Assembly: GCA_963805085.1 (NCBI GenBank)
Contig: CAWDTA010000002.1
Location: forward strand, 512,001-576,000
DNA from: an uncultured Veillonellaceae bacterium
GTDB lineage: Bacteria > Bacillota > Negativicutes > JARBTT01
Reading direction: 5' to 3'
Length of the DNA: 64,000 bases
The number at the start of each line of letters is the position of its first letter. Positions within the stretch are counted from its first letter, which is position 1. A program made the position numbers and the translations under genes. The notes below the pieces were generated by a model. That model made no database searches and was not told where the DNA came from. It saw nothing but the letters and a program-made list of their open reading frames with translations. Below are positions 1 through 64,000 of this stretch, piece after piece.

Positions 1-255
1 CCTGGATTTGCCGGCCAAAAATTCGTTTTGCAGACGTTAGATAAAATAAAACTGGCGAGCAAATGGAAAAAGCAATTTGGTTATCAGTATGAAATAGCTG
101 TAGACGGCTGTTGCAACGAAAATTATTACAAAAAACTTTATGACGCTGGAACAGAGGTTTTTATCGTCGGAAGTAGCGGATTATTCGGCAAGGATCAGGA
201 TACATTGAAAGCATTGGAAATTGCAGAACATTTTATCAATGAAGCAACTGTATAA
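1..255 (+). CDS. Ribulose-phosphate 3-epimerase family (AlsE-like), 5'-truncated by the window edge
   Basis: Frame 1 reads PGFAGQKF...IAVDGCCN...FIVGSSGLF, the C-terminal motifs of RPE/AlsE. Confidence 0.85.
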   Translation, partial: PGFAGQKFVLQTLDKIKLASKWKKQFGYQYEIAVDGCCNENYYKKLYDAGTEVFIVGSSGLFGKDQDTLKALEIAEHFINEATV

Positions 256-313
256 GAAAAGTTTGTGTTTCCTGTCCACTTATTGAAAAGGAAACGTATT
301 TAAAATATACAAT

Positions 314-404
314 AAAAACGAGCCAAGATACATGAGGTGACCCCCATAAGTTAGATTTAGGTCTAACTTATGGGGGTCACCTCAACATTCTTGGCTCGTT
401 TTTT
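314..404. terminator. Intrinsic terminator hairpin interrupted by the 52-bp element
   Basis: The arms AAAAACGAGCCAAGA and TCTTGGCTCGTTTTT flank the insertion, between convergent genes. Confidence 0.7.
333..384. mobile_element. 52-bp palindromic miniature element resembling two joined IS3/IS150-type ends
   Basis: TGAGGTGACCCCCATAAGTTAGA-tttagg-TCTAACTTATGGGGGTCACCTCA has TG...CA ends and a 3-bp duplication ACA (330-332, 385-387). A second copy lies at 34309-34360. Confidence 0.75.
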
Positions 405-529
405 ATATCTCGAAAAGAGACGTTTTAGCTTACTGATCAATTTTTGATTTTGAAAAATTTTTGGAATCATAGTACAGCCTTACATAGAAACGAGCATTAC
501 AATTCGTTAATTGCGCATATTCAGTATTT

Positions 530-2050
530 TCATTTATTGTTATTCCAATAAACTTCCATGGCTTCATTTAACCGCCACCATTCTTCATAACGCTTATTAT
601 AAATTTCAGCTAAATCTAGATTCGGCTGAATAGGCGTTTTAATTTTTACCGCCATATCAAAAGCTTCGTTATAATCTTTATATACGCCTGCACCTATTCC
701 TGCTGCAATAGCTACCCCCAAAGCTCCAGTTTCATCGCAATCAACAATTTCAACAGGAATTTGCACAACATCGGCAAAAATTTGTGTCCACACTTTACTT
801 TTTGACATACCACCAGTCAACCGAATAATCTTTCCCGGCAATCCAGATTTTTTCAAAAAATCAATATGGTATTTATGAATAAATGCTATTCCTTCTACTA
901 CCGCATAACACATATCAGCAAAAGATGTATGTGCATCTATATTGAAAAAAGCTGCTTTAGCATTTACATTAAGACTTGGCGAAGCAACATATGGTAAAAA
1001 AAACACTTTAGCCTGCTTTGGTGAAATACTTTGAATCTCCTCATTTAATACATCGAACATCGAAATACCTTTTTCTTTAGCCATTACTTTAGCTCTATCA
1101 CACAAAGTTGTCGTAAACCATTCATAATTCGATGCAGAAGCTCCTGTATATGAACAATTCAAATATTCACCTTTCTTAATATATGGCATATTAGATGAAG
1201 CACTCGGTATGATTTTCGACGAATGTGTTTCGTTGATACACCACGACCCAGCGATTGACGTAACAACACCATCATTGACAGCACCAGCCCCTACTAAACA
1301 TGCTAAAATATCCATCATACCAGCCACTACTGGTGTTCCTTCATATAATCCTGTTTCCACAGCTGCCTTCGCACTGACCTTACCTACAACTTCGTCTGGG
1401 CTTGAAGCCATTTTAGGCAGCTTATCAAACATTTCTGGAATACCATATAACTCCATCAATTGTTTAGAATATTCCATCGTATCCAAATCTACCATAAATG
1501 ATCCGCCAAATACATTAAGATCCGTTGCAAATACATTCGTTAACCGATACATGATATAATCTTTAAACATCAAAATACCACCGATATCATTGTAAACTTT
1601 TGGTTCATGTTCTTTATACCAACGTAGAATCGGTCCTGGTTCTCCTGCAAATAAAGTACCTTTTACAATTTTATTAATTTTTTCATAATTTCCATTTTTC
1701 TTATACAAATCCAGAATTTCATTTGCACGATAATCTTGTGAAAAACATCCCGGAGCAATTGCTAAACCACTTTTATCTAGAAAAGTTACACCATTACCAA
1801 AAGAAGTAACCCCAATACCAGCAATATCAACTGCATTTATATTCGCTTTTTCAATTGCTTCTTGAATACATTTTGAAATAAGCAGCCATAGTTCATCTAC
1901 ATCAAATTCTTCAAAGCCACTGCCTCGATCAACCCGCATACTTCTCATGCTTGGTGTAGATGTAACTGATACAACTTGTCCTTTTTTAGAAAAAATAACA
2001 ACTTTGCTCGAAGTACATCCAGCATCTATACCAATCAAATATTTACCCAT
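530..2050 (-). CDS. FGGY-family carbohydrate kinase (L-xylulokinase-like)
   Basis: N-terminal IGIDAGCTSSK, plus LTGGMSKSKVWTQIFAD and ETGALG motifs. Confidence 0.9.
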   Translation of the reverse strand: MGKYLIGIDAGCTSSKVVIFSKKGQVVSVTSTPSMRSMRVDRGSGFEEFDVDELWLLISKCIQEAIEKANINAVDIAGIGVTSFGNGVTFLDKSGLAIAPGCFSQDYRANEILDLYKKNGNYEKINKIVKGTLFAGEPGPILRWYKEHEPKVYNDIGGILMFKDYIMYRLTNVFATDLNVFGGSFMVDLDTMEYSKQLMELYGIPEMFDKLPKMASSPDEVVGKVSAKAAVETGLYEGTPVVAGMMDILACLVGAGAVNDGVVTSIAGSWCINETHSSKIIPSASSNMPYIKKGEYLNCSYTGASASNYEWFTTTLCDRAKVMAKEKGISMFDVLNEEIQSISPKQAKVFFLPYVASPSLNVNAKAAFFNIDAHTSFADMCYAVVEGIAFIHKYHIDFLKKSGLPGKIIRLTGGMSKSKVWTQIFADVVQIPVEIVDCDETGALGVAIAAGIGAGVYKDYNEAFDMAVKIKTPIQPNLDLAEIYNKRYEEWWRLNEAMEVYWNNNK

Positions 2051-2127
2051 TTTTCACACTTCCTTCTCTTTAACTTACATATTTATCTATTCTCATAATT
2101 TAATACGGGCACTATATTAGATTTTGC

Positions 2128-2886
2128 TTAACGCATCAACATACCGCCAGTTGCATCCAATGTAATTCCCGTAAGATAGTCTGCTTTATTTGAAGCCAGA
2201 AAAGCAACGCCATAGGCAACTTCTTCTGGCCTTGCTACTCGACCTAGCGGTATTCGGTCTTCATAGTAGTTGCTTTTTTCTTTTATGGCCTCTCTTATCA
2301 GTGGAGTATCCATGATTCCTGGAGCCACCGCATTCACCTGAATCCCATAACCAGCCATTTCACGTGCCAAAGAAATCGTAAAAGAGACCAAACCACCCTT
2401 TGATGCTGCATAATGTGCATGGCCTGTGGTCGATCCATGAAAGGCTGCCTGAGATACAATATTTACGATTTTCCCCTTCTTACTATTCGCTAATAAATGT
2501 TTCACAAATAATTTACACATAATAAACGGCGCAACTAAATTCATATCTAATGTATGCCTAAAATCAGCTTCATCCATATCTACTACATAGGCCTGCGGCC
2601 AAACTGCAGCATTATTGATAAGCACATCTAATGTCTGATAGTGTTCAAGAGATAGAGCAAATATCTTATCAATATCCCTTCGTTGCAAAAGATCTGCCCC
2701 AACACCAATTGTATCTATAGCATACTTTGCACGCAGTTCATCAGCATATTCCATTGCATCCTGCTCGTTTCGACTTACAACAATTAAATTTGTTCCTTCG
2801 CCTGCCATAACCTCACAGATGGCCCGCCCCAACCCTTTTGTTCCACCACTCACCAGAACATTTTTGCCTTTTAAACCAAAATCCAT
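2128..2886 (-). CDS. Short-chain dehydrogenase/reductase (SDR)
   Basis: SGGTKGLG, NNAA, YAASK and VNAVAPG motifs. Confidence 0.92.
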   Translation of the reverse strand: MDFGLKGKNVLVSGGTKGLGRAICEVMAGEGTNLIVVSRNEQDAMEYADELRAKYAIDTIGVGADLLQRRDIDKIFALSLEHYQTLDVLINNAAVWPQAYVVDMDEADFRHTLDMNLVAPFIMCKLFVKHLLANSKKGKIVNIVSQAAFHGSTTGHAHYAASKGGLVSFTISLAREMAGYGIQVNAVAPGIMDTPLIREAIKEKSNYYEDRIPLGRVARPEEVAYGVAFLASNKADYLTGITLDATGGMLMR

Positions 2887-2901
2887 ATTTCTCTCCCCAC
2901 T

Positions 2902-3930
2902 TTAGTGCTTATTCACAATAAATCTCGACATTTCTCCATCTAAATATTTAATCATTTCCTTTGATAAAAGCTTTGGTGAATTTAAAAACGCATCTACTGT
3001 ACCTCCCGCTAAATGTGGAGTCACCGTAACATTAGGCAATGTCAATAGCGGATAATCCTTAGGCGGCGGTTCAACATCAAATACATCAAGAGCCGCACCA
3101 ATCATATGCCTAGATAATAAAGCTTCATATAAAGCTTTTTCATCAACAAGTCCTGACCGTGCTGTGTTAATAAAATATGCACCAGGTTTTATCATCCGAA
3201 TAAAATCAGCATTAATCATTCGTTCTGTTTCTTTATTAAGCCGTGTATGAATTGTTAAAAAATCCGCATTTTGCGCAACTTCCTCTAATGAAGCCAATTT
3301 TATATAATCGGGTACTTCTTTAATATAAGGATCATAGCCTACAATCTTCATTTCAAAACCATGCAACCGTTGTGCAACTTTTTGACCAACTTGACCTAGT
3401 CCAATAATCCCCACTGTTTTCTCACTGAGATCTGGTACAACCGCTACATTTGTATAATCCCTTACCCAATGACCACTCTTCATATTCATGTGGCTTTTCG
3501 CAATGTTGCGACACTCACAGATAAGCAGCCCAACCGTGAAATCTGCTACAGCAGTTGCATTTCTGCCCGGCGTATTATAGACTAAGATTCCTTTCTCTGT
3601 TGCGTAATCCACATTAATATTTTCATACCCGCTTCTCAACACACCAATAATCTTTAAATTTTTACAAGCGTCTATAACCTTGCGCGAAATCGGGCAAAAC
3701 TGCGTAATGATAATATCTGCATCCTTAACCGCTGCTATTATTTCATCTGGCACATCATAAACTTCACTGCCATTTGTTTCTACTTGTAAATTAATATGCT
3801 GCAATTCTTCATAAGAACTCTGCTGCCACTTCACTGTTTTTACCGTAATTCCTTTTGCCTCAAAATTTTCAAATCCTTTTTCTATCATATTTGCTGGAAT
3901 CAGCAAATCCCCTATACCTACAATTTTCAT
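2902..3930 (-). CDS. D-isomer-specific 2-hydroxyacid dehydrogenase
   Basis: GIIGLGQVG, INTARSGLVD, LDVFDVEP and TPHLAG motifs. Confidence 0.9.
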   Translation of the reverse strand: MKIVGIGDLLIPANMIEKGFENFEAKGITVKTVKWQQSSYEELQHINLQVETNGSEVYDVPDEIIAAVKDADIIITQFCPISRKVIDACKNLKIIGVLRSGYENINVDYATEKGILVYNTPGRNATAVADFTVGLLICECRNIAKSHMNMKSGHWVRDYTNVAVVPDLSEKTVGIIGLGQVGQKVAQRLHGFEMKIVGYDPYIKEVPDYIKLASLEEVAQNADFLTIHTRLNKETERMINADFIRMIKPGAYFINTARSGLVDEKALYEALLSRHMIGAALDVFDVEPPPKDYPLLTLPNVTVTPHLAGGTVDAFLNSPKLLSKEMIKYLDGEMSRFIVNKH

Positions 3931-4003
3931 GTATATCGTCTCCTCTCGTTTATAGGACTTTAACTACCAATTCACCTTGCCAATTAAATATTTGGGTGTA
4001 TAC

Positions 4004-4085
4004 AAAAAAACGGTAATAAGTCGTAGGTTAACGCCTATGACTTATTACCGAATTCTAATCACATTCCGATATCTAATATTTTGTT
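4004..4085 (-). promoter_or_regulatory. Leader terminator upstream of the dehydrogenase-SDR-kinase genes; possible GlpP antitermination site
   Basis: On the minus strand the hairpin CGGTAATAAGTC...GACTTATTACCG is followed by a U-tract and preceded by GAAT...GAATTCG, as in the leaders near 11.3 and 13.3 kb. Confidence 0.55.
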
Positions 4086-4161
4086 GTAATTTTTTTACTT
4101 TTTTGAAAACATTTTATCTATCCTTTTAGTTATAGCTGAACCAAACTTGACATTCCCCCAT

Positions 4162-7080
4162 TTATCCCAAACTTTCATTTTGATCAAAGACATTTATAAA
4201 TTCCATAGGCGTTTTTGCTCCTATTAACTCAGCTACTTTTTTCTCTTGTTTCAATATTCTAAATAATTCTGTCACTATATTAACGTCATGCTCTCCAATC
4301 GCCAACATACATATCAATTTAACTTTTCTTCCTTCACTATCCCATTCGACCGCATTTTTAAGTCGTAAAAATATGATGCAAGAATTGTTTACATAAGCAG
4401 ACATTCCATGAGGGATTGCTATTTCACCTTTAAAATAGGTAGTATTCATTTTTTCCCGCTCTACCACAGATTCAAGATATTCTTTTTTAATATATCCATT
4501 ATTAAATGCCAGCGCACACATACGCTCTAAGATTTGCTGCTTTGTCGTCAAGTCAAAATCCAATAAAATGGAATCTTCCCTTACTATGCTTCTTATTTTC
4601 ATCAAAGAATTGGGTTTTAAAATATAATCCAGAAAAATTTTATTACTATTTATAAAATCCTTTTCAAAAGAAATAAATTTTATCCCCTCGATTCCAGGAT
4701 TTATAGTTCCAACGATAGCCACAATATTATATTTCAATTTCAAACAATCAATTTTTTTCTTTAAATCCTCCTCAACCAGCCCTAATGTAAATATTTTCAA
4801 ATAACTATACCTATCTGATAGAACCGCTTTTATATTTTCTGCCATTCCTTGCCCAGTAAGACACATAGCAACTACTGCCGGAGGTTTTTGGGACTTATTA
4901 TCTGGCACCATTTGAAATTTATACTTTAGATTAACCAATTCATAATATATATCATCTAAATCTTTCTCTTCTATATAGACTTTTCTTACAGCTTCCAATA
5001 CAGTAAGGATATCGATTCTGTCAATCGTACGTGTCTTTATCCCCGTTCTTTTATTTATAACATCGCCGACATTGACCAAAGACCCCATGTCTACCAAAAA
5101 CAAGATTCCCTTTCCTGTATTTAGTATTTTTGCTATTTCTATAGTTTTTTCAAATATCTTAGAAGGATTCACAGCCAACGGCATATCAATAGCAATCGGG
5201 AAATGTATATTCATAAGCTCATTAACTACCTTTAACATTTCTGTCGCTATTTTGCCGTGACACATGATGATAATTCCTATTTTATTTTTTTTCTGCTTAA
5301 CTTCAAGCAATTTTTTTATATACATTGCGATAAAGCTTATTTCATCTTCCGGTATTTGAATTCTTTCTCTATTTTCAATTTTTAAAGCCAATTGACATGC
5401 CAGTTCATATTCTTCTTTCATATTTTTTCTTATATATAGAGAATTAGGATTTATTATTTCTACCTTAAAACGTATCCGCTTTATCGCCTCATTTATATGA
5501 ATAGCCAAATATAAAATAATATTCCCATTTATTGCACACTGCGGATATTTTACCTTTAACTCTATAACAAATTCTTTGAGAATATCAATAATAGAATCTT
5601 TTACGACATATTTCAGATTATCCAGACAAGCAATTTCATTTTTTATATTTGCATCAAAATCCATCATATTAAAATTTTTCATAATAAATGTCCACATAAT
5701 TTTTTCGATTTCGTCTGGGGATAAATCTAAATTTTTAAGTTTCTGATATTTTTTTTCTATTTTTTGATAGATATCCTCCGGTAGTGAATATTTCGTTTCC
5801 TTCATTACATTGTGATCCACAACCATAGCATCTGTATTATTTTGAGGAATCAAAAGTTTATCTTTTATAATCCTATTTAATTCAGACATATCATACGTAT
5901 CCACACTGGCATCTTCACTAAAAAAATTATTGTACAATATCTCATTTAACCCTATATCGATTTCATTTTTTCCTGAATTTATTTTATCTATATAAGCATT
6001 GGCACAAGTAACCTGTATTTCACTCTTAATTTGCCCTATATTCCCCTGATAGTCTTTTAAAATAAACGATTTAATTATTTTTTTATTTAAAAAAATTTTA
6101 GAATTAATTCGATTTGCTTCCACCTGAAAAAATTCATAAATCAACTGAACTTTCTCACTGGCAGAACGATTTTTCAGCGACGGCATCGAAATAATCATAG
6201 GAATTCTTCGCCGGAAACTTGTGAGCAAAGTTGATTCTATATTTTCCGTAGTAGCCCCAATAAAAAAAATGCGGGCCTTTCTTTCACCTGATGTTTCTCC
6301 CAACCTTCTGAAAGTGCCTTTATCCAATAACGAAAAAAGAATTTCCTGCCCTTTGGGTGGCAGCCTGTGTATTTCATCTAAAAAAAGTATATTATTATCG
6401 GCTTTTTCCACAAGACCTTCTGTATCTGTATCCGCCCCAGTAAAAGCCCCTTTTTTATAACCATATAGGATAGACAGTAATAATTGTGGATTATCTGCAT
6501 AATCCGCACAGTTTAACGACATAAACGCAGCATCTTCAGCGATAATATTCTCTTGAATAGCATACTTATGCATATATTCCACAAAAAGCGTTTTCCCTGT
6601 ACCACTTTCGCCTATGATGAGCGTTGCCAACCCAAAAGGTGGATATCGTACAGAGGCTTTCGCTTGTTTTATACAATTTTTAAGACTTCTATCATACCCC
6701 ACCAAGTTGCTAAAAATATCGGCCTTCTTATCTTGTGGTAGCTGCACCGGCTGCTGCCTCTGTAATTTCAAATCAACTTCATAGTTGTCAAGTGCTTTAT
6801 TTATATAAGGTACAGACACTTCAAAGCCCAGCTTCGCAAATTCCATACTGATCTGTTTTGAATTCATATCATTATTTTTCTTTTTTAAAGAATGTATAAT
6901 CTCCAAGATTGAATTTTTTTTTCGTTCTCTTGAATTTGGTATATTTAATTCGTTTCTAACATTGGTCACCGTTTCTCTCAATACAGAAATTTTCTGTGAT
7001 ATTTCTTCATCACTCAATGGCTGTGTAATATCTTCGCGTTCAATAATTTCTTTGATTTTTTTTAAGGTATTTTCGTTCAT
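4162..7080 (-). CDS. LevR/DgaR-type sigma54 enhancer-binding activator with PRD, EIIA(Man)-like and EIIA(Fru)-like domains
   Basis: GESGTGKT, GAFTGA, LFLDEIH, PRD motif YLAIH, IMCHG and C-terminal IAIPHG. The start is set at the ATG after a GGGGTGG RBS. Confidence 0.9.
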   Translation of the reverse strand: MNENTLKKIKEIIEREDITQPLSDEEISQKISVLRETVTNVRNELNIPNSRERKKNSILEIIHSLKKKNNDMNSKQISMEFAKLGFEVSVPYINKALDNYEVDLKLQRQQPVQLPQDKKADIFSNLVGYDRSLKNCIKQAKASVRYPPFGLATLIIGESGTGKTLFVEYMHKYAIQENIIAEDAAFMSLNCADYADNPQLLLSILYGYKKGAFTGADTDTEGLVEKADNNILFLDEIHRLPPKGQEILFSLLDKGTFRRLGETSGERKARIFFIGATTENIESTLLTSFRRRIPMIISMPSLKNRSASEKVQLIYEFFQVEANRINSKIFLNKKIIKSFILKDYQGNIGQIKSEIQVTCANAYIDKINSGKNEIDIGLNEILYNNFFSEDASVDTYDMSELNRIIKDKLLIPQNNTDAMVVDHNVMKETKYSLPEDIYQKIEKKYQKLKNLDLSPDEIEKIMWTFIMKNFNMMDFDANIKNEIACLDNLKYVVKDSIIDILKEFVIELKVKYPQCAINGNIILYLAIHINEAIKRIRFKVEIINPNSLYIRKNMKEEYELACQLALKIENRERIQIPEDEISFIAMYIKKLLEVKQKKNKIGIIIMCHGKIATEMLKVVNELMNIHFPIAIDMPLAVNPSKIFEKTIEIAKILNTGKGILFLVDMGSLVNVGDVINKRTGIKTRTIDRIDILTVLEAVRKVYIEEKDLDDIYYELVNLKYKFQMVPDNKSQKPPAVVAMCLTGQGMAENIKAVLSDRYSYLKIFTLGLVEEDLKKKIDCLKLKYNIVAIVGTINPGIEGIKFISFEKDFINSNKIFLDYILKPNSLMKIRSIVREDSILLDFDLTTKQQILERMCALAFNNGYIKKEYLESVVEREKMNTTYFKGEIAIPHGMSAYVNNSCIIFLRLKNAVEWDSEGRKVKLICMLAIGEHDVNIVTELFRILKQEKKVAELIGAKTPMEFINVFDQNESLG

Positions 7081-7481
7081 GGTATTTCCACCACCCCTAA
7101 TATATATTGAATCCGCTGACATAGAGGTTTCTGTTCCGTAATTCAGCCGGCATTAACTACTATTGTAATCATAATAATACTACACTTCATTGTACTCTAG
7201 CTATTGGTATTTACTGTCCACCTCAAAGATTGGGACATATCACAAAAATATAACATCGCAATTCTTATATAACCGCACCTTCATTACAAAAGGTGGTATG
7301 TTTGCTTAACTGCCTTCTTATGAAATTCAGCCATGCCATATCTGTCAAATTGCCATGTAAATAAAGACTTGCATAAAAATCAATGAATTTTATTACTGTT
7401 TTAATATTTATAATTGCCATCAAGTAGAATCTTATTATTTTTCTAGATTTTAAAACAAGCCCCTAATCCAATTAGGGGCTA

Positions 7482-7710
7482 CAGACTGTCGACAAAATAA
7501 AAATATTTACATTGATAAATAGAAACAATCTAAATTCGTACCACTTATAAACTAGCACGAAGATAGGCTGCCGGTTGGAGAGAAGTGCTCAGATGCTAGG
7601 CGCAGCAAGGCGTTGCGAAGGAGTCGTACTCTTGTACGTCGACGAGCAGCACCTTGCTGCAACGACGCAAATGGGTGCTTATCGCCTGCCTGCGGCCTAT
7701 CTGTCCATAG
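7482..7710. repeat. Dispersed non-coding repeat (MITE-like), copy 1
   Basis: Highly similar to 53647-53797. Begins CAGACTGTCGACAAA and is flanked by a duplicated 23-bp hairpin AGCCCCTAATCCAATTAGGGGCT (7458-7480, 7727-7749). Confidence 0.75.
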
Positions 7711-7866
7711 TACCCCTAAAATCTGCAGCCCCTAATCCAATTAGGGGCTGCATAGTTTGTACTAAAAAAGGATAAGTACCTCTGGACTTTTTGTATTTTC
7801 TAAACTCTATCAGAATGTAAAACTTCCGATGTACTTACCAGTCTCTTATATCATCAATCTTTTCGC

Positions 7867-8340
7867 CTAAGAGAGTTTTAATATCTGTGACATGAAAATC
7901 TGATATGCTTCTGCTTTAGATTCTATATGATACAACTTTTCTAAATTTTCCTCGTACTTACAATAATTTACTATATTTTTCAAGTAATTCAAATGTTTGT
8001 TTTCGCCTTTCAGCGCCAATAAAAACATTATCCCCGCTTCTATTTTTGTTCCATTATTTTCCATGGTGTAAAATTCGACAGGCTTTTTAGAAATACACAT
8101 GACGACCGCTGGTCGTATTACATTTTCATGCTCTGAATGAGGCACTGCAATTCCTATAGGGCTTGTACTTAATCCGGTAGGAAATACACGCTCTCTTTCA
8201 ATCGTAGCATCAGCATATTTATCATTCACAAATCCTTTTTCCTGTAAATATCCTGCTATATGTTTAATAGCTGTCTCTTGTGTCTTTATGTCATCTACAA
8301 TTAATACATCATAATATATTCCATCAATTATACTATTCAT
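7867..8340 (-). CDS. PTS EIIA component (Gat/Fru type)
   Basis: REx2FPTGL and IAVPHS phospho-His motif. Confidence 0.9.
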   Translation of the reverse strand: MNSIIDGIYYDVLIVDDIKTQETAIKHIAGYLQEKGFVNDKYADATIERERVFPTGLSTSPIGIAVPHSEHENVIRPAVVMCISKKPVEFYTMENNGTKIEAGIMFLLALKGENKHLNYLKNIVNYCKYEENLEKLYHIESKAEAYQIFMSQILKLS

Positions 8341-8439
8341 ACTACGGCCTCCCCCCTTTTCTATGATTAAGACAGTAGACACTTTTCTCTTAATAAAATG
8401 AAATCTCTCTATATTCTAGATGATTAAGAAGAAAACTCT

Positions 8440-9714
8440 CTAAAATCCAAATACAAAGCCAAATGCTTTATAAACCAACACAACTAAAGGTGTCCCTGTC
8501 GCATCCCAAGCTGATATTGCTCCTTGTGCAACATCATATTTCATCGTCCCAGCCAAAGCCGTCATCGGGGTTGCCATTAAAGTTGCCCCCCAGCAAAATA
8601 GAGCTACTATAAAAGATTCAATAATTATATTGTGAAATATATTTCCTTCCGTTATAGCATTTACTGCGGCACTTTCCCAAAGAACTATGATTAAACTTAT
8701 CGTAGCTATCATTTGATTTCCTGGAAGTACAAGGGAGATCAATAATGCGATCGGATACATAATTAATGTGGTAGGCGTAACTGCTGCATGACCAATTACC
8801 GTTGAACAATCAAGCGCTATGCGAACATCATCCCGCTTCAATTTACTTGTAAGCGATTTTTTTGCATTTCTAATAACCGGGAACCATCCTTCTACTAGGA
8901 TAGAAGCCATTTTCGGCAAAAGCAAAAATGCTGCTGCCATTTTAACTCCTAATAAAAGAGCTCCCATAACCCCTATTTGACTTAAAGCCCCAATAAATAT
9001 ACCTACTACAGCCCCCATGACCGTACTTTCACCAAATATTCCGACTTTTTCTTCTATTGTTTCTGCCTTTAAATTAATATCTTTTATAATTGGAGTTCTC
9101 TTTAACACCCACTCCAAAGGAATTGCGATACATGCTTGAAAAGAAAAATGACTGCCATGTGGCCAAGAACCACCGGGAGGAAAACCATTGATTTTTTCGA
9201 TATACGGCGCAGCAATATCAGCTGCTTTTAGATCAATTACCAAAAATACAATAACCGCTACCGTTGCTATCCAGAAATTATTTGATGCAACTCCCACAAG
9301 ACCAGCTAAAAGCATAGCTCTCCAGGTGTTAAATACATCCACATATAATGTATCTGTAAACCTTATATAAACTAAAAAAACATTTAATATTAAAAATAGC
9401 AATACGCCAAAATATCCATATGGGTTACCGAATGCATAGCTCAAGCACCCCCAGCCGATATCTATGACACTTTTACTGAATCCATATACTTGGATTATGT
9501 TGTTTACAGGACCTAACATTGCCTGCTGGATAAGTCCAACGATTAGCATTATCCCTTGAAGCCCTATGGATACTTTGATCGCCCCAAGTATAGCTTTTTT
9601 GATTGGCACTTGTACAATTAAAGCAATGAATAGGAACAATCCTATGATTGTTACTGCAGAATCAAAACCAAAAAAAGCAGATAGAATATCGGTTACTTCA
9701 CTTACTATATTCAT
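8440..9714 (-). CDS. PTS galactitol-family EIIC permease
   Basis: Polytopic membrane protein with IDIGW, VDVFNTW and IALD motifs typical of the GatC family. Confidence 0.85.
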   Translation of the reverse strand: MNIVSEVTDILSAFFGFDSAVTIIGLFLFIALIVQVPIKKAILGAIKVSIGLQGIMLIVGLIQQAMLGPVNNIIQVYGFSKSVIDIGWGCLSYAFGNPYGYFGVLLFLILNVFLVYIRFTDTLYVDVFNTWRAMLLAGLVGVASNNFWIATVAVIVFLVIDLKAADIAAPYIEKINGFPPGGSWPHGSHFSFQACIAIPLEWVLKRTPIIKDINLKAETIEEKVGIFGESTVMGAVVGIFIGALSQIGVMGALLLGVKMAAAFLLLPKMASILVEGWFPVIRNAKKSLTSKLKRDDVRIALDCSTVIGHAAVTPTTLIMYPIALLISLVLPGNQMIATISLIIVLWESAAVNAITEGNIFHNIIIESFIVALFCWGATLMATPMTALAGTMKYDVAQGAISAWDATGTPLVVLVYKAFGFVFGF

Positions 9715-9812
9715 TTCTTGACTCCCTCCCCAATAATATTTTTTAACCTGACATTGAAAATCAATCGACTCATTTGATTCAATTAATAGCGCTATTAATT
9801 TCAATCTTTAAA

Positions 9813-10109
9813 TTATAAACTTTTTACAATTGACACAATTTCTTTTAGTGCTTTTTCAGCAGCGACATCATCCAGCATGATTCCTAATGCTCTTACCATA
9901 GGTGTCCCTTCTATCGCGTGAATTTCAACAGTTGTAACTACTAGATCTGCATTACCGATCTGTTCTTCAAGATCGGTAACTCTACATATAATAACCTTTA
10001 CATTTTTTATTTTCTCTGCTTTCATTCTGTCTTCTATTTCTTCTTTTAAATAGTTCGAAGTACAAATTCCTGCGCCGCAGCAACATAATATTGTAGTATT
10101 CTCTTTCAC
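9813..10109 (-). CDS. PTS EIIB component (GatB-like)
   Basis: CCGAGICTS phospho-Cys loop. Confidence 0.9.
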   Translation of the reverse strand: MKENTTILCCCGAGICTSNYLKEEIEDRMKAEKIKNVKVIICRVTDLEEQIGNADLVVTTVEIHAIEGTPMVRALGIMLDDVAAEKALKEIVSIVKSL

Positions 10110-10143
10110 AATTTCACCCCCTCTACGCTTTACACTTTATATA

Positions 10144-10160
10144 TGCAAAATTCGTGCCAA
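10144..10160 (-). promoter_or_regulatory. Sigma54 -24/-12 promoter of the PTS operon
   Basis: The minus strand reads TTGGCACGAATTTTGCA, matching TGGCAC-N5-TTGC, and a GAFTGA activator is encoded nearby. Confidence 0.85.
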
Positions 10161-10302
10161 TTACAATCAAAAGGATTTACCCCGCCTAAAATGCCGGTTC
10201 TGAGATAGTTCATTTTGTTAGAATTACAAAATGAACTATTATCTCATCTAAAATTACAATAAAATTATTTTTTGTAATTTTAATACCCACTAGTAATAAC
10301 TG

Positions 10303-11196
10303 CTATTTCGCTTTACCATCCGAGTTCAGCAATATCATCTTATCCTTAACAACCTTTTTCATTGCTTTCAATGGCTCAGCATACGCTGTACAAGGCCAAA
10401 TTGCCATATGCTCCTTATGATTCAGCTCTTTTTTTAATGTCGTAAAAAACGCCGTTAGCATTTCTGAGAATATATTAAGTTTGCAGATTCCCAATTCAAC
10501 TGATTTTTTAATTGCCTCATCCGGCGTTCCTGATCCCCCATGCATTACCATTGGTACACTTGAATTTTTATTTAAAACATCAAGTCTGTCAAAATGTAGC
10601 TTTGGCTCCTTCACATAAATACCATGTGCCGTGCCCACAGCAACAGCCAACGCATCCACTCCTGTATTCTTTATAAAATACTCCATTTCGCTCGGATCGG
10701 TTAAGAAATCATCTGGATTATCATATCCATCTGTATTTTCTTTTTTAACCCCAGTTTCAGAATTACCTACAATTCCATCCCCAACATGTCCAAGTTCCGC
10801 CTCTACCGATACATTGAATTTGTGAGCATATTCTACAACTTCTTTGGTTATTCTTATATTATCCTCTATTGGTAAAATAGACCCATCAAACATAACAGAA
10901 GTAAACCCATTATCGATGCATTTTTTTATAAAACCAACATCGGTTGCATGATCCAAATGTAAACACACCGGAACACGGACCTTTTTCGCCATAGCTTGCA
11001 AGGACTTCGTCCAATATTCTAACTTGTCCCCTTCCAAATCAACTTTTAATCCCATCAAAATGACCGGTGCTTTTAATTCTTCTGCTACCTCTAAAACTGC
11101 CATAGCCATATCATTATTACTTACATCAAAGGCACCTACTGCATATTTATTTCTTTTTGCATCGTCTAATATTGTTTTTAAATTTACTAATGCCAT
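10303..11196 (-). CDS. Class II fructose/tagatose-bisphosphate aldolase family
   Basis: HLDH, VEAELGHVG, GTAHG and HGGSG motifs. Confidence 0.92.
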   Translation of the reverse strand: MALVNLKTILDDAKRNKYAVGAFDVSNNDMAMAVLEVAEELKAPVILMGLKVDLEGDKLEYWTKSLQAMAKKVRVPVCLHLDHATDVGFIKKCIDNGFTSVMFDGSILPIEDNIRITKEVVEYAHKFNVSVEAELGHVGDGIVGNSETGVKKENTDGYDNPDDFLTDPSEMEYFIKNTGVDALAVAVGTAHGIYVKEPKLHFDRLDVLNKNSSVPMVMHGGSGTPDEAIKKSVELGICKLNIFSEMLTAFFTTLKKELNHKEHMAIWPCTAYAEPLKAMKKVVKDKMILLNSDGKAK

Positions 11197-11307
11197 CACA
11201 AATTCCTCCTAATATATTATATATATTTGTCTCTCTTGTTATCGCAGAAACTTTCTTTCTCTAAATACAATCCTCTTTTATAACGACAACTATATAGCAA
11301 TTCCTCC

Positions 11308-11410
11308 TAAAAAAAAATCGACTAAAGACTATTATGTCGCATAATAATCTTTAGTCGAATTCATATCCCTATTCAACTGATTTATTTTGTTTTACTACCC
11401 CATAAATCTT
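11308..11410 (-). promoter_or_regulatory. Leader terminator (probable GlpP target) between glpP and the aldolase gene
   Basis: Reads GTTGAATAGGGATATGAATTCGACTAAAG...CTTTAGTCGA plus a U-tract, and is repeated at 13278-13385. Confidence 0.6.
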
Positions 11411-11948
11411 TACAGCTTGTGGTAACACCGACAATTCCAACTTTTTTTGCAGCATCAATCATTTCTACCTTTTCCACAAAACCGCCCAAAAATATAGGAA
11501 CATCTTTTATTTGCCTGATCTTATCAACAAACTTCAGTCCATATGTTGCTGGGCGCACCTCTATTAAATCACACTTAGAATCTGCCAGCGTCTTTAATGA
11601 ATCATCCAGAGATTTAGAATCCATTAAAGTAATTCTCTGCATCGTTTCTAAACCAACATTTTTTATCATATTTAATTTAATCGTACTAGAACAAATCACC
11701 ATATCTACACAATATAATTTCTTCAACATATTGATTCCAATTTTGTCCAGGTTAAGACCACCGATAAGCTCCGCATTAACTACTACTTTTTTATTAACTT
11801 TATGACACATATCCACAAATGATTTTAAATTACCAATATGTATTTCACTTAATAATACATATTCATTATCAAGGGTTAATGCATATGATAAATCTTTAAT
11901 CATTCTAATTGAAGGAATTATTAGAAATTTATTGTTCTTAATGTTCAT
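11382..11948 (-). CDS. glpP: Glycerol-3-phosphate-responsive antiterminator (GlpP family)
   Basis: ELIGGL, QRITLMDS, IEVRP, FLGGFV and VTTS..LW motifs; 188 aa. Confidence 0.85.
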   Translation of the reverse strand: MNIKNNKFLIIPSIRMIKDLSYALTLDNEYVLLSEIHIGNLKSFVDMCHKVNKKVVVNAELIGGLNLDKIGINMLKKLYCVDMVICSSTIKLNMIKNVGLETMQRITLMDSKSLDDSLKTLADSKCDLIEVRPATYGLKFVDKIRQIKDVPIFLGGFVEKVEMIDAAKKVGIVGVTTSCKDLWGSKTK

Positions 11949-12130
11949 AAGGTTTCTCCACCATTATTTTTTAATAAAAATCTTTCATTTTCAGCAGTTC
12001 GCCGTGATAAGTTTCCATATCATCCATTTTCAACTGTAATCAATTTTATTTATCAATCTATTATTTGTGTAAATTATAGCATGCGTGATACTGCATAGCA
12101 ACATTACCTATTTATCGTAAGGATATTATT

Positions 12131-13171
12131 TTAATTTCGTACATTCTGCATTGGCAGCCCCTGTAAATAATTCTTAAGATCATCATAACCTATTTCGACT
12201 GAATTGCGCATCGTATCACAAGAAGTACCCGCCAAATGCGAAGTAAGTGTGACATTGTTTAATTTAAAGAAAGGACTATCTTGCGGTAATGGCTCTTCAT
12301 CGAATACATCAATCGCTGCCCCACCAATTGATTTTGCTTCCAACGCCTGTATTAAAGCTTCTGTATCTACTAGGCCAGCACGTGCCGTATTGATAAGATA
12401 TGCCGTAGGTTTCATTTGGGCAAGTTCCTTTTGCCCAATAAATTTAGTTGTTTTTTCTGAAAGCCGAATGTGTATAGATACGAAATCTGATTGAGCCAAT
12501 AATTCTTCAAAAGTTACGGCCTTACAACCGGCATCTTCAATAATTTTTTTATCCATAAAAGGATCATATACAACAATAGTAGAACCAAACCCCTTTAATC
12601 GATCAATAACACGCCGACCAATATAACCAAATCCAATAATCCCTACTGTACAAGCTCTCATATCATGAATATATTCCTGATTCGTAAATTTTTTGCACCA
12701 TTTTCCTTCAGATATTAATTTGTGAGCTCGGGCAATATTTTTATTTTCAGCAATCATCATCCCAACAGTAAAATCAGCTACCGCGTGAGCACTGCGCCAA
12801 GGTGCGTTTATCAGCTTAATCCCGCGTTTCGTTAATTCTTCTACATCTGCATTTTCATATCCACCGCGTAATACCGCAGCAACTTTTAAATTTTTACAGG
12901 CAGCAATCACTTCTTTGTTGATAGAGGCAACATGCACTACGATAATATCTTTATCTTCACAGGCATCCAATAAAGGTTTATAGGTAGGTGCTGCATCGAC
13001 ACCACCCAATTCAATCTGAAGCATACGGTCCGTAATTGGCCCCATCTCATACATATCTTTGTCCTCTATCATAGTAATTTCAGCACCATATTCTTTAAGT
13101 TCATACATTTTTTGCATTAATTCTGATGTAACACCGCCATCAGATACAAGTAAAATTTTTGTTTTTTTCAT
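12131..13171 (-). CDS. D-isomer-specific 2-hydroxyacid dehydrogenase (second paralog)
   Basis: GIIGFGYIG, INTARAGLVD, DVFDEEP and SHLAG motifs. Confidence 0.9.
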   Translation of the reverse strand: MKKTKILLVSDGGVTSELMQKMYELKEYGAEITMIEDKDMYEMGPITDRMLQIELGGVDAAPTYKPLLDACEDKDIIVVHVASINKEVIAACKNLKVAAVLRGGYENADVEELTKRGIKLINAPWRSAHAVADFTVGMMIAENKNIARAHKLISEGKWCKKFTNQEYIHDMRACTVGIIGFGYIGRRVIDRLKGFGSTIVVYDPFMDKKIIEDAGCKAVTFEELLAQSDFVSIHIRLSEKTTKFIGQKELAQMKPTAYLINTARAGLVDTEALIQALEAKSIGGAAIDVFDEEPLPQDSPFFKLNNVTLTSHLAGTSCDTMRNSVEIGYDDLKNYLQGLPMQNVRN

Positions 13172-13225
13172 CGTTGTCCCTCTCCTTTTTATTTATAATT
13201 TAATTTGCCGCCTTAATTTATAGAC

Positions 13226-13242
13226 TGCAAATTTACTACCAA
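13226..13242 (-). promoter_or_regulatory. Probable sigma54 promoter
   Basis: The minus strand reads TTGGTAGTAAATTTGCA, with correct GG-N10-GC spacing. Confidence 0.6.
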
Positions 13243-13277
13243 AAGTTCCTTAACAACAAATATTTATACATTTTTAA

Positions 13278-13385
13278 TAAAAAAAAATTCGACTAAAAGC
13301 TATTATAAATATTAATAGCTTCTAGTCGAATACATATCCCTATTCAACTTATTATTTTGTTTTATTTTGTAACCCACAAATCTTT
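13278..13385 (-). promoter_or_regulatory. Leader terminator (probable GlpP target), repeat of 11308-11410
   Basis: Reads GTTGAATAGGGATATGTATTCGACTAGAAGC...GCTTTTAGTCGAA plus a U-tract. Confidence 0.6.
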
Positions 13386-13403
13386 TGACTTGATTACGAG
13401 TTC

Positions 13404-13432
13404 ATTATATAAGTTTCCATTATGCTTGTCAA
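13404..13432 (-). promoter_or_regulatory. Consensus sigma70/sigmaA promoter
   Basis: TTGACA-17 bp-TATAAT on the minus strand. Confidence 0.8.
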
Positions 13433-13583
13433 TATAAAACCTGAAAATTCGAAATTTTATATTTAATTTTACATTACATGTGAATTGGCGGGAGTGTCTT
13501 ATGGTGACATAGTCCATTCTTATAAATGATTACAGTTAAAGCATTGTACTCCAAACGATATGAAGGATTAAAGGATTTTACAT

Positions 13584-13886
13584 CTATCTTCGCACCGGTT
13601 CCCATGATAACGACTGTATAATCATTTTTATGCCATCAGAGAAACCTTGATTGTAGAATACTTCTTCTGTTATGGCTTTTTGATTCGCAAAGTATTCATG
13701 TAACTGGGTCAGTTTCCCCATAGTATCTTCTGATACGATTGATGATAACTCTTTTTCCAATTTTTCAAATTCTTGCTCCGCCCAATAGTAATCCGCCGAT
13801 ACTCTTTCCAAATTCATCAGGTCGCTTCCATCATGCATAAACCGCAATTCCTTCGTGGCTGTTTCAAAAACTTGCATTCTCTCCAC
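13584..13886 (-). CDS. Hypothetical protein
   Basis: 100-aa ORF with an AAGGA RBS, ending in a helical YxQGFSDG motif common in small mobile-region proteins. Confidence 0.6.
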   Translation of the reverse strand: MERMQVFETATKELRFMHDGSDLMNLERVSADYYWAEQEFEKLEKELSSIVSEDTMGKLTQLHEYFANQKAITEEVFYNQGFSDGIKMIIQSLSWEPVRR

Positions 13887-14174
13887 TCCTTATTTTTCAA
13901 AGAGTCTTTTTGGCTCTCTTATTCATATCATGAGTAAGTTGTTCGTACAATCATCATTTCCATATTTATTATACGCTCAAGAAAAACGTTTCCTTTCTTA
14001 CATCTAAACAAATCAAATTCATCTCCATTCAAGTGAATTCGTTTAAACTCACTTTTACATTTAGTTTATAGTGAATTCACTTAATTGTCAATACGACTCT
14101 TTATGATTCTAGCTAAATAATTCAATTTTACTTATAATGAATTCATATAGAATCTATTAGCAGGAGGAAATACA

Positions 14175-14348
14175 GTGACAACTGAAAAAAGACAATTCAC
14201 ATTACGGCTACAGGAAGAAAACTTTTTGAAAATCAAAGAACTAGCTGAAAAAGATCGACGTTCAATTGCTATGGAAATAGAATACATTCTTGAACAATAC
14301 ATATCAGAACACGAAAAAAAGTACGGTATGATAAATATCAAAGAATAA
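14175..14348 (+). CDS. Arc-family ribbon-helix-helix DNA-binding protein (57 aa; not in the ORF track)
   Basis: AGGAGG RBS and GTG start; MTTEKRQFTLRLQEENFLKIKELAEKDRRSIAMEIEYIL has the FTLR...A...RS...EI pattern. Confidence 0.85.
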   Translation: MTTEKRQFTLRLQEENFLKIKELAEKDRRSIAMEIEYILEQYISEHEKKYGMINIKE

Positions 14349-14831
14349 GCATAAATAAAAAACTATACCCTATTGAGAGCTCGCTTAAAAAACGTGTCTC
14401 CCTCTAGGGTATAGTTTTTTTATTAACAGACAGTGATTTTACAATATACAGCCTGTAGAAAAAGATATAAAAAGCTCTTTCTGTTACTTTTAAATGATAA
14501 TTGAATAAAAAATATAAAGCAGATAGTAAGATATATTCGGTTTTAAATAATAAGAATCAATATAGATCGTTTAAAACAGCTTGTGATAAGATTAGTAATA
14601 AGAAATCATATTTTACTAATTCTATCGCATCTAAAAAAGCAAATGGAGATATCATCATTCATGTAAGTTCATTGAAGCAAAACGAAGAGGTTAGAAACTG
14701 TAAAAATTCAAATGTACATGAATTATTTAAGCTTATAGAACAAATATGATCTTTAAACGCCGAAGAAATACCTCGTAACGATTGGCTATGCTGACATAGG
14801 CAAAAAGTTACGAGGTATTTCATTTAAGAGA

Positions 14832-15842
14832 TCAACAAATCCGAGGAATCTGCCCACCGATTGGCATATCGACGATACGGATGCCACCGATGCTTGTACG
14901 CATGCCGACTTGCCCCGGTGCATCGACAGTTACTTTGCCGATTACACGGGCATCTTGTCCATACGGATGTTTATGCATGATGTCTAATAGTTCTTTAGTA
15001 TACTGCTGATCCACAAACACCAACATTTTTCCTTCGTTAGCCAAATAGAGCGGATCAAAGCCTAAGATTTCACAAACCGCTTCAACTTCAGGTCGAACTG
15101 GAATTGTGCCTTCTTCTAGCAAGATACCGGTGCCAGATTGCGCCGCGATTTCATTGAGTGTTGCGGCTACGCCGCCGCGCGTTGGATCGCGCAAAACTGC
15201 GATTTGTGGTACGGCTGTCAACATTTCTTTGACCAAACCGTTCAGCGGTGCACAGTCACTTTGAATCGAGGTTGGCAGCACTAGCTCATGGCGTCCGGCC
15301 ATGATGGCTGTCGCATGATCACCGATGTAGCCACTGAGGATGACATCCTGCCCAGGTTGCACCCTTCTTGGTGAGATGTGTGTGCCTTCTATGATATCGC
15401 CAATGCCTGACGTATTGATATAAATTCCATCGCCAGCACCTTTGTTTACTACCTTCGTATCACCAGTCACAATCATGACGCCCGCTTCTTTAGCTGTTTT
15501 GCACATGGTTTCGACGATAAGGCGTAAATCAGCAATTGGAAAGCCTTCTTCGAGAATCATCCCAACGGACAGATACCGTGGTACTGAACCCGTCATCGCT
15601 AAATCATTAACCGTACCGCACACTGCTAGCTTGCCGATATTGCCGCCAGCAAAAAACAGCGGCTTTACGACATAAGAATCCGTCGTAAAGGCCACTCTGT
15701 TGCCAGCCGTCGTAACGGAAGCACCATCGTGCATTTCATTCAGCACAGGATTGCCATATGCCGGTAAAATGACCTGCTCCATAAGCTCCTGGCTCAATTT
15801 CCCCCCACTACCATGATCCATTTTAATTGTTCCCTGTTCCAT
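14832..15842 (-). CDS. hypE: Hydrogenase maturation protein HypE
   Basis: HGSGG, TTDSYVV, GTVNDLAM, DPTRGG and C-terminal PRIC. Confidence 0.97.
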   Translation of the reverse strand: MEQGTIKMDHGSGGKLSQELMEQVILPAYGNPVLNEMHDGASVTTAGNRVAFTTDSYVVKPLFFAGGNIGKLAVCGTVNDLAMTGSVPRYLSVGMILEEGFPIADLRLIVETMCKTAKEAGVMIVTGDTKVVNKGAGDGIYINTSGIGDIIEGTHISPRRVQPGQDVILSGYIGDHATAIMAGRHELVLPTSIQSDCAPLNGLVKEMLTAVPQIAVLRDPTRGGVAATLNEIAAQSGTGILLEEGTIPVRPEVEAVCEILGFDPLYLANEGKMLVFVDQQYTKELLDIMHKHPYGQDARVIGKVTVDAPGQVGMRTSIGGIRIVDMPIGGQIPRIC

Positions 15843-16932
15843 ACTGATACCTCCCGCTTCCATATTTATACCAAGCGGCACAAGAACCTTCTACCGAAAC
15901 CATACAAGCTCCTACCGGATGCTGTGGCAAGCAAACCTTGCCAAACAAGCGGCATTCCGTTGGTTTTATGAGTCCACGAAGCACTTCACCGCAACGGCAA
16001 GCCGTCTGTTTTACTGTCGTCTCTACCTTGATCGGCAAAGCAACTTGAGCATCAAAGCCTCTATAGCGTTCATTCACCCGCAGTCCTGAATTGGGTATCA
16101 GGCCAATGCCTCGCCATACGGCATCTGCTGGTTCGTAGACTTCCGTGAGCATCTGCCTAGCTACCGGATTTCCATTCTGTTTGACAACGCGACCGTATTC
16201 ATTTTCCACGGCTGGTTTGCCATCATGGATTTGCTTTGCTAACATGTAGACAGTCTGCAAAATATCGAGCGGTTCAAATCCACCAACAACCGCTGGCATA
16301 CGATATTCCTCCGGCAAAAACTGAAACGGCTCTTCCCCTGTAATTGCACAGACATGTCCTGGCAAGATGAAGCCATCTACTTTAACTTTTGGATCGACGA
16401 GTAATGTTTTGAGTGCCGGCGGTACCAATTTATGCGCCGATAGCACAAAGAAATTTTTCAAATTTTGCTTAGCTGCCGAGAGTACCGTAGCTGCTGCAGT
16501 TGGCGCAGTCGTTTCAAAACCAACCGCTAAAAAAATAACTTTTTTCTGGGGATTATCGACTGCTACCGCCAAACTTTCCAGCGGTGAGTAAACAATGCGA
16601 ATATCTGCACCGCCAGCTTTGGCTTCGCCTAAGCTCGACACCGACCCAGGCACTTTGAGCATATCGCCAAAGGTCGTGATGATTACATCTGGTTGTTTGG
16701 CATAAGCAATCGCCATATCCATATACTCATCTGCTGTTACACATACCGGACAACCAGGTCCGCTCACCAATTCTACTTGTGACGGTAATACTTGGCGAAT
16801 CCCCGCCCGAAAAATTGCCACTGTATGCGTACCACAAACTTCCATCAAACGTACAGGCTTTGTAATCAGCCGGTCAATTTCTTGCAGCAAAAAACTAGCA
16901 ATTTTTTTTGTGTCTTGTTTCGCTTCAGGCAA
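15823..16932 (-). CDS. hypD: Hydrogenase maturation protein HypD
   Basis: MEVCGTH, GPGCPVC, GFETT, PGHV and CMVSVEGSC motifs. Confidence 0.97.
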   Translation of the reverse strand: MPEAKQDTKKIASFLLQEIDRLITKPVRLMEVCGTHTVAIFRAGIRQVLPSQVELVSGPGCPVCVTADEYMDMAIAYAKQPDVIITTFGDMLKVPGSVSSLGEAKAGGADIRIVYSPLESLAVAVDNPQKKVIFLAVGFETTAPTAAATVLSAAKQNLKNFFVLSAHKLVPPALKTLLVDPKVKVDGFILPGHVCAITGEEPFQFLPEEYRMPAVVGGFEPLDILQTVYMLAKQIHDGKPAVENEYGRVVKQNGNPVARQMLTEVYEPADAVWRGIGLIPNSGLRVNERYRGFDAQVALPIKVETTVKQTACRCGEVLRGLIKPTECRLFGKVCLPQHPVGACMVSVEGSCAAWYKYGSGRYQYGTGNN

Positions 16933-17143
16933 GACTATTCATCTCCTTCAGCAGCTCATTCGTCTTCTCCGCTTCTTCTTGGTCAATTATTTGCATTGCA
17001 AACCCCGCATGAATGAGGACAAAATCACCAACTGCCGCCTCTGGCAGAAGCATTAGGCTTACCTCCCGTTGCACACCACTGAGTTCCACTATAGCCAACT
17101 GATCTTTTTTATCAATAATTTTTGCTGGTACTGCCAAGCACAT
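16925..17143 (-). CDS. hypC: Hydrogenase chaperone HypC
   Basis: MCLAVP start and LIHAGFA. Confidence 0.97.
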   Translation of the reverse strand: MCLAVPAKIIDKKDQLAIVELSGVQREVSLMLLPEAAVGDFVLIHAGFAMQIIDQEEAEKTNELLKEMNSLA

Positions 17144-19389
17144 TAAAAGCGTCCCCTCTCTCTTGCAACCGCTGCTTGCCCAAGCGCTAGTCCACCATCA
17201 TTGGGCGGTACCTTCCGATTAAGCAACACAGTAAACTCTTTTTCTAATACTCCGTAAACCTGACGTAAAAGCGTCATATTCTGAAAAACGCCACCGCTTA
17301 AAGCTACTTTGTGAACACCAGTTAAACGACATAACCGTCGAACCATCTCATGAATGGCCGCGGCCATGGTCGTATGAAAATCTGCTGCCAGCTCTGCGCG
17401 TGGCACCTTATTTATATTCTCAATCATTTTGGCAAACGTTGGCCTAAAATCGAGTTCATTGCCAGCCGTAATCTCATATGGCAAAACTCTGCCAACGGCA
17501 CCGCCTGCTGCCAGTTCTAGTTCGATGGCGGCTTGTCCTTCATAATGATTATAAAGACGGATGCCAAGGAGTGCTGCCGCCGTATCAAAGAGCCGCCCAG
17601 CACTGGAGGTCAGCGGCGCATTCAGCCCATTAGCCGTTGCTTGTAATAGCAACTCCCAACCATTAGGTAGCAACTCTGTCAACGCCGTCTGTTTCTCTCG
17701 AAAATTCTTTCCGTATAGTTCCTGCATAACCCACGTCGCCTGTCGCCATGGCTGACGAACCGCTTTTTCCCCGCCCGGCAGCGGCAGATAAAGGCAATGT
17801 GCGAGTCGCTTATATTCTAGGCAATCTGCCAGCAGAAATTCACCGCCCCAAAGCTGACCATCAGCACCATAACCCGTACCATCAAAAGCCACGCCAATGA
17901 CCTGCTCCGTCTCGTGATGCTCAGCCAAAACCGAAGCAATGTGGGCGTGATGGTGCTGAACGCCAATTTTAGGCAGTTTCAATCCGTCAGCATACTTGGT
18001 CGATAAATACTCGGGATGCAGATCGAATGCTACCAATTCCGGCTTAATGTCAAATAATCTACCGTAATGTTCAATGGCCTCCGCATAGGAATCCATTGTT
18101 TCTCGATTGCCTAAGTCACCGATATGCGCGCTAACAAATGCCGCATCACCTTTAGTCAAACAAAAGGTATTCTTAGCCTCACCGCCACAGGCCAAAACCA
18201 TCGGCCCTGTTCCTGCCAAATGAATTGGCGCTGGTGCCAGCCCGCGACTACGCCTAAACAGATACGGCTCTTCCTTGAATAAACGGACAACTGAATCATC
18301 AACTCGGCAATAGATCTCCCGATTATGGATTAAAAAATAATCGGCGATTCCCGCCAATCTATGCAGAGCATCTTCATCCTTATAGGCAATCGGTTCCTCA
18401 CTGGTATTGCCACTCGTCATCACCCAGACATCATCTTTTTTAAGTAACAGATAATGCACTGGTGCGTAAGGTAACATCACTCCCAAATATAGATTGCCTG
18501 GGGCTACAGCCTGCGCTAAATCAGCAGCATTTTTTTTCTTCAATAGAACAATTGGTGCAACCGCTCCCATTAACAGCTCTCTTTCCTTCGTTGAAACAAA
18601 GCAAAATTGCTCTACTTTTGCCAAACTACCACACATCAAGGCAAACGGTTTATCCTCGCGAACTTTCCGCGAACGCAATGTAGCCACAGCAGTTTCATTT
18701 TTAGCATCGCAAACTAAATGATACCCACCAATGCCTTTTATGGCAAAAACGGCACCATTTTCTATCAGCTCATGCGCTGTCTTTAGCGGCTCAGAACTGA
18801 GTAGTTCCTGTCCCTTGCTGTCGAGCAGACGATACGATGGACCACAAATTGCACAGGCATTCGGCTGCGCATGAAAGCGACGATCAATCGGAACGTCGTA
18901 TTCCGCTTGACAATCTGGGCACATAGCAAAAGGCTGCATCGTCGTCTGCGGACGATCATAAGGCACATCTTTGATAATCGAATAGCGCGGTCCGCAATTT
19001 GTACAATTTGTAAACGCGTAGCCAAAGCGTCGATCAACGGGATTTTGCAGCTCCCTCTGGCAATCTGGACAAGTCGCAATATCCGGTGATATAAACGCGA
19101 ATCTTTGCGTAGCCGTCTGACTTGGCTTGATGACAAAAGCATCGTCCCCTTGCACTGGCAACGAAACCACCTGTAAATCAGCAATCATCGCCATCGCCGG
19201 CGCCTCTGCTTCTAGCGCTGTAATAAATTCTGTAAGCTGCTCAGCTAGGCCTTCAACCTCGATCCAAACACCTTTTTCATCATTGAGCACCCAGCCACTT
19301 AACTGATATTCGTGCGCCAACCGGTAAACAAAAGGGCGGAACCCGACGCCCTGTACAATACCGGCGACGCGGATGCCCGCCCTCTTCAT
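17143..19389 (-). CDS. hypF: Carbamoyltransferase HypF
   Basis: GIVQGVGFRPF, zinc fingers, QHHHAH, DGTGYG and PPNDGG. Confidence 0.97.
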   Translation of the reverse strand: MKRAGIRVAGIVQGVGFRPFVYRLAHEYQLSGWVLNDEKGVWIEVEGLAEQLTEFITALEAEAPAMAMIADLQVVSLPVQGDDAFVIKPSQTATQRFAFISPDIATCPDCQRELQNPVDRRFGYAFTNCTNCGPRYSIIKDVPYDRPQTTMQPFAMCPDCQAEYDVPIDRRFHAQPNACAICGPSYRLLDSKGQELLSSEPLKTAHELIENGAVFAIKGIGGYHLVCDAKNETAVATLRSRKVREDKPFALMCGSLAKVEQFCFVSTKERELLMGAVAPIVLLKKKNAADLAQAVAPGNLYLGVMLPYAPVHYLLLKKDDVWVMTSGNTSEEPIAYKDEDALHRLAGIADYFLIHNREIYCRVDDSVVRLFKEEPYLFRRSRGLAPAPIHLAGTGPMVLACGGEAKNTFCLTKGDAAFVSAHIGDLGNRETMDSYAEAIEHYGRLFDIKPELVAFDLHPEYLSTKYADGLKLPKIGVQHHHAHIASVLAEHHETEQVIGVAFDGTGYGADGQLWGGEFLLADCLEYKRLAHCLYLPLPGGEKAVRQPWRQATWVMQELYGKNFREKQTALTELLPNGWELLLQATANGLNAPLTSSAGRLFDTAAALLGIRLYNHYEGQAAIELELAAGGAVGRVLPYEITAGNELDFRPTFAKMIENINKVPRAELAADFHTTMAAAIHEMVRRLCRLTGVHKVALSGGVFQNMTLLRQVYGVLEKEFTVLLNRKVPPNDGGLALGQAAVARERGRF

Positions 19390-19895
19390 AACGTATTTAC
19401 GATTAACTCAGTTTTTAATTTTGGTTCAACCTGCCAAACTTTTAACTGTTCTAAAACAAGATTTTTCGTTTTCTCCACCAAATTTTCCATGTCTTTCGTA
19501 AGACCTACCCCAGCATCCACGATAAAGGGTTGCGCACCCATCACGATAACGTCCTTCACAGGCCGATCTATTACTTCAAGCGCTGCTAATACATCTTGAA
19601 TTCCAAGCTCATGCATAGAAACTTTTTCCTGAAAATAAGCTTTCACTTCCGCGTTGACAAAGCGAAAGAAAGTCCCAGGTGCCGAAGCCCCATTGATTGC
19701 ATCCACCACGATTAATTTGTCTGTTCCAATAATATAATTCATCAATTCCATACCAAGTGTCCCGCCATCAAGTACCGCAACATGCTCAGGGAAGTTATAT
19801 TCTTGCTGTAACTTTTCAACGATATGTACACCAAAGCCTTCGTCTTTAAGTATAATATTGCCGATTCCTAGCACTGTAATCTTATCCACGTGCAT
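19386..19895 (-). CDS. hyaD: Hydrogenase maturation endopeptidase (HyaD/HybD family)
   Basis: LGIGNIILKDEGFG, DGGTLG and VDA motifs. Confidence 0.9.
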   Translation of the reverse strand: MHVDKITVLGIGNIILKDEGFGVHIVEKLQQEYNFPEHVAVLDGGTLGMELMNYIIGTDKLIVVDAINGASAPGTFFRFVNAEVKAYFQEKVSMHELGIQDVLAALEVIDRPVKDVIVMGAQPFIVDAGVGLTKDMENLVEKTKNLVLEQLKVWQVEPKLKTELIVNTL

Positions 19896-20556
19896 TCACC
19901 ACCATCTTTTTTGCTACGACTTTTCCCTTGAGCCAATCATACCAAGCTTCAAGACCAGCATTACTGGTACAAGACACATCTAGTACAGAGATACTAGGAT
20001 GAATACTCGTAATATCTTTTTTTGCCGCAGCCATATCAAAATTTGTATATGGCAGTAAATCTACTTTATTCAAAACAGCAATTGCTGATTCCTTAAAAAT
20101 TAACGGATATTTTAAAGGTTTATCATCGCCTTCTGTAATGCTCAGCACAACTGCTTTCGCATCCTCGCCAACATTAAATTCCGCCGGACAAACAAGGTTG
20201 CCGACATTTTCAACGACTAATAAATCCAAATTTTCTAAATCTAATTCTTTCAATACTTTTTGAACCATCGCTGCATCTAAATGACAACCACCGCTCGTAT
20301 TGATCTGAATCACAGGTACATCATATTTAGCAATACGATCAGCATCCTTCGAAGTAAACAAATCTCCTTCGATAACTGCCATACGCAAATGGTCTCTTAA
20401 AGCTGCCATTGTCTTCTCAAGTAAAGATGTCTTACCTGATCCTGGCGATCCCATCAGATTGAGAACAAAAACTCCCTGCTTCGCAAAAAGCACCTGATTC
20501 TCTGCCGCGAGTCGATCGTTCTTGCCTAAAATATCTTCCATCACCTGAATTTCCAT
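19882..20556 (-). CDS. hypB: Hydrogenase nickel-insertion GTPase HypB (short form)
   Basis: GSPGSGKT, CHLDA, ENVGNLVCP and NKVD motifs. Confidence 0.96.
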   Translation of the reverse strand: MEIQVMEDILGKNDRLAAENQVLFAKQGVFVLNLMGSPGSGKTSLLEKTMAALRDHLRMAVIEGDLFTSKDADRIAKYDVPVIQINTSGGCHLDAAMVQKVLKELDLENLDLLVVENVGNLVCPAEFNVGEDAKAVVLSITEGDDKPLKYPLIFKESAIAVLNKVDLLPYTNFDMAAAKKDITSIHPSISVLDVSCTSNAGLEAWYDWLKGKVVAKKMVVNARG

Positions 20557-20897
20557 TAGTCTACCTCCAAATACTCTACCTGCATCTCTCTGCCAGACAA
20601 AATTTCTAGCTGTCCCGAACCACAATTAGGACATAAAAAATTATAATGTTCAATATGCGTATCCTTGCCACATTCCCTGCAATGACCCACTAACGGTATC
20701 TTATGTAGTTTTAATTCAGCTGTTTCTGCTATTGTCCCCCTAGTCAGTGCTGCAAAACAAAATTGCAGAGCATCCGTCTCCACTCCAGACATCTCGCCTA
20801 AGCGGAGGCTGATGCACTGGATTTTTTGCGCTTGATTGCGCGCTGCATAATCCAGTGCAATATCCAATATGCCTTCTGCGATCGCCATCTCATGCAT
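20556..20897 (-). CDS. hypA: Hydrogenase nickel chaperone HypA
   Basis: MHE start and two CxxC motifs. Confidence 0.96.
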   Translation of the reverse strand: MHEMAIAEGILDIALDYAARNQAQKIQCISLRLGEMSGVETDALQFCFAALTRGTIAETAELKLHKIPLVGHCRECGKDTHIEHYNFLCPNCGSGQLEILSGREMQVEYLEVD

Positions 20898-20940
20898 ATA
20901 AAAACCTCCACAGCCGGGCCTGAAAGCCCGGCTGTTTGTT

Positions 20941-21186
20941 TTAAATAACGGCTTCTAAACCGTGTTTTGTAAATACGTCTGTAATTTCCGACAATCTTGT
21001 TTTTGCCGGACTATAATCAATTGTTGTTTCGCCATCATGCGCATGAATATGAACATGATATACTCCTGGTAGTCCTAGCAAAATCCGTTCGACTACATCT
21101 ACATTGTCCTTTTGATAGCCTTTTACAAAAAATTTAAGCTGTGTATTCTTGCCTTGTGCTGAACAGCCGCAATCTGTGCACATCAT
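20941..21186 (-). CDS. Small HMA-like metal-binding protein with N-terminal CxxCGC and HxHxH
   Basis: MCTDCGC...LPGVYHVHIHAHDG...IDY, located inside the hydrogenase operon. Confidence 0.7.
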   Translation of the reverse strand: MMCTDCGCSAQGKNTQLKFFVKGYQKDNVDVVERILLGLPGVYHVHIHAHDGETTIDYSPAKTRLSEITDVFTKHGLEAVI

Positions 21187-21207
21187 AGTTCCCCCAATTT
21201 CCTTTTA

Positions 21208-21972
21208 CTATTTCATTTTTCTTTCTTGCTCGCCAGCAGGCACTGGTTTATGATCCGAAAATGTGTTGGAGCTTTCTTTATCCATGATTTCTCCCACATC
21301 TACTGGTTCATGTTCGAGGATCTTCACGCCGGAAAACATGCTGGAAATCTCGCCTTCGCCTTCCATAAAGTCTGCTCTAATTGCCATATAAACATGACCA
21401 ATCACAAATAACATAATCGCCCAAGCTATATAATGATGAATTAAATGGATCATAAATTCGCTGCCAAAGATACCGATTGTCCAACCAAAAAGCTTTGCTC
21501 CGAAACCATTCGGATTCACCATAAAATACATGGCAAATCCCGTAATGATTTCAATGAGCACCATACTATAAAGCCCTACATAGGACATACGAGCCAATGG
21601 ATTGCGTAAATATGGTTTATGCGACGGTTTAATCAGCATATAGTGCATTGATACATCGATCATTGCCTGCCAAAAAGCAGGTTCCCAAACCCGAGGGAAT
21701 AAACGATCCCCCTTATTAATCACAAAACCATATATTCTCAATATAAATGCCGCAACAAAAATGAATGCCGCTATAAAGTGTATATTGCGAATGAGGTCAA
21801 GCGATATGATCATGCTGCCAAATGTTGGCTCCATGCCAACACCGCCGGACACAGGCTTTGTAACAAATAAGCCCGTCACGAACAAGAGGATGATACAAAT
21901 CACCATAATCCAGTGAAAAATTCGCAAAAACGGACTGAATAGATAATATACCTTCCGAGGTTCTTCACTCAT
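21208..21972 (-). CDS. hyaC: Ni/Fe-hydrogenase b-type cytochrome subunit
   Basis: RIFHW, RNIH, NPLA, HLIHH and GHVY heme ligands; four TM helices. Confidence 0.92.
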   Translation of the reverse strand: MSEEPRKVYYLFSPFLRIFHWIMVICIILLFVTGLFVTKPVSGGVGMEPTFGSMIISLDLIRNIHFIAAFIFVAAFILRIYGFVINKGDRLFPRVWEPAFWQAMIDVSMHYMLIKPSHKPYLRNPLARMSYVGLYSMVLIEIITGFAMYFMVNPNGFGAKLFGWTIGIFGSEFMIHLIHHYIAWAIMLFVIGHVYMAIRADFMEGEGEISSMFSGVKILEHEPVDVGEIMDKESSNTFSDHKPVPAGEQERKMK

Positions 21973-22046
21973 TATCATCGATCCCTGCTACTCGTCCTTC
22001 TCGTAGCTTTTCCTTTCATTATATTCCATATATATTTGTATTGATG

Positions 22047-23957
22047 TCACTCTTGGTTCGTTCTTAAATAAGGGTCTGTTGTCACAACCTTTATCTTCTT
22101 GCCATCGGCATTATATAAATGCGTTGCACAAGCCATACAAGGGTCAAACGAACGAATCACTTTCAAAATTTCCAATGGTTTGTCTGGAATCTTAACCTTC
22201 GTATCCATCATCGCTTTTTCATAAGCACCATGCTCACTCTTATTATCACGTGGGCAAGCATTCCAAGTCGTTGGAACAATGGCCTGATAATTTGCGATTT
22301 TCCCATCCTTAATGACAACCCAATGACTTAAAGCGCCACGTGGTGCTTCATATAGACCAACGCCTTTACATTCTTTTGGCCAAGTCTTCGGATCCCATTT
22401 CGTAGTGTCGGCAACTTTGGTATCGCCAGCTTTAATATTCTTAATCAACTTATTGAAGTAATATTTAGCAATATGTGCATGCACTTGTGCTTCTAACGCC
22501 CGAGTAGCTGTACGACCAACCATTGTCGTCATCCATACCTCTGGTGCCAAATTCAAAACTTTAGACACAGCTTCGATTTGATCCATGATCATTTTTTCTA
22601 CCCAAGTTGGTTCTGTAATCAAACCTTTCTTTATCTTGGTATAAATAATGATATAACGAGATAAAGGTCCAACTTCCGCCATCTTACCGCGCCATTTTGG
22701 TGTCTTAAGCCAAGAATATTTTCCATCTTCATCAAGCGTTTTCCAATCTGTCTTCGTGCCTTCTTTAGGTCCGGTATATTTTGCTTTCGTTACACCTTCC
22801 CAAGGATGAAGATCTTTACCTTCAGCATTTGGATACTCATACCAAGAATGTTCTACGCCTTCATTTAACACCTCTGAATCTGATAAATCTTCGGCTTTAA
22901 AATCATAGAACTTCGCAGCATCCAAGCCTTTACCAAAATCCTCTACTACACCATTACAGCGTAATAATAAATTCTTGTGGAAATCCCCATTGGTCGTTCC
23001 CGTATAAGGTTCATCTGGATAATCTCCAAAGCCTAATACTCTTTCTTTCGCCATTCCGCCGCCATCGACATAGCCCTTTTCTACATACATCTTACCAATC
23101 GCTAAAACATCTGGCAAATAAAAATCATTGACTAAATTAATCGTCGTATTAAGAGAACGATCTACGACTGCTAGACGTTCGGTATTTACCGGCGCATTCA
23201 TATCATCCATAGAAATTGAGCAAGGCATTCCGCCAACAACATAGTGTGGATGCGGATTTTTACCGCCAAAAATAACATGTGAAATAACAATTTCCCGCTG
23301 TTTATCAAGCATTTCCAAATAATGCGCTATGCCTAAAAGATGCACTTCTGGTGGCAATATTTGAAAATCAGGATGATCCCACCATTGCGCAGCAAAAATA
23401 CCAAGTTGTCCGCTTTCGACAATGTCTTTTACCTTTTTTTGAATTTTTTGATAATAAGCCGGCGTTGCTTTTGGAAATTCTTTTGGATAGGCTTCTGTAT
23501 CAAGAACTTCTGGTTCGGTAACTTTCACTTGATACGTTGAAAGTATTGTATTTTGCAATGCTGCCGTTGCTGCAGGATCCGCCTTTAGAGCTTCTACTGG
23601 ACTCACCCAGTCTAAAGCATGCAAATGATAAAAATGAATTACGTGATCCTGTACTGATTGTACTGCCGCCATGATATTTCTTATGTAATTTGCATTTTTA
23701 GGAATTGTAATTCCTAAAGCATCCTCTACTGCACGTAAAGAACCAAGTGCATGTGCTGTCGTACAGACACCACAAATTCTCTGAATAAATGCCCAACCAT
23801 CTCGTGGATCTCTATCGTTCATAATAAGTTCTAAACCACGCCAAGCAGTACCACTCGATAAAGCGTCTTCTACTTTGCCCGTTGCTTCATCTACTTTAAC
23901 TTCTACCCTTAAATGACCTTCAATACGCGTAATCGGATCAACTACAACTCGCTTCAT
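22047..23957 (-). CDS. hyaB: Group 1 [NiFe] hydrogenase large subunit
   Basis: DPITRIEGH, RICGVC and DPCMACATH, with a cleavable C-terminal tail. Confidence 0.96.
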   Translation of the reverse strand: MKRVVVDPITRIEGHLRVEVKVDEATGKVEDALSSGTAWRGLELIMNDRDPRDGWAFIQRICGVCTTAHALGSLRAVEDALGITIPKNANYIRNIMAAVQSVQDHVIHFYHLHALDWVSPVEALKADPAATAALQNTILSTYQVKVTEPEVLDTEAYPKEFPKATPAYYQKIQKKVKDIVESGQLGIFAAQWWDHPDFQILPPEVHLLGIAHYLEMLDKQREIVISHVIFGGKNPHPHYVVGGMPCSISMDDMNAPVNTERLAVVDRSLNTTINLVNDFYLPDVLAIGKMYVEKGYVDGGGMAKERVLGFGDYPDEPYTGTTNGDFHKNLLLRCNGVVEDFGKGLDAAKFYDFKAEDLSDSEVLNEGVEHSWYEYPNAEGKDLHPWEGVTKAKYTGPKEGTKTDWKTLDEDGKYSWLKTPKWRGKMAEVGPLSRYIIIYTKIKKGLITEPTWVEKMIMDQIEAVSKVLNLAPEVWMTTMVGRTATRALEAQVHAHIAKYYFNKLIKNIKAGDTKVADTTKWDPKTWPKECKGVGLYEAPRGALSHWVVIKDGKIANYQAIVPTTWNACPRDNKSEHGAYEKAMMDTKVKIPDKPLEILKVIRSFDPCMACATHLYNADGKKIKVVTTDPYLRTNQE

Positions 23958-25054
23958 TATTCCACCTTCTTCCCGTCAGACTTTTCCTCAGCTGCCTGGC
24001 GTTTTTTCTTCTGTACTACAGACATTGCGCCATGAAGAGCAACACCAGCAGCGGTTAATCCAACAGCCGCCGCACCTATTTTGTCGATATCACCAAGTAT
24101 TGGTCCATACTCTGGCAGACGTTTATAAAATGGCGCTTCATCCCAGAAATGATCATTACTGCAACCAATGCAACCATGTCCAGATTGTATTGGATACGAA
24201 AGGCCATTCCACCATCTTAAGTTTCCGCAAGAATTATAAGTTACCGGACCGCGGCAACCTAGTTTATAGAGACACCAGCCAGCTTTTGAACCAGCATCAT
24301 CAAAATTTTCTGCAAACATTCCCGTATCAAAAAACGGACGACGATAGCAGGTATCATGAATACGGTTACCATAAAATTGTTTTGGACGACCTTCGCTATC
24401 AAGCGGTGGCAATTTTCCAAACAAGGCGTAATGCATAACAACGCCTGTCATCACTTCTGGAATCGGTGGGCAACCTGGAACCTTAACGATCGGTTTACTA
24501 TTACCGACAATCTCTCTTATACTAACCGATCCCGTAGGATTTGGTTTAGCAGCTTGAATGCCGCCACTGGTTGCACATGATCCATACTCAATAATTGCTG
24601 CAGCGTTCTTAGCTACTTCTTTCAATACCGTTACAAATGGTTTTCCACCAGTCATACAATAAATGCCGTTTTCAGCTGTCGCGGCTGCACCTTCTACTGC
24701 CAAGATATACTTGCCAGAATATTGCTGCATGATATCATGCAAATGCGCTTCAAATGGTTCACCAGCCCCTGCACTTAGTGCATGGCTATATTCCAATGCA
24801 ATCGAATTCAACACTACATCGGAAGTAAGTGGTGTTCCCGACCGAAGAAATGATTCATCACAACCGGTACATTCATGCCCATGAAGCCAGATGACAACCG
24901 GCAAAGGATTTTTTTCTGCGGCTGCAACGACCTTCGATACCATATCAGTATTAAGCCCCATGATACTGGTCAATGCCACACACGACTTAAGAAAGCTACG
25001 ACGGTTGATGTTTTTTCGGAGACAGACGTCCCACATAGTTTCTGATTTATCCAC
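23957..25054 (-). CDS. hyaA: [NiFe] hydrogenase small subunit with Tat signal and C-terminal anchor
   Basis: RRSFLK, ECTGC, GCPP, HDTC and CLYKLGCRGP. GTG start after a GAGGAGGGG RBS. Confidence 0.95.
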   Translation of the reverse strand: MDKSETMWDVCLRKNINRRSFLKSCVALTSIMGLNTDMVSKVVAAAEKNPLPVVIWLHGHECTGCDESFLRSGTPLTSDVVLNSIALEYSHALSAGAGEPFEAHLHDIMQQYSGKYILAVEGAAATAENGIYCMTGGKPFVTVLKEVAKNAAAIIEYGSCATSGGIQAAKPNPTGSVSIREIVGNSKPIVKVPGCPPIPEVMTGVVMHYALFGKLPPLDSEGRPKQFYGNRIHDTCYRRPFFDTGMFAENFDDAGSKAGWCLYKLGCRGPVTYNSCGNLRWWNGLSYPIQSGHGCIGCSNDHFWDEAPFYKRLPEYGPILGDIDKIGAAAVGLTAAGVALHGAMSVVQKKKRQAAEEKSDGKKVE

Positions 25055-25584
25055 TATACCCCTCCTCATTTCATTGGATGATGCAATACTTACAGGAAAC
25101 CGCATTTATTTTTTACATCACCTGCCTTTCAGCTGCCATTGATGAAAAAATTTTTATACAACAAATAGCCTCTTTATATTCTAAAGAAGCTACTTGCTTT
25201 TTGTTTCAATGGATATGCACATCCTATTGCCTTTGATCAGTCTGAAATCTTTTGATGCTTCTCCATTGAAATATACAAAAAACATAGCCAAACATAAGAA
25301 TAAAACAATTTAAATATTACCTTTTTTCTACATTATATTCCCAACATAAAGAAAAGTCTATATTTATCAACCCTTATTTTATCATAAATTTTTTTAATGA
25401 TTCATTTGTGAAATAAAAACTCCTTATACACTAGTTATTTTTTTAACCACTCCTTCAACTTTAAGCTCTAATACATAGTTAAACATATAAAAACTACACC
25501 TCTAAATATTAGATTTATTTAGCTACTATTTAGAGGTGTAGTTCAAGACTAGGGGTAACCGTTTAAATAATGGACTATAACCTC

Positions 25585-25707
25585 CTAATACTGGCAATAT
25601 TCATCAATCAAATTGATATCTAAGAGCAGCCGGCGATGAGATCCATCGGCGATAATTTGGTGATTTCCTCCCAACACAATAACGCGATTAGCACTCTCCG
25701 GTATACA
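25585..25707 (-). pseudogene. Possible 3' remnant of an ABC/ECF (CbiO/NikO-like) ATPase gene
   Basis: The minus strand reads ...SANRVIVLGGNHQIIADGSHRRLLLDINLIDEY..*, resembling the post-H-loop segment of ABC ATPases. It is cut at the REP-like site at 25711. Confidence 0.4.
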
Positions 25708-25727
25708 AGTAGACGACTATTTTTGTC

Positions 25728-26480
25728 TTATTTTGTTATTTTATTTACCCTGTCCTTATTAATTCCTGTGATCTCTGCTATTTTTCTTAATGGTAAATTT
25801 GTTTTCTCTTTAAATTTTTTCAGTTTCTCTTCTAAGTTCTCTTCACTTTTTGCAAGCTCATTCCATAACTTTATTGCTTGGCTTTCTTCCATTCGATTTG
25901 CTTTTTCATCTATTTCAATAAATTTATCTTCTTCTTTCATATTTGTGAATTTGATAAACTCTTCTTTTGCTTCATTTTTATCTTCTGAAAATATTCCTAG
26001 AACTAATTCTTTATCTATTGCCTTTGCTAAAGCAGTATCTTCTTCTATATAGCCTTTATAACTACTCCATTTATATTTTTCTGCTTTTTTCACGATGCCA
26101 GCTTTGACTGGATTTTTATGAATATACCTTGTTGCCATTAATAGATAGCTATCATCTTCTATTTTTTCGCTTCTATATCTATCTTGAAATAGGTGGCCTG
26201 TCTTTTTATATTTTTTATTAAAGTAAAAGACATAGCTAATATTGATTCGTTTCATTATATTAGCTATGTCTTCTTCTCTTTCTTGCAATAGCAAATGGGC
26301 ATGATTATCCATTATGCAAAATGCAATAAGACCATATCTGTTATTTTCTTTTTTCGTTTTTAGTATTTCTATAAAGTGCATTTTATCTTGGTCATCTATG
26401 AAGATATCTTTTCGATCGTTACCTTTTATCACTATATGGTAATACCCTGTATTACTTTTATCTCTTTGCTGTCTTGGCAT
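25728..26480 (-). CDS. REP-associated tyrosine transposase (RAYT, HUH Y1), family A
   Basis: YHIVIKGN, CIMDNHAHLL, HLFQDRY, YIHKNPVKAG and YKWSSY; flanked by palindromes. Confidence 0.9.
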   Translation of the reverse strand: MPRQQRDKSNTGYYHIVIKGNDRKDIFIDDQDKMHFIEILKTKKENNRYGLIAFCIMDNHAHLLLQEREEDIANIMKRINISYVFYFNKKYKKTGHLFQDRYRSEKIEDDSYLLMATRYIHKNPVKAGIVKKAEKYKWSSYKGYIEEDTALAKAIDKELVLGIFSEDKNEAKEEFIKFTNMKEEDKFIEIDEKANRMEESQAIKLWNELAKSEENLEEKLKKFKEKTNLPLRKIAEITGINKDRVNKITK

Positions 26481-26531
26481 GATAATCCACTCCTTTTTTC
26501 CCCAGATTATCATACCAGATTAGTTTAGTCA

Positions 26532-26557
26532 AGACAAAAAGAACCGTCACCTCGTCT
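26532..26557. repeat. REP-like palindrome, family A
   Basis: AGACAAAAAGAACCGTCACCTCGTCT. Other copies at 34416-34441, 33817-33842 (inverted) and 25711-25728 (degenerate); all flank RAYT-A genes. Confidence 0.75.
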
Positions 26558-26684
26558 ACTCGGATTGAAAAGATTATCGGACGCAACTTGTGTATATCTC
26601 CAAAAAAAATCATAATGTGTTGTGTATTGCACCATTTTGTAAAATATAGTCGTATTTTAATGTAAATTACAAATAATGAAATTA

Positions 26685-26714
26685 TTGACATATAGGGGCT
26701 TGTTATGTTAATAT
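26685..26714 (+). promoter_or_regulatory. Sigma70 promoter of the tRNA-like RNA
   Basis: TTGACA-18 bp-TAATAT with an extended -10 TG; conserved in the second copy. Confidence 0.7.
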
Positions 26715-26727
26715 TTGTATATGACAC

Positions 26728-26815
26728 GGAGAGGTGGTCGAGTTGGCTTAAGACAATTGATTAATTTCAGTGTACGTTTTACGTACCGTAGGTTCAAATC
26801 CTACTCTCTCCGCCA
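26728..26815 (+). tRNA. tRNA-Ser-like RNA with aberrant anticodon arm (copy A)
   Basis: Acceptor GGAGAGG/TCTCTCC, G73 and encoded CCA, D-arm GTC..GG..GAC, long variable arm GTACG-TTTTA-CGTAC and T-arm GTAGG-TTCAAAT-CCTAC. The anticodon arm ATTGA-TTAATT-TCAGT has a 6-nt loop and no Ser anticodon. Confidence 0.85.
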
Positions 26816-26826
26816 ATAAAAAATGT

Positions 26827-26859
26827 AAAACTATTATGTGTGAGCATAGTAGTTTTTTT
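26827..26859 (+). terminator. Intrinsic terminator after the tRNA-like RNA
   Basis: AAAACTATTATG-tgtgag-CATAGTAGTTTT followed by a T-run; present in both copies. Confidence 0.65.
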
Positions 26860-26890
26860 ACAAATATCAAAAAGTTAGGAGAATTTTATT

Positions 26891-27022
26891 ATGTCATTAT
26901 CACAATTAGCAATAATTGAAGATTATCATTCTTTGGAAGTATCTAGAACAACTTATCCTAACTACAAATACTATTGCGTTAAATACAATTTAAGCACTAA
27001 GGATAATATTACATTAATTTAA
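26891..27022 (+). pseudogene. 43-aa truncated paralog of the 296-aa protein at 32557-33447 (or a small peptide)
   Basis: MSLSQLAIIEDYHSLEVSRTTYPNYKYYCVKYNLSTKDNITLI*; the first ~32 aa align with the 296-aa protein. AGGAG RBS. Confidence 0.7.
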
Positions 27023-27085
27023 AACTATGAATGATTATAGTAATATGCATGGCTATTAATAAAAAATAGAAGGGGATATGCTAAC

Positions 27086-28105
27086 ATGAAAAAAAACAAA
27101 TGTAGTAATCTTGAAAAAATTGAATTTCAGCTTACAACTTCGTGCAACATGAAGTGCAAATTTTGTTTTCATGGTGATGAAGTATCTTACCAAAGATTAG
27201 ATACTGATGTAGTATGCAAGTCTATCAAAGAACTCACATTTCAAACAAAATCAGGTTATCCTTATGCAAATCTAAAGTCTGTATGGCTGACTGGTGGAGA
27301 GCCTCTGTTAGAAATGGAGGCCGTTTCAGAAATCATTAAAATAAGCAAATCTATGAATTTAATAACTGTCATAAGCACAAATGGACTCCTTCTTGAAAAA
27401 AATCTTGATCAATTACTGAAATCTGGTTTGGATGAAGTTAAAATTTCATTAGATTCGCTAGATACTAATTTATTTCAAAACCTTAGAGGTGGATCGCTGT
27501 CAACCGTTCTAAATAATATTAAATTAGTAGCAAAGACTCCTATAAAAACACATATTAGAATAACAGTGAACAATGACAATGTTAATAGTATTGGTAACAT
27601 TGTTGAAGAAATGGCAGATGTTGGCCTTGCTACTATTGAACTTAAAGCGGTTCTTCCAATAGGTCGTTCTGATTTTAGATTCATGCCTAATCACAATATA
27701 CTAGAAAAGGCAATAAACGATGCAATAAAAAAAATACCACCAAATAAGGCAACTCCATATGTAACAACGATATGTAATTATCTTGCTCCATGTAAAGGAT
27801 TTTCTGTTAGTCCAAATATCCCTTGCACTTGTAGTCACTCATCACTTTATATAGCTGCTACTGGAGATATCCTTCCCTGTGGGTATTTTCCAAAAGAAAG
27901 TCAATATAATATTTATCGCGATTCTCTTTTAGATGGATGGACAGGTTCCTTTTTTAATACTATAAGAAACAGTGCTCCTGAGAAGTGTACAACATGTAAA
28001 GACTGGGATTTATGTAAGAATGGATGCCCAGCAGTGCTTTATAACCATGGTGACCTTAATAACTCTTGTTTTGAGCTCATTACTGAAAAAATAGCAAAAA
28101 ATTAA
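27086..28105 (+). CDS. Radical SAM enzyme with SPASM domain
   Basis: CNMKCKFC, TGGEPLL, STNG, ISLDS, and a C-terminal C...GDILPC...CTTC..WDLCKNGCPA...C. Confidence 0.92.
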   Translation: MKKNKCSNLEKIEFQLTTSCNMKCKFCFHGDEVSYQRLDTDVVCKSIKELTFQTKSGYPYANLKSVWLTGGEPLLEMEAVSEIIKISKSMNLITVISTNGLLLEKNLDQLLKSGLDEVKISLDSLDTNLFQNLRGGSLSTVLNNIKLVAKTPIKTHIRITVNNDNVNSIGNIVEEMADVGLATIELKAVLPIGRSDFRFMPNHNILEKAINDAIKKIPPNKATPYVTTICNYLAPCKGFSVSPNIPCTCSHSSLYIAATGDILPCGYFPKESQYNIYRDSLLDGWTGSFFNTIRNSAPEKCTTCKDWDLCKNGCPAVLYNHGDLNNSCFELITEKIAKN

Positions 28106-28171
28106 TTATTATTGGTCATTGTCAATAATAATTAATGATAATCTATTTTACATTTTTAGGAGAGTATTTTC

Positions 28172-29344
28172 ATGTTATTGTCCAATAAAAAAAAGATAGT
28201 AATACTTTCAGTCGCACATTTGATTAATGACTGGTATATGAATTTCATTCAGGTTTTAATGCCATTTTTCGTAATGTATGGAATAGGATTAAGTAAGGGC
28301 GCTTTCCTGATAGCTGCATTCACAATTACTTCATCCTTAATGCAGCCGTTGTTTGGTTATTTAGTCGATCATAAAAATCAGCAATGGATGATCTATTTTG
28401 GCACTGCTTGGATGGCGATATTTGTAAGCCTGCTTGGAAGGTTTAATAATTATCCATTATTAGTTATTGTTGCGACTTTATCTGGTGTAGGGACAGCTGC
28501 ATTTCATCCTCAGGCTTCTGCTATAGTTAGCGCATTAAGTAATAATAGAAAGAACTTTTTTCAAGCTTGCTTTATTGCTGCAGGAAATCTTGGTGGAGCA
28601 CTTACTCCAGTAATTGTTATTCCTTTTGTTGAAGTTTATGGTCTAGAGCTGATGCCTGTATTTATATTGCCAGGAGTAGGGATTGCTATTTTACTTTGGT
28701 TATTTTCTGCACCTAAAAAACCAGTGAAAGAGCAGCTTGTTCTTTCATCATTACCGCCAATTCCTCGTAGTTCTTTGGTAGAGCTTAGTAAGTTAGTAAT
28801 AGTTGTATCAATTCGTTCACTGGTTAATTATGGGTTAATTGCTTTTTTGCCATTATATCTTCAATCGATGAATGTTTCTCTTCAAGCCAGTAGCCATCTG
28901 CTTTTTATAATGTTATTTTTCGGGGCTATTGGTGGGATTTTAGGCGGATATTTAGCAGATATCTTTGGAAGAAAATTAATACTTGTAGGTTCATTATTTA
29001 TTTCCAGTCCTCTATTTTACTTTTTCCTTAATAGTGATGGCTTTACAAGTAAAGTATTTTTAGCCTTCGCTGGAACGGCACTTTTAGCATCATATTCTAT
29101 TACGGTAGTGATTGCGCAAGAAATTATTAATACTAGAACATCTCTTGCATCTGGGATAATAGTTGGATTTAGCAATGGAGCCGGTGGACTTGGTGTGGGG
29201 ATTTTAGGACTAATCGCCGAACATATGGGCATTGCATATATTATCAATTTATTAATTTGGATACCTTTAATTATTAGCTTATTTAGTTTGATTATTAATG
29301 ATAAGCAGGATTCTACTCTACGTTTTTCAAATAGTGAGATATAA
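28172..29344 (+). CDS. MFS transporter (Fsr-like)
   Basis: About 12 TM helices; HLIND, AAFHPQA and GYLADIFGRK motifs. Confidence 0.9.
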   Translation: MLLSNKKKIVILSVAHLINDWYMNFIQVLMPFFVMYGIGLSKGAFLIAAFTITSSLMQPLFGYLVDHKNQQWMIYFGTAWMAIFVSLLGRFNNYPLLVIVATLSGVGTAAFHPQASAIVSALSNNRKNFFQACFIAAGNLGGALTPVIVIPFVEVYGLELMPVFILPGVGIAILLWLFSAPKKPVKEQLVLSSLPPIPRSSLVELSKLVIVVSIRSLVNYGLIAFLPLYLQSMNVSLQASSHLLFIMLFFGAIGGILGGYLADIFGRKLILVGSLFISSPLFYFFLNSDGFTSKVFLAFAGTALLASYSITVVIAQEIINTRTSLASGIIVGFSNGAGGLGVGILGLIAEHMGIAYIINLLIWIPLIISLFSLIINDKQDSTLRFSNSEI

Positions 29345-29383
29345 TCAGGTAATAAAGAAGTCTGTCGGAGCAGGTGAGATAGA

Positions 29384-30440
<1,057 letters not shown>

Positions 30441-30581
30441 TCGCCAGAACTAATTTAATAAGATAACTATTTAATATCTACCTATATTTTCACTCCCATC
30501 GGTCTAAATTTTGTCCAGGGATAAGCTCGTTCTACTGTCATTACATGGTGTCTGAATGTCTCCCCGGTTTCACTGTCCTGA

Positions 30582-30621
30582 TAAAATGAATAAACCCCCA
30601 TAATCGGGGGTTTATTCATTT
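30582..30621. terminator. Bidirectional terminator between the two convergent operons
   Basis: AAAATGAATAAACCCCC-ataatc-GGGGGTTTATTCATTTT. Confidence 0.8.
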
Positions 30622-40973: not shown

Positions 40974-41282
40974 TCAGAAATGTACACTATTCTCTATTTT
41001 ATAGGTATTTCCCACCTTTGATTCAATCAATTGAACCACTTTAGATATTTTACTTATAAACTTCTTCTCTTCCACTACGTTATCAAATCCTTTATATCTA
41101 AACTCAACTTTATTATCAATAAAAAGACTATCATATTTATCTTGAATATCTTTGAGAAGGTTTTGTATATCTATTTCATTTTTTAATTCATTAGGTACAT
41201 CATTTAAGACTATTTCACCTTTTTCATTGTATACCCATATTGGATAACACCGATATTCTAAAAGTATTCTTATCTTCCTCAT
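40974..41282 (-). CDS. Hypothetical protein, putative toxin immunity protein
   Basis: 102 aa with an AGGAGG RBS overlapping the stop of an upstream toxin-like remnant. Confidence 0.6.
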   Translation of the reverse strand: MRKIRILLEYRCYPIWVYNEKGEIVLNDVPNELKNEIDIQNLLKDIQDKYDSLFIDNKVEFRYKGFDNVVEEKKFISKISKVVQLIESKVGNTYKIENSVHF

Positions 41283-41291
41283 TTTCTCCTC

Positions 41292-41430
41292 CTAAGGTAA
41301 TGTCGTCGGGTTTGCGCCTACAATATGTTGCTATTACTTCCAATAGTAATAGCAACATATTGCTTGACCCCATTATATATGACTTCAAATATTGGTCTCC
41401 CCGTTCCTTTTCCCTGATAGGCAACAACTT
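41292..41430 (-). pseudogene. C-terminal remnant of a polymorphic toxin-like gene
   Basis: KVVAYQGKGTGRPIFEVIYNGVKQYVAITIGSN-(frameshift)-IVGANPTTLP*, cut at REP-B. Confidence 0.55.
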
Positions 41431-41470
41431 TGGGACAACGGTGGGACAAGGGGACAGGTTTGCTGTCCCA

Positions 41471-42229
41471 CTATAATCTATCAATTACGCTTTTAGAAAT
41501 TCCTGTTATTCTTGCTAATTGCCTTATCGTAATGCCATCCTTTTCTTTTATCTTTCGGATTACATTATCCCGTTGCTCTTTATTTAATCGTTGCAATTGA
41601 CTAATCGTTGTTATTCCAATTTCACTTAAATATTTCATTATTTTCTGATCGGATACAATCACTTTTTCTCTACAACCCAAACATTCATCTACATTGTTTT
41701 CATTTGTATACTCTATAAATAATTTTGTCGCCGCTGCTTTGTCACTCGAAAAATTTTCTAACGCAAGCTCTATATCTGTAATGCCTGGTATACCGACATA
41801 ATTATGATAACTACTCCACAAATATTTACCTGCATTTTTTGCAATTCCTGCTTTTACCGGATTCTGATGAATGTATCTCAAAACCATAAGAAATTATCCA
41901 TCTGTCTCGACAACTTCACTCTTATATCGCTCTTGAAACAGATGTCCACGTCGTTCATATTTTTGATTGTACCAATATACATAGCTACTACTAATTCGTT
42001 TTATCACTTGGTCTATTGATTCTTTATTCTCTTTTATCAGCAAATGAATATGGTTATCCATCAAACAATATCCATATAGCAAATAACCGCTCAACTTCTT
42101 ATAATATGCAAGCGTTTCTAAAAATCTTTGTTTGTCTTCTTCATCTTCAAATATATTTTGTTTATTGATTCCCCTACATATCAGATGATAGATTCCCGTT
42201 TGACTTTTTACCCGAGCTTTTCTTGGTGT
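41471..42229 (-). pseudogene. RAYT family B pseudogene
   Basis: Same length as and near-identical to 36250-37008. ATG is changed to ACA and there is an in-frame TAA at 41894-41896. Confidence 0.92.
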
Positions 42230-42325
42230 AGTATCACCTTGATATTAGTATAACATCTTTTTTATCAGTGGGACAGGAAACCTGTCCCCTTGTCCCTATA
42301 TCGTTTTATTTTCTGCAAAATTTTT

Positions 42326-42613
42326 TCAATCGAACTTTAGAGAATCCATACTGTTAGGTTTGATTTCCTGCTCTAATGATTCCTTATATATTTTCGCATA
42401 GGTAATTTCTCTAAACTCTTCTAATGAAATTTCGTCAGCTATTTCATTGACCTGCCCGACTAGCGAAAAATCATATATATTAACTGCATCTTGCCACTTG
42501 ATCATCACATATTCTTTGCAATCTAAATCTGTAAGCAATTTAACTGTAAAATCAGTGTTCTCTACTTCCTGAGCAATAATCGTGGCTTTTGGTGTTCTAT
42601 AGATTCTATACAT
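42326..42613 (-). CDS. Hypothetical protein
   Basis: 95-aa ORF with a GAGG RBS; probably a remnant of a phage or integrative element. Confidence 0.5.
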   Translation of the reverse strand: MYRIYRTPKATIIAQEVENTDFTVKLLTDLDCKEYVMIKWQDAVNIYDFSLVGQVNEIADEISLEEFREITYAKIYKESLEQEIKPNSMDSLKFD

Positions 42614-43010
42614 TTACAGAACCTCTGTTTTCCCAAAAAACATATCTTGTCCCTTGTAAATAGAACGAACCTCTCCCCTTGGTTGTGGCGAGGAGGCTTC
42701 CTCGCCACACGCTGGTGCGATACCTTGCCCACAGCTTTTTACTACCTTGTACTGTTACCAATTTATTTCCCCCTTCATCATTCTGCACGTGGTTTCTTCT
42801 ATCCGCTGATGCAGATAGAAAAAACCAACATACAGTTTGTTTCAGGGGAAATTAAAAAAGCGCATGCGTGGGTTTTCCAACCTACACATGCGCTATACTT
42901 CATCTTGATTGCATGCAGACGCTAAGCCTCTGCCAAAACTTCAATCGTATTATACCAAGCGAACGGACTATCTCCCTTGTAATCAAGGGAAAAGCACGGT
43001 ATAATAAATT

Positions 43011-43105
43011 GTCGTCGTAGACAGCTAGCTGTTACGTGTAGGTGCTCGTACCACCTGCTCGTGCCTCAGAGTGTTCTAGCACTCTCAGGACACGGCGACT
43101 TTTTT
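43011..43105 (+). ncRNA. Candidate cloverleaf small RNA (architecture like phage C4/CI antisense RNAs)
   Basis: Promoter TTGTAA-17-TATAAT (42977-43005); closing stem GTCGTCGT/ACGGCGAC around three hairpins; U-tract. Confidence 0.5.
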
Positions 43106-43306
43106 AATTTCCACCTTATTCCTTAATTATATTACATTTCTTAGCGATTGCAAGTAAAAGTGAGTCAAAATATGATTTTTTTATAGAGAAAAAGCGAGGT
43201 TAGCGGATTTTTTTTACGTCCGTTGACCTCGCTTTATATATTTTAGTATAGTCAATTGATTTTATTTTTCTATGGAAGATAGCATTTTATTTCACCTTGT
43301 AAATGC

Positions 43307-44050
43307 TTATATGATATCTTTTATCTGCTCACGCCATAGTAAATATCCAGAATCATTAAGATGCAAACCATCAACTGTATAATTACTTGGAAGTCGACCA
43401 TCAGAGCCAGTTAAAGCAGGCGTCAAATCAATATATGGGTAGTTATATTCGTGAGCCAATTTTTCAATTTGAACATTTAGCTGTTTGATATTGCCATTGG
43501 TCCGTAAAGCTCGGGAAGGAAATATTGTTTCATTAAACGGCAGCACACTCTGAATATAGATTTTTGTGTCTGGTAATTCATTATGCAAACGATTGAGGAT
43601 TTTTCGATAATTTGTCATTGTGTCTGGAATTGAGCTGTTAAAGCAAAGGTCATTTGTTCCAATCATTAAAAAAATTTGCGATGGCTGCAATGCAATTACT
43701 TGATCAAGACGATTTAACACGCCAAGTGTTGTATCCCCACCAATTCCCCGATTTATTACTGGCAAGTCAGGAAAAAGTTTCGACCAATCTCCCTCGTCAG
43801 TCATACTGTCCCCCAAGAAAACGATCTGATGCTCCGAATGCGGGGCTAGCGAAAAATACATTTTTCTAAAACGATAATAAATGCTCAGATAAGCTGGATC
43901 ATCAGGCTTACGACTCAGGTCATTCGCCCATAGATATAATTTTTGTTCCTTTCTGTGAGCCATAGAATGAACTGATGGATTACTTAAAACCAGCATACAT
44001 AACATAAGTATCGGTAATGTAATATAAACAACTAAATTTTTTACAGGCAT
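43307..44050 (-). CDS. GDSL/SGNH hydrolase with N-terminal signal or anchor
   Basis: FLGDSMT, NRGIGGD, IGTND and DGLH motifs. Confidence 0.92.
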   Translation of the reverse strand: MPVKNLVVYITLPILMLCMLVLSNPSVHSMAHRKEQKLYLWANDLSRKPDDPAYLSIYYRFRKMYFSLAPHSEHQIVFLGDSMTDEGDWSKLFPDLPVINRGIGGDTTLGVLNRLDQVIALQPSQIFLMIGTNDLCFNSSIPDTMTNYRKILNRLHNELPDTKIYIQSVLPFNETIFPSRALRTNGNIKQLNVQIEKLAHEYNYPYIDLTPALTGSDGRLPSNYTVDGLHLNDSGYLLWREQIKDII

Positions 44051-44255
44051 ATAATATTCTCCTAAGCTAAATTTAATAGTACAAATGCTGAGTGCACGAT
44101 CCTCTTGACTTGCCTATTTAATACGATATTTTACTATTCTATAAACCAACTAACAACTCCTTCTTGACATATAAGTTTTTAGTCATGTACTTTTAAGGAA
44201 CAAATGCTGTATAATAAAATGGTTATAATAATTAAGAATTGCGTGGTGTGCATAT

Positions 44256-44870
44256 ATGGCAAAATCAGTAGCCTCTTATCAGTCCATAGCACTGGATATT
44301 GCAAAAAGAATCATCAATGATGAATTTCCTGTCGGGACTAAAATATCTGGTAGAACACTTTTGTCTAGTCAATATAGCGTTTCACCTGAAACGATTAGAA
44401 AAGCAATTGGCATTTTAAAAAATGCTAATGTAGTTAACGTATCGCAAGGTAAAGAAATCACGATTCTCTCCTCCCAGCAAGCCTATAATTTAATTGAGCA
44501 TCACAAAGAAATTATTTCTGCTTATTCACTAAAGCAAGAATTAGAAATACTTCTTGAACAAAAAGAAGAAACAGACCGACAGTTTCGTAAGATCGTTACC
44601 GAAATCATGCGGTATTCTGATCGATTGAAAAATCTTGATCCCTATAATCCTGTTGAAATTCGAATTTCACCGAATGCTACAGTAGTAGGTAAATCATTAG
44701 AAACACTCGATTTATGGCACAATACAGGTGCAACCATTGTAGCGATCCGTAGAGAAACAGAAATTATGATTTCGCCTAGTCCAGCTACGATTCTACAATC
44801 TGATGACCGCATTGTAGTAGTCGGTTCAGCTGCTATGTTGCAAAATGTTTTTGATTTCATCAACCCATAA
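44256..44870 (+). CDS. GntR-HTH plus TrkA-C (RCK_C) regulator (BusR-like)
   Basis: YSVSPETIRKA HTH and C-terminal TGATIVAIRR..ISP. Confidence 0.85.
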   Translation: MAKSVASYQSIALDIAKRIINDEFPVGTKISGRTLLSSQYSVSPETIRKAIGILKNANVVNVSQGKEITILSSQQAYNLIEHHKEIISAYSLKQELEILLEQKEETDRQFRKIVTEIMRYSDRLKNLDPYNPVEIRISPNATVVGKSLETLDLWHNTGATIVAIRRETEIMISPSPATILQSDDRIVVVGSAAMLQNVFDFINP

Positions 44871-44947
44871 AACGAACAAAGTAGGAATGGCATTAAACCA
44901 CTCTCACATTGTATTAAATTGGATCTTTGCACAAGGAGAAAACTCAC

Positions 44948-46528
44948 ATGCGTACACCAAAAATAAGTAAAGCATATTATTCATTAACCCACTGGCATCA
45001 TTTTCGGCTAAAATTATTTGGCGAAGGCATTTTCATTGGTTTTATTGTTGGATTTATCATTGCAGCATTTCGCTATTTACTGGAACAAGCAGAAATGCTC
45101 CGCAGTGTCATCTATAGTTATTTGCAAACAGGATACTGGCCACTGACGATGTTGTGGTTTCTAGCATTATTCGGGATAGCTTATCTATTAAACTGGATCG
45201 TCAAAATAGAGCCAATGTCTGCTGGCAGTGGTATCCCGCAGGTAAAAGGAATCATTTTAGGCTTCATGAAAATGAATTGGTTAAAAGTATTACTAACTAA
45301 GTTTATTGGTGGTGTTTTAGCTATCGGCGCTGGTTTATCCTTAGGACGTGAAGGTCCGTCTATCCAATTGGGCGCAACGGTTGGGCAAGGGATCAGCCGA
45401 AGCCTTGGCAGATCAAAAATGGAAGAACGATACTTGCTCACAAGTGGCGCTAGCGCTGGCCTAGCGGCAGCGTTTAATGCACCATTAGCAGGAGTAATGT
45501 TTTCCTTAGAAGAATTGCACAAAAACTTTTCGCCAGCGGTTTTAATGTCAGCAGTAGCTGCAGCACTAACTGCGGTCTTAGTATCACAACAGTTTTTCGG
45601 CTACAACCCTGTATTTAACTTTATTGGCTTACCTATTTTACCTATCAACTATTATGGACTTATTATCGCACTAGGGATTTTCATGGGTTTTTTAGGCATC
45701 GCCTTCAACCGCTTCTTAATAAAGTCACTAGAGATTTACGAACAACAAACTTTACTATCTGGTATGTGGAAACTAGCTTTACCGCTGGTTCTCGCTGGAA
45801 TCATCGGTTTTTTCTTGCCAGAGATTCTAGGCGGTGGCAATAACTTAGTTGATGAATTAGCAACTAAATCATTTAGTCTAAACATGCTATGGCTATTACT
45901 CCTAGCAAAATTCTTTTTTACTATGGTGAGCTTTGGGTCAGGCGTTCCCGGCGGGATTTTTTTACCGATGTTGGTGATTGGGGCATTGGCTGGCAGTGTA
46001 TTTAGCCATATACTGATTAATTTCGGTCAACTGGATCCCTATTACAGTACGAATATTATCGTATTATCCATGGCAGCATATTTTTCGGCAGTTGTGAAAG
46101 CTCCGATAACAGGTAGTATTCTAATCATGGAAATGACAGGCTCTTTTAATCATATGTTTTCACTTATTATTGTCTCGATGACTGCTTACCTTGTAACGGA
46201 TATCGCCAAAATAAAGCCAATTTATGAAGAACTATTAGAACGCTCGTTAATTAAACAGGGAAAACTGTCCGTTAACATTACTACAAAAAAGAAAATTATT
46301 ATTGATGTAACAATTGGTATTGGTTCAAAGCTAGATGGCAAGCAAATAAAAAATATCACCTGGCCACCGAACTGTTTATTGGTAAGCATTAAACGTGGTG
46401 ATACTGAATTGGTCCCCAAAGGAGATACCCGCATCATTATCGGTGATTATTTATATGTATTAACCACTGCTGATCAGGCAAAACAACTTCGCGAACTTGC
46501 AGAGGAATGCGAACCACAACTACCATAA
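44948..46528 (+). CDS. ClC-family H+/Cl- antiporter with C-terminal TrkA-C domain
   Basis: GSGIP, GREGP, AFNAPLAG and GGIFLP signatures. Confidence 0.93.
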   Translation: MRTPKISKAYYSLTHWHHFRLKLFGEGIFIGFIVGFIIAAFRYLLEQAEMLRSVIYSYLQTGYWPLTMLWFLALFGIAYLLNWIVKIEPMSAGSGIPQVKGIILGFMKMNWLKVLLTKFIGGVLAIGAGLSLGREGPSIQLGATVGQGISRSLGRSKMEERYLLTSGASAGLAAAFNAPLAGVMFSLEELHKNFSPAVLMSAVAAALTAVLVSQQFFGYNPVFNFIGLPILPINYYGLIIALGIFMGFLGIAFNRFLIKSLEIYEQQTLLSGMWKLALPLVLAGIIGFFLPEILGGGNNLVDELATKSFSLNMLWLLLLAKFFFTMVSFGSGVPGGIFLPMLVIGALAGSVFSHILINFGQLDPYYSTNIIVLSMAAYFSAVVKAPITGSILIMEMTGSFNHMFSLIIVSMTAYLVTDIAKIKPIYEELLERSLIKQGKLSVNITTKKKIIIDVTIGIGSKLDGKQIKNITWPPNCLLVSIKRGDTELVPKGDTRIIIGDYLYVLTTADQAKQLRELAEECEPQLP

Positions 46529-46791
46529 TAAATCGAATCGCACTCTCTCATCATCGTTTGTGTCAAAATACTTTCTCAGATTATACACAATCTTTTTAAA
46601 TGACATGAATGGTTTCGCTACCCCTTTTGTTCAACCTGCAAAAATCAAATCATAACAAAAAAAGCTGTGCATAATGTAGATTTCTGTCTACTTACGCACA
46701 GCTTTTTCATCCTTATTCTGGTGTCCAATTTATCACACAATCTTTGAAATCAAACATTTTAAAATAAAAAACAACTAAATTGGGACGCTAC

Positions 46792-47346
46792 TCATTTCGC
46801 CCGTTGTAAATCAGCGAGAATCACTTTTTCGTCATTTAACGTCACTTTATTCGGTAATACTCTATGCAGTTCATCTAAAAATTCATCACCTGGTTTAAAA
46901 TAAATTCGACAATTTTCTATTTTTCCTTTTTTAGAAGTGACAGTATAAGCAATCGTCCAAACATCTCTTGCATCAAGGGCTGACTGGAGCCTATCGGTAT
47001 GGCGAAACTTTGTAATTTCTACAAGTTTAGGTTGATACCTATAAATCCCCATGATGGAACGAAAATCTACTTCATATCTTTTTTTGCCCCAAAGACTAGA
47101 TTTATGAAATACCAAAGAATCTTGTTTTAGTTCGCAAGTATACTTTGCATGGATACGATTCAATAAAACGACTAAAAATACAACATCAAAAGTAACTCCC
47201 ATTGGCTCAAATATATTGAGCGTAAAAAATCTAATTATATCTAAAACAACCAATACTGTAAAAAATGTAATTCCAGCCATCATAATTATCGTATTTTTTT
47301 TTGCAGGCGTAGATGTAACTAGTAATCTGCTCATATTGTCTCTCAC
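46792..47346 (-). CDS. Hypothetical membrane protein
   Basis: Two N-terminal TM helices followed by a soluble domain. Confidence 0.6.
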   Translation of the reverse strand: MRDNMSRLLVTSTPAKKNTIIMMAGITFFTVLVVLDIIRFFTLNIFEPMGVTFDVVFLVVLLNRIHAKYTCELKQDSLVFHKSSLWGKKRYEVDFRSIMGIYRYQPKLVEITKFRHTDRLQSALDARDVWTIAYTVTSKKGKIENCRIYFKPGDEFLDELHRVLPNKVTLNDEKVILADLQRAK

Positions 47347-47469
47347 CCCTTTAAAGATATTCTTAGATAAAAAAGGGACGTTGCTGAAACTTTGGCTTCA
47401 ACACTATCCCCTTTTTGTAATCGTTAACCATCATTGATCATAAAACTAGCGAACAGCTTAGGTCGATAT

Positions 47470-48846
47470 TTATAGACCAAGCACGCCGAAGAATACGTAG
47501 CAAAGGATGGCACCAACCACCGACATCGAGAATCCCCAGATTAATAAGTGTCGGAACATCTTGCCTTTATCTTCTTTATCATCCGCACAAGCAATACAAA
47601 TTGCGCCGAAAAGTGACAGTGGCGAAGTATCAACCATGTGAGAACCAACATTGATCGAGGAAATCATCGAGATGGCATTCCCGCCACCCAATTGATCAAT
47701 CAAACCTGGTACAAGTGGTAAGAACATCGGCATAACTACGCCAGAGGAACTTGAATATGCAGAAATAATACCGGTTACTAACGCCAATATCCCATTGACG
47801 CTAACTGGATTCGATACAGCGGCAATGATACCTACAAGAGCATTTAATCCGCCTGCTTTATCCATAACATCAATCAAGATTCCCATACCACCTACCATGA
47901 TAATAACAGACCATGGAATGGACTCAACAGCAGCTTTACTGTCACCAGCATTGAAGATCAAAAGAATCGTGGAAAGGATGAAAGCGACAGCACCTACATT
48001 TGTTGATTTACCCGTTCCAATCATATTCATGATTTCTGGCGAAAACAAGCCTTTTGTCACTGACAAACTTGGAAGAATAACTAAGAGAATTAAGACCCCA
48101 ATACAACCTAATGTTAGCCATTGTTTTCTATCAAAAGGCTCTGGTTTTGGTGCAATGTCATCAATACTCAAGGTAGAGTGACGTTGATTTTTGATCCATG
48201 CCCAACCACCAAGAGCGAGGAAACCACCAACATTCCCGGCAACTTGCGCAATTTCGGAATTTAAGTGAACTTTCCATGCCAAGAGATTCAAATCACCCAA
48301 ATGCTGTCCCATTGCTTCTAGTTGTGGTACCATTTTGGCAATAAAAGAGTTCGCAATAATCCCAGTAGGAGCAATAGGAGAGAAAGCCGCACCATTTGCC
48401 GCCCCTACCACAAGTAGAGTCATCAAGAATGCACTCATACCAATACGACTCGCAATGGCCATAACTACTGGAGCCATAAGTGTTACAGTCGCTATGTTAC
48501 CAGGACCAATGGTTGTTATAATGGTAATTAAAACAAAGATAATTAAAGGAATTAATGCCGTGTTACCTTTTGCCAGCCGTATTGCATTGGCTGTAAGTTT
48601 CTCCATGGTTCCATTGGTAGTCGCAATCCCAAAAAGGAAAGTTACACCTGTTAACACCATGAATAAGTCCAGTGGCCAAGCCTGCATAATCTTGACTGCT
48701 GAAAGATTTGCAAACATGGAGCCTATGCCAATAGCAAATGCAATGGCAACAATACCAACATTAAGATCTTCATTGTACATGGATATCCCAACTACAATGA
48801 CAACGCCAATGAGTGAAGCAATAGCTGCAGTAGACATTTCTAACAT
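47470..48846 (-). CDS. SLC13/MatC-like dicarboxylate transporter
   Basis: Multi-TM protein with GVTFLFGIA..NGT, FSPIAPTG and DTSPLS..GA; downstream of the decarboxylase genes. Confidence 0.8.
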   Translation of the reverse strand: MLEMSTAAIASLIGVVIVVGISMYNEDLNVGIVAIAFAIGIGSMFANLSAVKIMQAWPLDLFMVLTGVTFLFGIATTNGTMEKLTANAIRLAKGNTALIPLIIFVLITIITTIGPGNIATVTLMAPVVMAIASRIGMSAFLMTLLVVGAANGAAFSPIAPTGIIANSFIAKMVPQLEAMGQHLGDLNLLAWKVHLNSEIAQVAGNVGGFLALGGWAWIKNQRHSTLSIDDIAPKPEPFDRKQWLTLGCIGVLILLVILPSLSVTKGLFSPEIMNMIGTGKSTNVGAVAFILSTILLIFNAGDSKAAVESIPWSVIIMVGGMGILIDVMDKAGGLNALVGIIAAVSNPVSVNGILALVTGIISAYSSSSGVVMPMFLPLVPGLIDQLGGGNAISMISSINVGSHMVDTSPLSLFGAICIACADDKEDKGKMFRHLLIWGFSMSVVGAILCYVFFGVLGL

Positions 48847-48925
48847 AGAAGGATCCCTCCTTGTGTTATTATTTTTATTTCAGCGAAAAACCTTGTTCCA
48901 AATAATTTTTACCGTTTCTTTTTTA

Positions 48926-49060
48926 TTACTCTTCATCTTCACCAGCTGGAAAAGCCTTATGAAGTAATTTGGTTGCCGCCATAAATATGGCAATTACAAA
49001 AAACATTGTCGGTAGCGCAATTCCCATCATGGTGATTGCTTTTACAGTTGCTTCTTCCAT
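48926..49060 (-). CDS. OadG-related small membrane subunit (44 aa; not in the ORF track)
   Basis: MEEATVKAITMMGIALPTMFFVIAIFMAATKLLHKAFPAGEDEE has one TM helix and a GAGGTG RBS, and lies right after mmdB. Confidence 0.8.
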   Translation of the reverse strand: MEEATVKAITMMGIALPTMFFVIAIFMAATKLLHKAFPAGEDEE

Positions 49061-49076
49061 TTGTAACACCTCACTT

Positions 49077-50234
49077 TTATTTTGTTAACGCAGGTATAAG
49101 TGCTAGTACTAAACCACCAGCTACAACTGAGGCTACTTGTCCAGCTACATTAACGCCGATCGCGTGCTGAATAATAAAGTTGGTTGGATCTTCTTTTAAT
49201 GCCATTTTAGCAATAACCCGACCTGACATCGGGAATGCAGAGATACCACACGCACCAATCATTGGGTTGATTTTATTTGTACTGAACATATTTAATAATT
49301 TTGCAAACAATACGCCGCCTGCAGTATCAAAAACGAAGGCAACTGCACCAAGTACCATAATCATTCCTACTTGTGTAGTTAAGAAAGTATCAGCAGCCAT
49401 CGTGCCTCCAATCGTAATACCAAGTAGTAAAGTCACTAAATTTGCCAACTCATTTTGAGCGCAATTGGAAAGATTATCAACAACACCCGATACCTTTAGA
49501 AGGTTACCAAACATTAAACTACCAATAAGTGCAACCGATATAGGAGCTACTATGCCGGAGATAAGAACGATCATAATTGGAAATAAGAATTTCGTAGTTT
49601 GTGAAACTGGTTCTTCGTCCGAATAACCCATTTTAATCTTACGTTCCGCTTCTGTTGTCAAAGCCTTAATAACCGGTGGCTGAATAACAGGAACTAAGGA
49701 CATATAAGAATAAGCTGCAACGGATAATGGACCAAGTAACTCTTGGGCAAATCGACTCGCCACATAAATTGTCGTAGGACCATCAGCTGCGCCGATAATA
49801 CCAATAGAAGCAGCATGCTCAAAAGAGAAGCCCATCAGCGTTGCAAAAATTACAGTTGCAAAAATACCAAATTGAGCCGCAGCAGCGAATAACATGACAA
49901 TCGGGCGTCGAATGAGTGGAGTAAAGTCACACATAGCGCCAATCGCAATAAAGATTAATACTGGAAATAATTCATTCGCTATACCCGCTTTGTATAAAAC
50001 CCATAAGAACCCTTCTTCCCCAACGACTTGTGAAATTGCTGAAGAATGTGGAATATTAGCTAACAGGGCACCAAACCCAATCGGTAACAGTAAAGCAGGC
50101 TCATAATCTTTTTTTACTGCCAGATAGATTAATAAAGCACCAATCGCCCACATGACAACGTGTTTCCAGCTTAGACCAATGAATCCCATGAGTAGTTCAT
50201 CTAGCCAAGGATACTGTAATATTAAAGATTCCAT
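49077..50234 (-). CDS. mmdB: Na+-translocating decarboxylase beta subunit
   Basis: EPALLLPIGFG, IGIIGAADGPT and AAYSYMSLVP motifs. Confidence 0.93.
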   Translation of the reverse strand: MESLILQYPWLDELLMGFIGLSWKHVVMWAIGALLIYLAVKKDYEPALLLPIGFGALLANIPHSSAISQVVGEEGFLWVLYKAGIANELFPVLIFIAIGAMCDFTPLIRRPIVMLFAAAAQFGIFATVIFATLMGFSFEHAASIGIIGAADGPTTIYVASRFAQELLGPLSVAAYSYMSLVPVIQPPVIKALTTEAERKIKMGYSDEEPVSQTTKFLFPIMIVLISGIVAPISVALIGSLMFGNLLKVSGVVDNLSNCAQNELANLVTLLLGITIGGTMAADTFLTTQVGMIMVLGAVAFVFDTAGGVLFAKLLNMFSTNKINPMIGACGISAFPMSGRVIAKMALKEDPTNFIIQHAIGVNVAGQVASVVAGGLVLALIPALTK

Positions 50235-50316
50235 TATTATTCCTCCTTATGTCGTTTGTAGAAAGCCCCTGCTACGCCTTACCACTTGAGGCTTTTTTGC
50301 AAATTTTGCCTTATTG

Positions 50317-50712
50317 TCAATTACCTATAACCGCCAATACTTGTCCTGGTTTTACGTTTTCATCATTACTTACACTTACAACTTTTATAACACCGTCTAC
50401 CGATGAAGCAATTTCGTTCTGCATTTTCATCGCTTCAAGGAACATCAAAACATCCCCTTTTTGCACTTTGTCTCCGACCTTAATATTTACTTTACTTACC
50501 TTTCCAGGCATTGGCGCTTTAACTGTTGTATCACCAGCAGATACCGGTACTGCAGCTTGTGGTGCAGCCTTAGGCGGTGCTACAGGGGCGGTTATCGCAG
50601 GAGCTGCTGCAACTACCGTTGGAGCCACTGCAGCTATACTGCCACCTGTCTTTTCAACTTCCACCGAATAAGACGTACCGTTAACCGTAATTGTAAGATC
50701 CATTTTATTCAT
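50317..50712 (-). CDS. mmdC: Biotin carboxyl carrier subunit
   Basis: Ala/Pro linker, APMPG and EAMKM. Confidence 0.92.
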   Translation of the reverse strand: MNKMDLTITVNGTSYSVEVEKTGGSIAAVAPTVVAAAPAITAPVAPPKAAPQAAVPVSAGDTTVKAPMPGKVSKVNIKVGDKVQKGDVLMFLEAMKMQNEIASSVDGVIKVVSVSNDENVKPGQVLAVIGN

Positions 50713-50728
50713 ATTTAAAGCCTCCTCT

Positions 50729-51010
50729 TTATTTTTTGGCAAATCTGCGGGAATCCATCAATTTTTGTCGCCCTACTTCTGCCCATACATTGCTGATACG
50801 ATTAATTTTAAAACAAACACCAGGATGTTCCGCCGCAAGCACAGCATATGCTGCCGCGGCAATGACAGCCACAATCTCTGGATTTATCTCATTCGATAGC
50901 GTTTGTGCCTCTTCCGTTTGAGCACAATTTTTACTTTCTTTCGCTGTCTCTTTCACTATAACCTTTGGTTTTCCACCGCCAAACAAGAATGAAAAAATCC
51001 CCATATTCAA
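50729..51010 (-). CDS. Decarboxylase delta-like subunit (MmdD/OadG-like) without a clear N-terminal TM helix
   Basis: EIVAVIAAA and W...GR motifs; lies between mmdA and mmdC. Confidence 0.7.
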   Translation of the reverse strand: MNMGIFSFLFGGGKPKVIVKETAKESKNCAQTEEAQTLSNEINPEIVAVIAAAAYAVLAAEHPGVCFKINRISNVWAEVGRQKLMDSRRFAKK

Positions 51011-51030
51011 CTACACCTCCTTTAAATCAA

Positions 51031-52569
51031 TTACAATGGTATATTCCCATGCTTTTTAGCTGGACGAGTTTCACGTTTTGAGTCGAGCATATTGAGAGAT
51101 GTAATGATATACGTTCTAGTTTGCTGTGGTTCAATAATCACATCAACAAAACCACGTTCAGCTGCTTTATAAGGAGTAGCAAACTCTTTAATATACTCTG
51201 CTGTTTTTTCTGCTACTTGTGCATCGCCTCTAAAAATAATATTCGCTGCACCAGCAGGCCCCATTACTGCAATTTCAGCGCTAGGCCAAGCCAATACTTG
51301 ATCAGCACCAAGATCCTGAGAACACATTGCTAAATACGAACCACCGTAAGCTTTACGTAAAATCACCGTAATCTTTGGTACAGTGGCTTCCGAGTATGCA
51401 TAAAGCATTTTTGCCCCATGTCTGATGATCCCATTAAACTCTTGATCAGTCCCAGGAAGAAAACCAGGAACATCGACTAAATTAACGATAGAGATATGGA
51501 AAGCATCGCAAAATCGAATGAACCTAGCAGCTTTATCCGATGAATTAACATCTAGGCACCCTGCCATTACCTTAGGTTGATTTGCAATAATACCTACCGA
51601 TTTGCCATCAAATCGTGCAAAGCAGGTGATGATATTCTGTGCATAGTGTTCAAGAACTTCACAAAAATCTCCATTGTCGACGATAGATGCTATGACTGCT
51701 TTCATGTCGTAAGGTTGATCTGGGTTATCCGGAATCACTGTGATCAAACTTTCGTCCATACGATTGGCATCATCTGTAGTCTGCATCTGCGGTGCGCTAT
51801 CTAGGTTATTGCTTGGTAGAAAACTGAGGAGACTTCGAATCTGATTCAAACAGTCTTCTTCATTTTCAGCAGCAAAATGTGCTACGCCAGAAATACTGTT
51901 ATGAGCCATAGCCCCACCAAGTTCTTCAGCCGTAACATCTTCGCCTGTAACTGACTTAATCACTTGTGGTCCGGTAATAAACATCTGAGAAGTATTTTTC
52001 ACCATAAAGGTGAAGTCCGTAAGGGCCGGAGAATAAACCGCTCCACCAGCACATGGCCCCATGATTACTGAAATCTGTGGAATGACGCCGGATGCCAATG
52101 TATTTTGGAAAAAGATCTTTCCATAACCGGAAAGTGCATCTACCGCTTCTTGAATACGTGCACCACCAGAGTCATTAATACCAATAATAGGTGCCCCCAT
52201 TTTCATGGCAAGTTTCTGCACTTTGACTATTTTAGCGGCATGCATTTCGCCGAGGGACCCACCAACTACAGTGAAATCTTGGGCAAATACATACACCAAG
52301 CGACCGTCAACGGTACCATACCCTGCTACCACGCCTTCACCAGGAGCTTCTTGTTTTTCCATGCCAAAATTTGTACACCGGTGTGTTACAAAACGGTCAA
52401 GTTCCACGAATGTGTTGGTATCCAATAACTTTTCAATACGCTCACGCGCGGTCATTTTGCCTGAAGCATGTTGCTTTGCAACACGTTTAGCGCCACCACC
52501 TGCCGTGATTTTTTCACTTTTGCTTTGCATGTCTTGGATTTTTTCAAATGTCGTAGACAAGTATTCCAC
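51031..52569 (-). CDS. mmdA: Methylmalonyl-CoA decarboxylase alpha (carboxyltransferase) subunit
   Basis: GKMTARERI, DSGGARIQE, DVPGFLPG and KKHGNIPL. Confidence 0.93.
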   Translation of the reverse strand: MEYLSTTFEKIQDMQSKSEKITAGGGAKRVAKQHASGKMTARERIEKLLDTNTFVELDRFVTHRCTNFGMEKQEAPGEGVVAGYGTVDGRLVYVFAQDFTVVGGSLGEMHAAKIVKVQKLAMKMGAPIIGINDSGGARIQEAVDALSGYGKIFFQNTLASGVIPQISVIMGPCAGGAVYSPALTDFTFMVKNTSQMFITGPQVIKSVTGEDVTAEELGGAMAHNSISGVAHFAAENEEDCLNQIRSLLSFLPSNNLDSAPQMQTTDDANRMDESLITVIPDNPDQPYDMKAVIASIVDNGDFCEVLEHYAQNIITCFARFDGKSVGIIANQPKVMAGCLDVNSSDKAARFIRFCDAFHISIVNLVDVPGFLPGTDQEFNGIIRHGAKMLYAYSEATVPKITVILRKAYGGSYLAMCSQDLGADQVLAWPSAEIAVMGPAGAANIIFRGDAQVAEKTAEYIKEFATPYKAAERGFVDVIIEPQQTRTYIITSLNMLDSKRETRPAKKHGNIPL

Positions 52570-52925
52570 CTCCAGCTATCATTTTATCTGCCCTAATGCA
52601 AAATACCCTTTTTACGCCCGCCTCCTATCACTGATTTAATTTATTGATTGATTTAAAAATACACAATATATCGACATTTTACTAGTTTATGTAACTTCTA
52701 AAATAATTATGTAATTAAAGTAAGTGCCAAAAGACAACAAAAGCCGACATCATGGTCGGCTTTTGTTGTCTTTTTTATCGTCATACTGTAGCTATGTTAC
52801 TAAAGCTATTTTAACTTTATGACTTTAAGTAGCAAAGCAGTAACATATATGAGCTCTATTCATCATAAGTTTTAATAGAAAAGCTCAGTAAAAAATCATT
52901 ATATTCTTGAGGAGGTTGCAATATA

Positions 52926-53585
52926 ATGAACGATACACCATTCTATGCGTATAGTAACAAAAAGCTTATCGAAAAATTAGGCAAATTAAAAGACCGAAAC
53001 GTATTACTTCTTTTACTAGATGGTTCTGCTGCATTCGGGCGTATTGGGCGTATTGATGATTGGGTCGTTATCATCCTCCCTGCCCTAGATATCCCCGAGC
53101 TAAACTTTGTTCAATTTCATTCTACTCATCCGTCCCTTGTAGATCATTCTATTTTGACCAGTCAATTATTCATTGACTCTCGCAATGTTGCCCATGTCGT
53201 AGAAGGCCCGTTTACATTCTCTCCCCTTAGCTCTGCAACCATTCCTAATATCTCTAGTGATACAAATGATCAAATAGTAAAAGCAGCAGCAAGTACACCC
53301 ATTCCTGGACGTCAGTATTGTAAATTAGCTGAGGAACTAGAAGAACTAGAAAATCAAAATGCTGCAATCGTAACACTAGGTGGGTGGATCATTGGCGGAA
53401 AGACAGGAAAGACCGACCATGCTTTATCTTGCATCAAGCTAGGAGATGCCCTTTTGCCACCATTGGTTCTCCCTAATACAATAACCATCTTTGGCTCAGC
53501 ATTTCCACTAGAACTAAGGCTAACTTTAAGCACTGCTAAAGTCTGGAGTAATCTAAAAGCTTTAGCCCAAATCATAATACCTTAA
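52926..53585 (+). CDS. Hypothetical protein with two similar halves
   Basis: GAGGAGG RBS; KL.E.L..L..RN/QN recurs in both halves. Confidence 0.6.
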   Translation: MNDTPFYAYSNKKLIEKLGKLKDRNVLLLLLDGSAAFGRIGRIDDWVVIILPALDIPELNFVQFHSTHPSLVDHSILTSQLFIDSRNVAHVVEGPFTFSPLSSATIPNISSDTNDQIVKAAASTPIPGRQYCKLAEELEELENQNAAIVTLGGWIIGGKTGKTDHALSCIKLGDALLPPLVLPNTITIFGSAFPLELRLTLSTAKVWSNLKALAQIIIP

Positions 53586-53646
53586 CAAAAATGACCTTTG
53601 CATTTTGCCTTTAAGAATATAGAAAAACCGACCTTACGGTCGGTTT

Positions 53647-53797
53647 CAGGCTGTCGATAAAATAAAAATATTTACATTAATAAATAAAAACAATTTAAAT
53701 TCGTACCACTTATAAACTAGTACGAAGATAGGCTGCCGGTTTGCGAGAAGTTCTCAGATGCGTATTTATCGCCGACCCGCGGCCTGTCTGTCCATAG
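53647..53797. repeat. Dispersed non-coding repeat, copy 2 (internally deleted)
   Basis: Matches 7482-7710 without its central hairpin block; abuts the hairpin AAACCGACC-ttac-GGTCGGTTT. Confidence 0.75.
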
Positions 53798-53819
53798 GTT
53801 GAATATTTGAATAGCTTAA

Positions 53820-54524
53820 TCATAAATAACGCTGGATAAAATTATTCACAGAATCAATACAGCGATATTTATAAATAGGTCGCCCAACAGTTCCATAGAT
53901 AAGTTCCAATTTCAAAATGCCTATTTGCCGAAGAAATTCTAAATATTTACGCATAGATACACGAGAAACACCGATATATTTCGCCATTTCTTCTGTTGAA
54001 AAAAGACTTTTATCCAGCACCTTTATTTGTTCCCAGACTGCGGTCAACGTATTTCTATCAATGCCTTTTGGCAGTTGCGTAGTCAATGGCTGCTCCTTGT
54101 ACAACATACATTGATCAAGCTCCACTTGGCTTAGATTATCTTGTTCATCCATTAAATTTGCTAAGCCTTTATAAGTTAACAATGCTGTATTTAAGCGCTC
54201 AAATTCAAAGGGTTTAATGATATAATCTACAGCACCAAATTGCAAAGCTTTTTTAATACTTTGCCGATCACATGCCGCTGAAATGACGATAACATCAACA
54301 CCTTTTCCAACTTGTCTAAGTTGCACCAATAAGTCCAAACCAGTCATTCCAGGCATAAAGATATCCAGTAAAATTAGATCAATCTCAACCTTGTCCAATA
54401 GTTCAAATGCTTCATTAGACGAATGAACGATAGCTTCTATTTTAAAACCTTCCACCAATTCTACATAACGACGATTAATTTCCGCTACCATCGGGTCATC
54501 ATCTACAATCATAACGTTAATCAA
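53820..54524 (-). CDS. dcuR: CitB/DcuR-family response regulator
   Basis: VDDDPMV, LLDIFMP, KPF, LPKGID and SRVSMRKYL. Confidence 0.85.
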   Translation of the reverse strand: MINVMIVDDDPMVAEINRRYVELVEGFKIEAIVHSSNEAFELLDKVEIDLILLDIFMPGMTGLDLLVQLRQVGKGVDVIVISAACDRQSIKKALQFGAVDYIIKPFEFERLNTALLTYKGLANLMDEQDNLSQVELDQCMLYKEQPLTTQLPKGIDRNTLTAVWEQIKVLDKSLFSTEEMAKYIGVSRVSMRKYLEFLRQIGILKLELIYGTVGRPIYKYRCIDSVNNFIQRYL

Positions 54525-56157
54525 AATATTCCTCCTTGCTCCAATAGGGAATAATCACTCTAAATAACGCACCGTAACCTATCTCTGAAATAACCGCGAT
54601 TTGCCCACCCAATCGGTCTAAACTTCGCCCAATCAAATACAGACCCTGTCCCCGATTGGCGCCCTTCGTCGAATATCCTTTTGCAAAAATGGCAGTTTGC
54701 TCTTCCGCTTTAATTCCTTGTCCCGTATCACTTACCTCAATAGTCAAGATATCGTTTTCCCAAGAAAAATCGATCTTGATACACTTTGTCGTTGACCCTT
54801 TTATTGCATCTAGCGCATTATTGAGCAAATTCCCGATGATTGTAATTAATTCATGGACTACTTCAGGTTCCGCTGCCTCCGGTAAAAAACTTTCTTCAGA
54901 TACCGTCATCGTTACACCGACTTCTCTAGCTAAACTTAATTTTCCAAAAATAAATCCCGCTAATACAGGGTCTTTAATCTTCCTCACGACAGTGCCAACT
55001 TCAACCTGATAATTACTGGCAATTTGATTTACGTAGTGATTCAACCGATTGTAATATTCCATATGAACCATGCCTTGAATCACATGCAATTTATTCATAA
55101 ATTCATGGGTCTGTGCCCTTAACGCTTCCGCATAAATACTAACACCTACAACCTTTTCCGCCATATTCTTAAATTCCGTTTTATCACGGAAAGTAGCAAT
55201 CGCACCAACAATTTCACCACTCACAATGACGGGAACACGATTTGTTAAAATGATGATTCCATTAACATCCTGCTCTTGATCTAACTCAGATTCTCCTGTT
55301 TCTAAGACTCTTTGTAAGCGCGTATTTGGCACATACTCATCTACTTTTTTTCCCACAGGATTGTCGCGAATACCAGCTTGTCCAAATAGCCGAATAGCTT
55401 CCTCATTGACAATCGTCACCCTTGATTCTTTATCAACGGCCAAAATTCCTTCCCTGACTGAATGTAACATGGCACTACGTTCTTCAAATAATTTTGCAAT
55501 GGCAAAGGGCTCTAAGCCAAATAATATTTTCTTGATTTTCCGCGCCAATATCAAAGAACCCAGTATACCAACCAGCATTCCAACGCCAACGCCAACGTAG
55601 ATTCCGTCTCTACTATTGGCGACTTCTTCTTGTACGCTTTCTGTCATGATGCCAACAAGAACAACGCCAACTTGTCTGCCATCAGGCGCAAATACTGGTG
55701 AAACTGCCCGTAAAGAAGTACCTAGAGAGCCTTTGTTTACGGAAGTAGTTTCTTTGCCTTCAAAGGCAGGATTTATATCATCCTCTTCATAATATTGATC
55801 TATTTTTTCTGGATTCGGATGCGATTTTCGAATCCGATTCATATCCATAACGGTAATGAATCGAACTTCACTTACACTAATAATTTTTTCGGTAAATGCC
55901 TGAATCTCTTTTTCATCTCTTGTTCCGCTTAGAGCTTCTATAATCAATGGACTATTGGCAACGATACGAGCAATTTCAATCGCTTCCTCTGATGCATTTA
56001 ATTGTGCATGTTCAGAAATTTTATCATTAATAATAACATCTGCAACGAGTAAAGCCAGCGCAACCACAATGCAAGCAAATACTGCTATGATCGTCTGTAG
56101 ACTAAACGAAGTCTTCTCTTTTGGCACAGCACTTTCACCCTTCCACAACCTATCCAC
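54517..56157 (-). CDS. dcuS: CitA/DcuS-family sensor histidine kinase
   Basis: RKSHP sCache domain, PAS, LRAQTHEFMNKLH and GYSTKG; start codon uncertain. Confidence 0.85.
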   Translation of the reverse strand: MDRLWKGESAVPKEKTSFSLQTIIAVFACIVVALALLVADVIINDKISEHAQLNASEEAIEIARIVANSPLIIEALSGTRDEKEIQAFTEKIISVSEVRFITVMDMNRIRKSHPNPEKIDQYYEEDDINPAFEGKETTSVNKGSLGTSLRAVSPVFAPDGRQVGVVLVGIMTESVQEEVANSRDGIYVGVGVGMLVGILGSLILARKIKKILFGLEPFAIAKLFEERSAMLHSVREGILAVDKESRVTIVNEEAIRLFGQAGIRDNPVGKKVDEYVPNTRLQRVLETGESELDQEQDVNGIIILTNRVPVIVSGEIVGAIATFRDKTEFKNMAEKVVGVSIYAEALRAQTHEFMNKLHVIQGMVHMEYYNRLNHYVNQIASNYQVEVGTVVRKIKDPVLAGFIFGKLSLAREVGVTMTVSEESFLPEAAEPEVVHELITIIGNLLNNALDAIKGSTTKCIKIDFSWENDILTIEVSDTGQGIKAEEQTAIFAKGYSTKGANRGQGLYLIGRSLDRLGGQIAVISEIGYGALFRVIIPYWSKEEYFD

Positions 56158-56316
56158 TATTATTTTATTATTTCTACATACTTTGGTAATATCCTACAAA
56201 AATTCTACTATTCAATTATATTTACCTAAAAAGCGAGCTCTGTTTTGCTAGAATAGGATTTTTCTCATCCTAAGCAAAATAGAGCTCGCTTTACGTCTTC
56301 TGAATTAACATTTGAA

Positions 56317-56529
56317 TTACTTATTGCTTTTTAGCCATTGTATGAATTTCTTCAATTTGCCAGTATTTAAATCGTCGAACGCATGCGGAGCTATTTTGGT
56401 ATGAGGCACTCCACTAGGAATTACCTGCATTCCAAGTAATTCCCTTGCTCTACGTTCAACGCGCTGCGCTTTCTGTAAAATCAGTTTGTTCCAAATACCT
56501 TGTAAAAAAGCTTTCAGAAGGTCTCCCAT
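56317..56529 (-). CDS. Small hypothetical protein
   Basis: 70 aa with an AGGAGG RBS. Confidence 0.55.
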   Translation of the reverse strand: MGDLLKAFLQGIWNKLILQKAQRVERRARELLGMQVIPSGVPHTKIAPHAFDDLNTGKLKKFIQWLKSNK

Positions 56530-56786
56530 AATTCCACCTCCTTTGTGAATTGAGTAACTTAGTTAATTTCTAACCCGATACCATTTTTTCCTGCTTTTAT
56601 TTCGATTAAATATCTTTGGCTTTATCTAATATATTCAAGGTATCGCCAAATGTGCCTAATTTGCAAAAAAATAAACCTGTTCCGTTCCCCTCTTTATTTC
56701 AAATAAAATTTACAACAAAAATTTTACAGACATTATTATGCAAATAAAAAAGCTGTTACAAATCTCTTTGTAACAACTCTTTCATT

Positions 56787-59700
56787 CTATCTTTTATACT
56801 GTTTACACAACTCTGCTAGTTTCGTAGCAAGTTCACTACTAAATGCATTCATTGGCACGATCCATTGCCAGTTGTCACCGCCGACTGTTCCTGGTAAATT
56901 CATTCTCGATTTGCCATCTAAAGCAAGTAAATCTTGCATCGGAATGATCGCCGTGGAAGCATTGCTTGCATAAGCGTAGCGAATCAACTCCCAGCAGGCC
57001 TCAACGATACTGGCATTTTCCACTTGTAAAGCCTCACCAACGGCTTCAAGTGCTTCATCGGATAGATCATCTTGATACCAGCCAACTGTTGTGTTGTTAT
57101 CATGGGTTCCGGTATAAACCACACAATTTTGTTCACAACTAAATACTGCTTTGCCATTTTCATCTGGTAAAAGTTCAAACTGGAGCACTTTCATGCCCGG
57201 AAAAGAAAATTGATCCTTTAGGTCGCTAACTGCGTCAGTAATGATCCCCAAATCTTCTGCAATAATCGGTAATTTACCAAAATATTTTTCTAGTGTCTGA
57301 AAGAATTGTTCACCTGGGCCTTTGACCCATTTACCTTCCATCGCTGTTTTCGCCTTGCCATCAACTTCCCAATATGATTCAAAGCCACGAAAGTGATCCA
57401 CGCGAATCACATCAACCATTTCTAGTAGCGTAGTGAAACGATTACGCCACCACTGATAGTCATCTGCTTTCATCTTCTGCCAATCATAATGAGGATTGCC
57501 CCATAGTTGTCCTGTTTCGCTAAAGTAATCCGGTGGCACACCGGCAACTTTTGTAGCACTCCCCTGACTATCTAAGCAGAATAATTGTTGATTTGCCCAA
57601 ACATCGGCACTATCATGGGCAATGAAAATCGGCATATCACCAATAATTTTTATACCACGTTCATTGGCATATTGTCTAAGTGCCAGCCATTGCTTGAAGA
57701 AAGTATATTGTAAAAATTTCTGATAATTGATTTCATTAGCAAGAATTTTACGATATTTACTAAGTCCCGCTTCTTCATATTTGGCAATTTCCGCTGGCCA
57801 TTCATTCCAACTTAAGTCACCAAAATGTTTTTTTAGTGCCATAAATAACGTATAATCGTCCAACCAATGGCTTTGCTTTTGGCAAAAAACTTTATAGTCA
57901 TTGCTCATTGGGTGCGTGTTAAATTTTTTATAAGCAAGCTTTAAACATTTTTCCTTAAAATTCCACGTTTTAGCAAAATCAACCTTACCTGCCGCCAAAT
58001 CGTTTGGCGCTTTTGCCTCTCGTGGTGCAAGAAAAAAATCGGTTACCACTTTTCCCAGAGAAATAAGCATCGGATTTCCCGCAAAAGCCGAAGGCGATTG
58101 ATAGGGAGAATACCCATAACCTACTGGATTGAGTGGCAATATCTGCCACGAACCTTGCCCACTTTGTAGTAGGAAATTAACAAATTCATAAGCACCTTTC
58201 CCTAAATCACCAATACCATATTTAGAAGGTAGTGACGTTAGATGAAGTAATACCCCTGCACCACGATCCAGCTTCACTTCTACGGCTTGACGATATAGGA
58301 TCGTTTGCAGTGGTGCCAATTCAACCTCCACTTTACCCGCCCGAACCTTCACTTCTGGCGTATCACCAATCAAATCTTGTAAGCTTCCATGGCAGAGTCC
58401 ACGGACATCGACTGATACTTTTTGGTTTTGCGTTTTGCTACGATTAAAAATCACCAGAAAGGTTTCATCGGTCGCTGCTTGACCAAAAACATCTTGCCCC
58501 CCAGCAATTCTGCGCACATAGCCATAGACATCATCAAGTTCAATCACCGGCACGAATTCACCTGTTTTTAACGCTTGATGCTCATTTCTTAGAGCAATTA
58601 TCTTCTTATACCAGCTTTGAAGCGATTCATCTTCTTTGCCCCAAATGTATGACCCACGATTATGGGGATCCTTGAAGCCTTGCATCCCCGCTTCATCACC
58701 ATAGTATACACATGGCGTCCCTGGGAAAGTCATTTGCCATAGCGAGACTATTTTCAGTCTTGCTACCGCAAGTTGATATTGTTCTTTGCTTAAGTGATAT
58801 CGGGCTTGTTCAATGGCTGGTACACCCTCATAGTTCATGGCTTCCCCGAGTAAGGTAATCACCCGTTCAACATCATGACTGCCAACTAAGTTCATCATCG
58901 CATAAAAATTTTCTTTGGGATAATTTTCATACAAGTTCATAATTGCACAATTTGTATCTTGGGCATTACTAGACCCAAGCATAAATTTTAACATGATCGT
59001 ACGCAAGGGATAATTCATCGCCGAATCTATTTCTTGCCCGCATAAATACTCACGCTGTACTCCATAACTAACTTTATTCGAAGCGTCCTCCCATACCTCA
59101 CCGATAACGACTGCATCTTGGTCTACTTCCTTTAAGACTTTGTAAAACCTTTGAGAAAATTCTGGTGGAAGTTCGTCAATAACATCCAGCCGCCAACCGC
59201 TAATTCCTTGTTTTAGCCAAAATTTCAACACACTGTCATCATTATTAATAATAAAATCCATGTAAGACTTTGTTGTCTCTTTGACGTTTGGCAGAGAATG
59301 AAACCCCCACCAGCTATGATATTCATCGGGATAGTTGGTAAAATCATACCACTCGTAGTATGGCGAACTTATCGATTGATACGCACCGACACTGTCATAA
59401 TTTCCATAGCGATTGAAGTATTTACTATCGCTGCCCGTATGACTGAATACCCCATCTAGAATGATCCGAATTCCTTGCTTTTTTGCTTCCAGGCAAAGCA
59501 TTGCCACATCTTCATTCGTTCCGAGCATCGGATCAACCTTATGATAATCACCTGTATCATAACGATGATTGCTCTGAGCCTGAAAAATCGGGTTCAGGTA
59601 AACAACACTAATTCCTAGGTCTTTTAGGTAAGCCAATTTTGCCTTAATCCCAGCTATATTACCACCAAAGAAATCATAAGCAACAATCTCTTTGGTATCA

Positions 59701-60245
59701 ACATCTTTAAAATAACAAGGCGTATTCTCCCAACTAGACTGCACCACACAACCTTTTTTACTTGCTAATACTTTGCCATCCTCATTCCCACTGTAAAAAC
59801 GATCGGGGAAAATTTGATACATTACAGCATTTTTTAACCATTCCGGCGTTTTTGTTCCAGCTTGATAGACGGTGATCTGGAATGATGGTGGCTGCGATTG
59901 ATAGACCGCACCAATACCGCCGAGATTTCGTTCATTATTACCATAAAAAATTGTTTGCTGATCAGCAGTAATAATTACGAAATAATACCAAAGTAAGCCC
60001 CCATGTTCAGGCGTCGTAATGGTGCAGGAATATCGAAAGCCATCTTTTGTCTCATTTTCTTTGGTCATAGCAACCAAGGTTTCGCCAAGCTTATCTTGCC
60101 ATAGGCGAAGTTTTACTGCAGTAACACTATAATCAGCCCCAATATCTATACTTAAATTTACGTCACTATTCGTACAAGCTGCACCGAAAGGGCTACGGAA
60201 CATTTTACTATGCGAGTTATGTAAAATTTTATTGTTTGTAGGCAT
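56787..60245 (-). CDS. malQ: Fused GH13 (neopullulanase/amylopullulanase-like) and GH77 4-alpha-glucanotransferase
   Basis: N-half has YQIFPDRF, GWRLDV and GSHD; C-half has WQILPL, GVPPDYFS, RVDHFRGF and YTGTHDN. Confidence 0.92.
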   Translation of the reverse strand: MPTNNKILHNSHSKMFRSPFGAACTNSDVNLSIDIGADYSVTAVKLRLWQDKLGETLVAMTKENETKDGFRYSCTITTPEHGGLLWYYFVIITADQQTIFYGNNERNLGGIGAVYQSQPPSFQITVYQAGTKTPEWLKNAVMYQIFPDRFYSGNEDGKVLASKKGCVVQSSWENTPCYFKDVDTKEIVAYDFFGGNIAGIKAKLAYLKDLGISVVYLNPIFQAQSNHRYDTGDYHKVDPMLGTNEDVAMLCLEAKKQGIRIILDGVFSHTGSDSKYFNRYGNYDSVGAYQSISSPYYEWYDFTNYPDEYHSWWGFHSLPNVKETTKSYMDFIINNDDSVLKFWLKQGISGWRLDVIDELPPEFSQRFYKVLKEVDQDAVVIGEVWEDASNKVSYGVQREYLCGQEIDSAMNYPLRTIMLKFMLGSSNAQDTNCAIMNLYENYPKENFYAMMNLVGSHDVERVITLLGEAMNYEGVPAIEQARYHLSKEQYQLAVARLKIVSLWQMTFPGTPCVYYGDEAGMQGFKDPHNRGSYIWGKEDESLQSWYKKIIALRNEHQALKTGEFVPVIELDDVYGYVRRIAGGQDVFGQAATDETFLVIFNRSKTQNQKVSVDVRGLCHGSLQDLIGDTPEVKVRAGKVEVELAPLQTILYRQAVEVKLDRGAGVLLHLTSLPSKYGIGDLGKGAYEFVNFLLQSGQGSWQILPLNPVGYGYSPYQSPSAFAGNPMLISLGKVVTDFFLAPREAKAPNDLAAGKVDFAKTWNFKEKCLKLAYKKFNTHPMSNDYKVFCQKQSHWLDDYTLFMALKKHFGDLSWNEWPAEIAKYEEAGLSKYRKILANEINYQKFLQYTFFKQWLALRQYANERGIKIIGDMPIFIAHDSADVWANQQLFCLDSQGSATKVAGVPPDYFSETGQLWGNPHYDWQKMKADDYQWWRNRFTTLLEMVDVIRVDHFRGFESYWEVDGKAKTAMEGKWVKGPGEQFFQTLEKYFGKLPIIAEDLGIITDAVSDLKDQFSFPGMKVLQFELLPDENGKAVFSCEQNCVVYTGTHDNNTTVGWYQDDLSDEALEAVGEALQVENASIVEACWELIRYAYASNASTAIIPMQDLLALDGKSRMNLPGTVGGDNWQWIVPMNAFSSELATKLAELCKQYKR

Positions 60246-60358
60246 AATATCATCCTTTTATTTCAATAATAAGCATAATCATTAAGAAAAGCCTAGCTCA
60301 TCAGGCTAAGCTTTTTATGCTTAAACTTGATAATAAGCATTCTAAACTTAAGAGCAAG

Positions 60359-61807
60359 TTATTTTTTTAAGCGGTAATACAGTTCTTTATATTGTTTTGC
60401 TGATTGCGTCCAACTATAATCGCTATTCATTGCATTGATTACGACTTTTTCCCAAATAGAAGAATCTGAATAGTAGCCTAATGCCCGTTTGATTGAAAAT
60501 AAAACTTCATGCGCATTATAGTTGGCAAACGTAAAACCATTCCCAACTCTAGAATATTTATTATAGGAGTGTACCGTATCTTTTAGACCACCAGTTTCAC
60601 GCACTACTGGAATAGAACCATAGTGAAGGGCAATGAGTTGACCAATCCCACATGGTTCATATTGCGAAGGCATCAAAAAGATATCAGAAGCCGCATAAAT
60701 ACGGTGCGCTAAATCATTATTAAAGGTAATATTGGCAGACACTTTGGTCGGATAATGCCAAGCAAGCGTTCTAAATAAATCTTCATATTCTCGATCACCA
60801 GTACCTAAAACAACAAGTTGTACATCTTCATTTTGTACTAACTCATCAATAATATGTGCAATTAGGTCTAAGCCTTTTGCCGAAACAAGCCTTGCTACAA
60901 TTGCCAGCATTGGCACATCACGTCGAACTGGCAACCCAAGTTGCTGCTGTAGTTTGACTTTATTTTCAGCCTTTTTTTCTATTGTTGTCACATCATAATT
61001 TGCAAAAATTCGCTTATCCGTTTTTGGATCATAAATATCATAATCAATACCGTTTACAATCCCCTGTAAATATTGCCAACGATCACGAAGTAAACCATCC
61101 AAGCCTTCTCCATAGTATGGATACTGAATTTCTTTCGCATAGGTTTCACTTACTGTCGTAATATAGTCAGAATATACAATCGCGCCCTTCATAAAATTTA
61201 CACAATTGTCGCACTCTAGACCGCCCTCATTATAATGTTTCCAATCAAGACCAAGTACATCACTCATAATTTCTTTTCCGAAAACACCTTGATATTTTAA
61301 ATTATGAATGGTATAAATCGTGCGGATTTGCGAATACAACTCAGCTTGCCCATATTCTGCTTTTAAGAGAACACTTACAAGACCGGTATGCCAGTCATTA
61401 CAATGAATCACATCAGGGATAAAATCAATTTGCGGCAACATTTCGAGAACTGCACGGCAAAAGAAGGAAAAACGTTCCGCATCATCATCGTAACCATATA
61501 AAGCATCCCTGTTAAAATACTGCTCATTATCAATAAAGTAAGTTTTTACACCATTATATTCCAAGCATTCAACGCCACAAAATTGTTGACGCCAAGCTAC
61601 ATTGACAACTCCATCATAGATATGTTTCATTTTACTGGTATATTGTTCAGGAATGCTGCTATATTTTGGAATAACAACTCTCACATCAAGCCCCTGTACC
61701 TGTAACTCCTTAGGAAGTGAACCTGCAACGTCTGCCAGTCCACCTGTTTTAATAAATGGTACCGCTTCTGAAGCTACAAAAAGAACTTTTAACATTTTAC
61801 TACTCAC
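60359..61807 (-). CDS. glgA: Glycogen synthase
   Basis: KTGGLADV, HCNDWH and EPCGI motifs. Confidence 0.96.
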   Translation of the reverse strand: MSSKMLKVLFVASEAVPFIKTGGLADVAGSLPKELQVQGLDVRVVIPKYSSIPEQYTSKMKHIYDGVVNVAWRQQFCGVECLEYNGVKTYFIDNEQYFNRDALYGYDDDAERFSFFCRAVLEMLPQIDFIPDVIHCNDWHTGLVSVLLKAEYGQAELYSQIRTIYTIHNLKYQGVFGKEIMSDVLGLDWKHYNEGGLECDNCVNFMKGAIVYSDYITTVSETYAKEIQYPYYGEGLDGLLRDRWQYLQGIVNGIDYDIYDPKTDKRIFANYDVTTIEKKAENKVKLQQQLGLPVRRDVPMLAIVARLVSAKGLDLIAHIIDELVQNEDVQLVVLGTGDREYEDLFRTLAWHYPTKVSANITFNNDLAHRIYAASDIFLMPSQYEPCGIGQLIALHYGSIPVVRETGGLKDTVHSYNKYSRVGNGFTFANYNAHEVLFSIKRALGYYSDSSIWEKVVINAMNSDYSWTQSAKQYKELYYRLKK

Positions 61808-61826
61808 CCTACCTTTCTTATTCCAA

Positions 61827-63722
61827 TTACGATTTTTTCAATTTCAAATAAAGGGTTGATAGCGGTGGCACTGTGATTCGTATAGACTGCTGCTTATCAT
61901 GCCAAGCAACTTGTTCAGGGATAAAGTCACCTTCGTTGATAACATTAGAACCGCCAAATTGCTCACTGTCACTATTAAATACTTCTACATAAGTACCATC
62001 CACTGGTACACCCAAGCGATAATCTTGATGAACCGCTGGTGTAAAATTACATAATACAATGATGAAATCTTCGTGCTCTTTCCCTTTCCGAATAAATGAA
62101 ATTACACTATTTCGATTATCATTACAATCAATCCATTCAAATCCTTGCCAATCACAATCGATTTGCCAAAATGCTGCTTGCTTACAATAGAATAAATTTG
62201 ACTGCTTCACATATTCATGCAATTTATGATGCATCGGATAATCAAGCAAATGCCAATCTAGGCTATCATCATATTTCCATTCGATAAATTGACCAAATTC
62301 ACTACCCATAAATAATAGTTTTTTCCCCGGATGAGCCAACCAATAGCCATAAAAAGCACGCAGGTTGGCAAATTTTTGCCAATAATCTCCTGGCATTTTA
62401 TTGATTAAGGAACATTTTCCGTGCACAACCTCATCATGTGATAGCGGCAGCACGAAATTTTCCGAAAATGCATACATAAATGAAAAAGTGACAAGATTGT
62501 GATGGAACTGCCGATAAATTGGATCCATCCCCATGTACCGCAGCATATCATTCATCCAGCCCATATTCCATTTGAAGTTAAATCCCATCCCCCCCATATA
62601 AACTGGCTTAGAGATCAGTGGCCAAGAAGTGGATTCCTCGGCAATCATTAGGGCAGTTGGGTGATTTTCAAAAATTGCATGATTTAGTTTACGCAAAAAT
62701 TCCATTGCATCTAAATTACCGTCGCCACCATATTTATTGATTTCCCGATCTTCCTCTTTACGACCATAATTAAGGTATAGCATATTTGCAACTGCATCAA
62801 TTCTAAGCCCGTCAATATGATACATATCAAACCAAAACATTGCATTAGAAATTAAAAAGCTTTGTACTTCGGTTCGACCATAATCGAAGTTTGTTGTTCC
62901 CCATTCGTAATTTTCCGCCCGTTTTGGGTTGTTGGATTCGTACAGTGGAGCACCATCAAATTGTCTTAGACCATGTTCATCCCGACAAAAGTGCCCCGGT
63001 ACCCAATCTAGAATAATCCCAATATTATTTTCATGACATAAATTAACTAAATACATAAAGTCGCTTGGCTCGCCATAACGGCTTGTCACCGCATAGTAGC
63101 CAGTCGCTTGATATCCCCACGAGCCATCAAAAGGAAATTCACTAAGCGGCATCAATTCAATATGCGTATAATGCATGTTCTTTACGTAATCTACCAATTG
63201 ATCAGCAACTTGGCGATACGTTAAGAACTCTCCCTCTGCGTTACGCCGCCATGATCCCAGATGTACTTCATAGGTCAGCATCGGTGTTTCATAAGCAGCA
63301 TGTTCCTGCTTTTCTTCCAGCCATTTTTGATCTGACCATTGAAAATTTCTTAAATCATATACAACGGAAGCTGTATTGGGCCTGACCTCTGCAAAAAAGC
63401 CATATGGATCAGATTTCAAAAGGGTCTGACCGAAGTTCGTTTGAATTGCATATTTATATACAGTGCCGACTGTTACATCGGCAATAAACAGCACCCAAAT
63501 ACTAGAATCGGCTATTTTCTCCATCTGATGTGAATCTTGTTGCCACTGGTTGAAATCACCCACAACACTTACCTTTTGTGCATTCGGTGCCCATACGCTA
63601 AAGCGCACCCCTTGCTCACCATTTTGATTTACTATATGTGCCCCGAACATTTGGTAACTGTGATAATTTGTACCTTGATGATATAAATACAAATCATAAT
63701 TGCTCAGTGTTGATACTTCCAC
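61827..63722 (-). CDS. glgB: 1,4-alpha-glucan branching enzyme
   Basis: VWAPNA, SWGYQ, RIDAVA, AEEST and LSHDEVVHGK. Confidence 0.96.
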   Translation of the reverse strand: MEVSTLSNYDLYLYHQGTNYHSYQMFGAHIVNQNGEQGVRFSVWAPNAQKVSVVGDFNQWQQDSHQMEKIADSSIWVLFIADVTVGTVYKYAIQTNFGQTLLKSDPYGFFAEVRPNTASVVYDLRNFQWSDQKWLEEKQEHAAYETPMLTYEVHLGSWRRNAEGEFLTYRQVADQLVDYVKNMHYTHIELMPLSEFPFDGSWGYQATGYYAVTSRYGEPSDFMYLVNLCHENNIGIILDWVPGHFCRDEHGLRQFDGAPLYESNNPKRAENYEWGTTNFDYGRTEVQSFLISNAMFWFDMYHIDGLRIDAVANMLYLNYGRKEEDREINKYGGDGNLDAMEFLRKLNHAIFENHPTALMIAEESTSWPLISKPVYMGGMGFNFKWNMGWMNDMLRYMGMDPIYRQFHHNLVTFSFMYAFSENFVLPLSHDEVVHGKCSLINKMPGDYWQKFANLRAFYGYWLAHPGKKLLFMGSEFGQFIEWKYDDSLDWHLLDYPMHHKLHEYVKQSNLFYCKQAAFWQIDCDWQGFEWIDCNDNRNSVISFIRKGKEHEDFIIVLCNFTPAVHQDYRLGVPVDGTYVEVFNSDSEQFGGSNVINEGDFIPEQVAWHDKQQSIRITVPPLSTLYLKLKKS

Positions 63723-63831
63723 AATAAACCTCCCACCAAAGTATATGCATACCTTGTACTATCAATGTTATAAAATTGATATTTTTCAAGAAAGAGAAAG
63801 GTATGAAACCTGCCTCCGTTATTAGATTGCC

Positions 63832-64000
63832 TTAAGGAACAATGACAGGTTTTATTTTCCAAATACCTTGTGCATATTCCTCAATGGTTCTATCACTAGA
63901 AAAAATACCTGAATGTGCAATATTAACAACACTAGATGTCAACCAAGCTTGTTTGTTTTTATATTTTTCTTCTACTTTCAATTGAGCATCGGCATAGGCA
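63832..64000 (-). CDS. glgP: Glycogen phosphorylase, C-terminal end (truncated by the window edge)
   Basis: The minus strand reads ...NIAHSGIFSSDRTIEEYAQGIW...*. Confidence 0.9.
   Translation of the reverse strand, partial: AYADAQLKVEEKYKNKQAWLTSSVVNIAHSGIFSSDRTIEEYAQGIWKIKPVIVP

Follow-up and report, generated by a model that had tools for sequence, protein, structure and literature searches.

To our knowledge, tRNAs set aside for tasks other than translation have been described in very few instances, all of them with a normal anticodon. The non-proteogenic tRNA-Gly of Staphylococcus aureus are encoded in the core genome and have a normal anticodon loop, and tRNA-Sec, with its 8/5 acceptor/T arrangement, long D stem and working UCA anticodon, decodes on the ribosome. 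A 9/3 acceptor/T arrangement is also found among allo-tRNAs, the valanimycin pathway makes use of ordinary tRNA-Ser and of a transferase from a family different from that considered here, with no special RNA, and Bacillus cereus tRNA-Other is reportedly a single-lineage RNA which is not of the serine type.

Several of these systems have been described in some depth. According to passages of PMC7826273, the staphylococcal non-proteogenic tRNA-Gly carry an A51-U63 pair, and tRNA-Sec, as set out in part of PMC9976931, is charged by seryl-tRNA synthetase (SerRS) and kept from ordinary EF-Tu use. The allo-tRNA arrangement given in an excerpt of PMC7609411 is 8/4. Cyclodipeptide synthases use aminoacyl-tRNAs for small molecules (a section of the review PMC12945691), and seryl-tRNA serves as a small-molecule donor in the valanimycin pathway (parts of PMC3239215 and PMC12945691), while B. 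cereus tRNA-Other is presented in an excerpt of PMC3399842 as a pseudo-tRNA beside a genomic island, inactive in translation and with an effect on the cell.

The RNA described here lies, in two copies, in an island within a 64,000-nt stretch of DNA from an uncultured Veillonellaceae bacterium, here termed the window. It is probably a functional, non-decoding descendant of tRNA-Ser which serves a neighbouring synthetase-like enzyme and not the ribosome, as judged from its sequence and those of its relatives. The full-text literature searched yielded no account of a serine-type tRNA with a degenerate anticodon and linkage to a synthetase-like gene.

A serine-type tRNA without a usable anticodon loop

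The initial annotation, made from the window alone, had recognised a tRNA-like RNA with an intact body, present twice, and ARAGORN, Rfam and the folding energies all agree with it. ARAGORN labels both copies 'tRNA-???' with the two-base anticodon 'aa', with the Rfam tRNA family (RF00005), for which the gathering score is 29, they reach 41.4 and 41.0 bits, and the RNA model R2 gives 83.9 bits for copy A and 85.1 bits for copy B. Copy B reaches its minimum energy (-25.5 kcal/mol) in the cloverleaf, which is competent for an L shape and which in copy A stands no more than 0.6 kcal/mol above the minimum-energy fold; the folding z-score of copy A is -3.39 against 200 shuffles. The body features of an elongator tRNA-Ser are present, including a 7-bp acceptor stem (GGAGAGG/UCUCUCC, with a G7-U66 wobble pair), G73 followed by the encoded CCA at the 3' end, a D arm with a 3-bp stem and GG in its loop, a long variable arm (5-6 bp, with C48 present), and a T arm with its T loop, reading GUAGG-UUCAAAU-CCUAC (G49-C65, U50-A64, A51-U63); the serine identity elements of tRNA are as given in a portion of PMC9976931. 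The decoding arm of an elongator tRNA-Ser (7-nt loop, U33, purine 37 and a serine anticodon) is absent from both copies, in each of which a 5-bp anticodon stem closes the 6-nt loop UUAAUU, as first proposed and as borne out by the two-base anticodon of ARAGORN and by folding. The window RNA is an intact serine-type tRNA without a usable anticodon loop. A normal tRNA-Ser set (UGA, GCU in two copies, CGA and GGA) is encoded elsewhere in the host genome, of which Ser(CGA) is the closest to the window RNA.

Two of the earlier arguments fared less well. Exactly two positions do distinguish the copies, with C/T at 26747 within the D loop and A/G at 26760 (converting A31-U39 into G31-U39), but the harmlessness of these changes had been offered as weak evidence of selection, and the copy pair is uninformative in this respect because its differences (2/88) are no fewer than those in the flanks (5/95, 1/75 and 3/80). 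The pair A51-U63, held to weaken EF-Tu binding, is indeed present, and its occurrence in staphylococcal tRNA-Gly is likewise as claimed; the argument built on it is nevertheless weak, because the identical T stem occurs in the host tRNA-Asn(GUU), in three copies, and tRNA-Arg(CCG). With energies taken from Table 2 of PMC3239215, the stem (GC/UA/AU) comes to +0.7 kcal/mol, approximately 1 kcal/mol weaker than the host tRNA-Ser genes (-0.2 to -0.4 kcal/mol), the values of the host's other tRNA genes running from -1.1 to +1.5 kcal/mol.

Table 1. Features of the island and its edges, in window coordinates.
Feature	Position	Strand	Details
IS200-like Y1 transposase gene, left island edge	25728-26513	-	PF01797, E 2e-17
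Promoter-like site, copy A	26685-26714	+	TTGACA, 18 nt, TAATAT; 10/12 matches
tRNA-Ser-like RNA, copy A	26728-26815	+	88 nt; 6-nt anticodon loop UUAAUU, G73, encoded CCA
AT-rich terminator-like hairpin running into seven U	26824-26862	+	RNAfold -13.4 kcal/mol
43-codon remnant of a second synthetase-like gene	26891-27022	+	No Pfam family
Radical SAM/SPASM gene, operon 3' of copy A (27086-30097)	27086-28105	+	
MFS transporter gene, same operon	28172-29344	+	
CuyB-like amino-acid racemase gene, same operon	29384-30097	+	NF052483, 225.8 bits, cut-off 190
Frameshifted fragment of a foreign SerRS gene	30105-30432	+	About residues 99-210 of 425
MBL-fold protein of the module	30621-31463	-	Alignment A6, model, Foldseek
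EamA/DMT-family transporter of the module	31537-32454	-	PF00892, E 3e-31; TIGR00950, E 5e-15
296-aa synthetase-like enzyme gene beside copy B	32557-33447	-	Predicted structure; stand-alone
tRNA-Ser-like RNA, copy B	33524-33611	-	2 positions different from copy A
Promoter-like site, copy B	33625-33654	-	Hexamers identical to those of copy A
IS200-like transposase, truncated copy, right island edge	33859-34323	-	Recognised by eye from the translation

Both copies are contained in an inverted duplication of ~350 bp, which also takes in the promoter-like site, the hairpin with its U run, and an ORF start of ~28 codons with a ribosome-binding site (Table 1). At copy A, a TG precedes the second promoter hexamer, from the end of which 14 nt lead to the RNA. 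The hairpin, which stands between copy A and the downstream ORF, was left unflagged by a consensus terminator scan because it has too few G-C pairs. Over ~28 codons the ORF in question is the same as the beginning of the 296-aa gene, from which it then departs before terminating. Copy A may be redundant, since what it precedes today is the remnant of a dead gene and an operon of another kind; the radical SAM, MFS and racemase set of that operon was not seen at other loci with scanned flanking ORFs. The protein encoded by the SerRS fragment is 68% identical to the host SerRS, with no DNA match to the host gene, and the fragment has a GC content of 49% against 31% for the island.

Conservation of the RNA and its linkage to one enzyme family

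Fourteen distinct RNAs were compared. In their conserved helices, 99.7% of 294 cells are paired, against 37-52% in slid controls, and changes on both sides are found in 7 of 21 pairs, a number reached in none of 500 shuffles. The four helices (acceptor, D, variable and T) are 99-100% paired, with compensatory changes that are most frequent in the variable-arm helix (three of six pairs). The acceptor stem, G73 and the D and T arms are nearly fixed; GGAGAGG recurs in 13 of the 14 RNAs, the hosts of which are distant from one another, G73 is present throughout, and all but one encode the CCA. The acceptor stems of canonical tRNA-Ser genes differ within the same or related genomes.

The anticodon arm, on the other hand, varies in both length and loop among the 12 sequences folded, from 5 bp with a 6-nt loop in the window to 12 bp with a 5-nt loop at locus L010. 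Eight of these fold into long hairpins whose loops are irregular or measure 4-6 nt, and the RNA of locus L020, outside the folded set, has a 7-bp anticodon stem as read by eye. A 7-nt loop, UUUCAUA with U33, occurs at locus L019 and reads as UCA, and the RNAs of Escherichia coli plasmids have the 7-nt loop CUCUUGA (U33, G37) on a 4-bp stem, read as CUU. The remaining folded sequences form long hairpins with interruptions. Clades differ in their loop sequence, and the family has no codon in common. Selection thus maintains G73, the acceptor stem, the helix of the variable arm and both the D and the T arm, and leaves the anticodon arm free to change. This supports the initial proposal that the acceptor end is kept and decoding lost, as does the lack of an anticodon-binding domain in the partner enzyme (below), and random decay across all arms was not seen among the 14 homologues, in which variation is confined to the anticodon arm.

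A translating role, in which the RNA misinserts serine (or another amino acid) at certain codons or frames or forms a natural recoding cassette with its own synthetase-like enzyme, should be considered with these loops in mind. The plasmid loop with its U33 and G37, annotated in RefSeq as tRNA-Lys, and the UCA reading at L019 would be compatible with it, and the grouping of RNA, synthetase-like gene and transporter outwardly resembles the transferable tRNA/synthetase cassettes. The members with 7-nt loops may decode. For the family as a whole this role is hardly credible, given the 6-nt loop of the window copies, the long hairpins of eight of the 12 folded members (and the 7-bp stem at L020), which are not expected to present an anticodon, the absence of a family-wide codon and an enzyme that lacks an anticodon-binding domain. 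Serine misincorporation, which the initial annotation had entertained for the window RNA, is unlikely for the window copy and for the long-hairpin members.

The RNA was located within the fetched flanks at 20 of 33 loci encoding the enzyme family, namely the window, 4 of 11 genome loci, all four plasmid records fetched, and 11 of 17 metagenome loci (nine in addition to L020 and L023). These originate from Gammaproteobacteria, a Lentisphaerae MAG and metagenome contigs; among them are E. coli plasmids of ~5.8 kb and one locus that adjoins Tn3-type genes. Apart from genes for replication and mobilisation, the plasmids contain the RNA, the enzyme, a transporter-like gene and nothing else; the transporter of the gammaproteobacterial loci has a distant relationship to serine/threonine transporters (TIGR00814, E 8.5e-22). 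In a tree of 18 enzyme proteins, the RNA accompanies 11 and two changes of state are needed; it is present in all seven members of the gammaproteobacterial clade and in all four of the window, L019, L020 and L006. As judged from this distribution, the RNA family moves horizontally with one enzyme family, apparently along with a transporter and an MBL-fold protein. Two of the RNAs are damaged, the one at L017:5500-5602 being visibly more degenerate and that of L023 being split by an insertion.

The other 13 loci lacked the RNA in their fetched flanks. Applied to 15 loci, the RNA model R1 gained only L020 and L023, and Rfam at E up to 1 returned none at five loci without the RNA. When R1 was run on five whole genomes with RNA-less loci, its best eight places were seven tRNA-Ser and one tRNA-Tyr, all ordinary, and in two of these genomes the tRNA-Ser(CGA) acceptor stem is GGAGAGA. 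Because of the 13 loci without the RNA and the five genomes with only ordinary tRNAs among their best matches, the enzyme family is not strictly dependent on the dedicated RNA.

A decaying or hitch-hiking tRNA-Ser pseudogene, for instance the remnant of an island integration site, might be suspected from the IS200-like transposase genes that flank the island, from the tendency of tRNA genes to serve as integration sites, from the absence of the enzyme protein in all 400 other genomes examined of the same class as the host and from the two damaged relatives. It is contradicted by the four almost fully paired helices with their compensatory changes and an anticodon arm that alone varies, by the promoter-like site of the RNA and by its presence on 5.8-kb plasmids otherwise annotated with just the enzyme, a second hypothetical gene, and mobilisation and replication genes, and deserves next to no credence.

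The position of the RNA relative to the enzyme gene is variable. It is upstream on the same strand in the window, L019 and L020, on the opposite strand and divergent in all fetched Gammaproteobacteria-type loci with an intact copy, and 3 kb downstream in L006, a diversity of placement which fits a trans-acting RNA. Were the element to act in cis, with the tRNA shape as a signal for RNase P/Z processing or stabilisation, or as a leader controlling the genes downstream, and with no amino acid involved, the three same-strand loci, the hairpin and U run between RNA and ORF, and the duplication of the whole promoter-RNA-hairpin unit before a second operon would be readily accommodated. The divergent and distant placements would not, and a processing signal would need neither the invariant G73 nor the CCA encoded in 13 of the 14 RNAs, so that a cis-acting role appears very improbable.

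A regulatory or decoy function, by which the RNA would titrate a tRNA-binding protein (SerRS, the CCA-adding enzyme, RNase P or a toxin) instead of acting as a substrate of the neighbouring enzyme, is quite improbable as well. Intact tRNA-Ser identity features with no decoding function would suit such a role, and B. cereus tRNA-Other, non-translating and able to change physiology according to an excerpt of PMC3399842, provides a precedent; it leaves unexplained, however, the tight linkage to one enzyme family across phyla, and no PADLOC defence family matched the enzyme. The decoy for anticodon nucleases that had been suggested initially is unlikely because the loop cut by such nucleases is not conserved. 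Taken together, the association, the covariation and the free anticodon arm point to a selected, non-decoding, tRNA-like partner of the synthetase-like enzyme, and the window RNA is probably a dedicated RNA of this kind.

The synthetase-like enzyme and the proposed chemistry

The 296-aa protein gave no match in Pfam (E up to 0.01), NCBIfam or PADLOC, nor in a profile search of PDB sequences, and hhalign of its family against the host CysRS and ArgRS yielded no alignment (probabilities below 1%), so that no sequence-level tie to any synthetase was obtained by these searches; a TrpRS for motif comparison was not found in the host assembly (83% complete). The protein is nonetheless predicted to adopt the catalytic-domain fold of class I aminoacyl-tRNA synthetases. 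Its model has a pLDDT of 91.5, and in the VIA wide search every one of the 50 rows listed was either MshC or a class I synthetase (Z 13.6 to 7.4; rmsd 3.3-4.7 over 166-217 residues), in agreement with Foldseek. The match to the MshC catalytic domain takes up residues 4-294 of the model and fills the protein over its whole length, leaving it without an anticodon-binding domain; longer or fused family members of 519-2000 aa were not found, which is weak evidence. An invariant His in the motif SGGH directly follows the first strand of the predicted fold, which we take to be where the HIGH motif sits in class I synthetases, a lead only. Four cysteines of the enzyme are conserved as well.

No cyclodipeptide synthase profile matched the protein in Pfam at E up to 0.01, and none of these enzymes was among the matches listed by either fold search, although the two may be related. 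A protein atlas pointed weakly to a cluster of which 53% of the members carry DIT1_PvcA, with a recognition value below the trusted level. With 62 representatives in a set of 1.84 billion proteins, the family is a small one; it had no match in 50,697 phage records, and Pfam found nothing meaningful in 23 further members, 21 of them distant. Of the accompanying proteins, the MBL-fold protein belongs to an alignment (A6) of 12 such proteins from 11 loci with motifs in common, and its model (pLDDT 89) matched 2p4z (TM 0.92, 38% identity), 3h3e and the phosphodiesterase tw9814 (7dck, TM 0.76) in Foldseek. EamA genes adjoin the enzyme gene in L019 and L030 as well as in the window.

An intact body, a lost anticodon loop, mobility and a synthetase-like neighbour together make it most likely that the RNA bears an amino acid destined for reactions off the ribosome. 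The route which we tentatively favour, and which may well apply, is one in which the host SerRS charges the RNA and the enzyme uses the RNA-bound serine. SerRS, reading the long variable arm and G73 and not the anticodon, would load serine onto A76; the abnormal anticodon arm, together with a T stem weaker than that of host tRNA-Ser, would keep the seryl-RNA off the ribosome; and the synthetase-like enzyme would then use or transform the bound serine. The amino-acid-derived product could leave through the transporter, EamA in the window, and the phosphodiesterase-type MBL protein might act on a nucleotide or on the RNA 3' end. The pointers to serine are the compensatory change in the variable arm, the SerRS fragment in the island, the TIGR00814 relation at the gammaproteobacterial loci and the best matches in RNA-less genomes, which are mostly tRNA-Ser.

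The two partners might alternatively form a private charging pair, in which the 296-aa enzyme itself activates an amino acid or other carboxylic acid with ATP and, by recognition of G73 and the invariant acceptor stem, loads it onto A76, the RNA being an aminoacyl carrier and SerRS having no part. The class I catalytic fold (Z up to 13.6) and the SGGH His, with the reservation made above, would be expected of such an enzyme, as would plasmids that hold little else than the pair and a transporter-like gene. The acceptor stem is also more constant than would be expected from the demands of SerRS alone, since the stems of ordinary tRNA-Ser genes vary; its invariance can be explained just as well, though, by the co-transferred enzyme as by SerRS recognition. 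A single domain of 296 aa is unlikely to reach the variable arm, the helix of which is nevertheless kept by compensatory change, the RNA-less clades would need another acceptor, and the ATP-binding motifs could not be aligned by sequence to those of any synthetase. On these grounds, private charging is possible and rather unlikely.

A broader and rather doubtful suggestion is that the module is a self-contained system, mobile by horizontal transfer, whose RNA takes the place that carrier proteins have in other pathways; devoid of its decoding function, this tRNA would hold an amino acid on which the minimal synthetase-like enzyme builds or alters a small molecule that is then exported. On the ~5.8-kb E. 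coli plasmids, the size of which presumably matches that of the microcin D93 plasmid, such a system could underlie very small antagonists of the 'microcin' type. Passages of the review PMC10233263 state that the gene for microcin D93 (<1 kDa, on pMccD93) was never identified.

Comparison with known systems

Like the tRNA-Gly that act as donors for FemXAB in S. aureus, the window RNA would represent an extra tRNA gene for a non-ribosomal enzyme, the partner being here deduced from gene linkage. The staphylococcal RNAs have a T stem weaker for EF-Tu, of which A51-U63 forms part (passages of PMC7826273), and this pair is also present in the window RNA. The partner there is a Fem transferase, whereas the synthetase-like protein here belongs to no known family, and the window RNA differs in its degenerate anticodon arm, its serine type and its mobility.

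The serine type, long variable arm and G73 are shared with tRNA-Sec, and the favoured SerRS route follows the logic of tRNA-Sec and SelA. The identity itself was rejected on account of the 7/5 arrangement, the 3-bp D stem and the lack of UCA in the window copies, to which the lack of a conserved anticodon may be added as a further difference; no SelA-, SelB- or PSTK-like gene was present among the scanned flanking ORFs. An allo-tRNA was rejected on the same 7/5 arrangement.

Among enzymes, GluQRS (YadB; 4a91, Z 9.8) and MshC (3c8z, Z 12.1) are similar in being class I catalytic folds of ~300 aa without an anticodon-binding domain. The 296-aa enzyme has no sequence similarity to either of them or to cyclodipeptide synthases, none of which we know to possess a dedicated tRNA-like gene of its own. 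In the valanimycin pathway, the pathway-specific SerRS (VlmL, with the transferase VlmA) finds a parallel in the SerRS fragment of the island. B. cereus tRNA-Other is comparable as a tRNA-like gene not meant for translation, although the excerpt of PMC3399842 mentions neither a co-transferred enzyme nor a multi-phylum family.

What sets the present case apart from these systems is that the decoding end has been freed from selection and the rest of the RNA kept, and that the RNA is inherited and passed on together with an uncharacterised family of enzymes with a predicted synthetase fold. If the pairing is true, it would constitute a natural tRNA/enzyme pair working apart from translation and likely a new tRNA-dependent small-molecule route on plasmids of enteric bacteria, where the RefSeq name tRNA-Lys poses a problem of annotation. 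The case lends itself to testing, as a single E. coli plasmid of 5.8 kb accommodates the complete system.

The tRNA-shaped RNA and what selection has kept of it

Every tRNA-like feature that the initial annotation had claimed for the RNA was found, whether by ARAGORN, Rfam (gathering score of the tRNA model, 29) or direct reading. The last gives a 7-bp acceptor stem (GGAGAGG/UCUCUCC, final pair G-U) that ends in G73 and an encoded CCA; U8; a D stem of 3 bp with a GG-containing D loop; a variable arm of 5-6 bp with C48 after it; and the T arm GUAGG-UUCAAAU-CCUAC. At the anticodon position stands a 5-bp stem with the 6-nt loop UUAAUU. In copy B, which lies beside the gene of a 296-residue protein, no fold has a lower energy than the cloverleaf, which in copy A stands 0.6 kcal/mol above the minimum; the folding z-score against shuffles is -3.39. 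Among the tRNA-Ser genes of the host genome (UGA, GCU (two), CGA and GGA; assembly of 5 contigs, 83% complete), Ser(CGA) is the nearest host tRNA to the odd RNA.

The initial annotation had also taken the two copies as weak evidence of selection. They differ at 2 of 88 positions in the RNA versus 5 of 95, 1 of 75 and 3 of 80 in the flanks; being a recent duplicate, the pair is uninformative on selection, and this argument was given up. The A51-U63 pair, cited as weakening EF-Tu binding, proved a weak argument. Scored pair by pair with the values in Table 2 of PMC3239215, the T stem of the RNA (G49-C65, U50-A64, A51-U63) amounts to +0.7 kcal/mol versus -0.2 to -0.4 kcal/mol for the five host tRNA-Ser genes, and is thus weaker by about 1 kcal/mol. 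The three tRNA-Asn(GUU) genes of the host and its tRNA-Arg(CCG) nevertheless have the identical stem, and scores from -1.1 to +1.5 kcal/mol were obtained for the remaining host tRNA genes (75 of 77 genes scorable). The Staphylococcus aureus precedent was correctly quoted, the non-proteogenic tRNA-Gly carrying A49-U65, U50-A64 and A51-U63 according to PMC7826273.

Better grounds for the main interpretation, a non-decoding tRNA, were provided by the comparison of relatives. Fourteen distinct RNAs were aligned to the structure model and their base pairs counted: in this alignment, which is fitted to the structure and hence favours pairing, standard pairs occupy 99.7% of 294 cells of the acceptor, D, variable and T helices, and two-sided changes occur at 7 of 21 pairs, a figure reached by 0 of 500 shuffles. 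In a control with partners slid by 1-3 columns, 37-52% of cells were paired and at most one pair was changed on both sides. Compensation can also be read in the raw sequences, both in the variable arm (ACACGA/UCGUGU, AUACGA/UCGUAU, AUAUGC/GCGUAU, GUACG/CGUAC) and in the change of G52-C62 to C-G in L020, one of the loci L003-L035 that encode relatives of the 296-residue protein. The GGAGAGG acceptor stem and the encoded CCA are each present in 13 of the 14 RNAs, G73 and A51-U63 in all. With the anticodon arm excluded, identity to the window RNA is 80-83% for the RNAs of gammaproteobacterial-type loci and plasmids; for the proteins of these, identity to that of the window is about 47-53%.

In the anticodon arm a hairpin is always formed and otherwise nothing is fixed. 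That of L019 has 5 bp and the loop UUUCAUA; on the E. coli plasmids, a 4-bp stem carries the loop CUCUUGA. L010 pairs over 12 bp around a loop of 5 nt, and L011, L012, L016, L017 and L029 have hairpins of 11 bp that are interrupted and end in loops of 4 or 5 nt. In L006 the stem is 8 bp long and its top irregular. Random decay across all arms, named at the outset as the mark of an ordinary pseudogene, was not seen, only this arm varying in homologues. The pattern is the opposite of random decay and is what would be expected of an RNA that has to stay tRNA-shaped, with a particular acceptor end, but has no need to read codons.

Two class memberships were tried and rejected, that of the elongator tRNA-Ser because of the anticodon loop and that of the pseudogenes because decay is not random. 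The CUCUUGA loop on its 4-bp stem leads RefSeq to call the E. coli plasmid RNA (L014) tRNA-Lys, a name that is probably misleading.

Features of the window and of related loci (window positions unless a locus is named; R2, the structure model of the RNAs)
Feature	Position	Strand	Remarks
tRNA-shaped gene, copy A	26728-26815	+	ARAGORN 'tRNA-???', two-base anticodon; Rfam tRNA 41.4 bits
tRNA-shaped gene, copy B	33524-33611	-	ARAGORN 'tRNA-???', two-base anticodon; Rfam tRNA 41.0 bits
Promoter-like site	in duplicated block, ends 14 nt before RNA		TTGACA, 18 nt, TAATAT, upstream TG; 10/12 matches
AT-rich hairpin with seven-U run	in duplicated block, after RNA		-13.4 kcal/mol
Ribosome-binding site and first ~28 ORF codons	in duplicated block, after hairpin		ORF whole at copy B, remnant at copy A
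Whole ORF, 296 aa, at copy B	32557-33447	-	then EamA transporter gene and MBL-fold gene
43-codon remnant and radical SAM/SPASM gene	26891-28105		gene directly after remnant; its best NCBIfam match is a PapB-type peptide maturase, at 104 bits against a cut-off of 340
PixA-type inclusion-body protein genes, two adjacent	34650-35924		just past island; PF12306, E 1e-41 and 2e-25
Strongly palindromic stretches	34294-34375; 26217-26281		both strands match unrelated microRNA models, below gathering scores
Hydrogenase gene cluster	19386-25105	-	left of island; small and large subunits, cytochrome b-like membrane protein, maturation proteins (by eye from translations)
IS200-like transposase-type ORF	36250-37008		right of island, another beyond the flanking ones (by eye)
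525-aa ORF	39236-40813		right of island; DDE-type transposase appearance (by eye)
Closest relative of window module	L019:4229-8039		EamA, MBL, tRNA-like and enzyme genes; Tn3-family genes adjacent
Split tRNA-like gene	L023:1-120 and 5806-5922	-	cut within T arm by several-kb inserted element; plasmid-like metagenome contig
Second, more diverged tRNA-like copy	L017:5500-5602	-	Salmonella plasmid, in tandem with first; A1-U72 for G1-C72, one acceptor mismatch, altered T loop; 83 bits with R2
RNA named tRNA-Lys by RefSeq	L014:156-244 (NZ_CP086226.1)		body, G73 and long variable arm of serine type

An acquired island and the linkage of RNA and enzyme gene

Both copies lie centrally in an inverted duplication of about 350 bp. 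At copy A the ORF is reduced to a 43-codon remnant, downstream of which radical SAM/SPASM, MFS transporter and CuyB-like racemase genes follow in that order. The two operons converge on a frameshifted fragment of a seryl-tRNA synthetase (SerRS) gene (approximately residues 99-210), whose protein sequence shares 68% identity with that of the host SerRS; no DNA similarity to the host SerRS gene was found, and its GC content is 49% versus 31% for the island. As the island is flanked by IS200-like transposase genes and the 296-residue protein was absent from all 400 genomes searched elsewhere in the class, the island is acquired. The palindromes listed, at or inside the IS200-like transposase genes, may be element end hairpins, and mobile elements abound to the right of the island.

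Loci that code for related proteins were fetched and then scanned for tRNA-like genes. The RNA was found at 4 of 11 loci from the genome collection (Serratia, Edwardsiella, a proteobacterial MAG and a Lentisphaerae MAG), on all four plasmid records fetched (two of E. coli, 5.8 and 6.0 kb, an Enterobacter IncF plasmid and a 194-kb Salmonella plasmid) and at 9 of 17 metagenome loci at the Rfam gathering score, to which R1, another model built here, added two (L020, without encoded CCA, and L023, where an insertion splits the RNA gene). This gives 20 of 33 loci, window included, with near-duplicates among them (identical RNAs in L010/L024/L026-L028, L011/L032, L014/L022 and L018/L025). The 13 RNA-less loci comprise the alphaproteobacterial-type L003-L005, L007, L008, L013, L021 and L033, together with L009, L030, L031, L034 and the 1.9-kb contig L035. 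In a model search of five whole genomes of the RNA-less group, whose assemblies may be incomplete, the best eight places examined were ordinary tRNA genes, seven for tRNA-Ser and one for tRNA-Tyr. The ends of the element inserted in L023 are presumably IS1-like.

In a tree of 18 family proteins, 11 are accompanied by the RNA, namely all seven of the gammaproteobacterial clade, the window, L019, L020 and L006; five alphaproteobacterial members, L030 and L009 are without it, a distribution requiring two state changes. The gene was present in 21 of 5,426 complete E. coli genomes, every time on a plasmid, and on 20 of 72,556 PLSDB plasmids, 17 of them mobilisable; the L019 module adjoins Tn3-type resolvase and transposase genes. 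The RNA lies on the same strand as the gene in the window, divergently in the gammaproteobacterial-type loci and 3 kb away in L006, which argues for action in trans.

The partner enzyme and its neighbours

The 296-residue protein has no match in Pfam, NCBIfam, PADLOC or PDB sequences. Among clusters at 90% identity 74 relatives were found, none of those named by their source bearing a functional name; a profile search of 1.84 billion representatives returned 62 only, and no meaningful Pfam family was detected in 21 distant relatives scanned. The AlphaFold model built from 15 sequences (pLDDT 91.5, pTM 0.90) gave significant Foldseek matches to arginyl- and cysteinyl-tRNA synthetases and MshC, and in an independent fold search all 50 matches listed were class I synthetase catalytic domains or MshC: ArgRS (Z 13.6), MshC (12.1, covering model residues 4-294), CysRS (11.8), MetRS (11.4), GluRS (10.4) and GluQRS (9.8). 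On this predicted structure the protein is a free-standing class I-type catalytic domain without an anticodon-binding domain, with which the dispensability of codon reading in the RNA is consistent; no longer forms were found. The residues invariant in the wider family (the SGGH His, which directly follows the fold's first strand, together with an N-D pair, one Arg and three cysteines, a fourth being mostly conserved) suggest a putative nucleotide site and a putative metal site.

The enzyme gene is repeatedly accompanied by a gene for an MBL-fold protein, always of the same subfamily; 12 of these proteins, from 11 loci (window, L003, L005, L006, L010-L013, L019, L020 with two copies, and L029), were aligned and have in common the motifs FDTG, SHxHxDH, GGFHL and HCTG. 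By Pfam, an MBL-fold gene also adjoins the enzyme gene in L004, L007 and L008, and the annotation of the Enterobacter and Salmonella plasmids places MBL fold hydrolase genes close to it; none is annotated on the small E. coli plasmids or was found among the scanned ORFs of L009 and L030. The structures nearest to its model (pLDDT 89) are 2p4z (TM 0.92, 38% identity) and 3h3e, both uncharacterised, followed by phosphodiesterase 7dck (TM 0.76) and, with weaker scores, PhnP-type diphosphatases, RNase Z/ELAC and Apyc1. The module usually includes a transporter gene, whose family varies: EamA in the window, L019 and L030, MFS in L006, TehA-like in L009, and a transporter-like protein of 372-377 residues in the gammaproteobacterial-type loci and plasmids. 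The L010 copy of the latter is distantly related to serine/threonine transporters (NCBIfam TIGR00814, E 8.5e-22, far below cut-off), and 'threonine/serine transporter' is the RefSeq name for the copies on the Enterobacter and Salmonella plasmids. On NZ_CP086226 the RNA, enzyme and transporter-like genes are annotated together with mobilisation/replication genes. Three alphaproteobacterial loci (L003, L004, L007) have a NUDIX gene just upstream.

Proposed working and relation to known systems

Beyond the observed fold, selection pattern, linkage, mobility and variable position of the RNA, we infer that the RNA is charged with an amino acid at A76 and that the synthetase-like enzyme makes use of it away from the ribosome. 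In the favoured route the host SerRS would load the RNA, since serine identity is set by G73 and the long variable arm, the anticodon being ignored (PMC9976931); the variable-arm helix is maintained and unlikely to be reached by a single domain of 296 residues; the island holds a foreign SerRS gene relic; the gammaproteobacterial transporter is of serine/threonine type; and two of the five RNA-less genomes have a tRNA-Ser(CGA) whose GGAGAGA acceptor stem is almost identical to that of the RNA. This tRNA could be the substitute in them. The main rival, that the enzyme itself charges the RNA, accounts equally well for the invariant acceptor stem. With loading by SerRS, the enzyme would take the aminoacylated RNA, and a dedicated RNA, evolved from tRNA-Ser(CGA), would let the pathway spare translation from drain or corruption. 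The transporter, together with carriage on plasmids and beside transposon genes, suggests an exported amino-acid-derived compound as the product of the module, or the module may have a detoxifying role.

No description of such an RNA-enzyme pair was found by full-text searching of a limited collection of papers, and the carrier-RNA reading, if true, would possibly represent a new kind of system. The working of the RNA is likened to that of the S. aureus non-proteogenic tRNA-Gly and, in the favoured route, of tRNA-Sec, although it is a member of neither group. The enzyme has its fold in common with class I synthetases and, like GluQRS, MshC and the cyclodipeptide synthases, is a free-standing catalytic domain as modelled, albeit one without a sequence match to any of them.
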